In this document: one piece after another, positions 1 through 64,000 of the stretch | Layout of the letters: the number at the start of each line of letters is the position of its first letter | Position numbering within the stretch: the stretch's first letter is position 1 | From: an uncultured Gammaproteobacteria bacterium | Lineage (GTDB): Bacteria; Patescibacteriota; Microgenomatia; PFEM01; JAPLYW01 | Reading direction: 5' to 3' | Length of the DNA stretch: 64,000 nt | Assembly (NCBI GenBank): GCA_965230945.1 | Contig: OZ246397.1 | Span: forward strand, 539,925-603,924 | Notes under the pieces: generated by a model | Told to the model about the DNA's origin: nothing | What the model saw: only the letters and a program-made list of their open reading frames with translations | Databases searched by the model: none | Translations under genes and position numbers: made by a program

Positions 1-1651
1 ACGTATCAATTAATTGGGCGGAAAGGGTGGCATTGCCTTGTTTAAAGGCCACAACTGCTAAGGTGGCTGTTACTAGACTGATTTGATTTTGATAGATGGG
101 TTCGTTGGGGCGAATATTAACAGCCTTTTGAAGTTCCTTGAAAGCTGAGTTTACATGACCGGCTTTATTTAATTTTTCACCTAAGGCAAGGCGGCTGTCG
201 GCATACCAATAACGAACCACAGAGGTAATTAGAGTCAAGGCTGAGATGAGAATAAAGGTAAGTGTAAGCAATTGCCATGTCCTTAATTTAAGATTTTTAT
301 TAATTATCATTTCTTTTTCTTGGGAAAGATTGATGACAAAGAAAGCCGGCAGGAGAAAAAACAAAAGGGCAACGACAACTACAGAGAAACCAAAAAAGTT
401 GGTTATTAAAATGCTTATAAAACCGGCCAGCAAGGCAAGGTTTAGACTATTTTGCTTTTTGATCGTCTTTTTTAGCCCCCAGATGAGAAAGGTGATGATT
501 AAGGTCAAATAGCCAAGTAAGCCAGCGGTTCCTGTAGTAGCGGCAAAGTTCAGGTATTCATTATGGGCTTTGTTGTATAAAAAATCCCATTCACTGATAT
601 CGTTATGCTCTCTGGGTCGATACCAGTAATAGGAATAAGCAAAGGTTTCTAGTCCAGTGCCAAAAAGAGGATGGTTTTTCCAGACAGCTAAGCCTCCTTT
701 CCAGACAATTTTGCGGATTTCTCCTGATTCGGTACCGCCTGAAGGAATTTGGTTTTCCTGGACTACAGCTTGTGGTTTTGCTTTTTTTGAGGCTAAATCT
801 TTAATACTTGGTGTCCAAGGAGTACCTGACAAAAAGGTAACCACAAAGACAAGGCCGGTGACGATAAGGAAGGGTTTAATAAGAACTTTAATTTGCTCTT
901 TGTTAAAGAAGACAATTCCTGCCCAAAAAATCAGATAGATAATGGCAAAGCCGATGATCCCAGAGCGTGATTTAGTATATAAAAGGCAAAGATAGAGAAT
1001 AAAGATTAAACCTAAATTTAGCCATCTAACTTTTTTGAAGTTTATTTTAAAAGGGAGGGGGTTTTGGTTTTTCAGGAAGAAGGCCATGGGGATGGTTAGT
1101 AGAGCTACCAACCAGGCTGCTAGCCAATTAGGTTGACCTAGGGTGGAAAAGACTCGGTTTTGGACATCTTGAACCCAAAAGCGGGCATCAATACCAAAAT
1201 GTTCGGCAATACCATAGAGAGAAACAATGGTAGCTGAAGCAAGAAGACAGCGGATGCCTGTAGTTAACTGGGTTTTTCCTATATTAGAAACAAAAGCCCA
1301 ATAAAGAATAAGATAGCTAAAGGTTGAAAGCAAGCCACCATTGAAACGAGAATAATAACCCCAAACTGAAGTATGGCGGTCGATTGAAAAGACAGTGGCT
1401 AAAACTTGAGTAATCAAGAAGATAAGCAGGGGTATATCCCAAAATGTTTTTTTAAAGATAATTTTTCGATTGAAAATCATTTTTATCAGCCAGGCTGTAA
1501 GAATGATAATGGTCAGAAGATAGACAAGCAGCATTTTGTTAAACTCAAAGAGTTCGTAGTTCCAAGGAGTCATTGTAAGAGGGACGAGGAAGAAAAGGAG
1601 ATAAAATGAGCCAGTAATTAGCCGATTGCAAATTCTTACGGGCTTTAACAT
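1..1651 (-). CDS. O-antigen ligase-like (Wzy_C) polytopic membrane protein with C-terminal TPR repeats. The 3' end runs off the window. The start is at 1651 (MLKPVRI...) or 1573 (MTPWNYE...).
   Basis: My reverse-complement translation of 1..1651 is open for about 550 codons. It has many hydrophobic helices, the motif NKAHNEYLNFAATTGTAGLLGYL (the H-N-x-Y-L...G-x-x-G signature of O-antigen ligase/Wzy_C) and a TPR-like tail (LGEKLNKAGHVNSAFKELQKAVNIRPNEP). The ORF track misses it because there is no stop inside the window. Confidence 0.6.
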   Translation of the reverse strand, partial: MLKPVRICNRLITGSFYLLFFLVPLTMTPWNYELFEFNKMLLVYLLTIIILTAWLIKMIFNRKIIFKKTFWDIPLLIFLITQVLATVFSIDRHTSVWGYYSRFNGGLLSTFSYLILYWAFVSNIGKTQLTTGIRCLLASATIVSLYGIAEHFGIDARFWVQDVQNRVFSTLGQPNWLAAWLVALLTIPMAFFLKNQNPLPFKINFKKVRWLNLGLIFILYLCLLYTKSRSGIIGFAIIYLIFWAGIVFFNKEQIKVLIKPFLIVTGLVFVVTFLSGTPWTPSIKDLASKKAKPQAVVQENQIPSGGTESGEIRKIVWKGGLAVWKNHPLFGTGLETFAYSYYWYRPREHNDISEWDFLYNKAHNEYLNFAATTGTAGLLGYLTLIITFLIWGLKKTIKKQNSLNLALLAGFISILITNFFGFSVVVVALLFFLLPAFFVINLSQEKEMIINKNLKLRTWQLLTLTFILISALTLITSVVRYWYADSRLALGEKLNKAGHVNSAFKELQKAVNIRPNEPIYQNQISLVTATLAVVAFKQGNATLSAQLIDT

Positions 1652-1700
1652 AAGTTTAAGTATACCATGGATAAAGTAAGTGTGATAAAATTGTTTTGAA

Positions 1701-2762
1701 ATGAAATTAGGACCACTTTCTTCGTTTATTTCTGCTGATTTGGGTATTGATTTAGGGACATCTAACACCCTTGTTTTGGTTCGAGGAAAGGGAATTGTCA
1801 TTAGAGAAGCTTCGGTTGTAACTCGCCATAAAAAAACCAAAGAAGTTTTGGCTATTGGGAGGAAAGCTAAAAAGATGGTAGGCAAAACCCCTCTTAACAT
1901 TGAAACAGTAAAGCCTCTTCAAGATGGAGTCATTGCTGATTTTGATGCCACCGTAGCCATGCTTTCTCATTTTATTCAGAGCCTTTCTAGGGGAGGGAAT
2001 TTGTTTTCTAAATTAGTCAAACCTCGAGTAGCTCTAGGTATTCCTTCAGGAGTAACTGAGGTAGAGAGAAGGGCTGTTCAAGATGCGGCCTTAAGTGCCG
2101 GAGCCAGAAAAGCTTATTTGATAGAAGAACCTATGGCGGCTGTTATAGGTTTAAACTTATCTATTGATCAGCCACAGGGAATTTTAATCGTTGATGTTGG
2201 TGGAGGAACAACGGAAATCGCCTTAATTTCTTTAGGGGGTATTGTCGTTGATCGCTGTTTAAGAATTGCTGGTGATGAGATGGATCAAGCCATTATTAAT
2301 TTTATTAAATTGAAGTACTCCTTGCTTTTAGGACAGGCGACAGCAGAAGATTTGAAGATTCAGCTTGGTTCAGCTTTAGCTCCTAAGGTAGAAGATGGGA
2401 AGGAAAGACAGTTGGTAGTCCGAGGCAGAGATTTAGAATCAGGTTTGCCTAAGTCAATCAAAATCCAAAGCAGTGAAGTTAGAGAGGCGATAGCGCCGGT
2501 TATTCGCCAAATTATTGATCAAATTTCTGATCTGGTTGAAGAGGCCCCGCCTGAATTGGTGACCGATATTGTTGGCAAGGGAATTGTTCTTTGTGGGGGG
2601 GGAGCCTTAATAGCTAATTTGGATAAATTGATTGCTGAAGAAACAAAAATGCCAGTTTGGGTGGCAGATGAACCGCAGACTTGCGTTGTTAGGGGTTGTG
2701 CTAAGTTACTTTCAGATGAGAAACTACTTAATAAGTTTAAAGTAATTGGTGGTTTAAGGTAA
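1701..2762 (+). CDS. mreB: Rod-shape determining actin homolog MreB
   Basis: Actin/HSP70-fold motifs (GIDLGTSNT, DVGGGTTEIA, VLCGGGA); 353 aa; followed by mreC and mreD. Confidence 0.9.
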   Translation: MKLGPLSSFISADLGIDLGTSNTLVLVRGKGIVIREASVVTRHKKTKEVLAIGRKAKKMVGKTPLNIETVKPLQDGVIADFDATVAMLSHFIQSLSRGGNLFSKLVKPRVALGIPSGVTEVERRAVQDAALSAGARKAYLIEEPMAAVIGLNLSIDQPQGILIVDVGGGTTEIALISLGGIVVDRCLRIAGDEMDQAIINFIKLKYSLLLGQATAEDLKIQLGSALAPKVEDGKERQLVVRGRDLESGLPKSIKIQSSEVREAIAPVIRQIIDQISDLVEEAPPELVTDIVGKGIVLCGGGALIANLDKLIAEETKMPVWVADEPQTCVVRGCAKLLSDEKLLNKFKVIGGLR

Positions 2763-2815
2763 ATTGCTCTTTTAATTTTAAATATTTAAGTAAAAATTAG
2801 GTAAGGGAGGCAAAA

Positions 2816-3214
2816 ATGTTTTGGAAAGTTTTTTGGGGGATTTGGATTGTTCTTGCTGTTCTGTGCATAGGATTTTTTATGTATTACTTAGCTACATTGC
2901 CAGAGGTCAGTTTTCTATTAGAGGAAAACAAGACGCTTAGTGAAGTTGATGTAACTTGTAGTTCTGGTCCTAGTGAAGTAACTGTGGTGTGGGAAAAACT
3001 AGGAAATGACGGAAAGCCGATAACAGAAAGTTTCAGTGCACCAGGGAGCGGATTTCTGAACTTGATTAAATCAAGGCATATTCAAGAAAGTAGGCAAGGG
3101 AGAGAACTATTCATAACACTTAAACCATTTTGGCTTGCTCTTTATTTCTTTTGGAGTGTTTTATTCGTTTCTACAATAATGGTTTTAAGATACATTTTTA
3201 AAACACTAAGATAG
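2816..3214 (+). CDS. hypothetical small membrane protein
   Basis: 132 aa with N- and C-terminal TM helices; SD AGGGAGG about 8 nt upstream. Confidence 0.45.
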   Translation: MFWKVFWGIWIVLAVLCIGFFMYYLATLPEVSFLLEENKTLSEVDVTCSSGPSEVTVVWEKLGNDGKPITESFSAPGSGFLNLIKSRHIQESRQGRELFITLKPFWLALYFFWSVLFVSTIMVLRYIFKTLR

Positions 3215-3490
3215 CGGTGATATTATATTACTGCATAGTCATTACCGCTATCTTGATCTTCCTCCCTTGCCTTTCTTTATTAGAAGAGTCGCTTAAAAGA
3301 CGACTTTTTGGTGTAAGAATTCTATAGGATTTAATTATTTGGAAGTTATAGGGCTAAACTTGACAAACTCTATAGGATATGGTATTCTAGCATTTAGAAA
3401 TAGGCAGAAGCTTGTTTCTTATCGCACATTACAAATAGGGCAAGAAACGTAGTAATCATGTAAAAAAGAATCGAGTAAGGAGTAAAAGAA

Positions 3491-3676
3491 ATGGAAAAGA
3501 GTCGTAGGAAGAGAACTGTTTGGGGTTATTTCCGCCTTGTAATCCAAATCGTAGTGATTGCAATAGTTGGTATTATGGTAGCGATTGCTATTTTAAGCAG
3601 AGCTGGCTTAAAAGATTTGATATTCGTTATAGTGGTGGGAATAATCTTGCTTGTAATCAGTCGTTTTTGTGACTAA
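3491..3676 (+). CDS. hypothetical small membrane protein (61 aa)
   Basis: SD AAGGAG 8 nt upstream of the ATG; two TM helices. Confidence 0.4.
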   Translation: MEKSRRKRTVWGYFRLVIQIVVIAIVGIMVAIAILSRAGLKDLIFVIVVGIILLVISRFCD

Positions 3677-3729
3677 TAGTTTTAGTTAAACTTTGCCTGT
3701 GGGGGCATGGCTTTAAGCTAGGAGGAAGA

Positions 3730-3849
3730 ATGATTATTATTGGAACGATTATTTCAGGGATTTTTATTTGCACAGCAGTTTTGCTTATAGGTAACGGTAA
3801 GTTATCTAAAATAATATCTCATGGAAAATCGTATAGAAATAGGTGGTAA
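3730..3849 (+). CDS. candidate small membrane protein (39 aa, MIIIGTIISGIFICTAVLLIGNGKLSKIISHGKSYRNRW)
   Basis: Perfect SD AGGAGG at 3720-3725 with 4-nt spacing to the ATG; hydrophobic. Below the ORF-track size cutoff. Confidence 0.3.
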   Translation: MIIIGTIISGIFICTAVLLIGNGKLSKIISHGKSYRNRW

Positions 3850-3987
3850 GTTTGGTGGCGAGGATTCGTTCTAATTGCGGATTATTATCCTCCTATCAAA
3901 CTCAACCTAAATTTTCTTGCCCTTTTTTTTCAAGAAGGTCGCCTAACCAGCGGCTTTTTTGTTGGCTTTCTATGTTAGAATAAGGCG

Positions 3988-4788
3988 ATGAAAGATAAGT
4001 GGTTTAAAAAGATAAGCTTTTTATTTTTAGCTTTGGTATTACTTTCTTTTTTACTCTTTTGGTTTGATAAACAAAGTTGGATTTCTCCTCTTTTTGCTTT
4101 AATTAGAAAACCCATTAATAAGACGGAGGAAAGCTTCTTTAATTCTTATAGATATTTTTCTTCTTTTTTTTCTTTTTCAGGCAGAAAAGCTAGTGAAAAA
4201 AAGATTATTAATCTTGAGGGTAAATTACATTATCTGGCTTTAGATCAGAATGAATTGACTTCCTGCTTAGAAGAGAATAAAAGAATAAAAAGATTATTGG
4301 GGGCTTCTTTGCCTATTAAATGGAAATTTATGGAAGCCAAGGTTATTGGTGTTTCAGAGAAAATGAAGATCGCCAGAGGTAAAAGGGATGGCCTGGAAGA
4401 GGGAGTAAATGTTATTTCTGAAGATGTTTTGGTGGGCAAGGTAGTTTTCGTGGATGAAGATAGCAGTTTGGTACAATTGGTCAATGATCCTAGCTCTAAG
4501 ATTCCGGTGGTAGTTAAAAGGCCTAAGATGGCTGGTTTTCAAGCCAGAGGTCTTTTATTTGGGCAGTCAGGGAAGACCTTACTTTTAGATAGGGTACTGC
4601 AGGCAGAATTTATTCAGAAGGGGGACTTGGTAGTGAGTAGTGGCGATGAGGGTTGGTTACCAGATTTATTAATTGGGCAGATAGAAGAAGTTTCTCCCAA
4701 GTCAGCTGAGGTTTATCAAAAAGCGAGTGTTAGTCCCTTAGTTAATTATCGGGGTTTAAGTCTCGTTTTTCTTGTTGTCCGCCAATGA
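3988..4788 (+). CDS. mreC: Rod shape-determining protein MreC
   Basis: N-terminal TM, coiled-coil, C-terminal beta-rich domain; positioned between mreB and mreD. Confidence 0.8.
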   Translation: MKDKWFKKISFLFLALVLLSFLLFWFDKQSWISPLFALIRKPINKTEESFFNSYRYFSSFFSFSGRKASEKKIINLEGKLHYLALDQNELTSCLEENKRIKRLLGASLPIKWKFMEAKVIGVSEKMKIARGKRDGLEEGVNVISEDVLVGKVVFVDEDSSLVQLVNDPSSKIPVVVKRPKMAGFQARGLLFGQSGKTLLLDRVLQAEFIQKGDLVVSSGDEGWLPDLLIGQIEEVSPKSAEVYQKASVSPLVNYRGLSLVFLVVRQ

Positions 4789-5219
4789 AAGCTTATTTAA
4801 TTTTATTACCAGTTTTTTTTCTAGCTCTTTTACAGGGGTCCTTTTTAGGCTTTAATTTGGTTCTTTTGCTGGTTTTGTTTTATGTAGTTTTAAAGCAGAA
4901 TAGACAGAGTTTATGGGTAGCTTTTTGGTCTGGCTTAATTTTGGATTTGGCCAAAGGTCATTACTTAGGGCTTTCTGCCTTGATCTTTTTGTTTTTTAGT
5001 TTCTTGTTGATTTTATATTTCCGTCGCTTTCAGGCAACTAATTGGCTTTTTTTGGTAATTTTTGTGGCTCTTTTTTCTGGTGCTTATTCTCTTTTGGTTT
5101 ATCGCTTTTTTGATTGGAAAGAAGTTTTGTTTTTAATTATTTTGGCTCTTTTAGTACGCTTCATCTTAAGATTTTTCTCTATAGAATTGGCAACTAAACA
5201 GATAAGATTAAGGAATTAA
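4785..5219 (+). CDS. mreD: Rod shape-determining protein MreD
   Basis: 144 aa polytopic membrane protein; start overlaps the mreC stop (ATGA); precedes PBP2. Confidence 0.7.
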   Translation: MKAYLILLPVFFLALLQGSFLGFNLVLLLVLFYVVLKQNRQSLWVAFWSGLILDLAKGHYLGLSALIFLFFSFLLILYFRRFQATNWLFLVIFVALFSGAYSLLVYRFFDWKEVLFLIILALLVRFILRFFSIELATKQIRLRN

Positions 5220-6854
5220 ATGGATAACAAAACACGAGTTTATATTTTCTTAGGCTTTTTAATTATTGGTTTCCTGCTTTTAACAGCTCGTTTATTTGAA
5301 CTGCAGATAGTTTTTGGTTCTAAAAACAGAGTTTTAGCTGAGGGTAACAGAATTAAAAAAGAGATTATTCCTGCTCCTCGAGGGATTATTTACGACCGTT
5401 ATGGTAGGGAGTTGGTAAGAAACATACCTCTTTACCGACTAAAGATTGAGAACGAACAGTGCAAGGATGAAGATAAAGATTGCTTTAGGATAATTTCCCG
5501 GGAAGAAGCCTTGAGTTTAGAAGCAAAAGGAGATGTAGATAATCTACAAATAAACATTGGTCGTAATTATTTATATAAAGAATCTTTAGCTCATGTTTTA
5601 GGTTACCTAGGAGAGGCAACTAAAGAGGAAGTAGAGTTAGGCAAATTTAAAATGGGAGATTTAGTGGGGCGAATGGGGGTAGAGGAAGAATATGATTATC
5701 TATTACGAGGCCAAGATGGAGGTGTAATTTACGAAGTTGATACTCATGGAAATAGAATTAGAGAAATTGGACGGGTTGAACCCGTACCAGGAAAAGATTT
5801 ACATCTTACCATTGATGCCGAGCTTTCTGCCAAAGCCTATGAAGCCTTGGGAGGCCAAACGGGAGCCATAGTTGTTTCTAGGGTAGATGGTAATGAGATT
5901 TTAGCTTTAGTCTCTTCGCCTGCCTTTAATCCTAACCTTTTAAGTAGGACAGATGGTGAAGGTGATAGGCTAACTAAAAAAGTTCAAGAATTATTTGATA
6001 ATCCTAATAAACCTTTTTTTAATCGGGCCATTAGCGGGGTTTATCCACCTGCTTCGACTTTTAAAATTGTAACCGCCGTTGCCGGTTTAGAAGAAGAAAA
6101 GATTGATAAAGATACCATTTGGAATGATACCGGTGAAATAAGAGTAGGCGAATATGTTTACCGGAACTGGTACTTCATTCAATACGGCAAGACAGAGGGG
6201 GAGATTAATTTAATAACAGCTATTAAACGATCCACAGATACTTTTTTTTACAAGGTAGGTGAGTGGGTGGGCCCAACTCGTTTATCTGAATGGGCAACAG
6301 CTTTTGGTTTAGGCCAAAAGACTGGCATTGCTCTTCCAGGAGAAACGAAGGGTTCTGTTCCCAGTCCAAAGGAAAAAGAAAGATTGAAAGGCGAACGATG
6401 GTTTTTAGGAAATACTTATCATTTTGCTATTGGCCAGGGAGATATCTTAACTACTCCTTTACAAATTAATACTATGACTAGTGTTATTGCCAATGATGGT
6501 GAATTATGTTCTCCCATGGTATGGAAAGAGGAAAAAAAGAACTGTCAGAACTTAAGACTTAAGCAAGAATCTTTAAAGTTAGTTAAAGAGGGAATGAAAG
6601 AGGCTTGCTCGCCAAAAGGAACAGCTTTTCCTTTCTTTGAATTTAAACCTCAAGTGGCTTGTAAAACGGGAACAGCTGAATTTGGTGATCCGCAAAACAA
6701 AACTCATGCTTGGTTGACTGCTTTTGCTCCCTTTTCAGAAGATGGCAAAGCAGAAATTGTGGCCACGGCTCTAGTAGAAAAGGGTGGTGAAGGTTCTTAT
6801 ATAGCTGCGCCTATAGTCAAAAAGGTAATGGAGTATTATTTCCATGAAAGATGA
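5220..6854 (+). CDS. mrdA: Penicillin-binding protein 2 (elongasome transpeptidase)
   Basis: N-terminal TM, PBP dimerisation domain, transpeptidase motifs STFK (ASTFKIV) and KTGTA. Confidence 0.85.
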   Translation: MDNKTRVYIFLGFLIIGFLLLTARLFELQIVFGSKNRVLAEGNRIKKEIIPAPRGIIYDRYGRELVRNIPLYRLKIENEQCKDEDKDCFRIISREEALSLEAKGDVDNLQINIGRNYLYKESLAHVLGYLGEATKEEVELGKFKMGDLVGRMGVEEEYDYLLRGQDGGVIYEVDTHGNRIREIGRVEPVPGKDLHLTIDAELSAKAYEALGGQTGAIVVSRVDGNEILALVSSPAFNPNLLSRTDGEGDRLTKKVQELFDNPNKPFFNRAISGVYPPASTFKIVTAVAGLEEEKIDKDTIWNDTGEIRVGEYVYRNWYFIQYGKTEGEINLITAIKRSTDTFFYKVGEWVGPTRLSEWATAFGLGQKTGIALPGETKGSVPSPKEKERLKGERWFLGNTYHFAIGQGDILTTPLQINTMTSVIANDGELCSPMVWKEEKKNCQNLRLKQESLKLVKEGMKEACSPKGTAFPFFEFKPQVACKTGTAEFGDPQNKTHAWLTAFAPFSEDGKAEIVATALVEKGGEGSYIAAPIVKKVMEYYFHER

Positions 6855-7725
6855 AAAGAAATATTGGTTAGGTTTTAGTGCCTTTGCGGGTATTGGTCCT
6901 AAGAAGTTCTTTCTTCTTAGAGATTATTTTGGCTCTGCTAAAAAAGCTTGGCTGGCTTCTTCTTTTGAGTTATTAAAGGCTGGCTTAGGTCAAAATCTGC
7001 TGACGAGTTTTGTTGAATTTAGAAAAAAACTAGATTTAGATTCGTATTTTCTTCGTCTGCGTGAAAACGGGATAGAGTGCCAAACACTAGAAGATAAAAA
7101 TTATCCAGAAAACTTAAAAAATATTGATAATCCGCCCTTTCTGTTATTTGTGAAAGGAAATTTAAAGACCAATGATAAATGGGCGATAGCTGTTGTTGGC
7201 TCAAGAAGGATGTCTAATTATGGAGAGTTGGTTACTAAAAAATTAGTTAAGGATTTGGTCGGTTTTAATTTAACCATTGTTTCTGGTCTAGCGCGGGGTA
7301 TTGATACCATGGCTCATAAAACGGCTTTAAGATTTAAAGGAAGAACGATTGCCGTTTTGCCTTGTGGTTTAGATATGGTTTATCCGCCGGAAAACAAAAA
7401 CTTGGTTAAGCAAATTATTGATAAGGGAGGAGCCGTGGTTTCTGAATATCCACCTGGTTTTCGAGTTTCAAGAGGTAATTTCCCAGCCCGCAATCGCATT
7501 GTTTCCGGACTGTCTTTAGGGGCTTTAATTATTGAAGGAGCAGAAAGGTCAGGTTCTTTAATTACCGCTCGTTTGGCAGGTGAGCAAGGCAGGGAAGTTT
7601 TTGCCGTTCCCGGTCAAGTTACTTCCAAAAACTCCTTTACGCCTTCTTTGCTTATTAAGATGGGGGCTAAGTTGGTTTGGGATGTTAATGATATACTGGA
7701 AGAATTAAATCTTAAAAAAAGATAA
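6844..7725 (+). CDS. dprA: DNA processing protein DprA (Smf)
   Basis: Rossmann-like DprA core (VVGSRRMSNYG, SGLARGIDTMAH, LPCGLDMVYPPEN, GSLITAR). Confidence 0.85.
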   Translation: MKDEKKYWLGFSAFAGIGPKKFFLLRDYFGSAKKAWLASSFELLKAGLGQNLLTSFVEFRKKLDLDSYFLRLRENGIECQTLEDKNYPENLKNIDNPPFLLFVKGNLKTNDKWAIAVVGSRRMSNYGELVTKKLVKDLVGFNLTIVSGLARGIDTMAHKTALRFKGRTIAVLPCGLDMVYPPENKNLVKQIIDKGGAVVSEYPPGFRVSRGNFPARNRIVSGLSLGALIIEGAERSGSLITARLAGEQGREVFAVPGQVTSKNSFTPSLLIKMGAKLVWDVNDILEELNLKKR

Positions 7726-7751
7726 GAAATGTTTTATTATTTTTATTAAAG

Positions 7752-9740
7752 ATGAAAAGTTTAATAATAGTTGAGTCGCCTACTAAATCGAAAACCCTAT
7801 CTTCCTTTCTGGGAAAGGATTACAAAGTTATTTCGACCATGGGCCATATCAGGGATTTGCCAAAAGAGAAACTTGGAATAGAGATTGTTAAGAAAGATAA
7901 TAAAAGCTATGATTTCTTGCCCCAATATACTCTTTTAGATAAGAAAAAAGAGACGATTAAAAAATTAAAACAAGAAACAGGTAAGGCTAAAAAAGTCTTT
8001 TTGGCTAGTGATTCGGATCGTGAAGGAGAATCAATTGCTTATCATGTGGCCGCCATTTGTTCTAAGAAAAAGGAAAAAGATCCTAAGTTCCTAAGAATTA
8101 CCTTTCATGAGATCACTAAATCCGCTATTCAAAAAGCCTTAGCCAATCCGGGGAAAATTAATCTTCAGCTGGTTGATGCTCAACAGGCGAGAAGGCTCCT
8201 TGATAGGCTGGTCGGTTACAGACTTTCACCTCTTTTATGGCGCAAGATAAGAAGAGGTTTATCGGCCGGGAGGGTGCAGTCAGTGACCGTGCGTTTGATT
8301 GTTGAAAGAGAAAGGGAAAGAGAAAAGTTTATCCCAGAAGAGTATTGGGATATATTAGCTTATCTTCGTAAGCATATTGGTGGTCAAAAAGAAGGGGCAT
8401 CTACTTTTTACGCTAAGCTATTAAAAAAGAATAACAAGCCTTTTAAAGTTGAAAAAGAGGTACAGGCAGAAGAGGTTGTTAAGGACTTGCAAAAGGCTAA
8501 TTATGAGGTAGGCGATGTTGAAAGAAAAGAGGTTTTTCAAAATCCACCACCTCCTTTTACGACTTCTACCTTACAACAGATTGCCTCTCGTCGTTTAGCT
8601 TTTTCAGGGAAAAGAACGATGCGCGCCGCCCAATCGTTGTATGAAAAAGGTCTTATTACTTATCATCGAACCGATTCTTTTAGTCTTTCTTTACAGGCAG
8701 TAGGAGAGATAAGAAATTATATAGAAAAAGAAAAAGGGAAAAATTATCTTCCCGAAAAGCCAAGAATTTACAAGACAAAGTCTAAGGTCGCCCAAGAAGC
8801 TCATGAGGCCATCAGACAGACGAATGTTAATCGTCAAATTGAGGAAAAGAAAATAGGGAGAGATGAACAAAGGCTTTATAAATTAATTTGGCAGAGAACA
8901 GTCGCTTCGCAAATGAAATCAGCTATTTGGGATCAGGCAAAAATTAACATTCAGGCGATCAGTCAAAAAGATCTTTATGGTCTTTTAGTTGAAGGCAAGG
9001 TGATGAAATTTGATGGTTGGTTTTCTCTTTATGAATTCAAAGATAAGGAAGAAGAACTCCCTGATCTTAAAAAGGGTGATGATTTAGATTTAATTGAAAT
9101 TAAGAGCGAGCAGAAATTTACCCAGCCACCGGCAAGATATACAGAGGCAAGTTTAACTAAGGCCTTAGAGGAAAGGGGGATTGGCAGGCCTTCAACCTAT
9201 GTTCCCATTATTTCTACCATTCAAACAAGGCAGTATGTCGAGAAAGAAGAAGGTAAATTTAAACCAACACCATTGGGTGAAGTGGTTAATGACTTTCTAA
9301 TTGAATATTTCCCCCAAACCTTTGATTATCAATTTACGGCCAAAATGGAAGATGAACTTGATGATATTGCTAATGGTAAAAGAGAATGGATTTCGGTGAT
9401 GAATGATTTTTACAAACCTTTTGAAGAAAAACTGGAGGCTGTGACAGAGGTAGCTGAAAGAGTTCAAGTGCCTACAGAAGTAACAGGGGAAGATTGCCCT
9501 GAATGTAAAAAAGGCCAGTTGGTTATAAGAGTTGGTCGCTTTGGAAAGTTTATATCTTGTTCTAGGTTTCCTGATTGTAAATATACCGCTCCTTTTGTGC
9601 AAACAGTAGAAGGGATTAAATGCCCTAAGTGTGGTGGAGAAGTGGTTGTCAAGAAGACTAAAAAGGGTAAACAGTTTTACGGTTGTTCTAATTATCCAAA
9701 ATGTAATTGGGCTTCCTGGAAAAAACCAAAAACAGCTTGA
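7752..9740 (+). CDS. topA: DNA topoisomerase I with C-terminal zinc ribbons
   Basis: TOPRIM N-terminus (IIVESPTK), catalytic Tyr region (YHRTDS), three C4 Zn ribbons at the C-terminus; TGA stop. Confidence 0.9.
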   Translation: MKSLIIVESPTKSKTLSSFLGKDYKVISTMGHIRDLPKEKLGIEIVKKDNKSYDFLPQYTLLDKKKETIKKLKQETGKAKKVFLASDSDREGESIAYHVAAICSKKKEKDPKFLRITFHEITKSAIQKALANPGKINLQLVDAQQARRLLDRLVGYRLSPLLWRKIRRGLSAGRVQSVTVRLIVEREREREKFIPEEYWDILAYLRKHIGGQKEGASTFYAKLLKKNNKPFKVEKEVQAEEVVKDLQKANYEVGDVERKEVFQNPPPPFTTSTLQQIASRRLAFSGKRTMRAAQSLYEKGLITYHRTDSFSLSLQAVGEIRNYIEKEKGKNYLPEKPRIYKTKSKVAQEAHEAIRQTNVNRQIEEKKIGRDEQRLYKLIWQRTVASQMKSAIWDQAKINIQAISQKDLYGLLVEGKVMKFDGWFSLYEFKDKEEELPDLKKGDDLDLIEIKSEQKFTQPPARYTEASLTKALEERGIGRPSTYVPIISTIQTRQYVEKEEGKFKPTPLGEVVNDFLIEYFPQTFDYQFTAKMEDELDDIANGKREWISVMNDFYKPFEEKLEAVTEVAERVQVPTEVTGEDCPECKKGQLVIRVGRFGKFISCSRFPDCKYTAPFVQTVEGIKCPKCGGEVVVKKTKKGKQFYGCSNYPKCNWASWKKPKTA

Positions 9741-9747
9741 TACCTTT

Positions 9748-10437
9748 ATGGCTCAAAGAATAGAAAAAGGATCTTTTGCCCCTGAATTTAAAACTAATCC
9801 TTATCCTGGTCTTTTTGTTGATATCGAAGGCTTGGATGGTTGTGGTCAATCAACGCAGATCCAATTGTTAAATAAACAATTACTTAAAAATGGGATTCAT
9901 CCAGTTCTCACAAAAGAGCCAGTTGAGGACTGCGCTTTAGGTAAAGAAATCCGTCAGATTTTAAAAAAAGAAAAACAAGCAGAAGCTCCTTTAAAACTTC
10001 AAGAAATGTTTGTTGTTAATCGCAAAGATCACCTTGAAAAGATAGTTGCTCCTTCTTTAAAAAGTGGGGGGATGGTGATAACTGACCGTTATTTTTGGTC
10101 AACCATCGCTTTTGGCTCTTTAGACATTAGCTCAATGGATCTTTTGAAAATGAATCAAAATTTTATTATTCCCGATATCACTATTTTTCTTGATGTTCAT
10201 CCGCAGGAGTCTTTGCGGAGGATAATTACCTCTCGGCCTTTGACTGAGTTTTTTGAAAGACAGGAAAAATTGGAGAAAGTTTATCAGACCTACCATTGGT
10301 TGGCGGATAAATTTAAGGAAAAGATTATTGTTATTCCTGGAGAAAGAAAAAAGGAGGAGATTGCCTCAGAAATCTTCAGCCTTATCGGTAATCACCCAAA
10401 ATTTTCTAATTGTATAAATAAAAAGATTTGTTTTTGA
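9748..10437 (+). CDS. tmk: Thymidylate kinase
   Basis: P-loop DIEGLDGCGQSTQ and the DRY motif (ITDRYFWS). The first ATG after the topA stop is used; the track ORF 9631.. overlaps topA. Confidence 0.85.
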   Translation: MAQRIEKGSFAPEFKTNPYPGLFVDIEGLDGCGQSTQIQLLNKQLLKNGIHPVLTKEPVEDCALGKEIRQILKKEKQAEAPLKLQEMFVVNRKDHLEKIVAPSLKSGGMVITDRYFWSTIAFGSLDISSMDLLKMNQNFIIPDITIFLDVHPQESLRRIITSRPLTEFFERQEKLEKVYQTYHWLADKFKEKIIVIPGERKKEEIASEIFSLIGNHPKFSNCINKKICF

Positions 10438-10617
10438 TTATTTTGAGTTTTTTAAGATAACTAAAGAAGGTTCGATTAAAGTCTTTTTATCCATCCTACT
10501 TGGAATATTAGACATTTTGGTTTGAAAAGGCAAAAGTATTCTTTCTTATATAATTATAATGATAAGATAGTCCTAGGCTGATATGCTTAGTAACTTGGAT
10601 ATTATCTGACCATTTTT

Positions 10618-11664
10618 ATGTTAAATAGACTTCATGATATTGACTCGGCAAAATACTTAAAATATTCTTTATTTCTTAGTCAAGTGGAAAAGGATCTCGT
10701 AGAAGAATTTTTAGAGTGGCTTCCGGATGAAATTGTTGACTGTCATACACACTGTGGTCTTTCAGAGCACGTAAAAGAGATTGATAATGAAATATATCAT
10801 CAAATGATAAGTACATTTCAAGGATTTAGTTTTGAGAATTCACACAGGGTTGAAAAGATTTTTTTTCGAAATAAAAATCTCAGATGTTTGAGATTTCCCT
10901 TCCCTTTTAGGGGAATAGATATAAAAGCGGCAAATGATTATCTGTTAAATAAGGTGAAAAGCCCTGACAAAGTGGCACTTTGCGGAATTCCCGAAGATAT
11001 AGAATATACAAATTCAATATTGAGAACAGGCAAATTTAGTGCTCTTAAAATGTATCATCAGCAGTTTAACTCACCCTCGAAACATATTTACGAATATTTC
11101 CCTCCAAAAATTCTGGAAGCTGCTGAAAAAGAAGGAGTTCCCATAATTCTGCATCTGCCAAGAATGATTACGCTGTGCAAAGACGAACTTTTTGATCTGA
11201 TCTATGATTTTCCCGGCTTAAAAATTTCTTTGGCCCATTTGGGACTACCACACCTAGTTGTACCTACTTTAGAGGAAACTTATAGAGAAGTTGCACAGTA
11301 TTCTAATATTAATATGGATACAGCTATGATTCCGTCAAAAGACGTTCTAACGATGGCATTAAGGGCTTTTGGTCCAAGAAGAATAATGTTCGGATCAGAT
11401 GAACCAATAAATCTTATAAGAGCTGTTGTTTACCAAAATCCAATATTGGGTCAAAGGTTGATTACTGAGTATAATTATCATTGGGTAAACAAAGAGGAGC
11501 ATGAGACATATAAACACCTTGCTAAAGGAGCTACCCACATGCATTGGTCTGCAGTTCAGGCAATAAAAGACGCGATAGAAAATCTATATCCCATAAAACA
11601 ACAATCTGAAGTAAAAAATGATATTTTTAACAATAATGCGGTTAAATTTTTTAATTTTGACTAG
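10618..11664 (+). CDS. Amidohydrolase-2 family (TIM-barrel metal-dependent hydrolase), function unknown
   Basis: N-terminal DCHTHCG metal-binding HxH and a later HLPRM...SLAHLG His; AT-rich; convergent with the aspS operon. Confidence 0.5.
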   Translation: MLNRLHDIDSAKYLKYSLFLSQVEKDLVEEFLEWLPDEIVDCHTHCGLSEHVKEIDNEIYHQMISTFQGFSFENSHRVEKIFFRNKNLRCLRFPFPFRGIDIKAANDYLLNKVKSPDKVALCGIPEDIEYTNSILRTGKFSALKMYHQQFNSPSKHIYEYFPPKILEAAEKEGVPIILHLPRMITLCKDELFDLIYDFPGLKISLAHLGLPHLVVPTLEETYREVAQYSNINMDTAMIPSKDVLTMALRAFGPRRIMFGSDEPINLIRAVVYQNPILGQRLITEYNYHWVNKEEHETYKHLAKGATHMHWSAVQAIKDAIENLYPIKQQSEVKNDIFNNNAVKFFNFD

Positions 11665-11717
11665 TCATTGGATTTACTGAGGGGTTGAGCTCTTGATCTG
11701 TAGGGCTATATAGAAAT

Positions 11718-13097
11718 TTATTTTATTTTCTTAAGATTGAGGACCTTTAGAGATTTAGTGGATATTTTTGAAGGTGCTCCCATTAGTAAATCACGGCCTT
11801 CACCTGTTTTCGGAAAAGCAATTACCTCTCTGATATTTGTTTCGCCACATAGTACAGTAGCAAGACGATCGAAACCAAACGCTATTCCTCCATGTGGCGG
11901 TGGTGAAAATTTAAAGGCTTCGAGCATGTGTCCAAATCTGTTTTGCACTTCGCTCTCTGGTAAACCAAGAATCTCAAAAACTTTATGTTGTAAAACTCCA
12001 TCCGATATTCTTATGCTTCCTCCGGCAATTTCGTACCCATTCAAAACTAAATCGTAACCTAAGGCCTTTATTTTTAATAATTCTTTTTCGGGTTTGTTAA
12101 GATCCTCAACGCTTTTAATTTTCGGTTTAGTAAAAGGATGGTGTACAGCTGAAATTTTATTCTCTGTTGGGCCAATTTCAAACATTGGAGAATCTACTAC
12201 CCAACAAAAAGCCAACTCGTTGGGGTCATTGGGATTTTTTCGCGTATCAGGCTTGTCTGTATTGTATTTTTTCATAACGTAATCATAGGTATAAATTGGG
12301 AATTTACCAGCTGGAAGTTTTAAATAGGGGGTAACCTTTCTTATTACAGAAGAAACGGCTGTTTCAGCTAAATTCATAATGTCATCCTGTTCACAAAAAG
12401 ACATTTCAATATCGATCTGGGTAAATTCTGGTTGACGATCTTTTCGCAAATCTTCATCTCTGAAACACCTGGCTAGTTGGTAATATCGTTCTATTCCTGC
12501 TACCATCAAAAGTTGTTTAAATTGTTGAGGAGACTGAGGAAGAACGTATCCTTCGCCTGGATATAAACGGGATGGTACTATATACTCTCTAGCACCCTCG
12601 GGCGTTCCTTTTGTCAAAGCGGGCGTTTCAATTTCTATAAATCCATTTTCATCAAAGAAATTTCTAAAAGCGCTGGCCAGTTTGGCTCTCGTAATGATAT
12701 TTTTACGCATACGTTCAGTTCTTAAATCCAAATAACGGTACTTTAATCGCAATGACTCATCTACAGTTGAAGTGTTTTCATTTACATTAAAGGGAAGTGG
12801 AGCACATTTTGAGATAATCTTTATTGCTTCCGCTACTAATTCAATTTTTCCGAGTTCCTGCTCGGGGTTCACCGTTTGGGATGACCTTTTTTTAATGACC
12901 CCCTTTACCAAAATAAGATCCTCAAGCCCATAGTCCTGTACTAACAAATCTTTACCCAACACAACCTGGATACGTGCTGTCCGGTCGTATAAATCAATAA
13001 ATCCAACTTTAGAATGTTTTCTAAAACGGGAGATCCATCCTAGAGCTTTAACTTCTTTGCCAATATGAGTTTTCAGAGTTAAAATATCGATTTTCAT
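11718..13097 (-). CDS. aspS: Aspartyl-tRNA synthetase, short form (459 aa, no GAD insertion)
   Basis: N-terminal OB anticodon-binding domain, class II motif 2 FRDEDLRKDRQPEFTQIDIE, motif 3 GGIAFGFDRL. Confidence 0.85.
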   Translation of the reverse strand: MKIDILTLKTHIGKEVKALGWISRFRKHSKVGFIDLYDRTARIQVVLGKDLLVQDYGLEDLILVKGVIKKRSSQTVNPEQELGKIELVAEAIKIISKCAPLPFNVNENTSTVDESLRLKYRYLDLRTERMRKNIITRAKLASAFRNFFDENGFIEIETPALTKGTPEGAREYIVPSRLYPGEGYVLPQSPQQFKQLLMVAGIERYYQLARCFRDEDLRKDRQPEFTQIDIEMSFCEQDDIMNLAETAVSSVIRKVTPYLKLPAGKFPIYTYDYVMKKYNTDKPDTRKNPNDPNELAFCWVVDSPMFEIGPTENKISAVHHPFTKPKIKSVEDLNKPEKELLKIKALGYDLVLNGYEIAGGSIRISDGVLQHKVFEILGLPESEVQNRFGHMLEAFKFSPPPHGGIAFGFDRLATVLCGETNIREVIAFPKTGEGRDLLMGAPSKISTKSLKVLNLKKIK

Positions 13098-13102
13098 AGG
13101 AT

Positions 13103-15094
13103 TTAAGGTATTATGTCATATTCTGACCTCGGAAACAAAAAGAGGTCGCTTAAACTTCTTAAGTTAAGTAGTTTAACTAGAAATCTGTCGATACTCAAAC
13201 AGAAACCTCCATGTGGCCTTGGATTTTGAAACGCGTTCAAATAGAATTGATATTTCTTGTGTTTTAATCCTGTTCCTTTTATGCCCTTCAGAAGTTTTTC
13301 GTAATCAGTTTCACGAATAGCCCCCGATGCTATTTCCCAACCTTTATAAATAACATCGAAGCTTAATGTTTTATCCTCCCTATCATGCTTTACATAAAAC
13401 TTTTTTACAGAGCTGGGATATTTTATTATTGCGAACAAATCAGTTTTGTACTTATCTTTGACAATCTTACCAAGCATTTCCTCAAGATCATATCCAAAAT
13501 CTATCCCGTAAGCGACTTTCCCACTTGTGCCTTTGCTATTTAGAAGGCTAAGGGCATCTTCGTAGGTAATTGTTTTTATGGTCTTATTAACTACTTGAGA
13601 TTTTGATATTTCCTTATTTTCATATAGTTTTTTTGTAATCACATTCAATAGAGTTCCCAATAAAGCAATCAGTTGATTTAAATTTTCAACATTAGCCATT
13701 TCTATATCTAAGCCATATGCTTCGGATAAATGCCTAGGAGTTGGGTTTAGTTCTGCTCTCCAAAAAGGACCTAGCTCAAAAAGTTTGTCTATGCCAGAAA
13801 GTATTAAGATCTGTTTATATAATTGGTTTGATTGCCTTAAAAGCATTTTTCTTCCGTACCAATTTACTGTAAAAATTTCCTCGTCTGGATTGTCTCGTAC
13901 GGGGTCAGTTGACACTGCAGTTATTGTGGGAGTATGAATTTCAACAAAACCGAGATATAAAAGTGTCTTTCGAGTAATAAAATAGGCATCACTTTTAAGT
14001 TTAATATTTGGGATTTTGGATTTATAAATTTCGCTATTGATACGAAAGTTTTCGCGTCTGGCATTTTCTTTTAAACTATAGATCATAGCATCCACAGCTT
14101 TTGTTACAGATGTTGAGATAATATCTTTTGCTATAGAGATACTATTTTGCCTTAATTTCTTATTGTATTGTGAATATTCATTTATTGATTTTAGATCATA
14201 AATTTCGTAAAGATTTTTGACTAAAAGAGTATTTTGCGGTGTCCCTAAATCGTATATGAGACAGTATTTGATAGTGCTCAAAAAATCTAGTTGTTCTTTT
14301 TTGAATACATTCGGTGTGGCGAAAAAGATGATGATAGGTTTTACTTTCAAGTTTTTGATGGTATTTAGTCGAACTGCCTTCTTGGCTATTTTATCCTTGA
14401 CTAGTTTTTTTGCTTTATTAATAGTTCTATTTGCTATAACTAGATTTTTATACCCTTTTTCGTTGAGGACTTTACATAACAAACTCCCTGTCGAGCCAGC
14501 ACCAACAATTAGAATGTATGCATCTTGGGGAATCGATCTTTTAATCATCATATCTACGGCTGTTCTTTCCGCAGAGACATTTCCTTTACCAATGTCTGTT
14601 GCATTTCTAACAGCATTTGAGACCTTTCTCGCATTGTTAAAGATTGTTTTTAAAACGATTCCGGCCGTTTTATCATCCGAGGCAATACTTATCGCTTGAC
14701 GTACTTGACCCGTAACCTGATTATCTCCTAAAGTTACACTTTTAAGTCCGCAGGCGGTTTCAAATAAATGCTCAATTACCTTTTTGCCAGAATATTGACA
14801 GATATCGGATATCTTGAAGGAGTTTGGTTTTTGAGATTGCTTCTTCCATAAATTCGTTATTCCGTCCTTATTATCTTCCGCAGCCACATAGTAGATTTCC
14901 ACACAATTGCATTTACTTAGAATTACGCATTCATCCAATCGATATTCATTCTGGAGTTCTTTCGCAAAAGACCGGTGATTTTTAATTAAGTAGGTTTGTA
15001 AAGATTGAAGGTCTCCTGTACCCATTAATGCAGAAAGACAGTGAATCTTTTCTAGTATGTTTTTTGTAATTTTATTTTGGAGCACTAGTGGCAA
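13103..15094 (-). CDS. Fusion protein: glutamyl-tRNA-reductase (HemA)-like catalytic plus NADPH domain (about aa 1-330) joined to an Asp/Asn-tRNA-synthetase-type class IIb catalytic core (about aa 370-663). No anticodon-binding domain.
   Basis: N-terminal half aligns to GluTR by eye: ILSKCNCVEIY (TCNRTE active-site Cys, codon 14909-14911), LKSVTLGDNQVTGQVRQA, ARKVSNAVRNATDIGKGNVS, ILIVGAGSTGSLLCKVLNEKGYKNLVIANRT. C-terminal half carries class IIb aaRS motifs: QSNQLYKQ, FWRAELNPTPRHLSEAYGLDIEMA (motif 2), PHGGFCLSIDRF...LFLFPR (motif 3). TTG start at 15094, first ATG at codon 24. Confidence 0.8.
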   Translation of the reverse strand: MPLVLQNKITKNILEKIHCLSALMGTGDLQSLQTYLIKNHRSFAKELQNEYRLDECVILSKCNCVEIYYVAAEDNKDGITNLWKKQSQKPNSFKISDICQYSGKKVIEHLFETACGLKSVTLGDNQVTGQVRQAISIASDDKTAGIVLKTIFNNARKVSNAVRNATDIGKGNVSAERTAVDMMIKRSIPQDAYILIVGAGSTGSLLCKVLNEKGYKNLVIANRTINKAKKLVKDKIAKKAVRLNTIKNLKVKPIIIFFATPNVFKKEQLDFLSTIKYCLIYDLGTPQNTLLVKNLYEIYDLKSINEYSQYNKKLRQNSISIAKDIISTSVTKAVDAMIYSLKENARRENFRINSEIYKSKIPNIKLKSDAYFITRKTLLYLGFVEIHTPTITAVSTDPVRDNPDEEIFTVNWYGRKMLLRQSNQLYKQILILSGIDKLFELGPFWRAELNPTPRHLSEAYGLDIEMANVENLNQLIALLGTLLNVITKKLYENKEISKSQVVNKTIKTITYEDALSLLNSKGTSGKVAYGIDFGYDLEEMLGKIVKDKYKTDLFAIIKYPSSVKKFYVKHDREDKTLSFDVIYKGWEIASGAIRETDYEKLLKGIKGTGLKHKKYQFYLNAFQNPRPHGGFCLSIDRFLVKLLNLRSLSDLFLFPRSEYDIIP

Positions 15095-15118
15095 TATAGC
15101 AAAAAAACAGAGCTAAAA

Positions 15119-15144
15119 CAATTCAGGCTTCTTGAGGAAGTTTT
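15119..15144. repeat. 26-nt near-exact direct repeat (copy A: aATTCAGGCTTCTTGAGGAAGTTTT), 25 nt upstream of the fusion-gene start
   Basis: 25/26 identity with 16691-16716, which lies inside the rsmA N-terminal coding region. The minus-strand reading of copy A encodes NFLKKPEL followed by a stop. Confidence 0.7.
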
Positions 15145-15431
15145 AGATTTTGTGTATTTTATAGTATTTTGGTAAAATTTCCCTTATGAGTAAAAAGAAA
15201 GCTTTGAAAGAACGACCCCTTACTTAAGGAATTCAGAAAATATTTTGTTTATGTAAATAATTTGAGAAATAAATTGGAATTTGTGAAGGATCGACAAAAA
15301 AAGAGAGGGAGTAACCTTCGGACAAAACCTTAGGTGTGCCCTCTCATCGTGATAATAATATCATACTCCTTTTTGAGAATTTGTCAAGGTTTTTTCCTAT
15401 TTGAGCGTTAGCGAAAACAAGGTTTCCTTAT

Positions 15432-15462
15432 TTGACATTTATATCTTTGATGTTCTAAAAAT
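15432..15462 (+). promoter_or_regulatory. sigma70-like promoter candidate TTGACA-N18-TAAAAT facing the structured element
   Basis: TTGACA at 15432-15437 and an A/T-rich -10 at 15456-15462; the 11-mer TATTTGACATT also occurs at 16963-16973. Confidence 0.3.
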
Positions 15463-15476
15463 AGGCTCATATCTTT

Positions 15477-15581
15477 AAGGTGCGGAGGTAGAATACCCAA
15501 GGTTTGAATAGCTTTCAACCTTTAAGGTTGAAATGTTGTAACATCCTGCAACCAGTTTGATCGAAAGGACTGTAGCACCTT
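15477..15581. ncRNA. structured RNA element of unknown class in the 738-nt region between rsmA and the fusion/aspS operon
   Basis: Closing helix AAGGTGC(15477-15483)/GCACCTT(15575-15581) around a perfect 9-bp hairpin TTTCAACCT-tta-AGGTTGAAA (15513-15533). Confidence 0.3.
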
Positions 15582-15832
15582 CGAACAAGCAATTACATGA
15601 GGTAGGGAAGAAAGAGGCCTTAATACAATTTGTGATTGATAAAATCTATAAAAGAGCAAAAACTGAATTGATTACTTTAGAAACCTTCCGATCGCTTTTG
15701 ATTATGATTTCTATTGTTTGTGTTATAGCATATTTTGGAAGGAAAAACAAATTTTTAATCTAATTGCCTAACAGTTCTAAGTTGTGCTCCTTCGTAACTG
15801 GATGTTTCTGGGACATGTTTTTAGGTATCAAC

Positions 15833-16831
15833 TTAGGACACCTGGAAGGCATACCTGATGTTTTTCCAATCAGCCTGAATTCTAGTTCTATGAATTTTTT
15901 CTAATTTTGCTTGTTGTTTTTGGAGGTTTTTCTCTGCACCAATTGTTAGTTGCTTTTTGTGATTTGCTACTTCAACTAAAAAATATTTAAATAGCCCGAG
16001 CCATTGGTTAAACTTAATTTCTGTAGGGGTTGCTGATTGGCTAAAGTTTAAATCTTTGGCCAGCTTTTTAAATTGTTCTCTAGTAAAGATTTTTCTTAAA
16101 GCTTCTTTAAGTGTTGGTTGCCACTGGCTAAAGGTATAGGCGAGAAAGTCTTTATAGAGTTGACTATTTTTGGTATCCACCACTGACTCTTTTCTCTTTT
16201 GGAGCCGAAGTAAGACGGTATTGACGCCTGGGGGTGGTTGAAAATCTCCCCGTTTAAAATTATGGATAACTTTTGGTTCAAACCATGGTTTGATTAATAA
16301 AACAGACAAAGTTTCTTTACTAGTATAAGGGGAACCAGTAAATTTTTTGGCGGCTTCTTCCTGAACAATAAGATAGGTATCCTCAGGTGAATTTTCTGTA
16401 TTGACAAGTTTTTTTATTATGTCAGCCGTTATGTTGAACGGAATATTGGAAAAAACCTTATATTCTGTTTGGGGGAGTTTGTATTTTAGAAAATCTCCCT
16501 GATGAATTTTTATTTTAGGATTTTGGCCAAAACGATGTTTTAATTTTAAGAATAAGTCTTGGTCTTTTTCAATTGCGATTACTTTTTTACAGCGAAAGGC
16601 GAGTTGTTCGGTAATAATACCCCGACCTGGACCTACTTCATAGACTATATCTTTAGGGTCAATTGAAGATTTTTCCAAAAGATGTTGTACTAATTCAGGC
16701 TTCTTAAGGAAGTTTTGTGAATAAAGGATGCTTTTTCTTTCTGGATATTCTTTTTCAGACATACGCTTTTGCTTATGATATTTCATTGACTTAGGCATAA
16801 TGGCAGTTCCTAAGTATACCATTTTACTCAT
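15833..16831 (-). CDS. rsmA: rRNA adenine N6-dimethyltransferase (KsgA/RsmA family) with a C-terminal extension of about 60 aa
   Basis: YSQNFL, VYEVGPGRGIITEQL (SAM GxGxG), FSNIPFNIT; 332 aa against about 270 typical. Confidence 0.75.
   Translation of the reverse strand: MSKMVYLGTAIMPKSMKYHKQKRMSEKEYPERKSILYSQNFLKKPELVQHLLEKSSIDPKDIVYEVGPGRGIITEQLAFRCKKVIAIEKDQDLFLKLKHRFGQNPKIKIHQGDFLKYKLPQTEYKVFSNIPFNITADIIKKLVNTENSPEDTYLIVQEEAAKKFTGSPYTSKETLSVLLIKPWFEPKVIHNFKRGDFQPPPGVNTVLLRLQKRKESVVDTKNSQLYKDFLAYTFSQWQPTLKEALRKIFTREQFKKLAKDLNFSQSATPTEIKFNQWLGLFKYFLVEVANHKKQLTIGAEKNLQKQQAKLEKIHRTRIQADWKNIRYAFQVS
16691..16716. repeat. 26-nt repeat copy B (inside rsmA codons for NFLKKPEL)
   Basis: AATTCAGGCTTCTTAAGGAAGTTTT; 25/26 identity with 15119-15144. 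Confidence 0.7.
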
Positions 16832-16967
16832 TTTTTAGCGATAATTGATAATATTTATTTACTTGACAGAAAGGCTTGGAGAAGGGAAGCCTACAGATTC
16901 GATATTAACTATTTCTATGAGGGTTTATACAGCTATTGATTTTTTATTAAACAACAGTCTTCTCTAT

Positions 16968-17006
16968 TTGACATTACTGGATTTGGTGGTTTAAACTTGC
17001 TATAAT
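16968..17006 (+). promoter_or_regulatory. promoter candidate: TTGACA (16968-16973) plus extended -10 TGcTATAAT (16998-17006)
   Basis: Consensus hexamers 28 nt upstream of the 17034 start; a TGCTATA(A/C)T extended -10 recurs at 23901, 38731 and 20846. Confidence 0.35.
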
Positions 17007-17033
17007 TAGTCAAATTAATAATCTGCTTAGAAA

Positions 17034-18128
17034 ATGTCAGAATCAAAGATGCCAAAAGAAAAGGTAGAAATTGAATATTCAGGAACGAATCCTCTTATTA
17101 ATTCAGGAAAAGAGGCAATTGAAAATTACAAAAAAATAGCTGAGGAGAATAAGAAGGATGTTTCTGGAGAAGCTTACAAAAAGGTTCTCAGACAAACGGC
17201 AAGGATTCTCGCAACAACATTACCTCTTCCTCTTCTTACTGCTTGTGCCGCTTGTGAGAAACCACCGGTCGTTGAGGAACAGCAGCAGGAAGAAGGGAAA
17301 GGACAGGAGACAGTTCCTTCTGAAACAGCTGAAACAGAAAAGGAGACTGTTCAGGAAGAAACTCCTCCGGTGGTTGAAGAGACTCCTGAAAAAATTGAAT
17401 GGGAAGGGGTCACCATTTCCCCAGTAGAAGGCTTAAAGTTTGATAAGGGAGATTTCTATTTTATGGAAGGAAATGAATATGGCGGGATACCTGGAGAAAA
17501 AGCAGGAGTTTTGGTTAAAGATGGCTTAGAGGTTAATGGGAAAATGGAAAATGCCATTGGTTTAGATCCAATGGTAATTGAGTTTAAAGAAAAAGAGATA
17601 TTTAAGGAAACCAAAGAGCGTTTATTACCTATTCTTATTGACCTAACCAAGTCTAAGGACGTAAAACTACAGGAATTAAATGCAGCAGGAGCAGAAATTG
17701 GTAGAAAAGTTTTAGCTTTCAATGTTGCTATTGGGACGGAGTTTTTGTCACCTCTTTCTGGAAGTTGGGGTATGTTTAAACCCTTTCCGAATGTTGAAGA
17801 TAAATGCTTTTTTATTAATTGGGATATTGGAGTGGAAGGACAATTGGGTGGGTGGGATATCTATTTTAGAGATGCGGAAGTTTTGGCCAAAATGGAAAAA
17901 GAGGTATCAATTCTTAACCCTAAAGATACTAATAGACAGACTCTTATGGAAACAGAAGTCAAATTAGGCGACCCCTTAGGAAAAATTACAAGTAACACTC
18001 CCTTAGAAGAATTTTCCAAAAGTGGCTGGGGTGATTATCAAATTGTAGCTTTTCTTAAAAATAAAGATAGAATTATGGAAGTTGGTAGCGGAGCTGATGC
18101 TTGCAAGGTTTTTATTTTTAACCAATAA
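17034..18128 (+). CDS. hypothetical protein with a Glu/Pro/Thr-rich low-complexity linker
   Basis: 364 aa with an internal hydrophobic segment ending LLTACAAC (lipobox-like); the C-terminal globular domain has no recognisable motif. Confidence 0.45.
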   Translation: MSESKMPKEKVEIEYSGTNPLINSGKEAIENYKKIAEENKKDVSGEAYKKVLRQTARILATTLPLPLLTACAACEKPPVVEEQQQEEGKGQETVPSETAETEKETVQEETPPVVEETPEKIEWEGVTISPVEGLKFDKGDFYFMEGNEYGGIPGEKAGVLVKDGLEVNGKMENAIGLDPMVIEFKEKEIFKETKERLLPILIDLTKSKDVKLQELNAAGAEIGRKVLAFNVAIGTEFLSPLSGSWGMFKPFPNVEDKCFFINWDIGVEGQLGGWDIYFRDAEVLAKMEKEVSILNPKDTNRQTLMETEVKLGDPLGKITSNTPLEEFSKSGWGDYQIVAFLKNKDRIMEVGSGADACKVFIFNQ

Positions 18129-18189
18129 ATTTTCTCAATTACTCATATTGACAAATTTTGATTTGAAGAGATAAACTAAATTAGGGATA

Positions 18190-18819
18190 ATGTCTAAAAA
18201 AATTAAAGTTTTTCTGTCCTTAATATCCTTAGTTTCTGTCGTTGCAACTGTGGGGATATTTTTTGATTTTGGTTTTAAAAAATTATTCTTAAAATCAAAA
18301 ATTTTTCCGTCCGAAAATAAAAAAACGGTTATTTCAAATATAACCCCAACCCCTTCTCCCGTCTTGGAATTTGTAGAATTACTTCATCTCCCTGAAGGTG
18401 CTTTAGATTTAACTTTACCTGTTGAAAGAAGTTATTTCGAAGCCATGAAAGAAAATACTCCAAAATATCCTGATGCTATTTCATTTAATCTTAATGAAAA
18501 TGAGGAAGTTAAAGCTATTTTTGATGGAAAAGTTGTGAGTGTTCAATATGTTGATAAGGAAACTATTGGGGATCAACCTAATGATTTTCTTACAATTTGG
18601 ATTGAAAGCAGAGATGAAATGCTAGTAGCTAGTTATCTTGTTGCAGGAGAATTTTTATTAAAAGAAAATGAGGAAATAAGATCCGGAGAAAGCTTAGCTA
18701 GAATTGGGAAAGGGATTGTTCCCTTTAGCAATGATGCTAATTTTAGTTTAACTATTATGAAATTGGAAGATGATGAATATAAAACAATAGCTTTAGATAA
18801 AGGAATGTTTTTACGATGA
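18190..18819 (+). CDS. hypothetical secreted protein
   Basis: N-terminal signal/TM; stop overlaps the start of the next gene (ATGA). Confidence 0.45.
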   Translation: MSKKIKVFLSLISLVSVVATVGIFFDFGFKKLFLKSKIFPSENKKTVISNITPTPSPVLEFVELLHLPEGALDLTLPVERSYFEAMKENTPKYPDAISFNLNENEEVKAIFDGKVVSVQYVDKETIGDQPNDFLTIWIESRDEMLVASYLVAGEFLLKENEEIRSGESLARIGKGIVPFSNDANFSLTIMKLEDDEYKTIALDKGMFLR

Positions 18820-20708
18820 GAAAAATGAAATTAATAAAAGTTAATTTTTTATTTAGGGTTTTATTAATAATTCTTTCTTTCTTTGCCTTCCTTTTTATCT
18901 TTAGGTCTTCAGCTTTAGCAGCTTTGTGGCCTTGCGTAGATTGCTACGATTGCAGCAGATGTGCTGCTTCATGTGGTAATGCTGGGACTGGGTCTTGGGT
19001 TTATGAGGGTTGTGGCAGGAATCGCTGCCCTCCAACTCAAACTTATCGATGGAGAAACATTCTTACCTGTTACTGTGGTAGATATCGTATTTGTAGAGTT
19101 GAAGATGGGTGTGTGAATAGTCCGAGCTGCGTGCCAGCTTGTTCTAATACATCTGACTGTGGTCATACATGTGCAGCTAATGGTTGTGATGCTTGTGCCT
19201 GTGATGGTGATTCTCGAAGTAGTTCCTATAACTGGACTTCTTTAGGTTGTTCAAGAGATTGTAGAACCTGTTATTGCGGTAGAATTAGATGTAGCTGTAC
19301 TGGATGGTCAAATAGATCCTGTGGAGGAGGAAGTTGTTCTTCTACCAAAATGCTCCAAACAAGGACGTGTACGCCTTCCGGTTGTAGCTCTACTTCAAGA
19401 TGTGTGAGTACTTCTGCTTGTCAGTGTAGCTGCTCTGGATGGTCAAATGGATCCTGTGGAGGAGGAAGTTGTTCATCATTGCAGAGACTTCAGACTCGTA
19501 CTTGTACGCCTTCTGGCTGTAGTTCTACTTCTAGGTGTGTTGGCGACTCTAGTTGTTGTCAGTGTACTAGTTGGGTAAATGGTGCTTGTGGTCCAGATGG
19601 GAGTTGTGCGGTAGGACAACGCAGGCAGACAAGAACTTGTAGCCCTTCTGGTTGCAGTTCTACTTCTCGGTGTGTGATTGATGCTAGTTGTAATGCGTCA
19701 TGCACTATTAATTTATCCCCCATATCTCTGACTTTAAGTACAGGAAGATCTGATCTAATCACTGCTGAGGTAAGTGTGGAGAATGCAACCGTGGATAGAG
19801 TAGATTTTTCCTCTAATAATCCTAGTGTAGCTTCCGTTGATCCTTCTAGTGACTCAGGTTCTCCTTATCGTACTCAAGCAACAGGTGTAGATGTTGGAGA
19901 AGCGGAGGTAAGTGCTCAGGCTATTTTGAATCCCTCTGGCTCATGTAATACGAGTACACCTACCAGTATAACGGTAGAATTCGGTGGCTGGTTCCAAACC
20001 CAAGGTGGTACCATTCATGCAGAAGGTAATCTGTCTAATAAAATTCCTTCCACAGCCAGCGATAGGAACTTATCTATGGCTGTAGGTGGTTTTCCAGGAG
20101 TTATCTCTCATCAATCAGCAATAGAGGCTAATTTTGGTGAAGGTTATCCTTCCAATGATGATCCTAATCATTGGCTAGCCAAATCTTCCTACCAAGGCAA
20201 GAACTTTGGTTCTTGGGGGTTCTTTGTTAAGAAATACAGTACCAGGATGACAGAGAACTTTGATGGCACCCTTCCAAACAAAGACGGTATTTATTATTCC
20301 GGATCAGGCAAAACACTACAGGGAAACTGGAAATTGCCTGCTAACCGCTGGTTGATAATTATGGTTGAAGGCAATATTAACATTCCTGTAGACATTACTG
20401 TTCCAGACACCAGTTTTTTAGCTTTGGTAAGCGCCAATGATATTATCTTTGAAAGCTCTGTTTCCCAAGCCCAAGGCATGTTTATAGCTGATGGAAGTAT
20501 AGACACCAATACCGGTTCAACCCAGTTTCAAGCTGAAGGCTTCTTTGCTGCTTCCCAGTTTATCCTAAGCAGGGACCTAGAAGATAACAACCCAACCACA
20601 CCTGCAGAATTATTTACTTTCAGACCAGACTTTCTTATCAATTCCTATAAAGATGCTGATAATAATCTTTGGTGGTTTGATTTTAAATGGGAGGAAATAG
20701 CCCCATAA
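18816..20708 (+). CDS. Secreted cysteine-rich surface protein with three tandem thrombospondin-type-1-like repeats, followed by a bacterial Ig-like region and a C-terminal beta-rich domain
   Basis: Signal peptide; repeats C(S/T)GWSNxSCGGGSCSSxxxLQTRTCTPSGCSSTSRCV, which resemble the TSR consensus W-x-x-W-x-x-C-x-x-x-CGxG-x-x-x-R-x-R-x-C; more than 70 Cys in the N-terminal 290 aa. Confidence 0.6.
   Translation: MRKMKLIKVNFLFRVLLIILSFFAFLFIFRSSALAALWPCVDCYDCSRCAASCGNAGTGSWVYEGCGRNRCPPTQTYRWRNILTCYCGRYRICRVEDGCVNSPSCVPACSNTSDCGHTCAANGCDACACDGDSRSSSYNWTSLGCSRDCRTCYCGRIRCSCTGWSNRSCGGGSCSSTKMLQTRTCTPSGCSSTSRCVSTSACQCSCSGWSNGSCGGGSCSSLQRLQTRTCTPSGCSSTSRCVGDSSCCQCTSWVNGACGPDGSCAVGQRRQTRTCSPSGCSSTSRCVIDASCNASCTINLSPISLTLSTGRSDLITAEVSVENATVDRVDFSSNNPSVASVDPSSDSGSPYRTQATGVDVGEAEVSAQAILNPSGSCNTSTPTSITVEFGGWFQTQGGTIHAEGNLSNKIPSTASDRNLSMAVGGFPGVISHQSAIEANFGEGYPSNDDPNHWLAKSSYQGKNFGSWGFFVKKYSTRMTENFDGTLPNKDGIYYSGSGKTLQGNWKLPANRWLIIMVEGNINIPVDITVPDTSFLALVSANDIIFESSVSQAQGMFIADGSIDTNTGSTQFQAEGFFAASQFILSRDLEDNNPTTPAELFTFRPDFLINSYKDADNNLWWFDFKWEEIAP
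19290..19695 (+). repeat. three diverged tandem repeat units of about 135 nt inside the CDS, encoding the TSP1-like modules
   Basis: Units start at about 19290, 19425 and 19563, e.g. tggatggtcaaatagatcctgtggaggaggaagttgttc against tggatggtcaaatggatcctgtggaggaggaagttgttc. Confidence 0.7.
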
Positions 20709-20845
20709 AAAACCATCTGCGGTAAAGAATCTAAGTTCTAGAAGAGGGCAAAGCTAATCAACTAGTTTTTTCTAAAAGATTCTTGCTCTTTTTATAATAT
20801 TTTCTCCTAAAAGTTAAATCTATAGTTGAGTCTTTAATATTTTTC

Positions 20846-20906
20846 TGCTAAAATATACTCATTACACACATCGGTTGTTGTTTTTCTGATAAGCTTCTGA
20901 CCGATG
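20846..20906 (+). promoter_or_regulatory. rpsB promoter (TGcTAAAATATACT) and 5' UTR hairpin CATCGGT(20869-20875)/ACCGATG(20900-20906)
   Basis: Extended -10-like TGn plus an AT-rich hexamer; 7-bp stem with a 24-nt loop ending 25 nt before the rpsB ATG. Confidence 0.3.
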
Positions 20907-20931
20907 GCGGAATAAGAAAAACATTGTTTTT

Positions 20932-21648
20932 ATGTCTAAATTGAAGATTGAACTGAAAGATTTGCTTGATGCGGGTGCTCATTTTGGGCATCAGTCGCAT
21001 CGTTGGCATCCTCAGATGGCTCCTTATCTTTATGGAGCTCGTGATGGTATTCATATCTTTGATTTAGTTAAGACTAAAGAAGGATTAGAAAGAGCCATTG
21101 AATTTGTAAAGAAGACTGTTTCTGAAGGTGGCAAGATTATTTTTGTAGGTACCAAACGTCAAGCTCAAGCAATTATTAAAGAAGAAGCCTTAAAGGCTAA
21201 AATGCCTTTTATCACTGAGAGATGGATGGGTGGTATCATTACTAATTGGGATCATATCAAGTTGTCTGTGGAAAAATTAAAAGACTTAAAAGAAAAGAAA
21301 GAAGCAGGAGAGTTTGAAAAGTACACTAAAAAAGAAAATATTTTAATTGATCGAGAAGTTGCTAGGTTGGAGAGATTTTTCGGCGGCTTGGTTGATTTAG
21401 AAGAATTACCAGCAGCTATCTTTGTTATTGATGTTAAGAAAGAAAAAGCAGCTGTTAAGGAGGCTTCTATGAAAGAGATTCCGGTAATAGCCGTGGTTGA
21501 TTCTAATTCTGACCCTAATTTAATAGATTATGTAATTCCGGCTAATGATGATGCCATTGGTTCAATTAAGCTTATTTCTGAGATGATTGGTCTAGCTGCT
21601 CAAGAGGGTAGAGAAATTTTTGATAAGAAAAAAGTTGATAAAAAATAA
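20932..21648 (+). CDS. rpsB: 30S ribosomal protein S2
   Basis: LLDAGAHFGHQSHRWHPQMAPY..., 238 aa. Confidence 0.9.
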   Translation: MSKLKIELKDLLDAGAHFGHQSHRWHPQMAPYLYGARDGIHIFDLVKTKEGLERAIEFVKKTVSEGGKIIFVGTKRQAQAIIKEEALKAKMPFITERWMGGIITNWDHIKLSVEKLKDLKEKKEAGEFEKYTKKENILIDREVARLERFFGGLVDLEELPAAIFVIDVKKEKAAVKEASMKEIPVIAVVDSNSDPNLIDYVIPANDDAIGSIKLISEMIGLAAQEGREIFDKKKVDKK

Positions 21649-21650
21649 TT

Positions 21651-22133
21651 ATGAAGATTACCTTAGAACAAGTTAAAAAATTAAGAGCTAAAACCAGAGT
21701 TGGTATTATGGATTGCCGTCAAGCTTTAGAAGAATGTGGGGGTGATTTTATTAAGGCCGAGAAATGGCTTAAGGAAAAAGGTTTTAAAGCAAGTAAGAAA
21801 AGAGAAAGTAGAGAAACTTCTCAAGGTATGATTGAAGTTTACAGTCATAGTGATGGCAAGATTGTTGGTATGGTTGAGCTTTTATGTGAGACTGATTTTG
21901 TTTGCCGCAACAAAGAGTTTAAAAAACTGGCTCATGAATTGGCTATGCAGGTAGTTGCCATGAATCCTAAGGATAAAAAAGAACTCTTAAAACAGCCTTG
22001 GATTAGAGATGAATCGCAGACAATTGAAGAGCTGCTTAATAGTTTGATTGCCAAAACCGGAGAAAATGTTAAAATTGGGAGAATAGCTAGGTTTGAACTT
22101 GGGGAAGAACAAAAGAGGGAAAAAGCAAAATAA
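21651..22133 (+). CDS. tsf: Elongation factor Ts (short, 160 aa)
   Basis: N-terminal UBA-like LRAKTRVGIMDCRQALEE; lies between rpsB and frr. Confidence 0.8.
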   Translation: MKITLEQVKKLRAKTRVGIMDCRQALEECGGDFIKAEKWLKEKGFKASKKRESRETSQGMIEVYSHSDGKIVGMVELLCETDFVCRNKEFKKLAHELAMQVVAMNPKDKKELLKQPWIRDESQTIEELLNSLIAKTGENVKIGRIARFELGEEQKREKAK

Positions 22134-22138
22134 TCTTT

Positions 22139-22690
22139 ATGGAATTGACAGAAGTTGGCGATAAAATGGACAGAGTCATTGAGTTTTTTGTCGATGACCT
22201 GCGTTCCCTGCGGGCCGGTCGGGCCAGTCCCTCTTTGATTGAAAAGATTGTGGTTGAAGCTTATGATTCTAAGATGCCTCTAGTGGAATTGGCCACCATT
22301 GTTTCTTCAGATGCCAATCAGCTGACAATTACCCCCTTTGATCAAACAATTATTAGGAATATTGAAAGAGCTTTAAGTATGGATAGAAATTTAGGTTTGA
22401 TTGTTAGGCCTGAAGAGAGTGCTATTAGGGTTGAATTTCCGCCTTTAACAGAAGAAAGAAGGCAAGAATTTAGCAAGCTTTTAAGGCAAAAGGTTGAATC
22501 AGCCAGGGTTATGATCAGACAGATTCGTCATGAGAAGATTACCGAGATAAAAAAAGCTTTTGAAAACAAAGAGATTGACGAAAACAGCAAGTTTAATCAA
22601 GAAAAAGAACTGCAAAAATTGACCGATGAGTTTAATAAGAAAATTGAAGAAATTGGTCAGCAAAAAGAGAAAGAATTGCTTTCAATTTAG
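22139..22690 (+). CDS. frr: Ribosome recycling factor
   Basis: 183 aa RRF signature (DDLRSLRAGRASPSLIEKIVVEAY...). Confidence 0.85.
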   Translation: MELTEVGDKMDRVIEFFVDDLRSLRAGRASPSLIEKIVVEAYDSKMPLVELATIVSSDANQLTITPFDQTIIRNIERALSMDRNLGLIVRPEESAIRVEFPPLTEERRQEFSKLLRQKVESARVMIRQIRHEKITEIKKAFENKEIDENSKFNQEKELQKLTDEFNKKIEEIGQQKEKELLSI

Positions 22691-22718
22691 TCTACTTTTT
22701 ATTAGTTATTAATTTTGT

Positions 22719-23894
22719 ATGTGGTTAACCTTAATCACTTTTTTAATCGTTTTTTCCGTTATTATCTTAGTCCATGAGCTAGGTCATTTTTGGATAGCCA
22801 GAAAAGCCGGTATTAAGGTAGAGGAGTTTGGTTTTGGTTTTCCCCCTCGGCTTACGGGAAAAAAGATTGGTAAAACCTTTTTTTCCTTAAACTGGTTGCC
22901 TTTTGGAGGTTTTGTCAGGCTTTTTGGTGAGGAACTAGTCAAGGATTACAAAAAGAAAGGTAAGGATTACAAAGAGGCTTTTTGGTATAAATCCAAGCGG
23001 GCGAGAATAGCCGTTTTAGTGGCCGGTGTTTTAGCTAATTTTCTTTTGGCTATTGTTTGTTTTTCTATAGTTTATTCTATTTCCGGTATTCCCACTCAAA
23101 CTGATAGGGTAAATATAGTGGCTGTTTTACCTGATTCCCCAGCTGCAGAACTGGATTTAAAGGAAAATGATATTGTTTTGAGTGTTGATGAAGTGAAAGT
23201 TAATGACTTAAATCACTTTGTTGATTTAATTGATCAAAGAAAAGGTAAAGAAGTTAAGCTTTTGCTGGAAAGAAAAAAGGACAACCCTTGTTTAGAAGGA
23301 ATTTTAGATGATGAACAGAAATTTAGTTGTCAAGATAGCAACTTGCTTTTAGGAATAGAACCTCGAGAAAATCCGCCTGAGGGAGAGGGCTCTTTAGGGG
23401 TTCTTGTTTCTAATGTTGAAGTTAAAAAATATCCTCTGTGGCAGATGCCTTTTAGGGGAACAGTTGAAGGTTTTAAGGTAGCCTTTGCTTTGGTGGGCTT
23501 AATTGTTTCTGGTTTAGGCAAGATGTTGCTTAATTTAGTTGCCCACGGTCAGGTGCCTACAGAAGTGGCTGGACCAGTAGGCATTATGCAAATGACTGGC
23601 ATGGTAGCCAAGTCGGGGATAATAGCTGTCTTACAATTTACAGGTTTGATTTCTGTTAACTTGGCTATTATAAATGTCTTGCCTTTCCCGGCTTTAGATG
23701 GGGGAAGATTGGTTTTTATTCTTTATGAAGCGGTGACTAAAAAAAGACCTAAACCTTCTTTTGAATCATGGACTAATGCCCTTGGTATGGCCTTTTTAAT
23801 AGCCCTTTTGGTTTTGGTAACCATCAACGATATAAAAAGACTAATGGTGACCACTAATATTCTACAAAAGATAAGGGCGATTTTGCCGTTTTAG
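22719..23894 (+). CDS. rseP: Site-2 protease RseP (M50 family) with a PDZ domain
   Basis: HELGHF zinc motif in TM1, PDZ in the middle, LDGG near the C-terminus. Confidence 0.8.
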   Translation: MWLTLITFLIVFSVIILVHELGHFWIARKAGIKVEEFGFGFPPRLTGKKIGKTFFSLNWLPFGGFVRLFGEELVKDYKKKGKDYKEAFWYKSKRARIAVLVAGVLANFLLAIVCFSIVYSISGIPTQTDRVNIVAVLPDSPAAELDLKENDIVLSVDEVKVNDLNHFVDLIDQRKGKEVKLLLERKKDNPCLEGILDDEQKFSCQDSNLLLGIEPRENPPEGEGSLGVLVSNVEVKKYPLWQMPFRGTVEGFKVAFALVGLIVSGLGKMLLNLVAHGQVPTEVAGPVGIMQMTGMVAKSGIIAVLQFTGLISVNLAIINVLPFPALDGGRLVFILYEAVTKKRPKPSFESWTNALGMAFLIALLVLVTINDIKRLMVTTNILQKIRAILPF

Positions 23895-24025
23895 ATTTTC
23901 TGCTATACTGAATTAGTCTATGCTTTATTCAAAACTTTTTGGAAAAACAATAAAGGCAGCTCCTAAAAAAGCAGAAGCTATTTCCCATCAGTATCTTGTT
24001 AAAGCTGATTTTATAATTAATTTAC

Positions 24026-24883
24026 TTGAAGTTTAAATTTTTTATGAAAAGAATTGTTATTCATATTAATCCAGATTTGGATGCTGTTGCTTCAGTTTGG
24101 CTTATCAAAAGATTTTTGCCTCGTTGGGAAAAAGCAGAAATAGGTTTCTGTCAGGCAGAAACAACTTTTGATGGGAAGCCAGTAGATAGTGATCCTGATA
24201 TTTTACATCTTGATGTTGGTTTAGGTAAACTTGATCATCATCAAACTGATTGTTTTACTTCGGCAGTTAAACTCACTTTAGATTTCATCTTAGAAAAAAG
24301 AAAAGGACAAGAGTTGAGCCCTTTAGATTTAGAGGCTTTAGAGCTCATGGTAGAAACGATTAATGAAATTGATAATGCGCGAGATTTGAATTGGCCGGAA
24401 GTTAAAAAAGAGCGTTATGATTTTTATCTCCATTCTATTTTAAGTGGTTTAAGAAGAATGGGGAAAACTGATATTGAACTAGTTGAATACGGTTTTTTAG
24501 GGCTAAATGCTGTTTTTAAGAATCTTAAAGCAGGGATAAAAGCCAAAGAAGAAATAAAAAAGGGGATTGAATTTCAGACTCCTTGGGGAAAGGCAATTGC
24601 CTTGGAGACCGGTAATGAATTATTTTTATGGGAAAGTGAAAAAGCTGGTTATTATTTAGTGGTTAAAAAGGATCCTGACGATGGTGATGTTAGAATTTAT
24701 GCTCGTTATGATAGTGATGTTGATTTGAAAAATGTTTATCAAAAATTTAAAGAGATGGATAAAGAATCTGATTGGTTTTTACACGCTTCCGGTAAGTTGT
24801 TATTAAATGGATCTCGGGTTAAAAAGATGAAACCAACAAAGTTAAGTTTAGAGCAAGTAATTGGGGTGTTGAAAAATGGTTGA
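24026..24883 (+). CDS. DHH-family phosphoesterase (NrnA-like nanoRNase/pAp phosphatase)
   Basis: IHINPDLDAVAS (motif I) and GKLDHHQTD (DHH motif). The likely ATG is at 24044; the track start at 24026 is a TTG. Confidence 0.6.
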   Translation: MKFKFFMKRIVIHINPDLDAVASVWLIKRFLPRWEKAEIGFCQAETTFDGKPVDSDPDILHLDVGLGKLDHHQTDCFTSAVKLTLDFILEKRKGQELSPLDLEALELMVETINEIDNARDLNWPEVKKERYDFYLHSILSGLRRMGKTDIELVEYGFLGLNAVFKNLKAGIKAKEEIKKGIEFQTPWGKAIALETGNELFLWESEKAGYYLVVKKDPDDGDVRIYARYDSDVDLKNVYQKFKEMDKESDWFLHASGKLLLNGSRVKKMKPTKLSLEQVIGVLKNG

Positions 24884-25199
24884 TTGTATTTTTTGTCAAA
24901 TTGCTCAAAAAAAGATACCAGCAGAGATTGTTTATGAAGATAAAAAGATCATTGCTTTTAATGATGTTAACCCTAAAGCACCTGTCCATATCTTAATTAT
25001 TCCTAAGAAACATATTAAAGATTTTATTAGTTCTGGAAAATTCTTTCCTAAGATTTTAAAAGTTGCTAAAGACTTAATTAAAAAGTATAATTTAGATAGG
25101 AATGGTTATAGATTAGTAGTCAATGGCAGGAGTGCAGCGCTTGTCGATCATTTACATTTACATCTTTTAGGAAAAATAACTGTTGATAGGAATGTTTAG
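24876..25199 (+). CDS. HIT-family (histidine triad) nucleotide hydrolase
   Basis: 107 aa; CIFCQI N-terminus; HLHLHLLG histidine triad at the C-terminus. Confidence 0.8.
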   Translation: MVDCIFCQIAQKKIPAEIVYEDKKIIAFNDVNPKAPVHILIIPKKHIKDFISSGKFFPKILKVAKDLIKKYNLDRNGYRLVVNGRSAALVDHLHLHLLGKITVDRNV

Positions 25200-25236
25200 G
25201 GGAAGTTATTCTAATAGGGTAAATTATTTTTAAGTA

Positions 25237-25307
25237 CGGGGCGTAGCTCAAAATAGAGCAGCGTACTTGGTGTACGATGTATAGTGGTTTAAATCCATTC
25301 GCCCCGA
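25237..25307 (+). tRNA. tRNA-Pro(UGG)-like element with atypical D- and T-loops, 36 nt upstream of the proS start; either a divergent tRNA or a tRNA-mimic operator
   Basis: Hand-folded cloverleaf. Acceptor CGGGGCG/CGCCCCG is 7/7 Watson-Crick. U8 A9. D-stem GCTC/GAGC with a 6-nt D-loop AAAATA (no G18G19). Anticodon stem GCGTA/TACGA. Loop CUUGGUG (U33, anticodon UGG, U at position 37). T-stem AGTGG/CCATT with loop TTTAAAT (no C56). Discriminator A; no encoded CCA. Confidence 0.45.
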
Positions 25308-25343
25308 CAAATTTAAAGAGATTAAGAAATAATATGATTTTCT

Positions 25344-26792
25344 ATGAATGAAAAAGAGAAGGTTAATTTTTCTTCTAAAGAATTAGGAGTTAAGGTGGAA
25401 TCAGATAAAATTTCTGAGTGGTATAATAAAATAATTAAAGAGGCTGATTTGATTGATCAAGGCCCAGCTAAAGGGACGATGGTTTTTCGTCCTTATGGTT
25501 ATGCTCTTTGGAAAGGAGTTCAAAAGAGTCTTGGGTTTAAAATAGAAAAGAATGGGGTTGAAGATGCTTATTTTCCTGCTATAATTCCAGAAAAACTTCT
25601 AGTTAAAGAAAAAGATCATATTGAAGGTTTTTCTCCGGAATTTTTACGTGTTCGAGGTAGAAGTGGAGAAATTGGAGTATTGAGGCCAACTTCCGAAGCT
25701 GTAATGTATCCATTATTTAAGAAGTGGATTCAATCTTACAGAGATTTACCCCTTAAAGTAAACCAGTGGTGTAATGTTTTTAGAGATGAGTTAAGAACGT
25801 ATGCTTTAATACGCACTTCTGAATTTCTTTGGCAGGAGGGTCATTGCGTGTATGCTTCAGCAAAGGAAAACGAAGAAGCAGTGATGGATTTTTTAAATAT
25901 GTATAAGAATTTTTTTCGTAATACTCTTGCTGTATCTCCTATTTTTGGGAAAAAAAGCGAAAAGGAAAAATTTGCAGGAGCTTTATATACTACAACTGGC
26001 GAAGCAGTTTTACCAGGAGGGAAAGCTCTTCAAGTTTGTACTTCTCATAATTTAGGGACAAATTTTGCAGAAGCCTTTGATATACAATTTTTAGGTAAAG
26101 ATGGCAAACAACATCACCCATATCAGACAAGTTGGGGTTTAAGCTGGCGGGTTATTGCCGCGATGATTATGAGTCACGGTGATAAAAAAGGGCTTATTTT
26201 TCCACCAGAAATGGCCCCTACGCAAGTAATAATTATACCTATTAAAGGTTCATCTGATGAAGTAGTTATGGAAGCAGCAAAATCTATAAAAGAAAGATTG
26301 TCTGATTTGAGAGTTGATATAGATAAGTCAGATGCAAGGCCAGGAGCTCGTTATAATTATTATGAACTTAGAGGAGTACCTTTAAGGATTGAAATTGGCG
26401 CCCGTGATATTCATAATAATCAGATAATAGTTGCAAATCGATTAACTGGTGATAAAAAAGCTCTGCCTTTAGGTGGTCAGCTTAGAAAAGGCATACAGTT
26501 GTCATTAACATCAATACAAGAGTCTTTATTAAAGAAATCTGAAAGTTTAGTTAAAGAAAGTACCAAAGATGTAAAGACATGGGAAGAATTTAAAGAGATT
26601 CTTAATAAAAATGGAGGTTTTCTGAGAACTTATCACTGTGGAAATAGAGATTGTGAACAACAAATTCAGGATGAAACAAAAGCAACATTAAGATGTATCC
26701 CTTTCGGTTATGAAAAATCAGAGGGAAAATGTGTTAGATGCGGAAAACCATCTAATTATGGTCAAAAAGTACTTTTTGCTAAGGCCTATTAG
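25344..26792 (+). CDS. proS: Prolyl-tRNA synthetase, archaeal/eukaryal-type (class IIa) with a C-terminal zinc-binding domain
   Basis: Motif 1 region FRPYGYALW, motif 2 FRDELRTYALIRTSEF, motif 3 GLSWRVIAAMIMSHGDKKG, anticodon-binding domain, C-terminal CGNRDC...CVRCGK. Confidence 0.85.
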   Translation: MNEKEKVNFSSKELGVKVESDKISEWYNKIIKEADLIDQGPAKGTMVFRPYGYALWKGVQKSLGFKIEKNGVEDAYFPAIIPEKLLVKEKDHIEGFSPEFLRVRGRSGEIGVLRPTSEAVMYPLFKKWIQSYRDLPLKVNQWCNVFRDELRTYALIRTSEFLWQEGHCVYASAKENEEAVMDFLNMYKNFFRNTLAVSPIFGKKSEKEKFAGALYTTTGEAVLPGGKALQVCTSHNLGTNFAEAFDIQFLGKDGKQHHPYQTSWGLSWRVIAAMIMSHGDKKGLIFPPEMAPTQVIIIPIKGSSDEVVMEAAKSIKERLSDLRVDIDKSDARPGARYNYYELRGVPLRIEIGARDIHNNQIIVANRLTGDKKALPLGGQLRKGIQLSLTSIQESLLKKSESLVKESTKDVKTWEEFKEILNKNGGFLRTYHCGNRDCEQQIQDETKATLRCIPFGYEKSEGKCVRCGKPSNYGQKVLFAKAY

Positions 26793-26800
26793 TATTTTCT

Positions 26801-27571
26801 ATGTTTATGGAATGTAGTAGTAAATTAACATTGTCAAATATTCCTTCCGATTATCCACTTCCTAACCTTTATTATTTCTCTTCCAAATTTTTAACAGAAA
26901 TTCGTAAACAGGTGACAGGTGCTGTTTCAATTTTAAATCAAAATGGTTTTGAAGAATGTCATTTCCCTTTTTTAGTTCCGAGAAGCCTTTTATTGTATTA
27001 TAAGAACTTAATATCTTTGGAAGATTTTATAAAAGTATATTCAGGGAAAGATAAGCGATCATATGCTTATTTGAGACCAGATGGTGTGTTTAGTCAAGGG
27101 ATCACTTTAGCAAAAGAAATGATTAAGAGTTATCGTAATTTACCCTTGAAATTATTCGAAGTATCCCCAAGCTATAAAAGATTAAAGAACAAAACCAAAG
27201 GGAATGTCTTTACTTCTCCAGAAGAGTCTTTTTCTATACAAGGTGGAGTATTTATTGAGGATAAAGACGAAAATGAATTTCTTCAGACGATTATTTCTAG
27301 AATTCTAAATAACTTCTCAATACCGTATATAGCCAAAAATAATAAATTATGTAAATATGGGGGAATAAATTATAGCACTCTTTTTAGTGACAATGAGATA
27401 AATCTCGCTAAAATTTGTGTTTTTGATCAAGAAGTTACTCGGGAAGCAAACATTTATTTTTTTAATAAAGAGGGAAGGAGATCTTTTCCATACATGTATA
27501 GCTTTAGCTTATCTCAAAACATTTTTTTAATTAGTCTTTTAAAAAATGAAAGAATAGGATTAGAAAAGTGA
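26801..27571 (+). CDS. ProRS-like paralog truncated to the N-terminal catalytic region (256 aa); no anticodon-binding or Zn domain
   Basis: YAYLRPDGVFSQGITLAKEMIKSYRNLPLKLFEVSPSYK parallels the proS segment [37 protein letters not shown]; very AT-rich. Confidence 0.55.
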   Translation: MFMECSSKLTLSNIPSDYPLPNLYYFSSKFLTEIRKQVTGAVSILNQNGFEECHFPFLVPRSLLLYYKNLISLEDFIKVYSGKDKRSYAYLRPDGVFSQGITLAKEMIKSYRNLPLKLFEVSPSYKRLKNKTKGNVFTSPEESFSIQGGVFIEDKDENEFLQTIISRILNNFSIPYIAKNNKLCKYGGINYSTLFSDNEINLAKICVFDQEVTREANIYFFNKEGRRSFPYMYSFSLSQNIFLISLLKNERIGLEK

Positions 27572-28995
27572 ATAACATATCAGAAGAGAAATTGATAGAT
27601 TGGCTGAAGTTTTATGTTAACTTTGGTGATATAGTAAATGATGATTTTCCTACTAAAGGAGCTTGTTCTTGGTACCCTTATGGATATTCTTTAATGAAGA
27701 ATATCCTTCATTTAGCATCAAATATTTTAATTAAGAAAGCTAAGTTTAAAGAGATTGTTTTACCATCTTTTGTTCATGGTGAAGATTTCATGAAAGAATG
27801 CAAAAATATAAAAGATTTTAGTGAACGTGTATATTGGTCGCCATTATATAGAAAAGACGATCTACATGTAGTAACTCCTACAATTGAAGCACAGTTAGGT
27901 GCTCTTTATAATAAATGGCTACAAGCAAATAAAAAACTTCCGTTTAAGTATTTTACGATAAGGGGAGTAGGTCGTTATGAAACTGGAAGGACAATTCCTT
28001 TATGGAAGGAACGTAACGTTTGGCCTTTTTTTGAAGGGTTAACGGTTCATAGTTCTTCATCTGATTTTTTAGCTACCATAAAACAACAAATAAATTTTAT
28101 GGAAGTTTTTTTTGAAGAACTTGGAATTCCTGTTTTAATCCTTGAAAGACCTAAGATTAATTCTCGTTTGTGTGAATATTCTGAGCGAAGAATAGAAGCT
28201 GTTACGATAACTAAAGATAAGAGGGTTGTAATACTAGCAAATATATATGATTTAGGAGAAATATTTAGTAGAGTATACGATATCTTTTATATCGTTAAGA
28301 ATACTAAATATTATGCCTTAACTTCTGCGATAGGTTTATCTGGTAGGGTGTTGGCTACCTTGTTGACTATAAATGGCGATAAAGATGGTTTTATTCTTTC
28401 TCCAATGATTGCTCCAATTAAGTTAGCGATATTACCAATTTATAATAAACCAGCTTTTACTAAGCTAGCAAAAAAGATAGAAGTTTATTTAAGTAAAAAA
28501 GGTATAGTTTCAAAGAATTTTCCGGCTGTGTCTTCGTTGGGAGAGAGGAGAAGAAAAGTAACAGCAATGGGGATACCTTTTTTAATAGAGATTGGATCAA
28601 ATGAAATAAAAAGCTCGTCAGTATTAATAAAAGAACGTGTTCTTACTCATAATTCTACAGAATGTGAAATAAAAGAAATACCTTATATTATTAAGAAACG
28701 AGGCAAAATAATGAATAAGTTTATTAAGCAGAAAGCATTTAAAGAATTCAATTTACTTACTAAGTCTGTTAAGTTAAAGAAAAATTTTCTTTATTGCCTT
28801 AAAGATGAGATTTTAACAGAATCATTTTTTTGTAATAATCCAAATTGTTATAATAAAATGGCAGAATTGTCAAATAGAGAAATAATTGGTCGTAATTATA
28901 AAGCTAAAATAAATAAAAAATCTAAATGTATAGTTTGTGGAAAAACAGCATCTCAAGGTATTTATTTTGGTATTAAATGGAAGGGAGAAAAGTGA
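27568..28995 (+). CDS. Full-length divergent ProRS-family paralog (475 aa: catalytic, anticodon-binding and Zn-ribbon domains)
   Basis: PTKGACSWYPYGYSLMK, VTPTIEAQLGALYNKWLQANKKLPFKYFTIRGVGRYETGR (motif 2 altered), GLSGRVLATLLTINGDKDG (motif 3), SPMIAPIKLAILPI, C-terminal CNNPNC...CIVCGK. Confidence 0.6.
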   Translation: MNNISEEKLIDWLKFYVNFGDIVNDDFPTKGACSWYPYGYSLMKNILHLASNILIKKAKFKEIVLPSFVHGEDFMKECKNIKDFSERVYWSPLYRKDDLHVVTPTIEAQLGALYNKWLQANKKLPFKYFTIRGVGRYETGRTIPLWKERNVWPFFEGLTVHSSSSDFLATIKQQINFMEVFFEELGIPVLILERPKINSRLCEYSERRIEAVTITKDKRVVILANIYDLGEIFSRVYDIFYIVKNTKYYALTSAIGLSGRVLATLLTINGDKDGFILSPMIAPIKLAILPIYNKPAFTKLAKKIEVYLSKKGIVSKNFPAVSSLGERRRKVTAMGIPFLIEIGSNEIKSSSVLIKERVLTHNSTECEIKEIPYIIKKRGKIMNKFIKQKAFKEFNLLTKSVKLKKNFLYCLKDEILTESFFCNNPNCYNKMAELSNREIIGRNYKAKINKKSKCIVCGKTASQGIYFGIKWKGEK

Positions 28996-28997
28996 TT

Positions 28998-29912
28998 ATG
29001 GATTTTTTAAAAAAGGGAGACACTATTGGGGTGGTTGCTCCTGGCTCGCCAGTGCCTAAAAAAAATATAAAAAAGGGAGTTAATGTTCTTAGTAATATGG
29101 GCTTTAATGTAAAATTAGGTAAGCATATTTTTAGTATTACTGGCTATACGGCAGGAATTGCAAAAGATCGTGCTAATGATATTAATAGGTTTTTTTCTGA
29201 TTCTCAGATTAAAGCGATAATTGCTGCTCGTGGTGGTTATAATTGCAATCAGATCTTACCATTTTTAGATTATGGACTTATTAAAAAAAACCCAAAGATT
29301 TTCTTAGGTCTTAGTGATGTAACTGCAGTGTTAAATGCTATTGTTTTGAAATCGAATGTTATAACATTTCATGGCCCAGTTCTTTTAATGATAGGGGGTG
29401 GAAGAGATGGTAAAGTATTCTCTAAGTATTCCAAAGAAAATTTTGAAAAAATACTTATGAATGAAAAGAAAAGGTTTATTAATGTAGTTAATGCCTTTGA
29501 TAATTGGATTGTTTTAAATAAAGGAAAAGCTGTAGGCAAACTTTTTGGCGGGAACCTCTCTTCTTTAATAAGTATTATTGGTACATCATATGAACCAAAT
29601 TGGAAAAATGCGATTCTAATGTGGGAAACGCTGGAAGAAAAATTAGAAATGATAGATCAGATGTTAACACATCTGAGATTAGCTGGAATTTTTGATAAAA
29701 TTAATGGTATGATGGTAGGTAAGTTTGTTGATACTAAACAGGGAAGAGATACAGAGATTATTAAAATGATTTTAGAACAATGCAGGGGATATGATTTTCC
29801 GATAATTTATGGGGTTGATTTTGGCCATACTAACGAAAATTTAATATTACCTATAGGTGGGGAAATTAGTTTTAATACAGAAGAAGAATTTCTTAAGATT
29901 ATTAAATATTAA
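28998..29912 (+). CDS. Peptidase S66 family (LD-carboxypeptidase LdcA / microcin-C immunity MccF-like serine hydrolase)
   Basis: IGVVAPGSPV, nucleophile motif LGLSDVTAV, C-terminal GVDFGHT...PIGGE His motif. An alternative ATG at 28977 overlaps the upstream stop. Confidence 0.7.
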   Translation: MDFLKKGDTIGVVAPGSPVPKKNIKKGVNVLSNMGFNVKLGKHIFSITGYTAGIAKDRANDINRFFSDSQIKAIIAARGGYNCNQILPFLDYGLIKKNPKIFLGLSDVTAVLNAIVLKSNVITFHGPVLLMIGGGRDGKVFSKYSKENFEKILMNEKKRFINVVNAFDNWIVLNKGKAVGKLFGGNLSSLISIIGTSYEPNWKNAILMWETLEEKLEMIDQMLTHLRLAGIFDKINGMMVGKFVDTKQGRDTEIIKMILEQCRGYDFPIIYGVDFGHTNENLILPIGGEISFNTEEEFLKIIKY

Positions 29913-29923
29913 ATTAGAAATTT

Positions 29924-31057
29924 ATGGGGCCTTATCAGGCGAAGCCAGGCGGTGTTATTTCTTATTTAGGCAATAAGATTTATCCTCCAGTTGAGGATGT
30001 ATTAGCTGTTTCTTGGCCACCAAAAGATTTAGTAGACAGAGTTGGATCTATTTATCGAGATAAGAAGTGGTACCACCTGCATAAAATTGATGCCTCAATT
30101 TTTACTGCTACGACACAATTCTTCCAAAGTATAAATGCTGATTGGGTTAATCTACCTCTTACCACTATGATGATTTCTTCTCCTGGTGAAGTTTATGCTG
30201 GACAAAGACTAAATTACACAACAGATACTTTACCTATGGAAATTCCTAATTGGTTTCATACTGGTAATAGAGTGTTTCTTTCAGAATCTTCACAGTTTTA
30301 TCTAGAATTAAGATTAATAATTGATAAGCTGGATAAAGTTTTTTCGATTTATAATTCTTTTAGGAAGGAAAAAGCTGATGCTACTCATTTATCAGAATTC
30401 CAACATGTTGAGTTTGAAGGACATGTTAATTTCAAAAATAACATAAATACTTTTATCAATTTGATTAATTATATTTTAAATTTTCTTTTACAAAATAACG
30501 AAGATAATTTATCTTTTTTTCTTGAAGATCAAGATATAAATGAATTATCTCGAAGCATGAAAAAGATTTTTAAGGTTCCGTTTGTCGAAATTTTAAAAGT
30601 TCTTTTTAAGGAAACTGGAAATAATAAATATAAAGAATTTTCAATGAAGAATTTTGGGTCGTGGGAAGAAATTTTTATTACTCAGATTTACGGCGGTAAT
30701 GTGTTAGCTCTTAATTTCCCTATGTTGCAGATCCCTTTTTATCATGAAATAAGTAAGAAAAAAGTTGGGGGTGTTCCTGTAGCTGAAAATGCAGATTTAA
30801 TACTTCAAGGATATAGAGAAACTGTTGGGAGTGGATTAAGAATTACAGATCCAAAGGCTTTGGCAGAAAAAGCAAAAATTTTTAATCTACCTATAGATGA
30901 CTATAAACCTTACCTTGAGACACGTAAGATGAAGAAATATAAAACATCGGCTGGTTTCGGTTTAGGTTGGCAAAGATTTACGCAATGGATTTTAAAATTA
31001 CCATATATTTGGGAAACAACCCCAACTCCTCGTGGACACACAAAACCAAGGCTTTAA
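29924..31057 (+). CDS. Standalone class IIb aaRS catalytic core (AsnA / AsnRS-AspRS-like); no anticodon-binding domain
   Basis: Motif 2 FSIYNSFRKEKADATHLSEFQHVEFE, motif 3 SAGFGLGWQRF, C-terminal IWETTPTPR (compare AsnRS IRDVIPFPR). Confidence 0.6.
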   Translation: MGPYQAKPGGVISYLGNKIYPPVEDVLAVSWPPKDLVDRVGSIYRDKKWYHLHKIDASIFTATTQFFQSINADWVNLPLTTMMISSPGEVYAGQRLNYTTDTLPMEIPNWFHTGNRVFLSESSQFYLELRLIIDKLDKVFSIYNSFRKEKADATHLSEFQHVEFEGHVNFKNNINTFINLINYILNFLLQNNEDNLSFFLEDQDINELSRSMKKIFKVPFVEILKVLFKETGNNKYKEFSMKNFGSWEEIFITQIYGGNVLALNFPMLQIPFYHEISKKKVGGVPVAENADLILQGYRETVGSGLRITDPKALAEKAKIFNLPIDDYKPYLETRKMKKYKTSAGFGLGWQRFTQWILKLPYIWETTPTPRGHTKPRL

Positions 31058-31107
31058 TTAAAAACAACATTTTTTATTACTTGATAATTTACAGAATATA
31101 ATCGATA

Positions 31108-31263
31108 ATAAAAAAAGAGCTTTTAGGGAAAATAGTTTTAAAAATTAAAGAAATTGCTAAAGAGAAAAAAATAGATAAAGGCTACAAGGTGCAAATTAAC
31201 TGCGGAAGAAAGGCGGGTCAAATAGTACCTCATTTGCATTTTCATTTGCTCGCTGGTTTTTAA
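31108..31263 (+). pseudogene. 3' fragment of a second HIT-family gene (about 51 codons, no start codon)
   Basis: In-frame translation IKKELLGKIVLKIKEIAKEKKIDKGYKVQINCGRKAGQIVPHLHFHLLAGF followed by a stop. The HIT C-terminal block and histidine triad are present, the N-terminal nucleotide-binding half is absent, and a stop lies immediately upstream at 31105-31107. Confidence 0.55.
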
Positions 31264-31320
31264 AGCTCCTAAAAGAAATCTTTAGTATTTGCCATAAAGA
31301 AAGGAAGGTGATATGAGAAA

Positions 31321-31509
31321 ATGGCGACTGTTGTCAAAAAGTCTCCGGGAGAGACTGAAGATAGGCTGATTGCTAAGTTTAGAAGGAAAATTATTTCTGA
31401 ACAGCTTCTAGATGAAATTAGAGAAAGAAAATTTTACAAACCGCCATCAGTTAAAAAGAAAGAACGTTTGGCGGCTTTAAGACGGGGGAGGGGAAGGAAA
31501 AGGAGATAA
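31321..31509 (+). CDS. rpsU: 30S ribosomal protein S21
   Basis: 62 aa; LIAKFRRK...FYKPPSVKKKERLAA, basic tail. Confidence 0.8.
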   Translation: MATVVKKSPGETEDRLIAKFRRKIISEQLLDEIRERKFYKPPSVKKKERLAALRRGRGRKRR

Positions 31510-31949
31510 TGCTTCTAGAAAAAATTAAAACAGATTCTGATAAGGCCTTAAAGAAAAAGGACAATATTAAGGTATCTACCTTGCGTATCTTACTTTCTGA
31601 AATTCATAACAAACAAATCGGTAAACAAACCGATAGGTTATCTGATGAGGAAATTGTTAAAGTAATTCGTCAACAAGCTAAACAAAGGCAAGAAGCAATA
31701 ACGGCTTACAAGCAAGGAAAACGTGATGATTTAGTTCAGAAAGAGAGCAAAGAATTAGATGTTTTGAGTAAATATCTTCCACAGGAAATGCCAGCAGAGG
31801 AGATTGAGAAGATAGTTAAACAAATAATTGAGGACTTAGGGGTTAGTGGCCCTGAAGGGTTTGGCAAGGTCATGAGTGAGGCTATGAAGCGTATTTCTGG
31901 TCAAGCAGAAGGGTCAAAAGTGGCCGAAATTGTTAAGAAATTGATATAG
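31509..31949 (+). CDS. GatB/YqeY domain protein
   Basis: 146 aa; typical rpsU-yqeY pairing; YqeY-like helical sequence. Confidence 0.7.
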   Translation: MLLEKIKTDSDKALKKKDNIKVSTLRILLSEIHNKQIGKQTDRLSDEEIVKVIRQQAKQRQEAITAYKQGKRDDLVQKESKELDVLSKYLPQEMPAEEIEKIVKQIIEDLGVSGPEGFGKVMSEAMKRISGQAEGSKVAEIVKKLI

Positions 31950-31983
31950 TTTATTATAATTAAGTTCTAGTTGACAGCTTCAG

Positions 31984-32343
31984 ATGAATTCCATTTTAAT
32001 TAAATCAGCAGGGAAATTTAATCTTAGTAAGGACTTGGTAGAAAAATGGGCTTTGGAAGTACTTAAAAAATACGGTTTAAGTGATTGTGAATTGAGCATC
32101 GCTTTTGTTGATAGTAAAAAGATTAGATCTTTAAATAAAAATTATCGTCAGCTTGATAAAGCGACAAGTATTTTATCTTTTTTTCAAGGGCAGGCAGCCC
32201 CTGAAAATATCAAAATCTTGGGCGATGTTGTCATTTGTCCGCCCGAGGCAGAAAAGAAAAATCTTTCAATTAAATTTTTAATTGACCATGGAATCCGTAA
32301 CCTACTATCTGAAATATCGACCAGCAAAAGTCAAGGAACTTGA
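31984..32343 (+). CDS. ybeY: YbeY-like endoribonuclease with a degenerate C-terminus
   Basis: LSIAFVDSKKIRSLNKNYR...SILSF...GDVVICPPEA matches the YbeY core. Where HGxLHLLGYDH is expected the sequence reads HGIRNLLSEIS, and the ORF overlaps the dnaX start by about 60 nt. Confidence 0.5.
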   Translation: MNSILIKSAGKFNLSKDLVEKWALEVLKKYGLSDCELSIAFVDSKKIRSLNKNYRQLDKATSILSFFQGQAAPENIKILGDVVICPPEAEKKNLSIKFLIDHGIRNLLSEISTSKSQGT

Positions 32344-33835
32344 CTTAGTTGATGTTCGTGATAGCTTAACTAAAGTTTTAAGCTCAGGTAAAATTCCCCA
32401 TGCTTTTTTATTTTCAGGGCCCAAGGGTACCGGCAAAACTTCTGCCGCCAGAATTTTAGCCAAAGCAGTTAATTGTTTAAGGAATTACAAAAAAGGCAGG
32501 AAAAGCGATTTTGAACCTTGTAATAAGTGTGAGATTTGTCAGGAAATAAATAGCGGCCGAGCCCTTGATCTGATCGAAATTGATGCCGCTTCCAATAGGG
32601 GTATTGATGATATTCGCGACCTAAGAGAAAAGATAAAGCTAGCACCGGCAAAGTGCCGTTATAAAATCTATATTATTGATGAGGTGCACATGTTAACTAC
32701 AGAAGCTTTTAATGCTTTGTTAAAAACTCTAGAAGAGCCGCCAAAACACGCTTTATTTACCCTTTGTACTACCGTTCCTGAGAAATTACCCAAGACGATT
32801 GTTTCTCGCTGTACTCAGATTAAATTCAAGAAAGCTAGTTTAGAGGAGATGATAAGATCTTTGAAAAGGGCGACTGAGGGAGAAAAGCTTTCTTTGGGTA
32901 AAGGGGTTTTAGAGGAGATTGCTAAAAATGCTGATGGTAGTTTTAGAGATGCGCAAAAGATTTTAGATCAACTCTCTTTAAGCGGAAAGAGAATTTCTTT
33001 AAAAGAGACAAAGAAACTTTTAGGGAGAATTGAAGAATTAAAAGCAGATGGGTTATTATTGTCTTTAGCTGATAAAGAAGTTAAAAAAGCTCTTTTGGAG
33101 ATTGATAAGGTGGTTAGTTTTGGGGCAGATTTAAGTTTTTACTTGCAGGATGTTTTAGAAAAACTTCGTTTTCTTTTATTAGAAAAGACAGGTATTTCTG
33201 ATTTAGATAATCAAGATTTAGATCAAGAGCTGAAAGGGGCTTTTGCAAAGTTGACTAAAGGCGATCTTTTTAGATTGATTACCTTATTTGCTCAAGCTGC
33301 TATTGAGATTAAAGTAAGTCCCATTCCTCAATTACCCCTAGAATTGGCTGTGGTTCAATGGTGTGAGGTAGAAGAAGAAAACAAAGTTCATGCACAAAAA
33401 GCAAATCCTTCTGGTAAAAAGGTTAGTAATAATCCTTCACCTAATGGGGAGATGAAAAAAGCAAGTGGGAATAATGATGATGGTTTAAGTAGGATTGTAG
33501 ATCAGTGGGATGATTTATTGACTGGAGTTGGGCCCTTAAATCATTCGGTAGAGGCCTTACTTAGAGCAACAAGGCCCGTTAAAATGGAAGGCCAGTTTTT
33601 GACTTTAGAGGTTTTTTATAAATTTCATAAAGAGAGGTTAGAAACGGAAAAGTGTCGTTCTATTGTGGAAGAAGTGGCCAGTCAACTTTTAGATACACCG
33701 GTAAAATTAAAGTGTATCTTAGGCGAGAAGAAAAATACTCAAAGCATGAGTAAGCCCATTGATGATACTAAAGGTGATAAAAATGATATAATGGATATTG
33801 CCAGTCAGATATTTAATGGCAAATTAATTGATTAA
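32282..33835 (+). CDS. dnaX: DNA polymerase III subunit gamma/tau
   Basis: YRPAKVKELDLVDVRD, Walker A GPKGTGKTS, zinc module CNKCEICQ, Walker B IYIIDEVH, sensor TTVPEKLPKTIVSRC. Confidence 0.85.
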   Translation: MTMESVTYYLKYRPAKVKELDLVDVRDSLTKVLSSGKIPHAFLFSGPKGTGKTSAARILAKAVNCLRNYKKGRKSDFEPCNKCEICQEINSGRALDLIEIDAASNRGIDDIRDLREKIKLAPAKCRYKIYIIDEVHMLTTEAFNALLKTLEEPPKHALFTLCTTVPEKLPKTIVSRCTQIKFKKASLEEMIRSLKRATEGEKLSLGKGVLEEIAKNADGSFRDAQKILDQLSLSGKRISLKETKKLLGRIEELKADGLLLSLADKEVKKALLEIDKVVSFGADLSFYLQDVLEKLRFLLLEKTGISDLDNQDLDQELKGAFAKLTKGDLFRLITLFAQAAIEIKVSPIPQLPLELAVVQWCEVEEENKVHAQKANPSGKKVSNNPSPNGEMKKASGNNDDGLSRIVDQWDDLLTGVGPLNHSVEALLRATRPVKMEGQFLTLEVFYKFHKERLETEKCRSIVEEVASQLLDTPVKLKCILGEKKNTQSMSKPIDDTKGDKNDIMDIASQIFNGKLID

Positions 33836-33850
33836 AAAGGAGGTTTTTTT

Positions 33851-34129
33851 ATGTTTGATAAGTTTAAGCAAATGGGAGAGATGAAAAAAATGCGCGATGA
33901 AGCCCTGCGTATTCAAAGACAGCTGGCCGAGGAGAGGATTGAGGTTAACGAGGGTGACATTAAAGTTGTCATCAGCGGTGATCAACAGATCCAAGAGCTA
34001 GAGATTAACGGAGAGGGCAATGACGCTTTGATAAATGTTTTAAACAGGGCTTTAAAGCAATCTCAAAAAGTAGCCGCTCGTAAGGTTCAGGAAATGTCAG
34101 GGGGGCTTTCCGGATTGTTGGGGAAATAA
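33851..34129 (+). CDS. ybaB: Nucleoid-associated protein YbaB/EbfC
   Basis: 92 aa; conserved dnaX-ybaB-recR synteny. Confidence 0.85.
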   Translation: MFDKFKQMGEMKKMRDEALRIQRQLAEERIEVNEGDIKVVISGDQQIQELEINGEGNDALINVLNRALKQSQKVAARKVQEMSGGLSGLLGK

Positions 34130-34173
34130 GCAAAGCTTGTTTCTCGTAAGCTCAAAATGATAAAATCTTTCCC

Positions 34174-34785
34174 ATGAATCTTCTTCCTCGTTCCATTAAA
34201 AAGCTGATTGAATCTTTTGAAAGGCTTCCTGGGATAGGTCCTAAAACAGCTCAGCGTTTAGTTTTTTATCTTCTTCATGTGCCTCAGTCTTATTTAGATG
34301 AGTTTGCCGAGTCTTTAAAACAATTGAAAGAGAAAACGGTCCTTTGTTCAATTTGTTTTAATGTGGCCGAAACTGATCCTTGCCAGATTTGTACTGATCA
34401 AAGTAGAGATAAGTCGCTTATCTGTGTGGTGGAGCAACCCTTGGATGTCATCGCTCTTGAAAAAACAGACAAATACAAAGGAGTTTACCATGTCCTCCAT
34501 GGAGCCATCTCGCCTTTAAATAATATTGGTCCGGAAGAACTTTATATCAAAGATTTTTTAAAGCGTCTTAATAATAAATCGTTGCCAATTAAAGAAATTA
34601 TTTTAGCTACCAATCCTAATATGGAAGGGGAAGCGACGGCCATGTATTTAGCTAAGCAGATTAAAAATCAAAAAAGCCAAGCTAAGATTACTAGATTGGG
34701 TCAGGGATTACCAACTGGGGCCGATTTAGAATATGCTGATGAATTGACTTTATCACGAGCTTTAGAGGGAAGAAAAGAGTTTTGA
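34174..34785 (+). CDS. recR: Recombination protein RecR
   Basis: HhH LPGIGPKTAQRL, C4 zinc finger CSICFNV...CQIC, Toprim domain. Confidence 0.9.
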   Translation: MNLLPRSIKKLIESFERLPGIGPKTAQRLVFYLLHVPQSYLDEFAESLKQLKEKTVLCSICFNVAETDPCQICTDQSRDKSLICVVEQPLDVIALEKTDKYKGVYHVLHGAISPLNNIGPEELYIKDFLKRLNNKSLPIKEIILATNPNMEGEATAMYLAKQIKNQKSQAKITRLGQGLPTGADLEYADELTLSRALEGRKEF

Positions 34786-34792
34786 AATGGAA

Positions 34793-34854
34793 AAGGGGAC
34801 AGAAAAATATTTATTCTTACTTAGAAATAAAGTAAGTATTTTTCAAGTCCCCTT
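34793..34854 (+). terminator. stem-loop downstream of recR (AAGGGGAC ... GTCCCCTT 8-bp perfect stem with an internal palindrome)
   Basis: GC-rich inverted repeat at 34793-34800/34847-34854; no long U-tract follows, so terminator function is uncertain. Confidence 0.35.
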
Positions 34855-35117
34855 GTATGTATTAAAAATAAAGAACTGTAAGTGCTAATCATACTCTGGT
34901 AAAGCAATTGCCCCCACATTTTATTTACTTACCAATAATTTTCGCTATGAGTGTTTCCTCATACAGTAATGTGCTGTAAAAGGCTCGCTCTTCATTGTCT
35001 GGATTGGCTTCATTGCCAATCACAATCTTTTCCCTTTCTTTTTGTGCTTCTGCCAAAATGACCTCCCTTTTCTTTTTTTGTTCTTTATTTTAAAAGTGCT
35101 TTTTACTAATTAGATAA

Positions 35118-35516
35118 TTAGACCGCTATTTTTAATTTTTTCTCTATTTCTTGATATTTCTCTCTATTGAGATTGTTTTTGAGAAAATCTCCTTTATTGT
35201 TTCCGAGCGTTTTTGTGCATTGTATACAAAATGGGAAACAAAGATTTTCAACGAGATTATGATCAATCTTCCTTTTTTTACAACAAGGACAAATTCCTTT
35301 CTGAGATTCTGCAACAGCAATTGCTATTATGATTTCCTTGAGTCTTAAATTAGAAAGAAGATCTAGAGATTCTTCCATTTCTCTCGCCTTAATGTTATTA
35401 GGAGTTTCTTCCCCATCTTTTAGTCTTCTGGGCTTCTTTTTAATGCTTAATTTTTTCATTAATGCTTTCCCTTTTTCCCTCAATGAACTGATAGATCTTT
35501 CGAGTAATTCGTCCAA
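35118..35516 (-). CDS. hypothetical protein with a Cys-cluster zinc-ribbon-like motif (CPCC...CxxC...C)
   Basis: 132 aa, Lys/Glu-rich with 7 Cys near the C-terminus; the overlapping + strand ORFs are low-complexity. Confidence 0.4.
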   Translation of the reverse strand: MDELLERSISSLREKGKALMKKLSIKKKPRRLKDGEETPNNIKAREMEESLDLLSNLRLKEIIIAIAVAESQKGICPCCKKRKIDHNLVENLCFPFCIQCTKTLGNNKGDFLKNNLNREKYQEIEKKLKIAV

Positions 35517-35638
35517 TGTCTGCCTCCCTTTCTCTTTTTCTTTTTAATTAATTATCTAATTGTAAAAGAACATCTACCTGCTAAGATTTTATCCTATAAC
35601 TATAGGAATAGGTATTATTATCTAACAAGAAATTGAAT

Positions 35639-35667
35639 TTGTCAAGTTTGCTGGTAGATGGTATATT
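35639..35667 (+). promoter_or_regulatory. promoter candidate TTGTCA-N17-(TGg)TATATT
   Basis: -35 at 35639-35644, extended -10 at 35659-35667, 12 nt before the 35679 ATG. Confidence 0.3.
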
Positions 35668-35678
35668 AAGTTAAGATT

Positions 35679-36089
35679 ATGGTTGATGATAAAAAAGTTT
35701 CCCAGATTCTAAGACAGGTAAGGCAGAGAAGCGATGAGAGGTTTCCTGAAGATAAAATACCTGCCCCTGAAGGTGGTATCCTAGATAAGAATCTTTTAGA
35801 TAATTCTGAAAAAAAGAGTTCTTTAGAATCTGAACAGGAAAAAGTACAGGATGAATCTTGGGCTAAAAAAAGAATAGCTGAACTTGAGGCAGAGATAAAA
35901 AAACTAACTTATGAAAGACAGCAAGAGATGAGAGCTAGATATGAACAGAAAAAGAAGGAAGAGGAGAAAAAAGAGGCTTCAGTACCGGTAGTGGCAAGCA
36001 AACCTAAGAGAGGATTTTGGGGGCGGCGGATTAAGTCTGCTCAACAACAGACTCAGCCAGAAACGGTTGGAAGGAGAGTCAGCGGCTAA
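35679..36089 (+). CDS. hypothetical charged coiled-coil protein
   Basis: 136 aa, K/E-rich; stop overlaps the cysS start. Confidence 0.4.
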   Translation: MVDDKKVSQILRQVRQRSDERFPEDKIPAPEGGILDKNLLDNSEKKSSLESEQEKVQDESWAKKRIAELEAEIKKLTYERQQEMRARYEQKKKEEEKKEASVPVVASKPKRGFWGRRIKSAQQQTQPETVGRRVSG

Positions 36090-37477
36090 TGAGGCTTTAT
36101 AATACTGCCAGTAGAAGATTGGAAGAATTTAAGCCCATTAAAAAAGGAGAGGTGGGTATTTATTCCTGTGGCCCCACTGTTTATTGGAATCAGCATTTAG
36201 GCCATATGTATGCCTATGTGCAATGGGATGTTCTAGTTAGATTTTTTAAATATTTAGGTTACAAAACTAAATGGGTAATGAATATTACTGATGTTGGCCA
36301 TCTGACTTCTGATGAAGATAGTGGCGAAGATAAAATGGAAAAGGGAGCCAAAAGAGAAGGTCTAAATGTTTGGCAAATTGCCGAAAAGTATCTTAAACAG
36401 TTTTTAGAAAGTTTAAAACTTCTAAATATTCAAAAACCAGATGTTTTATCTAAAGCTACCGGTCACATTCAAGAACAAATAGATCTTATTAAAAAAATAG
36501 AGAAAAATGGTTTTACTTATAAAACCAAGACAGGTCTTGTTTTTGGTACTTCCAAGTTTACTGGTTATGCTAAGTTTGCCAAATTGAATTTAGAAAAACT
36601 TAAGATTGGCAAAAGAGTAAAAGTTGATAAAGAAAAAAAACAACCTTGGGACTTTCTTTTATGGGTAACTAATCAACCTCAGCATGTTATGCAGTGGGAT
36701 AGCCCTTGGGGACGAGGCTTCCCAGGTTGGCATATTGAATGTACGGCCATGTCAACCAAATATCTGGGAGAAAGATTTGATATTCACACTGGTGGCGTTG
36801 AGCATATTCCCGTTCATCATACTAATGAGATTGCTCAAGCTTATGGAGCTTTTGGTCACCAAGCGGTTAATTATTGGCTTCATAACGAATGGTTGGTTTT
36901 TGCAGGAGAAAAAATGAGTAAAAGCTTGGGTAAGAGTATTTTAGCAATGGATTTGATTAAAAAAGGTTATGACCCTTTAGCCTTTAGATATTTAATTTTA
37001 AATTCTCATTATCGAGGTGGACTTAATTTTACCTGGAAGTCTTTACGGGGTGCCCAAACAGCCCTCAATAGACTAAAGGCGATCATTACCGAATTAAAGA
37101 AAGATAAAGAAGGGAATTCTTCGGACAAGAAAGAAGAGGTCTTTAAAGAGAAATTTTTAGAGGTGATGAATGATGATCTTAATATTCCTCAGGCTTTGGC
37201 TTTAGTTTGGGAAGTTTTAAGATCTGATCTTAGCTCTTCTGCGAAGCTGAAGTTGGCCTTAGATTTTGATCAGGTTTTAGGATTGGATCTTGATAAGCAA
37301 ACAGCCAAGAAATTAATAGTTCCTGAAAAGATAAAGAAATTATTAAAGGAAAGAAATAAGCTAAGAGGAAAAAAAGATTGGCAAAAAGCAGATGAAGTTC
37401 GTAAACAAATAGAAGAATTAGGTTGGGTACTCAAGGACACCACCAAAGGAACGATAGTAGAAAAGAAATTTAATTGA
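36089..37477 (+). CDS. cysS: Cysteinyl-tRNA synthetase
   Basis: Class I HLGH (HIGH variant), KMSKS, zinc-binding Cys (CGPTVYW), C-terminal DALR-like domain. Confidence 0.9.
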
Positions 37478-37504
37478 TCAAATTAATAGCTTTAAATATT
37501 TAAA

Positions 37505-38155
37505 GTGAAAAAGGTAACTTTAATATTAATATCGGTAGTGACAATTTTGTTTTTAACTAATCTAGTTGCTTTGGATGTTGGTTGGCTGAAAGCAAGAAGG
37601 GGTCAGGATTTAGCAAAAGGATCAGCTAAAGTTGTTTCCGATTCTGTTTTACTGCCAACGCCCCTAGTTGAAAGCTGTGGCCTCGCTTGTCAGCAATTGA
37701 TTGATGACAAAATTTCCCAGGCTATTTCTACTGTTTCTGGCAAAGAAACAATTAGAGAAACCAAGGTGGTAGAAAAAAGCACTTCTCAGCCTCAAGTGGT
37801 TTATATCCCTTTAGGTGGCGGTGGCTCAACGACTAATAGAGATTGGGCAGATGTTGGTAATGCTGAAGTTTATTTAAATATTAACGATTATCCTAATTTA
37901 GATAGAGCTTACTTTGAGGGTTTTATTAAAGTGAAACATGGTAATGGTAAGGTTTACGCTCGTCTTTATGACGTTACTCATAGTATTGGAGTGCAGGGAG
38001 GAGAGATATCCTCAGATAGCGAAACCTTTACTTTAGTTGAATCAGGTTCTTTAAATTTTTGGCAGGGTAAAAACCTTTATCGGGTCCAGGTTAAATCTTT
38101 AAACGGGTATGAAGCCTTTTTTGATTCAGGCAGGATTAGAATTATTTTAAATTAG
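37505..38155 (+). CDS. hypothetical secreted protein
   Basis: Signal/TM, 216 aa. Confidence 0.45.
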   Translation: MKKVTLILISVVTILFLTNLVALDVGWLKARRGQDLAKGSAKVVSDSVLLPTPLVESCGLACQQLIDDKISQAISTVSGKETIRETKVVEKSTSQPQVVYIPLGGGGSTTNRDWADVGNAEVYLNINDYPNLDRAYFEGFIKVKHGNGKVYARLYDVTHSIGVQGGEISSDSETFTLVESGSLNFWQGKNLYRVQVKSLNGYEAFFDSGRIRIILN

Positions 38156-38232
38156 TTGACTTTTAAAGGGCAGAAGAGTATCTTAGAATCAAACTGCCCA
38201 AGAGGCAGTTTTGTAATTTTTATGAGATTTTT

Positions 38233-38628
38233 ATGAAAGCAGAAACATTAAGAAAAGAAAGACCAGATTTCGGTTCTTATTTCCAAGAAAAGATATTTTT
38301 GGTTAAAGAGGTAAAGATCCTGCCTGTTATAAAAAAGGTCTTTAAGAAAGCAAGGGAGGATTATCTTTTTGAGGAAACTAAGGCTGACAAGGGTAAATTG
38401 ATAATGGATATTACATGGGGGGAGGAGAACAATTTTTGTAATGTCTTTTTTATCACTGCTGACTTGGAAGAAAGAAAAATAAAGATTTCCGGGCTTAATC
38501 CCTGCGAGTTAGAAGAAAAAGAATGGAAAGATAAAGACATTTTAGAAGCAAAAATAAAAGAGGCCTTTAGTCAGCCGGTAAAAAGGTCAAAAGTACCCTT
38601 TGACGAGTATTTAAAATGGATAGGTTAA
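38233..38628 (+). CDS. hypothetical protein
   Basis: 131 aa with no recognised motif; two hairpins (AACATT/AATGTT and CAAGAT/ATCTTG) lie downstream. Confidence 0.4.
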   Translation: MKAETLRKERPDFGSYFQEKIFLVKEVKILPVIKKVFKKAREDYLFEETKADKGKLIMDITWGEENNFCNVFFITADLEERKIKISGLNPCELEEKEWKDKDILEAKIKEAFSQPVKRSKVPFDEYLKWIG

Positions 38629-38730
38629 AAAAGTGGAAAAAAACGAACATTAAGCTTTGAATGTTAAAAAGGCAAGATCTTTTTATCTTGTCTTAAGCTA
38701 TACTAAGTCTTGTTTCTCTTCTTTGTTTTA

Positions 38731-38739
38731 TGCTATACT
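38731..38739 (+). promoter_or_regulatory. extended -10 TGcTATACT of the rpsF-ssb-rpsR operon
   Basis: 20 nt upstream of the rpsF ATG with an AGGT SD in between; the same 9-mer occurs at 23901-23909. Confidence 0.35.
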
Positions 38740-38758
38740 CAACTCCAGGTAAAGTGTT

Positions 38759-39046
38759 ATGCGTGACTACGAATTGACTTTGGTGATTGATCCGGATTTG
38801 ACTTCGGAAAATCAAAAAAAATTAATAAATAAAGTTAAAAAATTTGTTGAAGACATAAAAGGCAAGGTGGAGAAGATTGATGATTGGGGAAAGAAGGAAT
38901 TGGCGTACCCCATAAAAAAGAAAAATATGGGGTCTTATTTTTTGTGTCAGATAAACTTACCTGAAGATGGGGTTGATAAATTAGATAAAAAGCTTAAAGT
39001 AGAAGAAGAGATTATTAGATTTTTACAAGTAAAAAAAGAAAAATAG
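38759..39046 (+). CDS. rpsF: 30S ribosomal protein S6
   Basis: MRDYELTLVIDPDL... 95 aa. Confidence 0.85.
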   Translation: MRDYELTLVIDPDLTSENQKKLINKVKKFVEDIKGKVEKIDDWGKKELAYPIKKKNMGSYFLCQINLPEDGVDKLDKKLKVEEEIIRFLQVKKEK

Positions 39047-39091
39047 TTCTTATTTAATTATTTATATTCTAAAAAGAAAGAGGACTAAAAA

Positions 39092-39682
39092 ATGTCAGCA
39101 CGTTCATTAAACAAAGCCCAACTTATCGGTAATCTAACCCGTGATCCTGAATTACGTTATACTCCTCAGGGAACAGCTGTTTGTACTTTTGGTTTGGCTA
39201 CTAATCGTACTTGGACTACTGAGAGTAATGAAAAGAAGGAAGATACCCAGTTTCATCGTATTGTTGCCTGGAATAAGTTGGCCGAGCTTTGCTCACAACT
39301 TCTTTTTAAAGGAAGAAAGGTTTTCGTTGAAGGTCGCCTTCAGACTAGAGAGTGGACCGGCAAGGACGGAGTTGCTCGGCAGACAACTGAGGTGGTTATT
39401 ACCGAGATGATCATTTTAGATTCTAAAAGAGCTCCTAGTGAAGAAGCTGTAGAAACTCAAATTGGTCAAGAAGCTAAGGTAGCTCCAACAGGAGAGGTTA
39501 TAGTAGGAGCTGTTGAACCTGCTGGAACTAGTGAAGAAGTTCCAGAGGAAAAGAAAGCTTCAGGTAAAAAAGCCGCCAGTTCAAGCTCTAAAACAGCCGA
39601 AGCTGAGGAAAAAAAGGTAAAGGAAGAGACTAAGGAAGAAGCTGAATCTAACGAGGTGAAGCCTGAAGATATTCCCTTTTAA
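39092..39682 (+). CDS. ssb: Single-stranded DNA-binding protein
   Basis: OB fold (LIGNLTRDPELRYTPQG), acidic tail ending DIPF. Confidence 0.9.
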   Translation: MSARSLNKAQLIGNLTRDPELRYTPQGTAVCTFGLATNRTWTTESNEKKEDTQFHRIVAWNKLAELCSQLLFKGRKVFVEGRLQTREWTGKDGVARQTTEVVITEMIILDSKRAPSEEAVETQIGQEAKVAPTGEVIVGAVEPAGTSEEVPEEKKASGKKAASSSSKTAEAEEKKVKEETKEEAESNEVKPEDIPF

Positions 39683-39705
39683 AAAGCTTTTTAATTTAAA
39701 ACAGA

Positions 39706-39909
39706 ATGGAAAATAGTTGTTCATTTTGTCAATCAGGCAAGAATCCTGATTACAAAAATTTTAACGAATTAAAGAATTTTATTTCCGATCAAGGAAAAAT
39801 TCAAAAGCATTTGCGGACAAATGTTTGTGCTAAGCATCAGCGGAAGCTTGCTAAAGCTATTAAACGATCTAGATTCTTAGCCTTGCTTCCGTTTTCAACC
39901 CGTGTTTAA
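39706..39909 (+). CDS. rpsR: 30S ribosomal protein S18
   Basis: 67 aa, CSFC...DYKN...LRKFISDQGKI-like. Confidence 0.85.
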   Translation: MENSCSFCQSGKNPDYKNFNELKNFISDQGKIQKHLRTNVCAKHQRKLAKAIKRSRFLALLPFSTRV

Positions 39910-41137
39910 AATGAGGGTTAAGTTGAATTTACGTTCTGCCAGATTAATAATTTTTGTTTTTTTACTAACTGCCATTTCCGGTGGTTTAGGTTTTTTCTTA
40001 GGTACTCATCGAGTTAAGGTAGAGCTTGCCAAATTTCCTTCTCTAAAAATTGAAAGAAAAGTTCCCCAAGATAAACAAGAAGTTGATTTTTCTTTGTTTT
40101 GGGATGTTTGGGACAGATTAGAAAAAGACTATCTTGATAAAAATGCTCTTGATCCATCTGAGATGATTTATGGGGCTATTCGGGGAATGGTAGCTTCCTT
40201 AGGTGATCCTTACACCGTCTTTTTAAAACCCCCAGAGAAAAAGGAGGTAAAAGAAGATCTTAATGGGGCTTTTGAAGGCATTGGTATTCAGTTAGGTTAT
40301 CAGGATGAACAAATGGCGGTTATTGCTCCGCTTTCGGGCACGCCTGCTTTTAAAGCCGGGCTTAAAGCGGGTGACCTCATTTTGAAAATCAATGATCAAC
40401 CAACTAATAATATCTCTCTACCTGAGGCAGTTCGTTTAATCCGTGGTCCTAAAGGAACAGAGATTGTTTTGACTTTACTTCATAAAGGAGAGACGGATCC
40501 TTACAAGGCTAAAATCATTAGAGATACGATTATTGTTCCCAGTGTGAAGGTTGAATTTATAGGCGATAAAGAAGATATCGCTCACTTAAAACTTCTAAAA
40601 TTTGGTGATCGTACCTCTGGAGAATGGCATCAAGCCATTTCAGATATTCTTGCTCATGACCCTCAAGTTAAAGGTATTATCCTTGATGTTCGCAACAATC
40701 CTGGTGGTTATCTTTCCGGCTCTGTTTTTATTGCTTCAGAGTTTTTAACTTCAGGAGTGATAGTCCAGCAGGAATACAATGGAGGGGAGAAGAAAGAGAC
40801 TTTTTCTGTTAATAGGGCAGGTAAATTAACTACACAGCCTTTGGTAGTTTTGATTAATAAAGGTAGTGCTTCGGCATCAGAGATTGTGGCGGGGGCTTTG
40901 CAAGATTACAAACGAGCTACCATTGTGGGCGAGAAAAGCTTTGGTAAGGGAACAATTCAAGAAGCCCAGGACTTGCCTGGAGATACCGGGCTACATATTA
41001 CCACCGCGCGTTGGTTACTGCCTTTAGGCTCATCGATTAATAAGATAGGAGTGACTCCTGACAATGAAATAGCAGATAATCTAGAGACAGAAGATATTGA
41101 CGAACAACTGCAAAAGGCCATAGAGTTATTAGAATGA
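39902..41137 (+). CDS. ctpA: C-terminal processing peptidase (S41, CtpA/Prc-like) with a PDZ domain
   Basis: PDZ GIGIQLG...GDLILKIND; catalytic-region motifs INKGSASASEIVAGALQD and FGKGTIQ. Confidence 0.8.
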   Translation: MFKMRVKLNLRSARLIIFVFLLTAISGGLGFFLGTHRVKVELAKFPSLKIERKVPQDKQEVDFSLFWDVWDRLEKDYLDKNALDPSEMIYGAIRGMVASLGDPYTVFLKPPEKKEVKEDLNGAFEGIGIQLGYQDEQMAVIAPLSGTPAFKAGLKAGDLILKINDQPTNNISLPEAVRLIRGPKGTEIVLTLLHKGETDPYKAKIIRDTIIVPSVKVEFIGDKEDIAHLKLLKFGDRTSGEWHQAISDILAHDPQVKGIILDVRNNPGGYLSGSVFIASEFLTSGVIVQQEYNGGEKKETFSVNRAGKLTTQPLVVLINKGSASASEIVAGALQDYKRATIVGEKSFGKGTIQEAQDLPGDTGLHITTARWLLPLGSSINKIGVTPDNEIADNLETEDIDEQLQKAIELLE

Positions 41138-42315
41138 ATACCAAAGTAATTGACAGAATAAAAAAGATTATTATTGGTGTTGCTGTTGCCGTTGTCGTTT
41201 TGTCCTCTATTGTCGGGGGAGCCATTTCCGATCGTTTGTTTGGCTATAGAATTCTTGATCGCTTCTTTCCCAGATCAGAGACAATACCTGCTCTGACTTC
41301 ACGGTTAATATTAACTGAAGAATCAGTAGTTATTGATGTTGTCGAAAAAGCAGGACCTTCGGTAGTGACCATTGTTATTGAAAAAGAGCAGAAAGAAATA
41401 TCTCCCTTTGCCATTGAATTTGGCCCTTTTGGTTTAAACATTCCTGAAGTTGAAACAGAGACCAAACAAATTAAAGAAAATATTGGCACCGGTTTTATCA
41501 TTTCCCAAGATGGTTTAATTGTTACCAATAAACATGTGGTCATTAACAAAGAAGCCAAATATAAAGTTCTTACTAAGGATGATAAAGAATATGAAGTAAG
41601 TAAGATTTATCGTGATCCGGTAAATGATTTGGCTATTTTAAAACTTGATGGGGCAGTAAATCTCCAGCCAATAAAGATGGGTGATTCTGACAAATTAAAA
41701 GTGGGGCAGTTTGTTATTACTATTGGTACCGCTTTAGGAGAATTTAAAAACACAGTGACGACGGGAGTTATCTCAGGATTAGGTAGAGGTATTACGGCGG
41801 GTTCAGCATTTGAAGGTTTTGTTGAGCGTTTAGATAATGTTATTCAGACTGATGCCGCCATTAATCCTGGTAATTCAGGGGGTCCGCTCTTAAATTCAAT
41901 TGGACAGGTTATTGGTATTAATGTCGCCATTGCCGCCCAAGGACAAAATATTAGTTTTGCTATTCCTATTAATACTATTAAAGAAGCCATTGAGAATTTT
42001 AACAGAACTGGCAAGTTTGAAAGAGCGTTCTTAGGTATCCGTTACCGTTTAATTAGTCGTGATATCGCCTTGATGAATGATGTTCCTCAGGGAGTCTATG
42101 TGGTGGAAGTTATTTCAGGTTCGGCAGCTGATGAAGCTGATATTAAGGTGGGAGATATCATTACTGAGTTTGATGACCAAAAGATTAGAGAAGAGGAGAA
42201 GACTTTAGCAGAGCTGATCTCTAAAAAGAAGATTGGTGATACGGTTAAGCTAAAGATCTGGCGAGATGGACAAGAGCTAGAAAAGAAGGTTGTTTTACAA
42301 GGTTATGTAGAATAG
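41134..42315 (+). CDS. htrA: HtrA/DegP-family serine protease with a PDZ domain
   Basis: Trypsin-fold His (TNKHVV), Asp (NDLAILK), Ser GNSGGPLLN; C-terminal PDZ. Confidence 0.8.
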   Translation: MNTKVIDRIKKIIIGVAVAVVVLSSIVGGAISDRLFGYRILDRFFPRSETIPALTSRLILTEESVVIDVVEKAGPSVVTIVIEKEQKEISPFAIEFGPFGLNIPEVETETKQIKENIGTGFIISQDGLIVTNKHVVINKEAKYKVLTKDDKEYEVSKIYRDPVNDLAILKLDGAVNLQPIKMGDSDKLKVGQFVITIGTALGEFKNTVTTGVISGLGRGITAGSAFEGFVERLDNVIQTDAAINPGNSGGPLLNSIGQVIGINVAIAAQGQNISFAIPINTIKEAIENFNRTGKFERAFLGIRYRLISRDIALMNDVPQGVYVVEVISGSAADEADIKVGDIITEFDDQKIREEEKTLAELISKKKIGDTVKLKIWRDGQELEKKVVLQGYVE

Positions 42316-42317
42316 CT

Positions 42318-43031
42318 TTAGTTCTGAAACTTTTTAAGAATTTTATCCAAGTTACCGTTTAAAATACTTTCTAAGTTATGGAAAGATTTTTTGAGTCTGT
42401 GGTCTGTGATTCTGTCTTGGGGGAAATTATAAGTTCTTATCTTTTCCGCCCTCATACCTCGGCCGATAAAGGAGCGATAACCGGAAATGGTGGATTCTTT
42501 TTTCAGTTCTTCTTGTTCCCAAAGTTTAGATCTTAATAATTCTAAGGCGATTTGGCGATTTTGTTCTTGAGATCTTTCTTGTTCACAAACAACTACGGTA
42601 TTTGTTGGTTTATGAATCAAGCGTACGGCACTGGAAACTTTCTGTACATTTTGACCACCCTGAGATGAGGCTCTAAAAAACTGCCATTCTAAATTAGCGG
42701 GATTGATTTTTATCTGACTTTCACTAATTTCTGGTAAAACAGCCACCGTAGCCGTGGAGGTGTGAATTCGTCCATATCTTTCTGTTTTAGGGATTCGCTG
42801 GACTCGGTGTACTCCAGCTTCGTTTTTTAAAAGTTCAAAGCTATCTTTTCCCTTGATACGTAAGGTTGCATTGCCGATCAGTTGTGTTTGCCAGTTTTGT
42901 TTTTCAGCAAAGCGTAAATACATTCTCAATAAATCTTGAGCCCAGATTTTAGCTTCATCACCGCCGGCAGCGGCCCTAATTTCTAAAAGAGCACGATCTT
43001 TATTAAATAATGGTGAACTTGATTGATCCAT
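42318..43031 (-). CDS. prfA: Peptide chain release factor 1-like protein lacking N-terminal domain 1 (237 aa; domains 2-4 only)
   Basis: GVHRVQRIPKTE (PxT codon-recognition tripeptide, RF1-type), GGQ (SSQGGQNVQK), C-terminal RTYNFPQDRITDHR. Begins 8 nt after the rpmE stop, leaving no room for domain 1. Confidence 0.7.
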   Translation of the reverse strand: MDQSSSPLFNKDRALLEIRAAAGGDEAKIWAQDLLRMYLRFAEKQNWQTQLIGNATLRIKGKDSFELLKNEAGVHRVQRIPKTERYGRIHTSTATVAVLPEISESQIKINPANLEWQFFRASSQGGQNVQKVSSAVRLIHKPTNTVVVCEQERSQEQNRQIALELLRSKLWEQEELKKESTISGYRSFIGRGMRAEKIRTYNFPQDRITDHRLKKSFHNLESILNGNLDKILKKFQN

Positions 43032-43039
43032 GGAGATAA

Positions 43040-43327
43040 TTATTTGTCTAACATTTCTTTTAGGCTTTTAGGACGAGTTGTTTTAGCCTCTTTGACTTTT
43101 TCTTTTCTCTTATGAGGAGTGCTTTTAACGGCCTCTTGTTTGGCTTTGAATTTTTCAATACGGCCTTTAGTATCAACAAACTTCATTTCTCCGGTAAAGA
43201 AGGGATGGCAAGCAGAACAAATCTCAACATGAATGTTGGGTTTGGTTGAACCCACGGTGAAACTAGACCCGCAGGCACAGGTTACTTTTGCATCTGGATA
43301 CCAGGCAGGATGAATACCTTTTTTCAT
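43040..43327 (-). CDS. rpmE: 50S ribosomal protein L31 with a basic C-terminal extension
   Basis: [10 protein letters not shown]...CxxC...[10 protein letters not shown]. Confidence 0.85.
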
Positions 43328-43411
43328 GCCTAAATTTTACCATAAAAAAATCTACCTCACAAGGTAGAATTAGGTGTTGTTTTTTTATCTTTTGCTTTCT
43401 ACAATTAGGTT

Positions 43412-44785
43412 ATGAAGATAGATGAAAGTATTTTTAAAAGCTACGATATCCGCGGTGTTTTTCCTGAACAGTTAAATTATGAAATTGCTTTGGCTATTGG
43501 TAGGGCTTTTGCCGATTTGATAACTGACCCTGGTCCGATTGCTGTGGGACGAGACATGCGCCTCTCTTCGCCTGAATTAACAAAGGCAGTTATAGAAGGG
43601 ATTACCATGCAAGGTAGGGATGTAGTTGATTTAGGTTTGATTACAACAGACATGATTTATTTTGCTGTTGGTAACTATTCTTTTACAGGGGGAGTGATGG
43701 TTACCGCCTCTCATAATTCTCCAGAGTACAATGGTTTTAAGCTTTGTAAGGAAAATGCCTTTCCAGTAAGTGGTGAGGGTGGCCTTTATAAAATGAGGGA
43801 TAATATTTCAAAGGATAATTTTAAGAAAGTAGATAAAAAAGGCAAGGTGAGTAAAAAAGCTACTTTATCTGATTGGCTAGATCATGCTTTATCTTTTATT
43901 AATCCTCAAGATATCAGACCACTAAAGCTGGTTGTTGATGCCGGCAACGGCATGGCCAGCATTTTATTTGAGGGGTTAAAGAAAAAATTGCCATTAGATA
44001 TAGTTCCTCTTTATTTTGAATTAGATGGTTCTTTCCCCAATCATTTACCTGCTCCTTTGGTGCCTGAGAATTTGAAAGATGCGCAAAGGGAGGTTTTGGA
44101 GGAGAAAGCTGATTTAGGTTTGGTTTTTGATGGTGATGGAGACAGGGTTGTTTTAATAGATGAAAGAGGAGAAGCCTTGCGGGGGACAGTTGTGACGGCC
44201 ATGTTGGCGGAGGTTTTCCTAAATAAATCTAAAGGAGCGACTATTTTGTACAACGCTATTTGTGGCTGGATTGTGCCGGAGGTAATTAAAAGGAATGGGG
44301 GAAAGGGGATAAGAGTGCCGGTAGGCCATTCTCTAATCAAAGAAAATATGAGAAAGTATGATGCTTTGTTTGCCGGAGAACATTCCGGTCATTATTTCTT
44401 TAAGGATAATTGGTATGCTGATAGTGCCCTTATTACTGCCTTGATTGCCTTAGAAATTATTTCTTTTTCTGATAAGACTTTGTCTGGAATAGCCTCTGAA
44501 TTTGATAAATATTATGCCAGTGGGGAACTTAATTTTAAGGTTAAAGATAAAGAAAAGGTAATGAATGGAGTAGAGAATCTTTATAAGGAGAAAGCGGAGT
44601 CTGTCGATAAGATTGATGGCGTTAGTCTTTGGTTTAAAGATTGGTGGTTTAATATTCGCCCTTCTAATACACAACCATTTTTGCGTTTAAATATTGAGGC
44701 TAAAGAAGAAGATTTACTTAACAAGGCCAAGAAGGAATTGGTCGATTTTATCCAAAGATACGGTACTTTGCTCGCGGGTGAGTAG
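43412..44785 (+). CDS. Phosphoglucomutase/phosphomannomutase family protein
   Basis: Phosphoserine loop TASHNSPEYNGFK, metal-binding DGDGDR. Confidence 0.8.
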   Translation: MKIDESIFKSYDIRGVFPEQLNYEIALAIGRAFADLITDPGPIAVGRDMRLSSPELTKAVIEGITMQGRDVVDLGLITTDMIYFAVGNYSFTGGVMVTASHNSPEYNGFKLCKENAFPVSGEGGLYKMRDNISKDNFKKVDKKGKVSKKATLSDWLDHALSFINPQDIRPLKLVVDAGNGMASILFEGLKKKLPLDIVPLYFELDGSFPNHLPAPLVPENLKDAQREVLEEKADLGLVFDGDGDRVVLIDERGEALRGTVVTAMLAEVFLNKSKGATILYNAICGWIVPEVIKRNGGKGIRVPVGHSLIKENMRKYDALFAGEHSGHYFFKDNWYADSALITALIALEIISFSDKTLSGIASEFDKYYASGELNFKVKDKEKVMNGVENLYKEKAESVDKIDGVSLWFKDWWFNIRPSNTQPFLRLNIEAKEEDLLNKAKKELVDFIQRYGTLLAGE

Positions 44786-45985
44786 GTTTTTGATTGTTAC
44801 CTCTTTTTTCTTAATTTCGTTAGGTCCCAAGATGACAACAAAAGGAATATTTTTTCTATCAGCATATTTTAGCTGTTTTTCTAATTTGTCAGGAGAAAGA
44901 TAAAATTCGGTTTTAAGACCTGCTTTTTGCAGTTTTAGGACAACATCTAAGCAGTTCTTGTATAGGGATTTATCAAAAAGAGTTACCAAAACTTGGCTTG
45001 AGCTTGCTTTTTCCTTAGGCAGTTTGTTTAGATTTTCTAAGAGTTCAAGAATGACAGCATCACCAGCAGCAAAGCCGATCCCCGAAAGTTCTTTTTGCCC
45101 GCCAATAATCTCTAAAAGATCGTCATAACGGCCACCGCCTAAAATAGCACGAAATTCTCCTTCTCTATCACGGGCTTCAAAAACAACACCAGTGTAATAA
45201 TCTAACCCTCGTACAATACCAGGATCAAATTCAATATAATCACTAAGCCCGTATTCTTTAAGATTATCAAAAAGATTTTTTAATTCCTCTGATTGACTAA
45301 AGTCTTTTTCTTGGAGGATGTTTGTGAGATCTTTAATTTGTTTATCGTTAAGACCAGTTTCTTTAAGGTATTCCTGCCAGTCTTTTTCTTTCATTTTGTC
45401 TTGGCGGTCAATGGCCCTGAAGACATCGTTTGTTTTTTCCTTGGAAATGTTTAATGATTTTAGTTTTTCCTCTAGAAATTTACGGCTATTTATTTTAACA
45501 ACGACTTCTTTTGGGGATAAACCAATTGCTTTTAAAAATTCACAAGCGATGGCGATAATTTCTGCATCGGCTTGACTATTATTAATGCCAATTAAATCTA
45601 TATCCCATTGTAGAAATTCTCTAAATCTTCCTTTTTGAGGTTTTTCGTATCGCCAGCGAGGACCAATAGAGAACCAGCGCAGAGGGAAAGTAAGTTCTTG
45701 AGATTTATTGCTGACCATACGGGCTAGGGTAGGGGTAAGTTCTGGTCTCAAAGCTAATGTTTTACCACTTCTGTCTTTTAAAAAGAAGGTTTGCTTTTCA
45801 ACTAATTCCTTACCTGATTTGGCCGCATAAAGAGCTAAAGGTTCAACTGACGGCCCTTCGTATTGCTGATAGCCATAACGTTGCCCAACCTCTTCCATTT
45901 TCTTAATCAGCCAATTACGGATGGCCATCTCTTCTGGATAAAAGTCTCTAAAGCCTTTTGGTGGTTGCAAATTTGGCTTTGCCAT
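44714..45985 (-). CDS. hisS: Histidyl-tRNA synthetase
   Basis: PKGFRDFYPEE N-terminus, class II motifs, C-terminal anticodon-binding domain; its 3' end overlaps the mutase 3' end by about 70 nt (convergent). Confidence 0.9.
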   Translation of the reverse strand: MAKPNLQPPKGFRDFYPEEMAIRNWLIKKMEEVGQRYGYQQYEGPSVEPLALYAAKSGKELVEKQTFFLKDRSGKTLALRPELTPTLARMVSNKSQELTFPLRWFSIGPRWRYEKPQKGRFREFLQWDIDLIGINNSQADAEIIAIACEFLKAIGLSPKEVVVKINSRKFLEEKLKSLNISKEKTNDVFRAIDRQDKMKEKDWQEYLKETGLNDKQIKDLTNILQEKDFSQSEELKNLFDNLKEYGLSDYIEFDPGIVRGLDYYTGVVFEARDREGEFRAILGGGRYDDLLEIIGGQKELSGIGFAAGDAVILELLENLNKLPKEKASSSQVLVTLFDKSLYKNCLDVVLKLQKAGLKTEFYLSPDKLEKQLKYADRKNIPFVVILGPNEIKKKEVTIKNLLTREQSTVSLDKIDQFLLGLVK

Positions 45986-46030
45986 AGCCTCTATTTTATC
46001 AGGATTTTTAGAGTAATGCCATTAATTACT

Positions 46031-46786
46031 TTATTCGGTGGTGAATGAAGAAGGAGTAGAAGTCTTTTCTTCTTCTCTTTCGGCGATAGCCAAAATGACA
46101 CTAGCAGTAATTATTTTATGTTCGTTTTCAGTAGGCTCACCGATGACTACAAGACGATCGTTTTTTTCGAAATCAGTAAATTTAGCTTTACTGGCCTTGC
46201 CCTCTTTGGTTTTTCTAGTAAGTCTAGTTTTGCTGGTGATCTCGACAGTGTAGATAATTTCTTTCCTTTCATTTTTAATGGTGATAACTTTCTCTTCACT
46301 AGAGATATCGGTGATTTTACCAACGATAGCTTGTTTACCAGTTGGTTTTGGTTTTTCATCGACAACTAAACGAGTTGTTTCTAGCTTGGCTTCTTCGTTG
46401 ATATAGCCCATGGCAATGACAAAGAGGTTCTTTTTAAGATCTTCAAATTTAATTTTTTTACCACTTTGGCCGAAAATAGCGGCATCAGTGGCCACCTTAA
46501 TCTCTTTTTCACCTTCGTTAGTTTCTAGGGTGAGGGTTAAGTCACCAATGTCAGTAATTTCTCCACCAAAGCCACGTTTCTTACCTTGTTCCTTTTCCTC
46601 GAGAATGCCTTTGACCTTTTTTTGAACTTCTTCTCTAATTGCTTTAACGTTTTCTTCATCAGCAGTAGTTTCGGGAGTTGGTGTTATTCCTTCTTCATCA
46701 GCAATAACAAAGTTAGTTAAGAATAAGCTGAAAATACCTAAGACAAAAAGAATAAGTGTTGTTTTTATAATAGTTTGTTTTTTCAT
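46031..46786 (-). CDS. hypothetical secreted protein
   Basis: Signal/TM then an acidic T/E-rich linker; 251 aa. Confidence 0.4.
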   Translation of the reverse strand: MKKQTIIKTTLILFVLGIFSLFLTNFVIADEEGITPTPETTADEENVKAIREEVQKKVKGILEEKEQGKKRGFGGEITDIGDLTLTLETNEGEKEIKVATDAAIFGQSGKKIKFEDLKKNLFVIAMGYINEEAKLETTRLVVDEKPKPTGKQAIVGKITDISSEEKVITIKNERKEIIYTVEITSKTRLTRKTKEGKASKAKFTDFEKNDRLVVIGEPTENEHKIITASVILAIAEREEEKTSTPSSFTTE

Positions 46787-47220
46787 TAGATTTTAGCTGT
46801 TGAATAAATAATATTTAAAATTTTACTAGCCTCATTGCTTTGGTCATCGTAAACAGAAATTTGAATTTCATTAGCACCACCAACTAAGGAAATTTCTACT
46901 TCAAATTTACCTTCTTCGTCGGCTTCTGTGATTTCTTCACCTTCTTGATAAATGACACTTACTATCGCCAAAGGGAAAGTTTCTCCCAAGATGGTGATTT
47001 TTTCTTTATCGCTTATAGAATTATTTTCAGGGTCGCTGATTTTTAAGAGAAGTTTTTCTTCTTGGTCTTCTTTTACAACAGAAACTCCTGTTTCTTCAGG
47101 GGCTGGTTTTGCTTCCTGAAGAGTGGTCTTTAGAGATTTATTGGCAGTCCAAATTCCAAAGGTAATGATTAATCCGAGGATGAACCCTATAAGAATAGCA
47201 ATGAGGATCTCTTTTTTCAT
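46786..47220 (-). CDS. hypothetical membrane-anchored protein
   Basis: N-terminal TM, 144 aa; start overlaps the downstream gene. Confidence 0.4.
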   Translation of the reverse strand: MKKEILIAILIGFILGLIITFGIWTANKSLKTTLQEAKPAPEETGVSVVKEDQEEKLLLKISDPENNSISDKEKITILGETFPLAIVSVIYQEGEEITEADEEGKFEVEISLVGGANEIQISVYDDQSNEASKILNIIYSTAKI

Positions 47221-47293
47221 CGTTAATCACAGCAATATAACTTAAAATTGAACTCTTGTCAAGGGGATGGTCAAGTGATAAACTAAGAAAATC

Positions 47294-47920
47294 ATGGAGA
47301 TTAAATACTTCGGTAATTCTTGCTTTCGTATTAAAGGAAAAGATATTGTTTTGACAACAAACCCCTTTAACGCTTCTTTAGGGATTAAGATTCCCAAGAT
47401 TGAGACAGATATTGTTCTTTTTTCTTCTTCTTTAGAAAATAAGAAAGATCTTGGTGTTATTAAGGGGGCTTTAAATAGAAAAGAGCCTTTTGTTATTAAT
47501 GAGCCAGGGGAGTATGAAGTTGGTGGTGCTTTTATTTTAGGAATACCTTTTGGTAAAAAGACTATTTATATTATTACCATTGATGGCATACGTTTAGTTT
47601 TCTTGGGTCAAATAAAAGATAAGTTGTCTGATAAGGAACTAGAGGAAGTAGATGGGGTTGATATCTTGTTTTTACCAGTAGGGGGTAAACCAGTAATTTC
47701 CGAAAAACAAGCCGCTTCCATTGTAGAAAATGTACAACCAAGGATTGTCATCCCTATGTCTTATAAAGTGACAAATTTAAATATAGATTTTGCCTCTGTC
47801 GATGAGTTTTTAAAGCAAATCGGATCAGAAGGACTAAGACCGATTGATAAGTTATTAATTTCTAAAGAAGAACTGCCTTTAGAAAAAGAGGTGATCCTTT
47901 TGGATGCCAAGAAAAACTAG
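47294..47920 (+). CDS. MBL-fold metallo-hydrolase-like protein
   Basis: MEIKYFGNSCFRIKGKDIVLTTNPF N-terminus, typical of the UPF0173/MBL fold. Confidence 0.5.
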   Translation: MEIKYFGNSCFRIKGKDIVLTTNPFNASLGIKIPKIETDIVLFSSSLENKKDLGVIKGALNRKEPFVINEPGEYEVGGAFILGIPFGKKTIYIITIDGIRLVFLGQIKDKLSDKELEEVDGVDILFLPVGGKPVISEKQAASIVENVQPRIVIPMSYKVTNLNIDFASVDEFLKQIGSEGLRPIDKLLISKEELPLEKEVILLDAKKN

Positions 47921-49226
47921 AGTTCCTCCCCATAGCGAAGAAGCAGAAACAAGTATCTTGGGAGCTATTTTGATTGATAAAGATGCTATTGTTAATGTGG
48001 CTGAGTTTTTACGCTCGGAACACTTTTATAATCCCCAAAATGGCTTTATCTATCAGGCTTTATTAGATCTCTATGAAGAGAGACAGCCGATCGACATTGT
48101 TACTCTAAAGGAAAAGTTAAAATTGTCAGGAGACTTAACTAAGGCTGGCGGTTCTGGATACATCACTGAATTGGTGAACTCTGTGCCGACAGCGGCTCAT
48201 GTCGAGCAGTACGCCAAAATTGTCAAAGACCACTATATTAAGAGAGAATTAATTTCTTCAGCCAGTAAGATTGTTGAAGAGGCTTTTGATGAGAAACAAC
48301 AAGCTACAGATGTCTTAGATACTGCCGAGCAGTCAGTCTTTGGTCTTTCTCAAAAACATTTGAGGAGAGGCTTTATCCCTGTTAAAGAAGCCTTGGCGGA
48401 ATCTTTTGACAGACTGGATGAGCTTCATAAACAAGCGGGAGGGTTAAGAGGAGTTCCCAGTGGTTTTAAGGATCTAGATAATGCCTTAGCTGGAATGCAG
48501 GATTCTAATCTTTTGATTTTAGCGGCTCGTCCAGGAATCGGGAAGACAGCCCTAGCTTTAAATATTGCTCAACATGTGGCTGCAAAAGAGAACATGCCGG
48601 TGGGGTTTTTTTCCTTGGAGATGAGTAAGGAGGAGTTAGTAGACCGTTTATTGGTGTCTCAGGCTGATATTGATGCTTGGAAATTAAAAACGGGTCGTTT
48701 AGAAGGAGATGATTTTACTAAGCTTTCTGAAGCCATGGGAGTTTTGGCTGAAGCCCCTCTCTACATTGATGATACTCCAGCCCTATCAGTCTTAGAAATG
48801 AGAACCAAAGCGAGAAGATTAATGTCTGACTACAATCTAAGACTTCTAGTCGTTGACTATTTACAGCTTATGAAAAGTATAAGGGAAAGAGAAAATCGTG
48901 TTCAGGAAGTTACTGAAATTTCTCAAGGATTAAAAAATTTAGCTAAGGAATTAAAGATCCCCATTTTGGCTTGCTCTCAATTATCCAGGGCTGTTGAACA
49001 GAGGGGAAGAAAGAGACCACAATTAGCAGATCTTCGAGAATCCGGTGCAATTGAGCAGGATGCAGACGTGGTTATGTTTCTTTGGCGAGAAGATGATGAC
49101 GATATTGAGAATATTGAATTAGAGATAGCCAAGCATAGAAACGGTCCTTTAAGAAGAATTAGACTTAGATTTAGAGGTAACAGAATTAAGTTTTATGGTG
49201 TAGAAGCTAAAAGAGGGAAAGAGTAG
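47904..49226 (+). CDS. dnaB: Replicative DNA helicase DnaB
   Basis: N-terminal domain, Walker A ARPGIGKTA, Walker B LLVVDYLQLM, RecA fold. Confidence 0.9.
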   Translation: MPRKTRVPPHSEEAETSILGAILIDKDAIVNVAEFLRSEHFYNPQNGFIYQALLDLYEERQPIDIVTLKEKLKLSGDLTKAGGSGYITELVNSVPTAAHVEQYAKIVKDHYIKRELISSASKIVEEAFDEKQQATDVLDTAEQSVFGLSQKHLRRGFIPVKEALAESFDRLDELHKQAGGLRGVPSGFKDLDNALAGMQDSNLLILAARPGIGKTALALNIAQHVAAKENMPVGFFSLEMSKEELVDRLLVSQADIDAWKLKTGRLEGDDFTKLSEAMGVLAEAPLYIDDTPALSVLEMRTKARRLMSDYNLRLLVVDYLQLMKSIRERENRVQEVTEISQGLKNLAKELKIPILACSQLSRAVEQRGRKRPQLADLRESGAIEQDADVVMFLWREDDDDIENIELEIAKHRNGPLRRIRLRFRGNRIKFYGVEAKRGKE

Positions 49227-49303
49227 TTTTTTTCTTGGTGTGGAAATTTAAAGCCAAAGTAGTTCGAACTTCGTCCACGAGGGGGAGGAGTGAGTTGTTT
49301 TAG

Positions 49304-49390
49304 TGCCGTGGGTCGGAGTCGAACCGACACGAGCTTTAAAGGCTCACAGGTTTTTGAGACCTGCGCGTCTACCAGTTCCGCCACCACGGC
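49304..49390 (-). tRNA. tRNA-Leu (anticodon CAA), class II with a long variable arm
   Basis: RC gives GCCGTGG-TG-GCGG-AACTGGTAGA-CGC-G-CAGGT-CTCAAAA-ACCTG-TGAGCCTTTAAAGCTCG-TGTCGG-TTCGACT-CCGAC-CCACGGC-A; canonical GG in the D-loop and TTCGA in the T-loop; no encoded CCA. Confidence 0.8.
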
Positions 49391-49452
49391 ATAGGTTGAT
49401 TTTATCATTTATCCACTTGTGATTCAATTAATTTTCTTTTAAAATTTCTGTT

Positions 49453-50013
49453 ATGATTCCGGTTACTGATTTGCGAACAGGTAAAGCTTTTGAAGTTGAT
49501 GGTGTTCCTTATGTGGTTATTAAATACAAACACACTAAAATGGGGCGGGGGACAGCCAATATTAAAGTAAAGGTAAGGAATTTGGAAAATGGTTCGGTAA
49601 GGGAAAAGACTTTTATCTCTGGGGCTAGAGTTGAACCCATAGAGACCCAGATAAGGAGTCTCCAATATCTCTATCAAGAGGGAGATGATTTTTATTTTAT
49701 GGATCCTAAAGACTTTAGTCAGTTTAGCTTGTCTAAAAAGATATTATCTGGGAAAGAAAAGTTTTTAAAAGAAGGGCAGGAGTTTAAAATTTTATTTTGG
49801 AATGACAAGGCTTTAGGCTTGGAATTGCCTAACTTTATGGTTTTTAAGATTAAAGAAACCCCGCCAGGGGTTAAAGGAGATTCGGCGACTGCTTCTTTCA
49901 AACAAGCCCTTTTAGATAATGGTTTATCTTTAAATGTGCCTTTGTTTATTAATGTAAATGATAAGGTTAAAGTGGATACGAGAACTGGTGAATATATGGA
50001 AAGAGTGAGTTAA
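49453..50013 (+). CDS. efp: Elongation factor P
   Basis: 186 aa; KxKxGRG loop (KHTKMGRGTANIKVK). Confidence 0.9.
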   Translation: MIPVTDLRTGKAFEVDGVPYVVIKYKHTKMGRGTANIKVKVRNLENGSVREKTFISGARVEPIETQIRSLQYLYQEGDDFYFMDPKDFSQFSLSKKILSGKEKFLKEGQEFKILFWNDKALGLELPNFMVFKIKETPPGVKGDSATASFKQALLDNGLSLNVPLFINVNDKVKVDTRTGEYMERVS

Positions 50014-50453
50014 CGAAAAAAGATAAAGGCGATTATTAGAACGATTTGAGGAATAAGTCCCCAAGGAAGTCTGCTTCTGTTATGCATAATCTCGGTATGG
50101 AATTTTTCTAAGACGTTTAAGGGAAAAGGTCTAAAGTTGAAAAAAAGAGAGGGAAATTCTAAAATATCCGGTGCAATCCCTAAAAGAACTCCCCACCAAA
50201 GAATAGGTAAGAATGATTTACCAGATTGAAAGAAGTAAAAGACTAAAAGGGCAGCAATGGCAAGGTCAATAATAGTCAGAAAAGAAGCTCTTCTTTTAGT
50301 TTTCTCACCGGTGGTCAAACCAGTACCAGTGTCCCAATGAGGAAGAAGATCAAGTAGATAGTGAAAGATAACTACTAAAGGTAGGCTAATGTAAGGAGGG
50401 GATACTTTTGTGACTATTAAAGCAGAAGCTAGTGAGTGTGTGGTTGCTAACAT
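50010..50453 (-). CDS. membrane protein, possibly a DUF457/YdjM-like metal-dependent hydrolase
   Basis: 4 TM helices; FHYLLDLLPHWD His/Asp motif. Confidence 0.35.
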   Translation of the reverse strand: MLATTHSLASALIVTKVSPPYISLPLVVIFHYLLDLLPHWDTGTGLTTGEKTKRRASFLTIIDLAIAALLVFYFFQSGKSFLPILWWGVLLGIAPDILEFPSLFFNFRPFPLNVLEKFHTEIMHNRSRLPWGLIPQIVLIIAFIFFR

Positions 50454-50500
50454 AGCAGGTAAGAAAAATTATACTATGCTATAATTGAGGCTGTCAAGAT

Positions 50501-51295
50501 ATGTTGTCAATAATCTTTTCATCAGGGCCGCTAACGGTTTATACTCTAGGCTTTTTAATGACGGTGGGTGTTTTTTTGGAAAGCTTTATTATCTGGCGGC
50601 GTTTAAAGGATTTGGGTTTAAAAGAGGAAAAAGTTTTAGATTTTATTATCATTACTCTTTTGCTTGGTTTTATCTTGGCCAGGTTTTTATTTATAATACA
50701 AAATTTCCCTAATTTTGGTTTTTCTTTTCCTCGTTGGTTACTTTTTATACGTTATCCTGGTTTTTCTTTTTGGGGTTGGATTTTAGGATTGATTATTTCT
50801 CTTCGTTGGTTTGCTAAAAAGGAGAAATGGGATCTTTTTAGAGTGGCTGATGAGGTTACCTTTGGGGCTTTACCCTTTTTAATTTTAATGCAGTTAGGCC
50901 AGTTTTTAGATGGCTCTGGTTTTGGCCGCTTCACCAATATGCCTTGGGGGATTTATTCATCAGGTAGTCTTTTAAAACGCCATCCTCTTTCTTTGTTTGC
51001 GGCCATTTTGCTTTTGCTTATTTGGTTTTTGTTAATTAAGGCCGAAAGGCATTGGCGGACCTGGGATTGGTATAAAAACAAAGAGAGTGGTTTTATAAGC
51101 CTTTCCGCTTTAACCTTGATCTTATTCTATAATATCCCACTTGCATTTTTAAATGATTCTAAGGTATACTTCTACTGGCTGGGGATAGGAATTACCATAG
51201 TGTTTTTTCTTATTAGTACTGCCTTTTTTTATGCCCGATCAGGACACAGTTCAAAAAATATTTTTGCTAAGAAAAATGTCGAAAAAGAAAATTAA
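50501..51295 (+). CDS. lgt: Prolipoprotein diacylglyceryl transferase-like
   Basis: Polytopic membrane protein; GQFLDGSGFGRFTNMPWG resembles the Lgt signature GRLGNFINGELWG. Confidence 0.55.
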   Translation: MLSIIFSSGPLTVYTLGFLMTVGVFLESFIIWRRLKDLGLKEEKVLDFIIITLLLGFILARFLFIIQNFPNFGFSFPRWLLFIRYPGFSFWGWILGLIISLRWFAKKEKWDLFRVADEVTFGALPFLILMQLGQFLDGSGFGRFTNMPWGIYSSGSLLKRHPLSLFAAILLLLIWFLLIKAERHWRTWDWYKNKESGFISLSALTLILFYNIPLAFLNDSKVYFYWLGIGITIVFFLISTAFFYARSGHSSKNIFAKKNVEKEN

Positions 51296-51686
51296 TCAAA
51301 AGAAAATTAGTACGGCTAAAAAAATTGTCGGCTTTCCTTTTAAGCTTTTAAAGCCGGTTTATAGCTTTCTTTCACAAGAAATTGCTAGGCTGGAGAGAAA
51401 GAGGAGAGATATTGCTAGTCGCGATCCCTTTAACGATACGAGACGAGTGGTTGATAATGCTTCTTCTGACACTGATGTCATTGAACAAACAGGTCATGAA
51501 AGAACCAAAGCTTTAGAGAAACAGATTAGTCGTAAAGTGGTGCAAATGAAAAAAGCTTTATCAAGAATAAAAATCGGTCGTTATGGTCTTTGTGAGAAAT
51601 GTAACCAGATGATTGATACCGATAGATTAACAGTTATGCCAGAGGCGACGCTTTGTGTTAAATGCGAGAAAAAACGAGAAGAATGA
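51276..51686 (+). CDS. DksA/TraR-family C4 zinc-finger protein
   Basis: C-terminal CEKCNQMIDTDRLTVMPEATLCVKCEKK; internal ATG at 51276 avoids overlap with lgt. Confidence 0.65.
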   Translation: MSKKKINQKKISTAKKIVGFPFKLLKPVYSFLSQEIARLERKRRDIASRDPFNDTRRVVDNASSDTDVIEQTGHERTKALEKQISRKVVQMKKALSRIKIGRYGLCEKCNQMIDTDRLTVMPEATLCVKCEKKREE

Positions 51687-51749
51687 TTTATTTTCTTCAG
51701 TGTTAGATGATTAATTGATTTCTCCCTTTAGGGAGATTTCTATTTTAAA

Positions 51750-52499
51750 ATGAAAGACTTAAAACCCCAAATCATTTTCGAAGATGAAAGTTTGTTAGTC
51801 TTAAACAAACCAGCTGGTATGGTAGTCAATCGTTCAGAAACTACCAAAGGTAAAGAAACGGTCCAAGATTGGATAAAAGAGAAAATCGCTTTTAGGAAAT
51901 TAAAAGAGAGGACGGTTAATCCTCATCTTAAGGATTTTTATGGACGCTTAGGAATTGTCCATCGTTTAGATAAAGAAACCAGCGGCTTGCTTTTGGTCGC
52001 CAAGACTTTTAAGGTCTTTAAGGATTTACAAGCTCAGTTTAAAAAAAGAAAAGTTAAGAAAAAATATTTAGCTTTAGTTCATGGTCAGGTTCAACCTCAG
52101 GAGGGGGTAATTGAGGTTTCTATTTCTCGTAGCCCTTTTGATCGAAAAAAATTTGGGGTTTTTTTAAAAGGTAAGCCTTCTAAAACTAAATACAAGGTTT
52201 TAGATTCTTTTCAAAGCCCCTTAGGCAAGTTTAGTTTACTAGAATTAATACCCAAAACTGGCAGAACTCATCAAATAAGGGTTCATCTTAAATTCTTGGG
52301 CTATCCGATTGTTGCTGATGAGAGATACGCCGGGCGTAAAAGATCAAGGAAGGATCGTCTTTACTGTCCTCGTCATTTTTTACATGCTTCTTATCTTTCT
52401 TTTATTCATCCTCAATCTGGAAAAAAAATGGAGTTTCGTTTGCAATTGCCTTCCGATCTTCAAGTTGCTATGATTAAATCAGGACTTTCTAAAAAGTAA
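51750..52499 (+). CDS. RluA-family pseudouridine synthase
   Basis: Catalytic-Asp motif HRLDKETSGLLLVAKT. Confidence 0.8.
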   Translation: MKDLKPQIIFEDESLLVLNKPAGMVVNRSETTKGKETVQDWIKEKIAFRKLKERTVNPHLKDFYGRLGIVHRLDKETSGLLLVAKTFKVFKDLQAQFKKRKVKKKYLALVHGQVQPQEGVIEVSISRSPFDRKKFGVFLKGKPSKTKYKVLDSFQSPLGKFSLLELIPKTGRTHQIRVHLKFLGYPIVADERYAGRKRSRKDRLYCPRHFLHASYLSFIHPQSGKKMEFRLQLPSDLQVAMIKSGLSKK

Positions 52500-52522
52500 T
52501 TTTTTAGTAATATTATAACAAG

Positions 52523-54238
52523 ATGAACGCTGATTTTATCTTAATAGGTTGGCTAGGAGTTGTTTTAGCTATGGCTTTTTTAGGCGGATTTCTGGCCAGA
52601 AAAGCTAAGCAACCAGCTGTAGTTGGTTATCTTTTGGTAGGGGTTTTTATAAGTCTTTTTACTTCAAAGCTTTTTCCAGCTAAGAATCTTTTATCTTTTT
52701 TAGCAGAGATGGGCGTGGCCTTGTTAATGTTTACCTTAGGATTGGAGCTTTCTTTAGATTATCTTAGGCGTGTTAAGATGGTGGCTATCTGGGGGGCCTT
52801 AGTTCAAATTTTACTAATTATTGTCCTTTCTATTTTTATTCTGCCTTTGTTTGGTTTTGACTTTTACTCTTCTTTGTTTATGGGAGCAGCTTTTTCCTTA
52901 TCTTCTACCGCCATTGTCGTTAAGATTTTGTCAGAAAAGGGTAGTATTGATACTTTGCCTGGGGAGATTATGCTAGGTTGGCTTTTGGTTCAAGATCTGG
53001 CGGTTTTGCCGATGCTAGTTATTCTGCCTGCTATTGCCGGTAATGGGGGAGGTTTTGGTCTCCTGGCTCTTAATATTTTGAAGGTTTTTGCTGTTTTGAT
53101 AGGAGTCTTATTATTAGGCAGGAAATTAGTGCCTAAATTTATTAACTGGGTTTCTAATTTTAGTTCCCGTGAGTTACTTTTAATCGCCGTTTTTTCCCTT
53201 TGCTTATTAACGGCCATTTTTACTTCAGCATTGGGCTTGTCTTTGGCCATGGGGGCTTTTTTGGCAGGTTTAATAATTTCTAAGAGTTCTGAAAACCATG
53301 CTATCTTTTCTGAGATAAGGCCGCTACGAGATGTTTTTTCTATCGTCTTTTTTGTTTCTTTGGGAATGTTTTTAAACCCTTACTTTTTGGCCTCTAATAT
53401 CTTAATGATCTTATTAATCAGTATCTTAATTGTCTTATTTAAGATGATTATCATCATGGGTTTGGTTTTATATTTAGGTTATCATGCCAAAACATCAATT
53501 TTAGTAGGCATGGGGTTGGTTCAGGTGGGTGAGTTTGCCTTTATTCTTTCTCGAGTCGGTTTAAGTCAAAACCTTATCAATGAGAATGTTTATTCAATTA
53601 TTTTATCGGTGGCTTTGTTAACTATTTTAATTACTCCTTGGTTTATCTCTGCTGCTCCCAGGTTTTACTTTTTCTTGCAAAAAGCTAGTAAACGTTTCCC
53701 TAGGATTTACGAACATTTATTTGCTAAAGTTGATAGGTTTGAGAAGGAAGGGGGATTGGAATTAGAAGATCATGTTGTTATTTGTGGTTATGGTCGGGTG
53801 GGAAGTTGGCTAGCTCGAGCCTTGCAGCTTTTAAATGTTCCTTATGTGGTTATTGATTATAATCACCGCATCATTATGAAACTTAAAAAGCAGGGAGTAG
53901 AAGCTTTATATGGTGATCCGGCTGACATTGATGTTTTGCAATTTGCTCAGGTTAGAAAAGCTAAGATTGTCGTCATGGCGATTCCTGATCAGGCCACCCA
54001 AGAAATTATCATTGCCAATTGTCAAACATTAAATTCCAGTATTAAAGTTATCTCTAGAATCCATCAAAAGGAAGCATTTTCTAGATTAAAAACATTAGGA
54101 GTAACCTGTTTTATCCAGCCTGAGTTTGAGGCGGCTTTGTCTATTATTCATCGGGTTTTGCAGTTTTTAGGGGTCAATAAAGAAGAAATTCCAGGTAAGA
54201 TTAAGAGAATTAAAATAGAGCATGGCATGTTTAAATAG
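52523..54238 (+). CDS. Monovalent cation:proton antiporter-2 (Kef-type) with a C-terminal RCK/TrkA-N domain
   Basis: About 12 TM helices then a Rossmann VICGYGRVGSWLARAL. Confidence 0.8.
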   Translation: MNADFILIGWLGVVLAMAFLGGFLARKAKQPAVVGYLLVGVFISLFTSKLFPAKNLLSFLAEMGVALLMFTLGLELSLDYLRRVKMVAIWGALVQILLIIVLSIFILPLFGFDFYSSLFMGAAFSLSSTAIVVKILSEKGSIDTLPGEIMLGWLLVQDLAVLPMLVILPAIAGNGGGFGLLALNILKVFAVLIGVLLLGRKLVPKFINWVSNFSSRELLLIAVFSLCLLTAIFTSALGLSLAMGAFLAGLIISKSSENHAIFSEIRPLRDVFSIVFFVSLGMFLNPYFLASNILMILLISILIVLFKMIIIMGLVLYLGYHAKTSILVGMGLVQVGEFAFILSRVGLSQNLINENVYSIILSVALLTILITPWFISAAPRFYFFLQKASKRFPRIYEHLFAKVDRFEKEGGLELEDHVVICGYGRVGSWLARALQLLNVPYVVIDYNHRIIMKLKKQGVEALYGDPADIDVLQFAQVRKAKIVVMAIPDQATQEIIIANCQTLNSSIKVISRIHQKEAFSRLKTLGVTCFIQPEFEAALSIIHRVLQFLGVNKEEIPGKIKRIKIEHGMFK

Positions 54239-54298
54239 AGATTAAAGATGATATTTTATTTTAATTGAGTTTCCGTCAGGAAATTTTTTGTTTTAAAA

Positions 54299-55429
54299 AT
54301 GAAAGACTTTTTTGAAGTTTTAAAAAAAGATAAAAAAACTAAGGCTAAAAGAGGTAGGTTAAATACAGCTCATGGCCAGATTTTAACCCCAGCCTTTGTG
54401 CCGGTAGGAAGTCAAGCGACAGTGAAGAGCCTAAGTTCAGAAGATTTAAAAGAGATTGGTACTCAGGTATTGTTTGTTAATACTTACCATTTATATTTAA
54501 GACCGAAGGTAGATTTGATTAGAAAGCTTGGTGGCTTACATCGTTTTATGAATTGGTCAGGGCCAATTATGAGTGACAGTGGAGGCTTTCAGGTTTTTTC
54601 TCTAGGAAGATTAGAAAATCAAGTCAAAATAGATTATTATGGGGTCACTTTTTATTCTCATCTTGATGGTTCTAAGCATTATTTTACCCCCAAAAAATCA
54701 ATTGCAATCCAAAAAAAATTAGGAGCAGATATGATGGTTGCTTTTGACGAATGCCCTCCTTACCCGGTGGAGCATGATTATGCCAAGTTGGCTATGGAAA
54801 GGACTCATCGTTGGGCCAAGCAGAGTTTAAGAGCGGCCGAAAGTAGGTCTCATCAATTTCTTTTTGGTGTTATTCAAGGGGGTGTTTTTCAGGATTTAAG
54901 GATAGCTTCGACGAAGTTTATCTCTTCTCTACCTTTTGATGGGTTGGCTATTGGTGGGGTGGCTGTTGGTGAGTCAAAAAAGGAAATGCTTCAGGTATTA
55001 GATTGGGTGATGCCGGTTTTATCTTCTTTAAAAAGTTTTAAAAAGCCAGTTCATCTTTTAGGAGTAGGGGAGGTGGATGATGTTTTTAAAGCCGTAGAAA
55101 GAGGAGTTGATATGATGGACTGTGTTATGCCGACTCGTTTGGGCAGGATGGGCCATATTCTTTCCAAAAAAGCCAAAGATTTTAAATATGATGTTACCAA
55201 GGTAAAATTTGCCGATGATTTGAGACCCTTAGATGAAAATTGTCATTGTTTTGTTTGTCAGAATTACTTTCGGGCTTATCTTCATCATTTGTTTAGATCC
55301 AAAGAACTTTTAGCTTACCGTTTGGCTACTTATCATAATCTCTACTTTATGGAAGACCTTTTTGCTAGAATAAGAGAGGCGATCAAAAATGATTGTTTTA
55401 AAGAATTAAAAAGAGAATGGCTAAAATAA
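54299..55429 (+). CDS. tgt: Queuine tRNA-ribosyltransferase
   Basis: Catalytic Asp motifs (SDSGGFQ, VAFDEC) and the zinc site CHCFVCQNY...H. Confidence 0.9.
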   Translation: MKDFFEVLKKDKKTKAKRGRLNTAHGQILTPAFVPVGSQATVKSLSSEDLKEIGTQVLFVNTYHLYLRPKVDLIRKLGGLHRFMNWSGPIMSDSGGFQVFSLGRLENQVKIDYYGVTFYSHLDGSKHYFTPKKSIAIQKKLGADMMVAFDECPPYPVEHDYAKLAMERTHRWAKQSLRAAESRSHQFLFGVIQGGVFQDLRIASTKFISSLPFDGLAIGGVAVGESKKEMLQVLDWVMPVLSSLKSFKKPVHLLGVGEVDDVFKAVERGVDMMDCVMPTRLGRMGHILSKKAKDFKYDVTKVKFADDLRPLDENCHCFVCQNYFRAYLHHLFRSKELLAYRLATYHNLYFMEDLFARIREAIKNDCFKELKREWLK

Positions 55430-56274
55430 AAAATAATTCTTATTATCGAAAAAAGAGACGGACAAGAAAAAAGAAGAGTAAGTTTGCTTGGGTAGGACGG
55501 TTTTTTTTAATCCTTTTGGTGGTTCTTTGCTTGGGTTTGGTTTTTAGGCTTTATCAGTCGGTTAATCGTAGTCTTTGGAAAGGTGATAGCCGTTTTAATT
55601 TGGTTTTTAATTCCGCTCCGGTTTTAGTTGCTTCTTTTGATTCTTTTGAGAATAAGGTAGATCTTTTACTTATTCCTCAAGGGACTTTTATTGAAGCTGT
55701 TCATGGTTATGGTCCTTGTCGGGCAGAATCAATTTATCGTCTGGGACAGTTAAATAATCAAGGGGGAGATTTTCTTTCGTCTAGCTTGCAAAACTATTTA
55801 GGATTGCCTATTGACGGTTATCTGTTGACTTCAGAGGTTAGTTTCCAAAAAGATGATAATTCTTTTTTAAAAAGTTATTTAGTTAAAAATTTGTCCTTTT
55901 TTTCAAAAAAAAGACAAGAAACTAATCTCAGTAACTGGGATTTAATTCGCCTTTGGTGGCATTTTAGAAAAATAAGGCCGGACAAATTTAATCTTATTGA
56001 TCTTAGTCAAACCCAGGCTTCAGAAAAGATTCTCTTGGCTGACGGAAGTAAGGCTATGAAGATTGATCCTAAGCGCTTGGAGTTAATTATGGTTCAGTTT
56101 TTTGCTGATAGAAAAATTAAGGAAGAAGGCTTAACGATTTCTATTTTGAACAGCACCTCTCATTTTGGTTTAGCTGCTAAAGTGGCCAATTTAATTAAAA
56201 ACATTGGCGGACGAATTGTTAAGGTAGGGGAGTTGGAAAAGTCAGGCTTGAATGATGATGATTTTAATTGCTAG
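55417..56274 (+). CDS. LytR-CpsA-Psr (LCP)-like cell-envelope protein
   Basis: N-terminal basic region and TM; LCP-like central segment (LIPQGTFIEAV...GLPIDGYLL). Confidence 0.5.
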   Translation: MAKIKNNSYYRKKRRTRKKKSKFAWVGRFFLILLVVLCLGLVFRLYQSVNRSLWKGDSRFNLVFNSAPVLVASFDSFENKVDLLLIPQGTFIEAVHGYGPCRAESIYRLGQLNNQGGDFLSSSLQNYLGLPIDGYLLTSEVSFQKDDNSFLKSYLVKNLSFFSKKRQETNLSNWDLIRLWWHFRKIRPDKFNLIDLSQTQASEKILLADGSKAMKIDPKRLELIMVQFFADRKIKEEGLTISILNSTSHFGLAAKVANLIKNIGGRIVKVGELEKSGLNDDDFNC

Positions 56275-56426
56275 ATAAGATCTGAGAGAAAGTATAAAAA
56301 TTCCTATACCGTTAAAAAATTAAGTAAGATTTTTAATTGTCGATGGAGAGGAGAGGATCTACTAAATGAGAGAGCTTTGGTTGTTTTGATTGTCAAAGAG
56401 GGTTATTGGCGGTTGCTTAAATTACC

Positions 56427-57068
56427 TTAGGAAAAGGAAGGGATATTGATAAACTTCTTTCCTTTGTTTACTTCACGGATAAAAATTTCTAAATGTTGAT
56501 GATCAACATTTTTAACAAAACCTTCATATTTATTACCAGCCTTCATAAATTTTATTAATCTTTGTGAGAGGTCTTCAGGAACAGTACCTAGATAATTATC
56601 ATCTTCGCTTAAGATGCTAACGAGCCTTTTTTTAGCCACCATAAGGATTGGATCAGCATTATTTAGTTTTCCTAGGATGTCAGGCTGGGCTAGGCGGACG
56701 AGAGTGACGATTTTTGTTTTCCCAGGCTCCTCTAGAAATATTTTGGAGGAAGAAAAAGGATTTCTTTTTTTAGTTGCTGTTTTTTTAATTTTACCTCCCT
56801 TGGAAAGTCTATTGATGTTTCTATTGGCGATGGGGTTAAAGCTATCAAACTTAAGTACTTTTTTATAAGTTTTCAGAGCTTGGTCTATTTTGCCAATTTC
56901 CCAGTGACATTTAGCTAGCCTGTTTAAGGCGGCAATGTTTTTTGGGTCCTCTTTGATAATTTTTTTGTTTACTTCAATTGCCTTTTCCCAGTTTTGGGCT
57001 AGGCTAGCTTTAATTGCTTGTTCTTCCAGATTATTATTCATTCTGATAAAGATATAATTTTTCCCCAT
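56427..57068 (-). CDS. TPR-repeat protein
   Basis: N-terminal TPR motifs (WEKAIEVNKKIIKEDPKNIAALNRLAKCHWEIGKIDQALKTYKKVLKFDSFNP). Confidence 0.5.
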   Translation of the reverse strand: MGKNYIFIRMNNNLEEQAIKASLAQNWEKAIEVNKKIIKEDPKNIAALNRLAKCHWEIGKIDQALKTYKKVLKFDSFNPIANRNINRLSKGGKIKKTATKKRNPFSSSKIFLEEPGKTKIVTLVRLAQPDILGKLNNADPILMVAKKRLVSILSEDDNYLGTVPEDLSQRLIKFMKAGNKYEGFVKNVDHQHLEIFIREVNKGKKFINIPSFS

Positions 57069-57107
57069 TGCTTGTCAATAAGAAGATTAACAGGTAAAAT
57101 ATTAAGG

Positions 57108-57857
57108 ATGTCTGGACATTCCAAGTGGTCAACAATCAAGCGTCAAAAAGAAGCAACAGATGCCCGTCGAGGCGAAGTTTTTACTAAGTTGGGGAATTTA
57201 ATTACCACCGCCGTTAAGGCCGGTGGGGGAATTACTGATCCTGAGAAGAATTTTAAGCTCCGCTTGGCAATGGAGAAAGCACGATCTTTAAATATGCCAA
57301 AGGAGAATATTCAAAGGGCAATTAGCAGAGGAGCAGGTGAAAGAGGGGTAGCGGATTGGACAGAGACGCTTTACGAAGGATATGGCCCTTCAGGTATTGC
57401 CGTCATTGTAGAAACAGCCACTGATAATAAAAATCGAACGACAGCCGAAATTAAAAATGTCTTTGAAAGAGGAGGAGGTAATGTTGCCAGCCCGGGAGCA
57501 GTTTCTTTCCAGTTTAAGAAATCAGGCTTGATAACCGTGGAAAAAGCAAGTAATCCAGAAGAACAGACTTTAAGTTTAATGGATATTGAAGTTGAGGATG
57601 TAGAACAGGCAACTGACGTTATTGAAGTTTATACAAAACCAGGGCAATTGAGAGAAGTAAGAAAGAAAATAGAGTCTATTGGTTTTAAAGTTTTAAGCGA
57701 GGAGTTAATGATGAAGCCCTTAAATGAGGTTAAAATAGAGGATAAAAACAAAGCTGAGAAAATTTTAAAATTTATGAATACCCTAGAAGAACATGGCGAT
57801 GTTCAAAAGGTTTATGCCAACTTTGATATTCCTCAAGATATTTTAGATAAGAACTAA
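57108..57857 (+). CDS. yebC: YebC/PmpR-family transcriptional regulator
   Basis: MSGHSKWSTIKRQKEATDARRG N-terminus; the ATG at 57108 is preferred over the track start at 57018. Confidence 0.85.
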   Translation: MSGHSKWSTIKRQKEATDARRGEVFTKLGNLITTAVKAGGGITDPEKNFKLRLAMEKARSLNMPKENIQRAISRGAGERGVADWTETLYEGYGPSGIAVIVETATDNKNRTTAEIKNVFERGGGNVASPGAVSFQFKKSGLITVEKASNPEEQTLSLMDIEVEDVEQATDVIEVYTKPGQLREVRKKIESIGFKVLSEELMMKPLNEVKIEDKNKAEKILKFMNTLEEHGDVQKVYANFDIPQDILDKN

Positions 57858-58636
57858 TGTTAAAGCTAGATAAAAGAAAGAGATTTATTATTACGGCTCT
57901 TATCCTTACCTTAGCTCTTTTAGGTATTCATCTAAGTGGAATATGGTGGCGCTATCAGGCAATGGCCATTTTAGCGGTTTTAACTTATCTTTTATCAGCT
58001 TGGTCATTAAAAGAAGGTCTAAGTGGGATTGAATGGTTTACAGTTTTAATCTTGCCGGTTCTTTTTACTGCTGGCCTAGGTTTGTTTTATTTTCTAACGC
58101 CTGTTTCTTGGTGGGCGCGGATACCCGTTCTTTTGCTTTTTGGAGGCGGAATTTATGCTTTATTGCTTACTGAGAATATCTTTTCAGTAGCGGCCATCAG
58201 AACTATTCAGTTACTCCGTTCAGCGCATGCGGTGAGTTTCTTGCTAACCTTGGTAACGGCCTTTTTTATTTATAATGTTATTTTTTCTTTTAGGCAAACT
58301 ATTTGGTTTAACTTTCTAGCCGTTTTTTTATTGAGTTTTCCTTTAATCTTGCAAGGCCTTTGGTGTATTAATCTTGAGGCTAAGATAAGTAAAAGTCTTT
58401 GGCTTTATACCTTAGCTTTGTCTTTAGTTATAGGAGAGGCTGCTTTGGTTTTTTCATTTTGGCCAGTAAGTGTGGCTGTAGGCTCTTTATCATTGACGAC
58501 CACTTTATATATCGTTTTAGGTTTAACTCAGCAGTATTTAAATGAAAGACTTTTTAAAAAGACGATAAACGAATATGTTGCTGTAGGTATTGCTGTTTTA
58601 GTCGTTATTTTATTAACGACACATTGGGGCGGATAA
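57857..58636 (+). CDS. hypothetical polytopic membrane protein
   Basis: 259 aa, about 7 TM helices. Confidence 0.45.
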   Translation: MLKLDKRKRFIITALILTLALLGIHLSGIWWRYQAMAILAVLTYLLSAWSLKEGLSGIEWFTVLILPVLFTAGLGLFYFLTPVSWWARIPVLLLFGGGIYALLLTENIFSVAAIRTIQLLRSAHAVSFLLTLVTAFFIYNVIFSFRQTIWFNFLAVFLLSFPLILQGLWCINLEAKISKSLWLYTLALSLVIGEAALVFSFWPVSVAVGSLSLTTTLYIVLGLTQQYLNERLFKKTINEYVAVGIAVLVVILLTTHWGG

Positions 58637-59333
58637 GAAATTAACTTCTAAAAAAATTAAAACTTTAAATTTTTTTTGAGAGACATCCGGAAAAGGGGAG
58701 TAGGGGCTATAAAAATCTTCTTTAAGAGATGAAAAGCCTATAATAATTATAGTCATTTCATACAGAATATAGGGTAGTTTTCACGAAATGACAGAGAAAT
58801 TTTTAACTGCTATGTTGATATAGTTTGATATATTTGTTAGAGAGGATTGTGGATAACTTAGAGGATAGAAAAAAGACTTAAAAATAAAAAAAAATAAATA
58901 AAAAAGAGCAGAAGAGAAATCTCTAAAAAGAATGTGTCACCTTTATCTTATCCCCTTAAAAAGACAGAGATATGCTTAAAAGAGGATAGAAAAGCCTATT
59001 CTAATAAGGTCGCACAATGTAGCTTTTACGACATGTTCTGAATCTACCTTCCAGAGGAGGGTTTCAAACATAGGTCTCTAAGATATAAAAAATAAAAGAT
59101 TTTTTAAGAAATAATATTCTTACTCGCCTCTTTATCTTTCTTATTTATTCTCTATTTTGAGGCCTATTTCTGAAAAATACCTGTCCCCCAATAAAACCCG
59201 AAAATACAGGCTCAAACTGTACTTAATTAGGTATAAATCATCATCTGATTCCCCTATCTAATTTGAAGCTAATTATAGGTTTTATAAGAAGCTAGTTAAT
59301 AATTTTCTTTGGGAAAAGATGTTATAATACATT

Positions 59334-60734
59334 ATGAAAAAAATAATATCCGTCGGTTATGAAATCCCTGGAAATTCTGATTTATACATACCATATTCTT
59401 CAAATAAATCATTATTAGACAGTGAAATAGTTATTTTCTGTCCAGAGTTTAAAGATTATGATGTGGATTATATTAATAGCTCTTACCGTGGGAAGATTTT
59501 ATATTCGGAAGATGGGACTTCCAATCTAAAAGAAGATACTAATCATTGGAAAGATGAGTTGGATATTTTACTTAAAGATGGTAAAACGATATTTGTTTTA
59601 TTAAAAAGACTTGAGGAATTTTATATCCATACTGGTGAAAAGAATTTTTCAGGAACTGGGAAAAATGCAAGAATCACAAATATTGTCACAAATTATGATA
59701 ATTACCATTTTCTCCCTAGTATTGATTTATCTTTAGCGCCGTCTACTGGTAAAAAAATCAAATTTCCCGGTAATCCAATCTTCTCAGTCTTATGGAAAGA
59801 TTTTTCCAAGCATTTTGAGTATGAAAATTATATTAATGAAAACATAAAGGATCCTTTATTTACAACAGAGACAGGCAAAAAAGCAGTTGGGAGTATTCAT
59901 AAAATTGGGAAAGGTTATCTTATTTTATTACCGATGATAAATTATGACGAAGATAAGTTTGTTTATTATGATAAAAAGAAAAAAGAACCATACTGGACTA
60001 AAGAAGCAGTAGAATTTGGCAATAGATTAATAAAAGACTTTATAGAAATAGATAAAGCCTTAAGTGTTGTCTCTGGTCTTACTCCTCAACCTGACTGGGT
60101 TAAATCGAAGAAATATCAATTTATTACCGAAGTAGAATTACAAACTCAGATAGACATAATTGATTCAAAGATAAAAGATTTTATCCAAAAAAAACAGAGC
60201 CTTCAGGAAAAAATAAATAAAGAACAAGAATTAAAAATGCTTCTATATGAATCTGGGAAACCTCTTGAGAGAGCAGTTGTTAATGCTTTAAGGAAAATTG
60301 ACTATAAAGCAGAAAATTTTAAAGAAGGCGATTTGGAAATTGATCAGTTAATTGTTTCTCCGGAAGGAGATAGATTTATTGCTGAGACTGAAGGAAAAGA
60401 TAATTCTCCAATAAATATAGATAAGATTAGACAATTATCTAGTAACATTCAGGAAGACTTGGCTCGAGATAAAGTATCTAAAGCTGCTGACGGTATACTA
60501 TTTGGGAATGGTTTTAGGTTAATTGTGCCAGAAAAAAGAGATTTACAGTTTACTGAGAAGTGCCAATCAATTGCAAAAAAGTTTAACTATATTCTTATTA
60601 CAACCGATTCTTTATTTTCGGTTGCAAGATATCTTAAGGAAAACAAGAACACTGATTTTGCCAAGAAATGTAGAAAGAAAATTTTATCCAGCAAAGGAAC
60701 TATTGTTAAATTCCCATCCATACCCAAAAAATGA
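59334..60734 (+). CDS. hypothetical protein (466 aa); the C-terminal region has a possible PD-(D/E)xK-like nuclease motif
   Basis: AT-rich; central coiled-coil; C-terminal EGDLEIDQLIVSPEGDRFIAETEGK resembles a D...(D/E)xK core. Confidence 0.4.
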   Translation: MKKIISVGYEIPGNSDLYIPYSSNKSLLDSEIVIFCPEFKDYDVDYINSSYRGKILYSEDGTSNLKEDTNHWKDELDILLKDGKTIFVLLKRLEEFYIHTGEKNFSGTGKNARITNIVTNYDNYHFLPSIDLSLAPSTGKKIKFPGNPIFSVLWKDFSKHFEYENYINENIKDPLFTTETGKKAVGSIHKIGKGYLILLPMINYDEDKFVYYDKKKKEPYWTKEAVEFGNRLIKDFIEIDKALSVVSGLTPQPDWVKSKKYQFITEVELQTQIDIIDSKIKDFIQKKQSLQEKINKEQELKMLLYESGKPLERAVVNALRKIDYKAENFKEGDLEIDQLIVSPEGDRFIAETEGKDNSPINIDKIRQLSSNIQEDLARDKVSKAADGILFGNGFRLIVPEKRDLQFTEKCQSIAKKFNYILITTDSLFSVARYLKENKNTDFAKKCRKKILSSKGTIVKFPSIPKK

Positions 60735-60991
60735 AGCCAGTATTGAAATTTGTAGACTTTGGTAAGTAGTGTATAAATTGACAAAACAAGGATATAATAT
60801 TATACTTGCTTTCGCCTATTGATAAATAGGTTTTTTGTTCTTTAACAACAAGTTAAGAGGGAGAAATTCATGGGAGAAAATAAAGACAGCAATGTAGTTG
60901 ACTTTTTTATCGCGAAAGAAAAGCTTGAGCGAAAGAAAGGCAATTTATTACTTATTTGGTTTATCGATTTATTAATAAATTTTTTTAAGGG

Positions 60992-61402
60992 GTGGCAAAG
61001 ATGAAAAAAATAAAGAAGAAGAGAGAAGGTATAAGTCCTGGTCCTTACTTTATTTATTTAGTAATGCTGATCGGTGTGTCTCTTTTTATCTTTACAGGTA
61101 TTTATTTGTTATTAAGTTCTTCTGTAGACTATGATTTTGCAGGTTTTATTATCCTAATCAGTTTTTTTCTGATTTTTTTCGCTCGTTCATTCTCTGAAGA
61201 GTTTGATTTTTCATTGTTACGTTTAGGAGTTAGGGTTTTGTTAATTATCATAGTTGTTTTTAGTTCAGCTTTCTTTATTTGGGGTATGATCATAGGTGCC
61301 AAAGATATCATAAATGGAGCTTTTCTTGCTTTCCTTTTAGCCTCGAGCGGCTTTTTAGTTAAAGAGTATCTTTTTAAAAGGAAAAACGAGACTCCTTTCT
61401 AG
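60992..61402 (+). CDS. hypothetical small membrane protein
   Basis: 136 aa, 4 TM helices. Confidence 0.4.
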   Translation: MAKMKKIKKKREGISPGPYFIYLVMLIGVSLFIFTGIYLLLSSSVDYDFAGFIILISFFLIFFARSFSEEFDFSLLRLGVRVLLIIIVVFSSAFFIWGMIIGAKDIINGAFLAFLLASSGFLVKEYLFKRKNETPF

Positions 61403-61521
61403 GATTCTACCGGCTAGGCATTTCTTTAGATTGTTTTTATTAAATAATCTATTTTTGCCTAGCCAAATCCTCTTAACTTGTTTTTATCATTAAAGTTACC
61501 TGACGGTGGCTTTTTTGTTAC

Positions 61522-62514
61522 TTGCCTTTACTCTTACAATGTCGTACAATATTTTTAATGCCCGAAGAGAAGAAAGAAACTAAGCGTACTGAAGTTGATC
61601 GTCTCATTGAAGAGTTCTTAGAGTACCTCGAGATTGAAAAGAATTCCTCTCCCCTAACCGTTCGTAACTACAAACATTATCTTACTCGCTTTTCTGAATG
61701 GCTAAAGAAGGATCACTCCAAGCCTGACTCAGGTTCAATTACTTTAGAGGTTGTTAAAAAATATAGGGTATATTTATCCCGATTTACAGCCCTAAATGGG
61801 GCGCCTTTATCCCGTGTCACTCAAGGCTACCATGTGATAGCTTTAAGGGCATTCCTGCGCTGGTTAATAAAAAATGACTATAAGACACTTAGCCCAGAGA
61901 AGATTGACCTCCCCAAAGCTAAAAGCCGCTCTCTAAAGTTTCTTACTACAGAGCAGGTAGAGCGTCTTTTGTCTCAACCCCAGATATCAAAGCCGAGAGG
62001 GCTACGTGATAAGGCCATCTTAGAGATGCTCTTCTCTACTGGCTTGCGGGTCAGTGAATTAGTGAGGCTTAATCGGGATCAAATTGACTTTAATCGTCGA
62101 GAGTTTGGTGTTATTGGTAAAGGAGGTCAAGCTCGGGTGGTATTTCTCTCAAAAGAGGCCGCAGAATGGCTTAAAAAGTACCTTGAGAGCCGAACCGATG
62201 CTTGGAAGGCCTTGTTTGTAAGATATATAGAAAAACCGGAGGTTATCGAGAGTGGTCAGAAGATGAGATTAACTGTCAGAACGATACAACGGATCGTTAA
62301 AAAGTATGTAAGGAAAGCAAGACTACCTGTAGATGCCAGTGTTCATACACTCCGTCATTCTTTTGCCACTGATTTACTTATGGCCGGGGCTGATATTAGA
62401 AGTGTCCAAGAACTTCTTGGTCATAAAAACATTTCGACCACTCAAATCTATACTCACGTCACCAATAAAAAACTTAGAGATGTTCATGAAGCCTTTCATG
62501 GTAAAGGGAAATGA
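61522..62514 (+). CDS. xerC: Tyrosine site-specific recombinase, XerC/XerD type
   Basis: N-terminal SAM-like core-binding domain (EEFLEYLEIEKNSSPLTVRNYKHYL); catalytic R (GLRVSEL), HTLRHSFAT, LLGH, Y in IYTHV. The likely ATG is at 61561. Confidence 0.8.
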   Translation: MPLLLQCRTIFLMPEEKKETKRTEVDRLIEEFLEYLEIEKNSSPLTVRNYKHYLTRFSEWLKKDHSKPDSGSITLEVVKKYRVYLSRFTALNGAPLSRVTQGYHVIALRAFLRWLIKNDYKTLSPEKIDLPKAKSRSLKFLTTEQVERLLSQPQISKPRGLRDKAILEMLFSTGLRVSELVRLNRDQIDFNRREFGVIGKGGQARVVFLSKEAAEWLKKYLESRTDAWKALFVRYIEKPEVIESGQKMRLTVRTIQRIVKKYVRKARLPVDASVHTLRHSFATDLLMAGADIRSVQELLGHKNISTTQIYTHVTNKKLRDVHEAFHGKGK

Positions 62515-62572
62515 AAAAGCCACCTAATGGTATTTGTATTCTACCAATACAGATGGCTTTATAGTTTAGCTT

Positions 62573-62600
62573 TTTACTTTTATCTACTTTTATCTACTTT
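62573..62600 (+). repeat. short tandem repeat (ACTTTTATCT) x about 2.7
   Basis: acttttatctacttttatctacttttc directly 3' of the xer gene. Confidence 0.5.
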
Positions 62601-63043
62601 TCTTTTAAGCTTCTTTTTCTACTGTTTCGGAGAGCTCTTCTTCTAATCTTGAAAAGATTTCTAGGTTTAGTGATAATAACGATAACAACATTATTTTTGT
62701 TATTTTTGATCCATCCTAGTGTTTCCTTATGACCATAAAGATCACAAATAATTGGATTGAACTCTGAAAGCTTTTCAAAGTATTTAATATCCATTCCTAC
62801 TCTTATAACTTCTTCATCATCCCCTAAGCAACTCTGGGAAAAATCCTGGTGATTCTTTTTAAAAACTTTTAAGCAAACTGCACTTCCATTTTTAGTTCCC
62901 TTTTCAACCGTAGCAAGCTCTACTCCTTGATCGTTTTTTTCTTTGTTAAATGATTTGATATTTTCCCAATCTTCTTTCCTTACCCAAATTTTTTTAGATC
63001 TTTCATTGATCTCAGAGATGTCGATCTCATCCAATTTAATCAC
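62594..63043 (-). CDS. hypothetical protein
   Basis: 149 aa with a basic C-terminus; no recognised motif. Confidence 0.35.
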   Translation of the reverse strand: MIKLDEIDISEINERSKKIWVRKEDWENIKSFNKEKNDQGVELATVEKGTKNGSAVCLKVFKKNHQDFSQSCLGDDEEVIRVGMDIKYFEKLSEFNPIICDLYGHKETLGWIKNNKNNVVIVIITKPRNLFKIRRRALRNSRKRSLKEK

Positions 63044-63159
63044 TCCCCTTTTATTTTGTTTTTAATGTTCGAAAAATAAATCTTATAAACCAAAGGCAAA
63101 TTCTTAAGTTATAAGATAGCTATATTTTAACATATTTACTTTAAAAGTCAACTTATAAG

Positions 63160-63945
63160 TTATAAAGTTTCGTAACTTAGGACTACTGAAACGATGATCT
63201 CGGATTCACCTGGTTGAATTTGAGTTTCTTCTTCGTCTTCTTCTATGGCAGAACCAGCTTCTTTAAATAAAAGTGGCCTTGGTTGATAAGACGAGATGTC
63301 TTTTTCAATAATGTTAATCAATTTTCCGATTCTTAATCCACCTATTTTAGCGATTTGTTCTGCTTTTCTTTTTGCTTTTTTAATGGCCTCTTTTCTGGCT
63401 TCCATTTTTAATTCCTCTAGTCTTTCATCATCAATGATAAACTCCAGACTGCCGATTTGGTTAGCTCCAAGCTCAGTTGATTTATCAATAACTTTATTTA
63501 TTTTCTCAAAATCTTTGACTTTTATTTCTAGTTTAATATTAATGTTGTATCCATTTATTTTTCTGCCTGATATGTAGTCATAATTAGGATAAATACGATA
63601 GTCAGTGGTCTTAATATACTTATCCTCTACTCCGATTCTTTTGAGTTCATTAGTAATCTTGTTTATTTTTTCGTTAGCTTCTTTTTGAGCTGCTTTTACG
63701 GTGGGTTTATTAATTTGAATTCCTAGGTTAACGGTAGCTGTGTCAGGAATAGCGGTTACCTTTCCTTCTGCTTGGACATCGAAAGTTGTTTTCTTTTCAG
63801 TGGTGGTTTGGTTAACAGAGAAAGGAATCGGGCCAATAAAACGGAAATAAAGAGTCAGAATGACCAGAATTGATAAGGTTATACTAATAATCTTTCCGAA
63901 ATCTGTTTTATAGAAACTATTTAAGTACTTTTTGAATTTTTTCAT
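63160..63945 (-). CDS. SIMPL/DUF541-family (Bp26-like) secreted protein
   Basis: N-terminal TM/signal, repeated beta-alpha modules, KKAKRKAEQIAKIGGLRIGKLINI tail. Confidence 0.6.
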   Translation of the reverse strand: MKKFKKYLNSFYKTDFGKIISITLSILVILTLYFRFIGPIPFSVNQTTTEKKTTFDVQAEGKVTAIPDTATVNLGIQINKPTVKAAQKEANEKINKITNELKRIGVEDKYIKTTDYRIYPNYDYISGRKINGYNINIKLEIKVKDFEKINKVIDKSTELGANQIGSLEFIIDDERLEELKMEARKEAIKKAKRKAEQIAKIGGLRIGKLINIIEKDISSYQPRPLLFKEAGSAIEEDEEETQIQPGESEIIVSVVLSYETL

Positions 63946-64000
63946 GCTTTATTAATATACTCTAAGCTTAAAAGATGAGTCAAGAACTATTTATAGTCTT

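Follow-up and report, generated by a model that had tools for sequence, protein, structure and literature searches.

A complete ProRS-like synthetase and a catalytic-domain-only partner encoded behind proS in a Patescibacteria genome

Why should a bacterium carry two further ProRS-derived genes immediately behind an ordinary proS? The question is raised by a stretch of 64,000 nucleotides of contig OZ246397.1, assigned to Patescibacteriota, which is referred to here as the window. Its proS gene (25344..26792, + strand) was taken by the original prediction, made from the bare sequence, as the housekeeping copy. It is a bona fide E-type prolyl-tRNA synthetase (ProRS), scoring 526.4 bits against TIGR00408 (cutoff 437) and keeping all three Pfam domains, the terminal Tyr and every residue of the proline pocket. 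ORF2 (26801..27571, +) and ORF3 (27568..28995, +) follow at exactly the positions and on the strand predicted, and both are ProRS-derived. They had been described as tandem divergent paralogues of proS, one truncated and one with an altered motif 2, kept for self-resistance to a synthetase inhibitor or for aminoacylation outside translation. The best explanation of the evidence presented here is that ORF2 and ORF3 each supply half of a single system derived from ProRS, rather than being a spare synthetase and a broken copy.

The pair lies in a series of genes on the forward strand. A HIT-family hydrolase gene (24876..25199, +; Pfam HIT/DcpS_C, E ~1e-18) and an atypical tRNA(Pro)-like gene with anticodon UGG (25237..25308, +) precede proS; an S66 serine peptidase gene (28977..29912, +; Pfam Peptidase_S66 and S66C) and a gene for an AsnRS/AsnA-like class IIb core without an anticodon-binding domain (29924..31057, +; Pfam tRNA-synt_2) follow ORF3. 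The AT bias that had been noticed in ORF2 and ORF3 is real: GC content falls to 0.29-0.30 within them, against 0.33-0.37 nearby. A scan of the locus for promoters and terminators performed no better than on shuffled sequence, and the genes are therefore assigned to one operon by their spacing. The PADLOC defence models matched none of the four locus proteins tested.

Structure, ancestry and selection of the pair

ORF3 has all three ProRS domains, including the anticodon-binding domain and the C-terminal Zn domain, as the original prediction held and as Pfam, AlphaFold2 (AF2) and Foldseek agree. The predicted structure has a pLDDT of 86.7 and aligns to ProRS with TM scores of 0.84-0.86, and the architecture is of the E-type, with the C-terminal Zn domain present and the insertion domain absent. 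The protein is nevertheless no ordinary ProRS. It shares 21% identity with proS, its TIGR00408 score of 207.8 bits lies below the equivalog cutoff that the neighbouring proS exceeds, and it belongs to a distinct, rare and deep family of ~15 clusters at 50% identity among 1.84 billion representatives, whose members are named at NCBI only as 'His/Gly/Thr/Pro-type tRNA ligase C-terminal domain-containing protein'.

The string VGRYETGR, on which the claim of an altered motif 2 was based, is present in ORF3; the claim itself is mistaken, as the Arg and Glu of the fRxE motif are kept and the loop matches FRYETKHT of archaeal ProRS. The class II ATP-binding residues R136, E138 and R260 (motif 2 Arg and Glu, motif 3 Arg) are invariant or nearly so throughout the family, and in the family alignment the catalytic and alpha-amino contacts are invariant. 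The changes specific to the family lie elsewhere. With the human proline pocket as the reference (E1123, F1167, W1169, E1171, H1173, F1216, H1242, T1276 and R1278; PMC9974123), mapping by alignment only indicates that E1123, W1169, E1171, T1276 (as Ser) and R1278 are kept, that H1242 is replaced by Tyr (16/16), F1167 by N/V/S/D and H1173 by L/H/F, and that the F1216 column is ambiguous. Outside these positions W1273 is replaced by I/F/L, a TIEAQ motif appears, and the terminal Tyr gives way to KWKGEK in the window, while canonical sequences recovered in the same search end in Tyr (one in Phe). In E-type ProRS the conserved C-terminal Tyr has a stabilising effect on the active site (PMC11229370). 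From CPR to actinomycetes the ORF3 family keeps its signatures, namely TIEAQ, IYDLG and the C-terminal G-x-K-x-x-(E/D)-K. Judged by its sequence, ORF3 retains all that a class II synthetase requires for aminoacyl-adenylate formation and for holding a substrate of the tRNA(Pro) type. The literature searched yielded no published residue-level contacts between the anticodon-binding domain of E-type ProRS and G35/G36.

ORF2 was thought to keep only an N-terminal part of the catalytic region and to diverge after motif 2. It spans instead the whole ProRS catalytic domain through the motif-3 helix, just past which it ends, the anticodon-binding and Zn domains being absent (AF2 pLDDT 77; 232-248 columns aligned to ProRS catalytic domains by Foldseek). 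Its TIGR00408 score is 24.7 bits against the cutoff of 437. The motif-2 Arg is replaced by K/G/T, the motif-2 Glu by V/T/I/F and the motif-3 Arg by N/D, so that R1152, E1154 and R1278 are lost, and E1123 is changed to F/C/Y. Other parts of the active site are held strictly: motif 1, S-[YW]-[KR]-x-L-P, and E141 show no exception among 23 sequences from three phyla. ORF2 is, on alignment and predicted structure, a complete ProRS catalytic domain in which some active-site positions are kept and standard ATP binding should no longer be possible.

Neither gene arose by recent tandem duplication of proS. In HMM comparisons ORF3 scores 243-274 bits to archaeal ProRS, its nearest relatives, against 143-179 bits to the neighbouring CPR proS, and ORF2 and ORF3 look like separate offshoots and old families; these two results together reject the duplication. 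ORF2 homologues stand upstream of ORF3 in nearly all loci. The predicted overlap of the ORF2 stop with the ORF3 start is borne out at 4 nt, as GTGA in the window; ATGA or GTGA is the majority state, and overlaps of 11-32 nt occur elsewhere. The two genes are, by this arrangement, translationally coupled, and they are co-inherited across three phyla. The dN/dS analysis proposed with the original prediction gives 0.14 for ORF3, 0.20 for ORF2 and 0.14 for proS, indicating purifying selection, with all pairs except that of the window locus and L007 near saturation at synonymous sites. Decay, with ORF2 a pseudogene fragment and ORF3 a drifting copy without function, might have been suspected from the lost catalytic arginines of ORF2, from the scores of both proteins below curated ProRS cutoffs and from split ORFs at two loci (L018 and L020). 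It has almost no chance of being correct: dN/dS resembles that of proS, both families keep sharp signatures all the way from CPR to actinomycetes, the stop/start coupling persists too, and the invariance of motif 1 and E141 in ORF2 adds to what effectively refutes a pseudogene. The motifs of ORF3 are intact and both proteins are ProRS-derived, the two points on which the original prediction had allowed that it might fail.

The linked tRNA and the neighbouring genes

The tRNA-like element suspected at 25237 is a real tRNA, with an Rfam score of 46.2 bits over a gathering score of 29; both ARAGORN and the Rfam scan of the whole window had missed it. Orthologues were found in 10 other CPR loci, making 11 CPR loci with a linked copy. 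The cloverleaf is backed by covariation (96.4% paired, with changes on both sides at nine pairs). The proline identity elements C1:G72, A73, G35 and G36 are kept, G18G19 is missing from a D-loop of 6 nt, U37 and G38 follow the anticodon and the T-loop is degenerate. Among the orthologues the anticodon is UGG or AGG, its first base alone varying, G35, G36, U37 and G38 never change, and position 33 holds either U or C. Other tRNAs on the same or sister contigs are canonical. The linked tRNA looks poorly suited to the ribosome on these features. It remains with ORF2 and ORF3 where proS lies elsewhere (L003, L016, L027 and L028). A covariance-model search returned no copy in L010, L018, L002, L017, L019, L026 or the Myxococcus loci, the search filters being off for L010, L018 and L026, and no linked tRNA was seen in the non-CPR loci of the scan, which ran on loci other than L030 and L031.

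In Patescibacteria, Myxococcus, Streptosporangium and Kitasatospora, representing three phyla, ORF2 and ORF3 share their loci with an MccF-like S66 peptidase, an AsnRS-like core and a varying company of methyltransferase, P450, GNAT, HIT and ABC exporter genes. The order is AsnL-MTase-ORF2-ORF3-P450-S66, then an ABC exporter, in S. roseum, and AsnL-ORF2-ORF3-GNAT-S66, then P450, AlaRS and a YbaK-type tRNA-editing protein, in Kitasatospora. In most CPR loci ORF3 stands beside proS. The association is not constant: seven CPR loci with ORF2 and ORF3 have no S66 or AsnRS-like core nearby (L012-L014, L016, L027, L028 and L017), and in L019 and L026 ORF3 and S66 form an IS-flanked two-gene unit without ORF2. 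A 328-aa gene of L002 was considered as a divergent S66 and rejected, being Amidohydro_2-like and homologous to a gene of L017. Cell-wall-type neighbours also occur, namely a MurT-like ligase, a FemAB-family gene (L029), a Ddl-like ATP-grasp and Aminotran_4. Further neighbours include GT2, GlyRS or AlaRS and radical SAM genes. A scan of genome contigs with narrow peptide patterns recovered two loci.

With Lmo1638, B. anthracis MccF and E. coli MccF the S66 peptidase reaches 137-147 bits, and with murein LD-carboxypeptidases of the LdcA type 70-100 bits; its catalytic Ser (GLSDVT) and His (FGH) motifs are present. By these scores it is closest to the MccF clade, and cleavage of aminoacyl-nucleotides is a putative activity. 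In E. coli MccF a Trp, W186, stacks the nucleobase. It is found near ORF3 in CPR loci of the window type, in Myxococcus, in L019 and L026, in S. roseum and in Kitasatospora. The AsnRS-like core reaches 132 bits with the asnS model (cutoff 414) and 108 bits with AsnA (cutoff 389). Its motifs 2 and 3 are intact in all phyla, and it is predicted to be catalytically intact and adenylate-competent. It represents a CPR-wide family of more than 466 matches that adjoins S66 and a methyltransferase even at loci without ORF2 and ORF3, and clusters with ORF2 and ORF3 in Myxococcus, S. roseum and Kitasatospora. The HIT gene keeps its place beside proS, ORF2 and ORF3 in three gene orders (the window locus, L007 and L008; L012-L014; L016, L027 and L028), from which we infer that it belongs to the system. 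The HIT hydrolase and the Acetyltransf_3 GNAT accompany ORF2 and ORF3 in different lineages. The three enzymes known to give immunity to aminoacyl-nucleotide toxins fall within the broad S66, HIT and GNAT families, and the HIT enzyme MccH acts against phosphoramidate aminoacyl-nucleotides (PMC8323819).

Possible function of the system

The closest precedent, by analogy, is found in ascamycin biosynthesis in Streptomyces sp. 80H647, and it combines both earlier readings, resistance and non-translational aminoacylation. AcmD, an additional AlaRS of greater resistance, provides the Ala-tRNA; AcmF, a truncated AlaRS-like protein without the ATP and activation residues, moves the Ala onto a nucleoside 5'-sulfamate, which yields an aminoacyl-AMP mimic; AcmE removes the Ala added by AcmF (PMC12945691). 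The locus has the same elements, an intact extra synthetase, a truncated ATP-dead paralogue and a hydrolase. AcmD and AcmF, however, derive from AlaRS (class IIc) and ORF2 and ORF3 from E-type ProRS, so that the likeness is one of analogy and not of homology. AcmF keeps a tRNA-recognition domain and ORF2 has none, the ascamycin hydrolase is an alpha/beta hydrolase rather than an S66 peptidase, no sulfamate pathway genes are visible in the window, and an atypical tRNA is linked in CPR. The ORF2 and ORF3 genes overlap and their products are a probable heterodimer, in which they also differ from AcmD and AcmF. The general theme of the original prediction agrees with the S66, HIT and GNAT context, and its premise of recent duplicates falls. 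Its alternative of an amino-acid:carrier-protein ligase finds no support, as ORF3 retains tRNA-binding domains and the loci examined hold no carrier-protein gene; a 90-aa Myxococcus neighbour considered for that role was rejected, having a lipoprotein-type N-terminus (MRTGIMVGLLAVGLMTGCGG) and no Pfam match.

We tentatively favour an AcmD/AcmF-like, ProRS-derived system in which ORF3 charges a tRNA and ORF2 moves the prolyl group to a non-ribosomal acceptor, and give it a probability of about 0.4. ORF3 would charge tRNA(Pro) with proline or a close analogue, its substrate in many CPR genomes being the linked atypical tRNA, and might also serve as an inhibitor-insensitive copy of ProRS. ORF2, probably its heterodimer partner, would transfer the prolyl group from the tRNA to an amine acceptor, probably a nucleotide, and S66, together with HIT or GNAT where present, would hydrolyse or otherwise neutralise aminoacyl-nucleotide species. 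Most speculatively, the acceptor might be an adenosine 5'-phosphoramidate or 5'-sulfamate, to whose synthesis the AsnRS-like core and S66 might contribute, and the product a Pro-AMP mimic of the phosmidosine type; phosmidosine 'resembles proline-AMP' (PMC11229370). The part assigned to the AsnRS-like core is guesswork. No genes for building a nucleoside sulfamate or phosphoramidate are recognisable in the window; as candidates, named as guesses only, there are the AsnRS-like core with S66, an APS kinase in Myxococcus and a PNP_UDP_1 gene in L017. Several observations weigh against the transfer model: the want of a tRNA-recognition domain in ORF2, the loci without S66 or AsnRS-like core, those without ORF2 or without the tRNA, and the cell-wall-type genes among the neighbours. 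The amino-acid pocket is changed only modestly, and ORF3 could simply be a ProRS. For a CPR genome with 615 kb as the longest contig on record, a toxin pathway would also be unexpected.

Other systems share part of this layout and suggest other functions. A resistance or back-up island without biosynthesis, in which a drug-insensitive ORF3 charges tRNAPro when a foreign prolyl-adenylate mimic inhibits proS, the S66, HIT and GNAT enzymes destroy or modify the drug and ORF2 is a structural partner or decoy, would agree with the preserved catalytic residues, anticodon-binding and Zn domains and most of the proline pocket in ORF3, with its position beside proS and with the IS-flanked unit of ORF3 and S66. 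Microcin C immunity likewise involves MccF, MccE2 and MccH, with an extra asnS in mcc-like clusters (PMC8323819), corresponding to the S66, Acetyltransf_3 GNAT, HIT and AsnRS-type genes around the pair, but no MccA precursor or MccB ThiF-like adenylyltransferase was seen and the synthetase-like gene here has no anticodon-binding domain. Extra full-length synthetases of the same specificity class confer immunity elsewhere, as with AbmK SerRS2, AgnB2 LeuRS, IleRS2 and the Bacillus E-type ProRS2, which tolerates more halofuginone (PMC8323819, PMC11229370), and AcmD is itself a resistant copy (PMC12945691). These copies are stand-alone and canonical, whereas ORF3 is far below the equivalog cutoff, has diverged from proS beyond the need of resistance, has lost the terminal Tyr and has an obligate-looking dead partner. 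Resistance would leave unexplained an ATP-dead ORF2 under purifying selection, an adenylate-competent AsnRS-like core without a tRNA-binding domain, the methyltransferase, P450 and ABC exporter in one operon, and the atypical tRNA; we consider it unlikely as the whole function.

Cell-wall tailoring is slightly more doubtful. ORF3 would load a non-ribosomal tRNA, ORF2 or a Fem-type enzyme would add the residue to a peptidoglycan precursor, the AsnRS-like core would add or amidate Asp/Asn, and S66, as a member of the LD-carboxypeptidase family, would trim the stem peptide. The MurT-like, FemAB, Ddl-like, Aminotran_4, GT2 and GlyRS or AlaRS neighbours speak for it, yet they are not constant partners, S66 scores nearer MccF than LdcA, and the P450, methyltransferase, Acetyltransf_3 GNAT, HIT, radical SAM and exporter genes are more in keeping with secondary metabolism. 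To our knowledge, proline is not a bridge residue of peptidoglycan. Dedicated non-proteogenic tRNAs with altered D and T arms do serve peptidoglycan bridges: the staphylococcal tRNAGly, off the norm in both arms like the tRNA described here, binds EF-Tu and the ribosome poorly and feeds a non-ribosomal transferase (PMC7826273). There the one housekeeping GlyRS does the charging and Fem transferases are the users, whereas here a dedicated synthetase-like pair is linked. The ProRSx/tRNAProX operon of Streptomyces and Kitasatospora, which adjoins murG (PMC10404621) and contains non-translation genes, also sets a distinct ProRS isoform beside a non-canonical C1:G72 tRNA (PMC10404621, PMC9437257). 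This layout is the main argument for a second translational pair, a stress isoform or a mistranslation or recoding device that would use the atypical tRNA to put proline, or an analogue close to it, at CCN codons; the varying first anticodon base with invariant G35, G36, U37 and G38, and the YbaK-type tRNAPro editing protein of the Kitasatospora cluster, fit as well. ProRSx is P-type, full-length or truncated to the anticodon-binding domain, and tRNAProX has Ala, Asn or Thr anticodons and A33/A34; ORF3 is E-type-derived, ORF2 is a catalytic domain only, and the tRNA has proline anticodons, so that no codon changes its meaning. All tRNAPro isoacceptors are associated with G37 (PMC8384417), in place of which U37 stands here, the missing G18G19 and degenerate T-loop argue against efficient ribosomal use, and non-CPR loci have no linked tRNA. 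A translational pair would leave ORF2, S66 and the AsnRS-like core unexplained, and is very unlikely.

The transfer model can be carried further, to a minimal tRNA-dependent pathway of synthetase paralogues that ultra-small CPR bacteria, predatory Myxococcus and some actinomycetes would share for making a Pro-AMP-mimic nucleotide toxin. Like MccB, the AsnRS-like core would use Asn and ATP to make an N-P bond, and the unmasking of adenosine phosphoramidate would fall to the MccF-like S66. With ORF3 loading a dedicated non-ribosomal tRNA, prolyl transfer by the ATP-dead ORF2 would give a phosmidosine-type compound. Other aminoacyl-AMP mimics would come from related CPR modules with HisRS-like or ThrRS-like cores. 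We think this extension improbable in its full form; if true, it would reveal a modular and previously unrecognised family of synthetase-inhibitor pathways.

Should the transfer model itself be correct, the strategy of an intact and an ATP-dead synthetase leading to aminoacyl-adenylate-mimic antibiotics would have a second scaffold, found from sequence alone, in a ProRS-based version equipped with an atypical tRNA. Prolyl-nucleotide antibiotics such as phosmidosine, on whose biosynthesis no paper was found in the literature searched, would gain a candidate gene cluster, and genome-reduced CPR bacteria would be seen to carry such chemistry, with a bearing on their host interactions. If only resistance holds, the ORF3 family would still be an example of natural ProRS divergence, with pocket and C-terminus remodelled, and informative for resistance to ProRS inhibitors. 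For genome mining, TIEAQ, IYDLG and the C-terminal GxKxx(E/D)K provide a simple handle on the ORF3 family.

An ancient ProRS-derived gene pair

ORF2 (26801-27571, forward strand) and ORF3 (27568-28995, forward strand) constitute a rare, ancient and co-translated pair of ProRS-derived genes, which is associated with an atypical tRNA and sits in a cassette conserved across three phyla. Both genes lie where the original prediction placed them, and the gene beside them, proS (25344-26792, forward strand), is the expected housekeeping copy, a genuine E-type ProRS (526 bits with TIGR00408 against a cutoff of 437; three of three Pfam domains). As predicted, ORF3 (475 aa) has the full domain set, a class II core together with the HGTP anticodon-binding and ProRS C-terminal domains; the protein scores only 207.8 bits with TIGR00408. 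Its start overlaps the ORF2 stop as GTGA, an instance of the ATGA-style coupling anticipated, and the expected AT bias is seen in a GC content that falls to 0.29-0.30 over 27-29 kb, against 0.33-0.37 nearby. ORF2 (256 aa) matches the class II core weakly; rather than diverging after motif 2, as had been proposed, it contains the whole catalytic domain without the two C-terminal domains. The AlphaFold model of ORF3 (pLDDT 86.7) superposes over its full length on archaeal and eukaryotic ProRS with TM of 0.84-0.86, and that of ORF2 (pLDDT 77.3) aligns with the catalytic domain of ProRS over 232-248 columns.

The residues of the human L-Pro cavity (PMC9974123) were mapped onto the alignments of both families and are given in human ProRS numbering. 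E1123, W1169, E1171, T1276 (as Ser), the Arg and Glu of motif 2 and the motif-3 Arg are invariant or nearly invariant in the ORF3 family. The VGRYETGR segment noted in ORF3 is present, but does not represent an altered motif 2: the motif-2 Arg and Glu are kept, and the segment is close to the archaeal FRYETKHT. H1242 is replaced by Tyr in 16 of 16 sequences and W1273 by I, F or L, F1167 is lost, and H1173 varies (L in eight sequences, H in five, F in three), with His retained in the deeper branches. A conserved G-x-K-x-x-(E/D)-K tail takes the place of the C-terminal Tyr, which is said to contact and stabilise the active site in almost all E-type ProRS (PMC11229370). This tail and the signatures TIEAQ, PLWKER-VWPF-E, Y-x-x-RR-x-E and (I/V)YDLG occur in all ORF3-family clusters, whereas canonical ProRS of the same score range have TSE, H-x-LG and the terminal Tyr instead.

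In the ORF2 family the motif-2 Arg is replaced by K, G or T, the motif-2 Glu by V, T, I or F, the motif-3 Arg by N or D, and E1123 by F, C or Y. With these losses, standard binding of ATP and of the alpha-amino group is not expected of ORF2. Conservation among 23 ORF2-family sequences, which span three phyla, is complete for E141 and for the segment S-[YW]-[KR]-x-L-P of motif 1, the motif that builds the dimer interface in class II synthetases, and almost complete for S238, Q239 and an aromatic residue at 220.

The origin of the pair as recent duplicates of the housekeeping copy is contradicted by the ORF3-family HMM, which gives archaeal ProRS 243-274 bits and the neighbouring proS of CPR (Patescibacteria) 143-179 bits, and by the neighbour-joining tree, where the family forms a separate deep clade; its mean identity to CPR proS is 20.6%. 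With the ORF2 HMM, canonical ProRS reaches 34-42 bits and ORF3 at most 12 bits; the partners therefore look like independent ProRS offshoots, although a faster divergence of the ORF3 line could mimic this pattern. In the least saturated pair, the window against the CPR locus L007, dN/dS is 0.136 for proS, 0.196 for ORF2, 0.140 for ORF3, 0.249 for S66 and 0.126 for the AsnRS-like core. These low values, the cross-phylum signatures of ORF3 and the invariant positions of ORF2 exclude decaying duplicates. On the features tested, membership in canonical ProRS, in ProRSx and, by homology, in AcmD/AcmF fails.

A word-indexed search of 5.8 billion proteins returned about 30 relatives of ORF3 and 21 of ORF2; when 1.84 billion representatives were searched exhaustively with a profile and the matches checked for the signatures, the ORF3 family came to about 15 clusters at 50% identity. 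It is represented in metagenome bins of Woesebacteria-type CPR, in Myxococcus, with M. xanthus strains among them, in Streptosporangium roseum and in a Kitasatospora. Split reading frames occur in ORF3 of locus L018 (3059-4476) and in both ORF2 and ORF3 of L020 (437-1939), which could reflect pseudogenisation in some populations or metagenome assembly errors.

The linked tRNA

The predicted tRNA-like element (25237-25308, forward strand) proved to be a tRNA, scoring 46.2 bits with the Rfam tRNA model (gathering score 29 bits) only when the short region is searched alone. It is missed by ARAGORN and by the whole-window Rfam scan at the gathering threshold, which calls for caution with automated tRNA counts in such genomes. 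On a covariance model built from itself and the seven first-found orthologues it scores a partly circular 93.6 bits; orthologues accompany ten other CPR loci. The cloverleaf is backed by covariation, with 96.4% of cells paired, nine pairs changed on both sides and slid-partner controls that collapse. All copies carry G35, G36 and the bacterial proline identity elements C1:G72 and A73 (PMC11229370), together with a 6-nt D-loop devoid of G18G19 and an anticodon loop of the form C32-(U/C)33-N34-G35-G36-U37-G38. C56 or A58 of the T-loop is often altered; other tRNAs on the same contigs or on sister contigs are canonical. All tRNAPro isoacceptors are linked with m1G37 throughout evolution (PMC8384417), which makes U37 a real anomaly.

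In four loci the linked tRNA has an AGG anticodon and lies directly 5' of ORF2, with proS on the opposite strand; the tRNA therefore travels with ORF2/ORF3 and not with proS. Such genomes must presumably hold another tRNAPro to read CCA and CCG, which argues that the linked tRNA is an extra. It is absent from the CPR loci L010, L018, L002 and L017, from L019 and L026 and from the non-CPR loci scanned, which were those of Myxococcus, so a linked copy is not required.

Gene neighbourhoods and partner genes

ORF2 lies immediately 5' of ORF3 in nearly every locus, with exceptions among the non-CPR loci; the two overlap by ATGA or GTGA in 11 loci and by 11-32 nt in the remaining ones. In the window and the CPR loci L001, L007, L008 and L009 the order is tRNA, proS, ORF2, ORF3, S66 and AsnRS-like core. 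In one CPR sub-clade ORF3 is followed by a radical SAM gene, a 126-137 aa ORF and a B12-binding radical SAM gene (L010, 8799-11619; L011, 2365-5206; L018, 4519-7339; L029, 12234-15081). L029 also has a gene of FemAB, an aminoacyl-tRNA-dependent peptidoglycan transferase family, at 1481-2536, about 6 kb 5' of the tRNA-proS-ORF2-ORF3 block, with DNA-repair genes in between. Three further CPR loci bear a SufS-family cysteine-desulfurase-like gene and a weak ThrRS-like catalytic core of about 350 aa (L012, 235-2473; L014, 1589-3827; L017, 4877-7142) directly 5' of the tRNA/proS/ORF2/ORF3 block or of ORF2/ORF3 itself, and L017 additionally has genes for a nucleoside phosphorylase (PNP_UDP_1) and an Amidohydro_2-like protein. 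In L003, L016, L027 and L028 (CPR), tRNA, ORF2 and ORF3 are followed by HIT and proS on the opposite strand; the CPR locus L002 reads AsnRS-like core, GT2, amidohydrolase-like gene, ORF2 and ORF3, with GlyRS on the opposite strand.

Outside CPR, the Myxococcus loci L004 and L006 have the order ORF2, S66, ORF3, amidohydrolase-like gene and Acetyltransf_3 GNAT, with the AsnRS-like core next on the opposite strand; the M. xanthus copy lies in the BHS07_17325 region. The Myxococcus loci are surrounded by genes for APS kinase, a CmlA-like oxygenase, thioesterase, PPTase, a methyltransferase and a B12-binding radical SAM protein, the last without BLAST similarity to its CPR counterparts. S. roseum (L030) carries, at about 4.804-4.817 Mb of CP001814.1, AsnRS-like core, methyltransferase (44% identical to that of Myxococcus), ORF2 (a 241-aa gene matching the ORF2 HMM at E 1.6e-16), ORF3, P450 and S66, with an ABC exporter after them; upstream, on the opposite strand, are genes for a MurT-like ligase and a fused alpha-beta GlyRS. 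In Kitasatospora (L031), AsnRS-like core, ORF2, ORF3, GNAT and S66 precede P450, a full AlaRS and a YbaK/ProX-type tRNA-editing protein. Two IS-rich contigs of 46% GC (L019, L026) carry ORF3 and S66 only, with ORF2 absent. Full-length synthetases of other specificities adjoin the module in L002 (6215-7636, reverse strand), L017 (9350-10687, forward), L030 (2502-5576, reverse) and L031 (17085-20503, forward); GlyRS is found beside it three times, in two unrelated architectures, and the Kitasatospora neighbour is the AlaRS followed by the editing protein.

The window S66 gene (28977-29912, forward strand) has the catalytic Ser and His motifs and scores 137-147 bits with MccF-clade structures, against 70-100 bits with murein LD-carboxypeptidases. 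The AsnRS-like core (29924-31057, forward strand) has no anticodon-binding domain, and its motifs 2 and 3 are preserved in every phylum. Three immunity enzymes are known to act on aminoacyl-nucleotides of the microcin C type, namely MccF (S66), MccE2 (GNAT) and MccH (HIT), and some microcin-C-type clusters contain an extra asnS-type gene (PMC8323819). The HIT gene (24876-25199, forward strand, in the window) accompanies proS/ORF2/ORF3 in three different CPR gene orders. At about 31100-31260 (forward strand), the stretch that separates the AsnRS-like gene from rpsU contains a HIT relic, the C-terminal half ending in ...GYKVQINCGRKAGQIVPHLHFHLLAGF*, with a stop upstream and no usable start. The HIT gene of L012 and L014 is intact; it lies directly 3' of ORF3 and is followed, as in the window, by YqeY-ybeY-dnaX. 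This arrangement suggests that, in the window lineage, S66 and the AsnRS-like gene were inserted between ORF3 and HIT.

Proposed mechanism and alternatives

The closest documented system is that of ascamycin. There, the extra AlaRS AcmD supplies Ala-tRNA and withstands the product better than the housekeeping enzyme does; AcmF, a truncated AlaRS-like protein without ATP-binding and activation residues, moves alanine from Ala-tRNA onto the nitrogen of a nucleoside 5'-O-sulfamate to give an Ala-AMP mimic, and AcmE removes the alanyl group by hydrolysis (PMC12945691). The intact ORF3, the ATP-dead ORF2 and a hydrolase match this division of labour on a ProRS scaffold, which leads to a three-step proposal. 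ORF3 would charge a substrate of the tRNA(Pro) type, ORF2, probably in a heterodimer with ORF3, would hand the prolyl group to a non-ribosomal amine, and S66, HIT and GNAT would deal with aminoacyl-nucleotide species. From anatomy and context, we infer the pair to be a new version of the synthetase-paralogue logic known from ascamycin, and the finding goes beyond a duplicated synthetase. Such a model reconciles self-resistance with non-translational aminoacylation, the two functions offered by the original prediction.

An acceptor scheme can be drawn with exactly four window genes: the AsnRS-like core would make an N-P linked isoasparaginyl-adenylate, S66 would free adenosine phosphoramidate from it, and ORF3 with ORF2 would prolylate the latter. 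Methyltransferase and P450 genes of the actinomycete and Myxococcus clusters could supply tailoring. The scheme leans on MccB chemistry and on the structure of phosmidosine, and a phosmidosine-like Pro-AMP mimic as its product appears unlikely. Phosmidosine "resembles proline-AMP" (PMC11229370). Its producer is Streptomyces durhamensis; the literature searched yielded no paper on its biosynthesis.

The IS-flanked unit of ORF3 and S66 would suit a pure resistance island, which leaves ORF2, the AsnRS-like core, the methyltransferase and P450 unaccounted for. Tailoring of the cell wall would draw on the affiliation of S66 with the LD-carboxypeptidase family, on the nearby MurT-like, FemAB and Ddl-like genes, on the GlyRS and AlaRS neighbours and on the precedent of non-proteogenic tRNAGly, but is opposed by the affinity of S66 to MccF and by the secondary-metabolism neighbours. 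The linked tRNA might also invite comparison with a second translational pair of the ProRSx/tRNAProX kind; its anticodons, however, are proline anticodons, and the molecule looks unsuited to the ribosome.

The AsnRS-like core belongs to a CPR-wide family with more than 466 hits. Genes of this family adjoin S66 and a methyltransferase of the UbiE type even where the pair is missing, for instance in Absconditicoccus praedator, a predator. Units of these three genes without the pair are found at L023 (6001-9039), L024 (6001-10320) and L025 (6001-9025). Those of L023 and L025 are accompanied by a conserved, weakly HisRS/HisZ-like protein of 383-398 aa, with 33% identity between the two.

Follow-up and report, generated by a model that had tools for sequence, protein, structure and literature searches.

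A putative microcin C-like module pairing an S66 hydrolase with an AsnRS-like catalytic core in CPR bacteria and archaea

The window, by which we mean the whole 64-kb stretch of DNA analysed here, contains a tight block of genes that runs from a ProRS through a degenerate class II core of 256 aa and a 475-aa ProRS paralog to an S66 serine hydrolase, with an AsnRS-like catalytic core in the last position (Table 1). The start of the S66 gene overlaps the ProRS paralog upstream by 19 nt, and 11 nt separate S66 from the core gene on the same strand. The sequence-only reading had described the last two genes (28977-31057) as an S66 protein followed by an anticodon-domain-less core, and the open reading frames, Pfam domains and AF2 model all agree with that description. 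A HIT gene lies upstream of the block, 144 nt from the ProRS; it is not conserved in the closest relatives, and its product is a possible accessory aminoacyl-nucleotide hydrolase. The block itself (ProRS, mini core, ProRS-like protein, S66 and core) is kept in two related loci, L091 and L092, despite their different flanks, and the cores of these relatives are 71-75% identical to that of the window.

Table 1. Positions in the window of the genes forming the block and of the HIT gene that precedes it.
Feature	Position (nt)	Strand	Length	Remarks
HIT/HinT-type hydrolase	24876-25199	+	107 aa	PF01230, 66.6 bits
Archaeal-type ProRS, genuine	25344-26792	+	482 aa	starts the tight block
Degenerate class IIa core	26801-27571	+	256 aa	without anticodon domain
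Divergent ProRS paralog	27568-28995	+	475 aa	catalytic, HGTP anticodon and C-terminal Zn domains
S66 serine hydrolase	28977-29912	+	311 aa	ORF exactly at these coordinates
AsnRS-like class IIb catalytic core	29924-31057	+	377 aa	without anticodon-binding domain

Both Peptidase_S66 domains, N- and C-terminal (PF02016 and PF17676; E = 1e-37 and 5e-33), were recognised in the S66 protein, with scores of 129 and 115 bits that pass the cut-offs of 25 and 23.7. The catalytic triad of Ser113, Glu217 (in LMWE) and His284 (in FGHT) is intact and aligns with Ser118, Glu243 and His311 of MccF; the G-L-S-D nucleophile context and distal His remarked on at the outset correspond to residues 111-114 and to His284. 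A likeness to MccF had also been proposed, and in part this holds. The protein scores 137-147 bits against the MccF-like structures Lmo1638, BA_5613 and MccF versus 75-100 bits against LdcA structures, E. coli LdcA itself ranks below the MccF-like proteins (110 bits, 28% identity), and the LdcA equivalog NF008424 is not reached (138 bits, cut-off 378). What is missing is the inter-domain loop of MccF, the Trp186 of which reportedly stacks on adenine. This loop is deleted in the window protein and in relatives of it from Streptomyces and Legionella, E. coli LdcA likewise lacks it, and both alignment and clade placement put the window protein in a separate short S66 clade. The MccF residue numbers and roles used here and below are those reportedly given by Agarwal et al. 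2012, and the residues at these positions were verified in MccF of E. coli. Since the Trp186 loop is absent, the McC-type assignment of the window S66 comes from gene context only. Orthologues of the protein at 50-69% identity are located on contigs equal in length to those with the close core orthologues, and in L091 and L092 the two genes were directly seen to be adjacent; a Streptomyces plasmid and a metagenomic contig likewise carry members of the short clade beside a class IIb aaRS-like gene.

The core matches tRNA-synt_2 in a Pfam search (PF00152, 89 bits) and aligns to positions 124-446, or at most 124-451, of the AsnRS model (451 positions in all), which is the catalytic part only. Because just ~45 residues precede the catalytic domain, there is no room for an OB-fold anticodon domain; the Pfam search found no match in the core to the anticodon-binding domain PF01336, and the AF2 model (pLDDT 90.7) places only two short hairpins and helices ahead of the catalytic core. 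As modelled, then, the protein is a bare class IIb catalytic core. Its fold is best matched in Foldseek by the AsnRS structures 9sh8 and 1x54 (TM 0.77-0.78), the best matches being AsnRS with bound Asn-adenylate, and the asnS models TIGR00457 and NF003037 score 125 and 132 bits, short of their cut-offs of 343 and 414. Motif 2 (FRKE, 30359-30370) and motif 3 (GFGLGWQR, 30953-30976) are present together with the segments SESSQFYLE (30281-30307) and GYRETVGSGLR (30809-30841), and Arg147 and Glu149 of motif 2, Arg351 of motif 3 and the metal ligands Asp291 and Glu299 are invariant in the core family. The pocket, with Leu127 (Lys in AspRS), Glu163 (Asp in AspRS) and Arg306, is of the AsnRS type and not of the AspRS type, which corrects the sequence-only reading on this point; the making and controlled breakdown of an aspartyl-nucleotide that was proposed there stays hypothetical. 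The motif-2 loop, which in class IIb enzymes contacts the acceptor end, is shortened by one residue, with loss of its basic residues (KADAT versus KSRTSR).

Members of the core family have 377-385 aa and share at least 50% identity across Patescibacteria, and relatives at 40-57% identity occur in 80 species genomes, including those of DPANN and haloarchaea. The family looks patchy, given that a pattern-based scan of 185,579 species genomes (one per species) produced only 87 confirmed matches, a number to be read with the limited sensitivity of two exact peptide patterns. Some source annotations call the core asparagine--tRNA ligase. A housekeeping AsnRS identity was considered and rejected on two grounds, the absence of an anticodon domain and a true AsnRS (441 bits, cut-off 414) that adjoins the core in locus L066. 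It is likewise highly improbable that the core is the organism's real, minimal AsnRS, recognising tRNA-Asn without an anticodon domain and surrounded by unrelated genes. Such an enzyme would account for the very high conservation across CPR phyla, the intact motifs and AsnRS-type pocket, the frequent location of the core among translation genes, the wording of those annotations and the fact that no canonical AsnRS was found within the 64-kb window; it fits poorly with the patchy distribution, the neighbouring AsnRS of L066 and the shortened, less basic motif-2 loop, and it would leave the near-constant MccD-like and S66 partners described below unexplained.

The 482-aa ProRS at the head of the block passes TIGR00408 (526 bits, cut-off 437) and is a housekeeping enzyme that remains adjacent in L091 and L092 too; its membership of the module is uncertain. 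The 475-aa paralog scores 208 bits on proS_fam_I (cut-off 437), retains in alignment the Arg and Glu of motif 2 and the Arg of motif 3, also precedes S66 and core in both related loci, and belongs to a cluster of neighbours (c3) seen in 27 loci. The 256-aa protein stays under the threshold for tRNA-synt_2b (21.7 bits), has lost the motif 3 Arg in alignment, and has orthologues of 240-248 aa in the same position in both related loci; its sequence suggests that it is probably a non-catalytic partner subunit. Elsewhere in the module the divergent paralogs are ProRS-, LysRS-, AspRS-, AlaRS- or LeuRS-like, and catalytic motifs are degenerate in several paralogs, among them the 256-aa protein and the second copies of tandem pairs. 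Some housekeeping aaRS genes are found near module loci as well, which could reflect the ordinary clustering of translation genes.

Linkage was assessed in 47 independent loci for which 5 kb or more of sequence downstream was available, comprising 18 bacterial loci (mostly CPR) and 29 archaeal ones (DPANN and haloarchaea). S66 lies near the core in 41 of the 47, a SAM enzyme closely follows the core in 45, and both are present in 41, with one or more extra aaRS-like genes additionally present in 38; across all 85 loci fetched, 66 have an S66 homologue within 5 kb. S66 and core form a genuine pair that is inherited together, their proximity not being a matter of chance, and the idea that enzyme and hydrolase belong together functionally, already put forward in the sequence-only reading, is supported by this linkage. 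Gene content, conserved linkage, family assignments and intact catalytic residues are direct observations. Module S66 proteins score a median of 165 bits with E. coli MccF, 187 with AgnC5 and 76 with E. coli LdcA, and the Trp186 loop, Trp included, is found in 52 of the 55 from other loci; by these sequence comparisons the proteins of the other loci fall in the MccF clade. Asn220 and Lys247, which are said to bind the acidic side chain in MccF, are not conserved in them. No MccD-like homologue was found across the whole 64-kb window, and the window lineage is a derived, reduced variant of the module, with a short S66 that lacks the Trp loop, ProRS paralogs upstream and no MccD-like gene.

The archaeal loci bear on a mundane account of the pair, namely an AsnA/AS-AR-type asparagine synthetase beside a murein LD-carboxypeptidase, without shared function. 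CPR bacteria are generally described as murein-bearing, and the window S66 resembles E. coli LdcA in its missing loop, both of which would suit such a carboxypeptidase. Archaea, DPANN and haloarchaea included, have no murein, yet S66 is kept beside the core in 26 of the 29 archaeal loci (DPANN, Natrinema) and MccD-like genes are conserved there along with the pair, which makes murein recycling unlikely for the module as a whole. As for the synthetase, asparagine-making, anticodon-less AsnRS/AspRS paralogs are known (AS-A; PMC9437257), and the core does match the archaeal AS-A models (NF005052-NF005055), but weakly, the best score being 108 bits against a cut-off of 389. The structure 3p8t aligns with it (E = 2e-9) across 98 residues only, no AS-AR structure is among its 50 best fold matches, and its pocket has Leu in place of the Lys of aspartate-binding AspRS. 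An S66 protein that belonged with LdcA and a core that belonged with AsnA would have pointed to this account; the scores of both fall far below the respective cut-offs, the S66 protein is nearer to MccF-like structures than to any LdcA, and the pair occurs in archaea. We consider the explanation very unlikely.

The SAM enzyme matches MccD end to end. Its profile aligns with 5fcd at E = 4.6e-34 (positions 8-266 of 279 to residues 5-266 of 267), whereas the methyltransferases listed lower match mainly in the Rossmann core, and it shares 33% identity with E. coli MccD, which on this comparison is its best solved relative over the full length. PLP decarboxylases in four loci match the MccE N-domain (E = 4e-11; Pfam Orn_Arg_deC_N) and GNATs in two loci match the MccE C-domain (E = 1e-18), such MccE-like genes being confined to a handful of loci. 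HIT genes accompany the core in 8 of 76 loci, and in Natrinema DrrA-type ABC exporter genes, present only in haloarchaeal loci, sit between core and S66. The link to microcin C first suggested by the window pair is strengthened by this recurrence of MccF-clade S66, MccD-like and occasional MccE-like and HIT genes across CPR, DPANN and haloarchaea. The modules contain no MccB homologue, with one weak ThiF match ~7 kb from the core in L053, and no Asn-ending precursor at a conserved position was found among 410 small intergenic ORFs, 22 of which end in Asn and 2 of these 22 have a Shine-Dalgarno-like motif upstream; the early remark that no precursor peptide or MccB-like gene is obvious nearby extends in this way to the modules at large. 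We found no publication in the literature that describes the module.

We therefore favour, at a probability of about one half, a reading in which S66 and core belong to a conserved, horizontally mobile module of tiny symbiotic bacteria and archaea that would make and self-detoxify an McC-type aminoacyl-nucleotide without a ribosomal precursor peptide. From its gene content, the module is probably devoted to producing or handling a toxin of the amino-acid–nucleotide type, as opposed to cell-wall recycling or asparagine supply. The same enzymes might be arranged for defence, as a resistance island that shields the host from the aaRS-inhibiting aminoacyl-nucleotide antibiotics of others: S66, HIT and GNAT would detoxify, and the core and the divergent or degenerate paralogs would be insensitive back-ups or adenylate-mimic decoys. 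S66/MccF, HIT and MccE-C-type GNAT proteins are known immunity enzymes, but what accompanies the core most steadily (in 45 of 47 loci) is a tailoring enzyme of the MccD type, joined in some loci by an MccE-N-type decarboxylase, and in McC clusters both of these are biosynthetic. Degenerate motifs in several paralogs would fit binding without catalysis; in the core, however, all ATP- and metal-binding catalytic residues are invariant. A Legionella plasmid island joins S66 to GNATs, APH, YbaK and AlaX, and agrocin 84 immunity is a second LeuRS, in a cluster that encodes an MccF-like protein, yet a core without an anticodon domain is no easy AsnRS replacement and the paralog types (Pro, Lys, Ala, Leu, Asp) fit no single conserved warhead. 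On balance we judge a resistance island unlikely.

In microcin C synthesis MccB converts the terminal Asn via two adenylations, MccD and MccE put an aminopropyl group on the phosphate, and MccF cuts the carboxamide bond (PMC4010828; PMC9239234); HIT hydrolases are reported to confer resistance to processed microcin C (PMC7157772). Our best reading of the favoured module is that the aaRS core would stand in for MccA/MccB in a ribosome-independent, microcin-C-like pathway, for which we infer the substrate and product, the sequence of steps and the biological role as follows. The core would take free asparagine into its AsnRS-type pocket and, with ATP, form asparaginyl-adenylate, and a succinimide rearrangement like that of MccB on a C-terminal Asn might then yield a stable aspartamide-type N-acyl phosphoramidate adenylate. 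We know of no class II aaRS fold that forms an N-P bond, and this step is speculative for that reason. The MccD-like SAM enzyme would decorate the phosphate in most lineages, with a PLP decarboxylase maturing the group in a few, while divergent aaRS paralogs (ProRS-like in the window) would attach an amino acid at the free amine to give a Trojan-horse pro-form, or have some other role in specificity. The S66 hydrolase would cut the acyl-N bond and so protect the producer, with HIT enzymes as a second, optional hydrolase. In a fuller version, which we offer only tentatively, CPR, DPANN and a few haloarchaea would share a mobile McC-like toxin pathway in which the core makes the warhead from free Asn with neither MccB nor a ribosomal peptide, interchangeable Pro-, Lys-, Ala-, Leu- or Asp-like paralogs attach an amino acid that varies and governs uptake or target range, the phosphate is decorated by MccD/MccE-like enzymes, and self-immunity comes from MccF-like S66 and HIT enzymes, the product being a weapon or host-control agent of episymbionts.

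Among known systems, the MccA-F clusters of microcin C (mcc, E. coli) share with the module an end-to-end MccD homologue, an MccF homologue (by clade and Trp loop), in some loci homologues of the MccE N-terminal decarboxylase and C-terminal acetyltransferase, HIT hydrolases comparable to MccH/HinT and, as proposed, a chemistry that starts from asparagine. The module differs in having a class II AsnRS core paralog instead of a ThiF/E1-type MccB and an Asn-ending ribosomal precursor, in including at least one divergent aaRS paralog and in its hosts (CPR, DPANN and haloarchaea), and the window copy differs further in lacking MccD and the MccF loop. The agrocin 84 cluster (pAgK84) likewise combines a nucleotide-type aaRS inhibitor with an MccF-like S66, AgnC5, which is the reference closest to module S66 proteins, and an extra aaRS, AgnB2 (the second LeuRS), although its target is LeuRS. 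Archaeal AS-AR and bacterial AsnA are also class IIb cores without an anticodon domain that, like the module core, presumably form a tRNA-free adenylate; AS-AR has 294 aa, however, and the module core is ~80 residues longer, lies far under the AS-A cut-offs, has its own invariant Glu121 and Arg298 and an extended flipping-loop region, and keeps genomic partners unrelated to asparagine supply. EpmA/GenX, a LysRS core paralog that aminoacylates EF-P, offers a class IIb core minus its anticodon domain with a non-tRNA acceptor and dedicated partner enzymes, but the module core scores 20 bits on the genX model (cut-off 287) and its pocket is AsnRS-type, not LysRS-type.

If the favoured reading is true, this would be the first McC-type peptide-nucleotide pathway in which the warhead is made by a tRNA-synthetase paralog and not by a ThiF-like enzyme that has a ribosomal peptide as its substrate. 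Archaea would gain their first pathway of this kind, as would the ultra-small CPR and DPANN symbionts, about whose ways of controlling or killing hosts little is known. A highly conserved 'amino acid--tRNA ligase-related protein' would acquire a function, as would several orphan families of aaRS paralogs, and the module would provide a modular enzyme set for making aaRS inhibitors.

The S66 hydrolase gene and the core, an AsnRS-like class IIb catalytic protein of 377 residues, belong to a succession of five plus-strand genes with intergenic gaps of 8, -4, -19 and 11 nt. The sequence-only reading had described an S66 enzyme paired with an AsxRS core devoid of an anticodon domain, and it was right about both genes, with the S66 triad residues all present. 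The window is AT-rich (30-39% G+C) and the protein matches of its core come from Patescibacteria (CPR) assemblies. Downstream of the core lie the ordinary housekeeping genes rpsU, yqeY, ybeY, dnaX, ybaB and recR. Between positions 23800 and 31500, a promoter scan gave signal at chance level, while a terminator scan found no terminator-like site after the core on the operon's strand. The sole find of Rfam and tRNA scans across the whole window was a tRNA-Leu, and PADLOC, run on the core, S66, the ProRS paralogs and representative neighbours, returned no defence-system match except a generic methyltransferase. The gene for a 285-aa protein, whose stop overlaps the start of the HIT gene by 8 nt, has no confident family (its single match is a sub-threshold ChrB_C) and was seen solely in copies of the same genome (L001 and L002).

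Features of the window discussed in the text, in order of position
Feature	Position	Strand	Details
Amidohydro_2 (PF04909) gene	10618-11664	+	
Bacterial-type AspRS, genuine	11718-13097	-	just 459 aa; 585 bits, cut-off 443
Reductase-AspRS core fusion	13103-15094	-	663 aa
285-aa protein	24026-24883	+	
HIT hydrolase gene	24876-25199		144 nt upstream of ProRS
Archaeal-type ProRS, genuine	25344-26792	+	TIGR00408 526 bits, cut-off 437
Degenerate class IIa core	26801-27571	+	256 aa
Divergent ProRS paralog	27568-28995	+	475 aa; 208 bits, below cut-off
S66 protein	28977-29912	+	G-L-S-D nucleophile (Ser113), Glu217, His284
Class IIb core	29924-31057	+	catalytic domain complete
tRNA-Leu(CAA)	49303-49390		

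The core falls short of two AsnRS equivalog models (125-132 bits; cut-offs 343 and 414) and of the archaeal asparagine synthetase A model that fits it best (108 bits; cut-off 389), and it scores 20 bits against the EpmA model; it is therefore a member of none of these curated families. Just ~45 residues precede its class IIb catalytic domain, so there is no OB-fold anticodon domain. AlphaFold, given 60 homologues, modelled the core with confidence (pLDDT 90.7, pTM 0.91), and the top structural matches of the model are AsnRS-adenylate complexes from T. thermophilus (9sh8) and P. horikoshii (1x54; TM 0.78, rmsd 2.2 Å). AspRS ranked below AsnRS, and no archaeal asparagine synthetase appeared among the first 50 matches. 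Alignment with E. coli and archaeal AsnRS, AspRS and LysRS shows that Arg147 and Glu149 of motif 2, Arg351 of motif 3 and the metal ligands Asp291 and Glu299 are invariant across the core family. The side-chain pocket is of the AsnRS type: Leu127 occupies the position of the aspartate-binding Lys of AspRS (which we take to be Lys198 in E. coli), Glu163 that of an AspRS Asp, and Arg306 is kept. Glu121 of the family aligns with a Gln in archaeal AsnRS and in both AspRS references, and Arg298 is the family's own feature. The motif-2 loop is one residue shorter and has lost its basic residues (KADAT versus KSRTSR), whereas the 'flipping-loop' segment (residues 83-111) is invariant and ~20 residues longer than in archaeal AsnRS. 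Judged by these residues, the core looks like an active asparagine-type adenylate former that is apparently no longer built for tRNA. Its catalytic motifs and pocket would also suit a minimal AsnRS, a reading we consider very unlikely; at one locus (L066) a genuine AsnRS adjoins the core, which is thus not that organism's AsnRS.

Core proteins are 377-385 aa long and 50-81% identical among Patescibacteria, and a scan of one genome per species yielded 80 core loci at 40-57% identity. These span many CPR lineages and, outside the CPR, Woese-, Nano-, Pace-, Micr- and Aenigmarchaeota, Natrinema gari, N. altunense and Haloarcula regularis. With the window S66 as tblastn query, 66 of the 85 fetched loci gave a homologue at most 5 kb from the core, as a rule downstream of it and on its strand; the misses are for the most part contig ends. 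Flanking ORFs were then clustered and counted over 47 independent loci (29 archaeal, 18 bacterial) that extend 5 kb or more downstream, excluding loci L005, L020, L030 and L046 of genetic-code-25 lineages because table 11 breaks their genes. A ~277-aa SAM-dependent enzyme follows the core in 45/47 loci; S66 is present in 41/47, in every case together with the SAM enzyme, and 38 of these also hold at least one further aaRS-like gene. The pairing of core and S66 is conserved across two domains of life, and the gene content, linkage and residue conservation of the module are direct observations. The mundane account of the pair, an asparagine synthetase beside a cell-wall LdcA, is quite improbable: murein recycling cannot explain why an 'LD-carboxypeptidase' is kept beside the core in archaea.

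The module partners are relatives of enzymes of the microcin C (McC) pathway. A profile of the SAM enzyme finds MccD (5fcd) as its first PDB match (E 4.6e-34), aligned end to end (positions 8-266 of 279 with residues 5-266 of 267); the methyltransferases ranked just below match chiefly within the Rossmann core. Compared directly with the authentic E. coli mcc cluster of plasmid MccC7-H22, the module enzymes are up to 33% identical to MccD (E 9e-30). Group II MmtN methionine S-methyltransferases have been reported in Woesearchaeota/DPANN and CPR beside a 'putative MetRS' (PMC9135737), and those neighbourhoods may overlap with this module's. We provisionally reject an MmtN identity for the SAM enzyme, since the profile ranks MccD first and its 60 best PDB matches include no MmtN entry. 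For module S66 proteins the median score is 165 bits against MccF and 187 against AgnC5, an MccF-like protein encoded on the agrocin 84 plasmid, but 76 against E. coli LdcA. Of these proteins, 52/55 have the inter-domain loop that is specific to MccF and carries the adenine-stacking Trp186, and a neighbour-joining tree groups the loop-bearing proteins with MccF and AgnC5. PLP decarboxylases in four loci match the N-terminal domain of MccE (E 4e-11; Pfam Orn_Arg_deC_N), and small GNATs in two match its C-terminal immunity domain (E 1e-18). HIT enzymes reportedly confer resistance to processed McC (PMC7157772), and their genes lie near the core in 8/76 loci; in Natrinema, genes for an ABC ATPase of DrrA type and an ABC-2 permease stand between core and S66. 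The precursor peptide and MccB-like adenylyltransferase that the sequence-only reading had suggested looking for were found in none of the modules: comparison with the E. coli cluster revealed no MccB-type ThiF enzyme, and MccA-like small ORFs ending in Asn showed no enrichment over all modules (22/410). The usual start of the McC pathway is thus missing from the module, and the AsnRS-like core occupies its place.

Besides the trio of core, SAM enzyme and S66 there is nearly always one divergent aaRS paralog, and often two in tandem. These include ProRS-like (376-484 aa) and LysRS-like proteins (200-307 bits against cut-offs of ~428-468), one AspRS-like instance, an AlaRS-core-like protein (1riq, E 6e-7), a class I LeuRS-like protein of 670 aa and a family, cluster c4 of the neighbouring ORFs, that weakly resembles HisRS (E 0.007 in Pfam, 0.14 in PDB). 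We aligned two tandem ProRS-like pairs (L026, 2415-4783; L070, 2356-5051) together with the window pair. Motif 2 is kept in one copy of each of the two and degenerate in the other; in the window, the longer protein keeps the motif 2 Arg/Glu and the motif 3 Arg, the latter being lost in the shorter. This pattern suggests heterodimers of an active and an inactive subunit. Genuine housekeeping aaRSs occasionally stand beside the paralogs (AspRS in L062, LysRS in L081). In haloarchaeal loci (L072, 6923-9769, minus strand; L074, Natrinema) the core adjoins the gene of a 948-aa LeuRS, which falls into one cluster with the LeuRS-like proteins of 670 aa encoded in DPANN modules. A published study (PMC4005665) describes two LeuRSs in haloarchaea, one active and one nearly inactive.

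The window's own lineage is a derived variant of the module. Relatives with 71-75% identical cores keep the order ProRS, mini core, ProRS-like, S66 (308 aa), core within differing flanks, and the MccD-like gene is absent from them as it is from the whole 64-kb window; the relative that comes next (58% identity) shows the standard order core, MccD-like, S66 (346 aa). The S66 phylogeny proposed to separate LdcA from MccF gave a split answer, placing module S66 proteins with MccF/AgnC5 and the window S66 with short S66 proteins of Streptomyces and Legionella plasmids. The window S66 lacks the Trp loop of MccF, and its substrate is not readable from the MccF structure. The gene for its closest plasmid relative (37% identity; Streptomyces sp. 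NBC_01456, L089 3465-9104) overlaps the start of one for a 334-aa 'amino acid--tRNA ligase-related protein'. We rejected the latter as an orthologue of the window core; the similarity is weak (41 bits), making the Streptomyces pairing analogous. This pair is flanked by SDR, WYL and ABC genes and by two radical SAM genes, and the whole resembles a natural-product cluster not yet characterised. A metagenomic relative (45% identity; L097 5548-7924) overlaps a 486-aa class IIb gene, within a class IIb, S66 and radical SAM set resembling that of L089, and two other short-S66 relatives have unrelated neighbours; the short type thus recurs beside class IIb adenylating enzymes, if not in every case. 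On a Legionella anisa plasmid (L090 1104-9674) a short S66 gene, with matches on many Legionella plasmids, is accompanied by YbaK/EbsC, an AlaX-type editing protein, several GNATs, a SAM methyltransferase and an aminoglycoside-type kinase, an island that reads like resistance to aminoacyl-nucleotide or mischarging stress.

Elsewhere in the window, a second class IIb core without an anticodon domain, of AspRS type with an Asp-type pocket (QLYKQ), forms the C-terminal part of a fusion protein. Its N-terminal part is glutamyl-tRNA-reductase-like (GlutR_N and an NADPH-binding domain) and keeps the Cys of SKCNC, presumably equivalent to the catalytic Cys in the STCNR motif of E. coli HemA. This architecture is shared by ~19 homologues (32-100% identity), one belonging to a Patescibacteria assembly and the others to metagenomic contigs. 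Haem synthesis is not expected in CPR bacteria, so the fusion may serve to activate aspartate and reduce it, or its substrate may be Asp-tRNA. Immediately downstream is the genuine AspRS, which lacks the insertion domain of the E. coli enzyme; a canonical AsnRS is absent from the 64-kb window. The Amidohydro_2 gene lies beside this pair, and the representative (L071) of an ORF cluster found beside the core in three archaeal loci (L066 13449-14528, L071 11131-12159, L082 12572-13129) is also Amidohydro_2, which may connect the two anticodon-less cores further at the level of family resemblance.

A full-text literature search found McC-type genes nowhere connected with CPR, DPANN or an AsnRS-like core, and the module is undescribed there. 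The main rival to a biosynthetic role is a resistance or decoy island, which would account well for the degenerate aaRS paralogs but leaves the near-universal MccD-type tailoring enzyme unexplained; we regard it as doubtful. In the McC pathway, MccB adenylates a C-terminal Asn, which passes through a succinimide and a second adenylation to a stable N-acyl phosphoramidate mimicking aspartyl-adenylate, MccD and MccE place an aminopropyl group on the phosphate, and MccF cleaves the carboxamide bond (PMC4010828, PMC9239234); the second of these papers gives [M+H]+ 519.17 for processed McC. An AsnRS catalytic domain performs the first step of MccB on free asparagine, and on this basis we propose the core as a warhead maker. 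From these likenesses we infer the substrate, the product and biological role of the module, and the ability of a class II fold to form an N-P bond. In the scheme we consider most likely, free Asn would be turned into the warhead by the core and decorated by the MccD-like enzyme where that gene exists, the variable aaRS paralogs would add or select a second amino acid, and the S66 and HIT enzymes would protect the producer.

Follow-up and report, generated by a model that had tools for sequence, protein, structure and literature searches.

A conserved, apparently undescribed release factor 1 without domain 1, encoded beside rpmE in a Candidate Phyla Radiation bacterium

An ultrasmall Candidate Phyla Radiation (CPR) bacterium encodes a homolog of release factor 1 (RF1) that is made of RF1 domains 2, 3 and 4 only and resembles RF1 from about residue 100 onward. 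The gene, here called prfA', is probably the orthologous, functional prfA of this organism, from which domain 1 would have been lost in the course of evolution, and its product is a conserved, apparently undescribed minimal RF1. RF1 ends translation at UAA and UAG. Domain 1 is thought to aid its delivery to the ribosome via bL12 and uL11 and to communicate with RF3, and to our knowledge practically every RF1 or RF2 described so far carries it. The window, by which is meant the whole 64-kb stretch of DNA that was analysed, has a GC content of 35.6%, and its genes end in TAA (31), TAG (17) or TGA (15). As all three codons serve as stops, the standard code is in use and RF1 activity is needed.

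The rpmE-prfA' locus

The two genes form a unit in which rpmE, encoding ribosomal protein L31, comes first and prfA' second (Table 1), an order that is also found at the related loci L001 to L007 and at many others. Both lie on the minus strand; the sequence-only reading of this DNA had given no strand for prfA'. The rpmE product has the L31 fold over residues 1-63, followed by a Lys-rich C-terminal tail of about 30 residues. The spacer between the genes contains no Shine-Dalgarno-like motif within its 8 nt, so translational coupling of rpmE and prfA' is likely. In relatives, the corresponding spacers measure 6-20 nt or give way to a 4-nt overlap. Expression of prfA' is thus probably tied to that of L31, through co-transcription as well as translational coupling. 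A single sigma-70-like match in the gap upstream of rpmE is suggested, by its position, as the rpmE promoter; one such match against 3.3 expected in shuffled sequences is a count no better than chance.

Table 1. Coordinates of prfA', its functional motifs and the adjoining elements in the window
Feature	Position	Strand	Description
prfA'	42318..43031	minus	ORF, 237 aa, ATG start, TAA stop
GGQ motif (G125-G126-Q127)	42651..42659	minus	peptidyl-tRNA hydrolysis motif; equivalent to T. thermophilus RF1 228-230
PxT tripeptide anticodon (P81-K82-T83)	42783..42791	minus	CCT AAA ACA; equivalent to T. thermophilus RF1 P184-V185-T186
Helix alpha5 tip (G23-G24-D25-E26)	42954..42965	minus	GGC GGT GAT GAA; from alignment to RF1 of 4v63/4v4r
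Spacer, rpmE stop to prfA' ATG	43032..43039	minus	8 nt, TTATCTCC on the coding strand
rpmE	43040..43327	minus	ribosomal protein L31, 95 aa; Pfam PF01197, E=2e-29
Candidate sigma-70-like promoter	43334..43362	minus	TTGTGA-17-TAAAAT, extended TG; sole match in the 84-nt gap 5' of rpmE

The upstream space leaves no room for domain 1. The nearest in-frame stop lies 12 codons ahead of the prfA' ATG, with no start codon in between, and in a three-frame translation the other two frames are full of stops where the missing 100 or so residues would have to be encoded. Since rpmE abuts the gene and these frames are closed, domain 1 is not encodable at the prfA' locus. The sequence-only reading had said as much, citing an rpmE stop only 8 nt away, and it was right on both points. 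It had also considered an adjacent or frameshifted N-terminal domain; the three-frame translation shows none, and rpmE fills the space.

Domain 1 could in principle be encoded as a separate small gene, its product joining the core in trans. Nothing speaks directly for such a split prfA, although the helical module formed by domain 1 is only loosely attached and similarity searches easily overlook small helical ORFs. There is no adjacent candidate, and L31 is the operon partner in every relative examined. Moreover, intermediate forms of the protein shrink in cis, and two lineages appear to have lost domain 1 independently (see below), which makes a split gene very improbable. The Lys-rich tail of L31 was considered as a remnant of domain 1 and rejected, because it also occurs beside RF1s that keep a short domain 1.

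Family membership and decoding residues

Profile searches recognise the prfA' product as RF1 with its first third missing. Pfam PCRF is matched at positions 99-194 of 194 only, while the RF-1 (GGQ) domain is complete (profile positions 2-116 of 116). The NCBIfam prfA model NF001859 is matched at positions 104-338 of 347 with 306.5 bits, and the match to the RF1 model is far beyond chance (E=2e-91). The product nevertheless scores below both prfA equivalog cutoffs (NF001859, 306.5 versus 400 bits; TIGR00019, 298.8 versus 423.25) because model positions 1-103, one third of the model, are unmatched. Among solved structures, RF1 (1e-70) ranks above RF2 (1e-42): residues 11-235 align with residues 85-320 of Thermotoga maritima RF1 (E=1e-70) and residues 7-234 with residues 101-338 of Thermus thermophilus RF1. 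These boundaries agree with the earlier description of an RF1 homolog without the whole N-terminal domain and with an ORF that begins near residue 110 of Escherichia coli RF1, the RF1 match starting at about residue 100.

The predicted structure agrees with this delimitation. The AlphaFold2 model of the prfA' product has a mean pLDDT of 90.7, with values below 50 at residues 1-4 only, and it superposes on domains 2-4 of ribosome-bound RF1 with a TM score of 0.86-0.87 and an rmsd of 2.1-2.3 A. The fit to free RF1 in its compact crystal forms is poor (TM about 0.55); the 'open' conformation of the model is uninformative on dynamics. The first beta-strand of domain 2 starts at residue 13, so that the N-terminus is a tail of 12 residues only where RF1 would carry domain 1.

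The residues by which RF1 reads stop codons and triggers hydrolysis are in place. PKT at residues 81-83, GGQ at residues 125-127 and a C-terminal domain had all been recognised from the letters and are confirmed here. In the alignment to T. thermophilus RF1 from 70S termination structures, G23 and E26 correspond to G116 and E119 of that factor, whose segment G116-E119 reads the first base of the stop codon, and Q78, E84, H90 and T91 correspond to Q181, E187, H193 and T194. In an alignment of 66 sequences comprising truncated, short and canonical RF1s, G23, G24, E26, Q78, P81, T83, E84, H90, T91 and GGQ are invariant. The product thus combines PxT, GGQ and the remaining stop-codon-reading residues with a closest relationship to RF1, and this conservation suggests that it releases peptides at UAA and UAG.

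Beyond the missing domain 1, which in canonical RF1 (prfA; TIGR00019 / NF001859) is a helical domain of about 100 residues and here is wholly absent, domains 2, 3 and 4 are alike. Identity with the RF1s of T. thermophilus and T. maritima is 44-48% within the part that can be aligned to the structure or is shared. The product also has in common with canonical RF1 the PxT and GGQ motifs, the G..E pair of the alpha5 tip, the equivalents of Q181, H193 and T194, and the linkage to rpmE that many bacteria show. RF2 is set apart by the SPF tripeptide, in place of which the prfA' loop reads PKT, and by a prfB score 90 bits below that for prfA. The scores against the four family models are 306.5 bits for prfA, 216 for prfB, 58.7 for prfH and 47.8 for ArfB.

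ArfB, ICT1 and C12orf65 share with prfA' the GGQ domain, to which the ArfB match is confined (47.8 bits, residues 105-142). These factors lack a codon-recognition superdomain and probe the empty mRNA channel with a basic C-terminal tail, whereas prfA' has the full decoding domain. An engineered, N-truncated form of E. coli RF1 is essentially the same molecule as the prfA' product (Mora, Zavialov, Ehrenberg & Buckingham, 2003). That protein is artificial and came with a reported growth cost, whereas the prfA' form is naturally fixed and carries changes in its core.

The same architecture is found in PrfH / RF-H (TIGR03072), which is a partner of the RNA ligase RtcB and is encoded directly 3' of rtcB. 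Like prfA', PrfH has codon-recognition-like and GGQ domains without domain 1 (PMC1586002; PMC6514570). PrfH, however, has altered decoding residues and a sporadic distribution, whereas prfA' has RF1-type residues and is vertically kept at a housekeeping rpmE-prfA locus. The combination of a PrfH-like architecture with RF1-type decoding motifs, pointed out in the sequence-only reading, is upheld both by the extent of the protein (domains 2-4) and by the residues aligned to T. thermophilus RF1.

This likeness raises the question of whether prfA' is an extra, specialised paralog of the PrfH or rescue type, with a full-length prfA elsewhere in the genome. The shared architecture speaks for such a paralog, as do the view of only 64 kb of the genome and the name 'release factor-like protein' that PGAP assigns to homologs. 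The family alignment, on the other hand, puts prfA' outside the PrfH family: it reaches 58.7 bits with the PrfH model (cutoff 166.65), mostly from the GGQ domain (residues 104-201), as compared with 306 for prfA, and the decoding residues are of the RF1 type. No RtcB domain occurs among the Pfam-scanned ORFs of the window, and the gene 5' of prfA' is rpmE. The rpmE-prfA locus is ancestral and holds a short or canonical RF1 in relatives. A second release factor gene is found neither in the window (tblastn) nor within 10 kb on either side of 87 related loci, and among the at least 80 genome matches listed, no assembly has two RF1-type loci. A paralog beside a full-length prfA is therefore improbable.

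Alternatively, prfA' might be an RF1 with altered or broadened codon specificity, for instance reading UGA as well, and serve as the sole class-I factor of the cell. The 64-kb window contains no prfB, and the RF2 of this clade was not located. Metagenomes were scanned for RF2 with an AT-biased back-translation of the SPFD...RRHTSF motif, which gave 120 RF2 loci. All of these have the canonical N-terminal length except those with contig-end cuts, broken frames or no anchor match, and no CPR RF2 was recognisable among the inspected scan loci, which looked Bacteroidota- or SAR11-like. Against a broadened specificity, all RF1-specific recognition residues are unchanged, and TGA stops 24% of the genes, which in bacteria normally requires RF2. 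Moreover, the lack of prfB in 64 kb of a genome of about 0.6-1 Mb, a size taken from relatives' contigs of 615-864 kb, is expected by chance. A change of specificity thus has only a slim likelihood.

A domain-1-less RF1 was not found in the full-text literature searched, most subscription journals lying outside that body, so that this absence is not proof. A survey of release-factor evolution deals with canonical RF1 and RF2, with PrfH and with ArfB but is silent on such a form (PMC6514570), a survey of ribosome reduction in CPR bacteria leaves release factors out (PMC9297842), and neither a perspective on Patescibacteria nor a preprint on CPR methyltransferases refers to one. The minimal RF1 is an annotation pitfall as well as a useful natural experiment, and does not overturn current understanding. 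Given scores below the cutoffs and names such as 'release factor-like' or 'PCRF domain-containing', pipelines for annotation and genome completeness may mis-score prfA as absent in these lineages.

Homologs and the graded reduction of domain 1

The best 120 matches from a search of 5.8 billion proteins served as the homolog sample. They are 70-95% identical to the prfA' product, and all are 222-238 aa long. The identical protein is absent from the contig index; the nearest cluster is 95% identical and has a member, P0276, on a 615-kb NCBI contig. In all 120 the first residue is M, V or L. The anchor motif EIRAGxGGxEA, detected in 116, begins no more than 16 residues from the N-terminus, and in 103 it is at residue 9. 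GGQ is present in every homolog and PxT in 119 of them (PTT in 75, PKT in 18). Homologs with names come from Candidatus Shapirobacteria, Woesebacteria, Microgenomates or 'Patescibacteria group' MAGs, and are annotated as 'PCRF domain-containing protein', 'peptide chain release factor-like protein' or 'hypothetical protein'.

Whether orthologs share the truncation, as the sequence-only reading had asked, is thus answered by all of the 120 best homologs, and also by syntenic loci. Because the shortened form is common to the whole related group, it represents a natural minimal RF1 and not an error. Genomes derived from metagenomes do carry assembly errors, mis-called starts and decaying pseudogenes, any of which might mimic a short gene. 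However, the same boundary recurs in the best 120 homologs, many of which turn up on several independent contigs in the ENA, JGI, NCBI and Logan collections. The frame is intact, 31 functional residues are invariant over the 66 aligned sequences, the fold is predicted with confidence and rpmE abuts the gene. An artefact is effectively refuted by these observations.

The surroundings of the gene are conserved as well. In two relatives at 72% identity, one of them on an 864-kb contig, rpmE is followed 6-20 nt downstream by a short prfA and then by convergent genes for HtrA-like and CtpB-like proteases, beyond which lie S18-SSB-S6 and YchF. The same neighbours are found in the window. More distant relatives were added from a search of representatives at 50% identity, which merges the whole clade and mainly yields forms with a short domain, and from a scan of species-representative genomes with a universal motif, which under-samples close relatives (the best match listed is 67% identical). 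For each locus, the residues from the first start codon to the anchor and the codons open 5' of the anchor were measured.

Three classes of RF1 emerge from the number of residues before the anchor: one without domain 1 (about 6-12), a short one (about 64-85) and a canonical one (about 110-120). All sampled non-CPR bacteria belong to the canonical class. At truncated loci, 8-33 codons are open 5' of the anchor, and a neighbouring rpmE ends 5-29 codons ahead of it, with the exception of one locus (L009, 39 codons). The short class is represented by L005 and L006, whose RF1s (P0122, 303 aa, and P0125, 331 aa, respectively) have an N-terminal region of 73-76 aa. Both have rpmE 5' and hisS in the vicinity, to which L006 adds a CtpB/S41 peptidase, S18, SSB, S6 and YchF. 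In alignment, what the short forms lack of domain 1 is helix 1 together with the N-terminal half of helix 2. What is left in P0122 is predicted to be a two-helix hairpin (residues 2-28 and 30-54, pLDDT 96-98), after which comes a disordered linker.

Adjacency of rpmE to a canonical prfA is also found in other CPR bacteria, in Thermodesulfobacterium, in Saganbacteria and in others, and it follows that the locus is ancestral. Judged from these comparisons of sequence, prfA' stands at the end of a reduction in steps that leads from a canonical domain 1 of about 112 aa, by way of a two-helix form of about 75 aa, to none. The loss fits the overall shrinkage of the CPR translation machinery, where a termination factor would join the losses of uL30, bL9 and uL1 and the shortened rRNA (PMC9297842).

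Domain 1 seems to have been lost completely at least twice, independently, as a tree and an indel agree. In a simple neighbour-joining (NJ) tree of the shared core, calculated without support values, the RF1 of the window joins truncated RF1s of the Woesebacteria type inside a Microgenomates group, whose remaining members have a short domain 1 (Daviesbacteria, Microgenomates Gr01; 64-83 aa). A second, fully truncated cluster consists of Liptonbacteria, Parcubacteria GBS-2, several Patescibacteria MAGs and OY970354.1, an 829-kb chromosome. The spacing from RMY to GVHRVQR is 37 in the Microgenomates type, truncated and short forms alike, and 47 in the second truncated group. As 47 is the canonical spacing, domain 2 of the Microgenomates type is missing a beta-hairpin of 10 residues. 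A tie between the loss of this hairpin and that of domain 1 was considered and rejected, as the hairpin is still there in the second truncated group.

Proposed termination without domain 1

Previous work on E. coli RF1 makes the action of such a protein plausible, since domain 1 proved dispensable in those experiments. Domain 1 is the least conserved domain of release factors (PMC1586002). As described in the same article, peptides are released codon-specifically in vitro without it, and an N-truncated RF1 works in vivo and supports growth (Mora et al., 2003, in PMC1586002). By cryo-EM, the C-terminal domain of bL12 bridges domain I of RF1 to uL11, a contact made during delivery, and ribosomes depleted of bL12 show slower RF1-mediated hydrolysis (PMC6076264). 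RF1 lacking domain I is still recycled by RF3 (PMC6076264).

The prfA' product would accordingly be expected to bind the A site at UAA or UAG as RF1 does, and its conserved switch-loop region would swing GGQ into the peptidyl-transferase centre. Its recruitment would proceed without the contacts of domain 1 to uL11 and to the C-terminal domain of bL12, and communication with RF3 of the kind that depends on domain 1 would be absent. The binding energy lost in this way may be offset in part by a much more basic core (net charge about +10 versus about 0 in canonical ones). Departure of the protein from the ribosome might be spontaneous or be brought about by subunit rotation. Whereas the architecture and residues are demonstrably conserved, the kinetics, the part played by charge and the RF3 independence of this scheme are inferred.

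A broader proposal extends this scheme to whole lineages. In Microgenomates and, independently, in Parcubacteria of the Liptonbacteria type, termination would have been rewired to dispense with docking on the L11/L12 stalk and with RF3, such that class-I factors, possibly including RF2, became bare tRNA-shaped modules whose basic core restores affinity. We regard this as unlikely. If true, these lineages would show the minimal class-I release factor usable by a living cell, and the intermediates with 112, 75 and 0 residues would document the dismantling of a universally conserved domain. A large natural clade with a fixed domain-1-less RF1, intermediates in sister lineages and a second loss offers a natural experiment on the role of domain 1, and the truncated RF1s could be taken as they are into biochemical or cryo-EM work.

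The cores of truncated RF1s differ from canonical ones in their charge. The core of prfA' has a net charge of +13; 19 truncated RF1s average +10 and 39 canonical cores 0. Domain 1 of canonical RF1s contributes about -8. At loci with a GC content below 45%, mean core charge is +8.1 without domain 1, +3.6 with a short and +1.7 with a canonical one (Mann-Whitney p=0.002), a trend confounded by phylogeny and AT-richness and, as the samples are phylogenetically non-independent, a lead rather than a result. The core differs in sequence as well: ahead of RTYNFPQ, 91 of the 120 homologs have GRGMRAEK versus the usual GxGDRSEK.

Domain 1 in related release factors

Complete loss of domain 1 is also found in a second group of RF1 proteins, encoded at the related loci L007, L016, L017, L027, L029, L032, L044, L047, L051, L061 and L071. 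These proteins form a separate cluster in the tree, retain the canonical domain-2 hairpin, and include named members from Liptonbacteria and Parcubacteria GBS-2. One of the loci lies on a complete chromosome of 829 kb (OY970354.1).

Many RF1s of CPR bacteria carry an N-terminal region of intermediate size (~64-85 residues). Examples are the loci L005 (protein P0122), L006 (protein P0125), L012, L014, L015, L022 and L023, and further L026, L045, L052, L070 and L076. In P0122 the region is predicted to fold into a hairpin of two helices. The class of CPR release factors with such a 'half domain 1' likewise appears to be undescribed.

The flanks of prfA'

The L31 encoded beside prfA', the gene for the domain-1-less RF1, continues past its Pfam L31 domain (residues 1-63) with a Lys-rich stretch of ~30 residues. 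L31 of model bacteria has ~66-70 residues; in the relatives its length is 88-120 aa. A remnant of RF1 domain 1 was considered as the source of this extension and rejected, because the extension occurs beside RF1s with a short domain 1 as well as beside those that lack the domain. On the other side, prfA' converges with an HtrA-like protease gene. The 3' ends of the two genes are separated by 2 nt (window 42315..42318), therefore leaving no space for an intervening terminator, and at the related locus L001 there is an 11-nt overlap between the ORFs.

Coordinates of prfA' and of other features in the window
Feature	Position	Strand	Remark
Bacterial AspRS	11718..13097		459 aa
HemA-like/AspRS-like fusion	13103..15094	-	663 aa
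ORFs without Pfam match	17034..18128, 18816..20708, 26801..27571, 55417..56274, 59334..60734	+	256-630 aa
S2 - EF-Ts - RRF cluster	20932..22690
EF-Ts	21651..22133	+	160 aa; tsf model match
Divergent ProRS-type paralog	25344..26792	+	0.8 kb from proS
proS	27568..28995	+
AsnRS-like class II catalytic core	29924..31057	+	377 aa; no anticodon-binding domain
HtrA-like protease	41134..42315	+
prfA'	42318..43031	-
L31 with C-terminal extension	43040..43327	-	extension, residues 64-95
Tyrosine recombinase	61522..62514	+	XerC/D-like or phage-integrase family

Other genes in the window

Alongside prfA', the genome carries a further half-size translation factor in EF-Ts, which aligns to only positions 2-146 of a tsf model with 293 positions. 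At E<=1e-4, Pfam families were not matched by any of five sizeable predicted ORFs. The tyrosine recombinase is located close to the window's right end, beside unannotated ORFs at 59334..61402 that lack a Pfam match.

Several genes encode synthetase-like proteins. Of the two ProRS-type genes, one is a normal proS (526 bits vs a 437-bit cutoff) and the other a full-length but highly divergent paralog (208 bits; Pfam E about 1e-7). The AsnRS-like protein resembles AsnA, an archaeal-type asparagine synthetase, scoring 108-132 bits against the asnS and AsnA models, in every case below cutoff.

Both halves of the fusion protein match NCBIfam models, each below cutoff. Residues 41-332 comprise a HemA-like glutamyl-tRNA reductase N-terminal domain and an NADP-binding domain (TIGR01035, 162 bits), and residues 364-663 form the catalytic core of an archaeal-type non-discriminating AspRS lacking the OB anticodon-binding domain (NF003483, 237 bits). 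Its gene directly adjoins that of the genuine bacterial AspRS, itself only 459 aa long. Haem synthesis by the organism is unlikely, and the pairing of glutamyl-tRNA reductase-like and AspRS-like modules, both from tRNA-dependent enzymes, is unusual in this organism.
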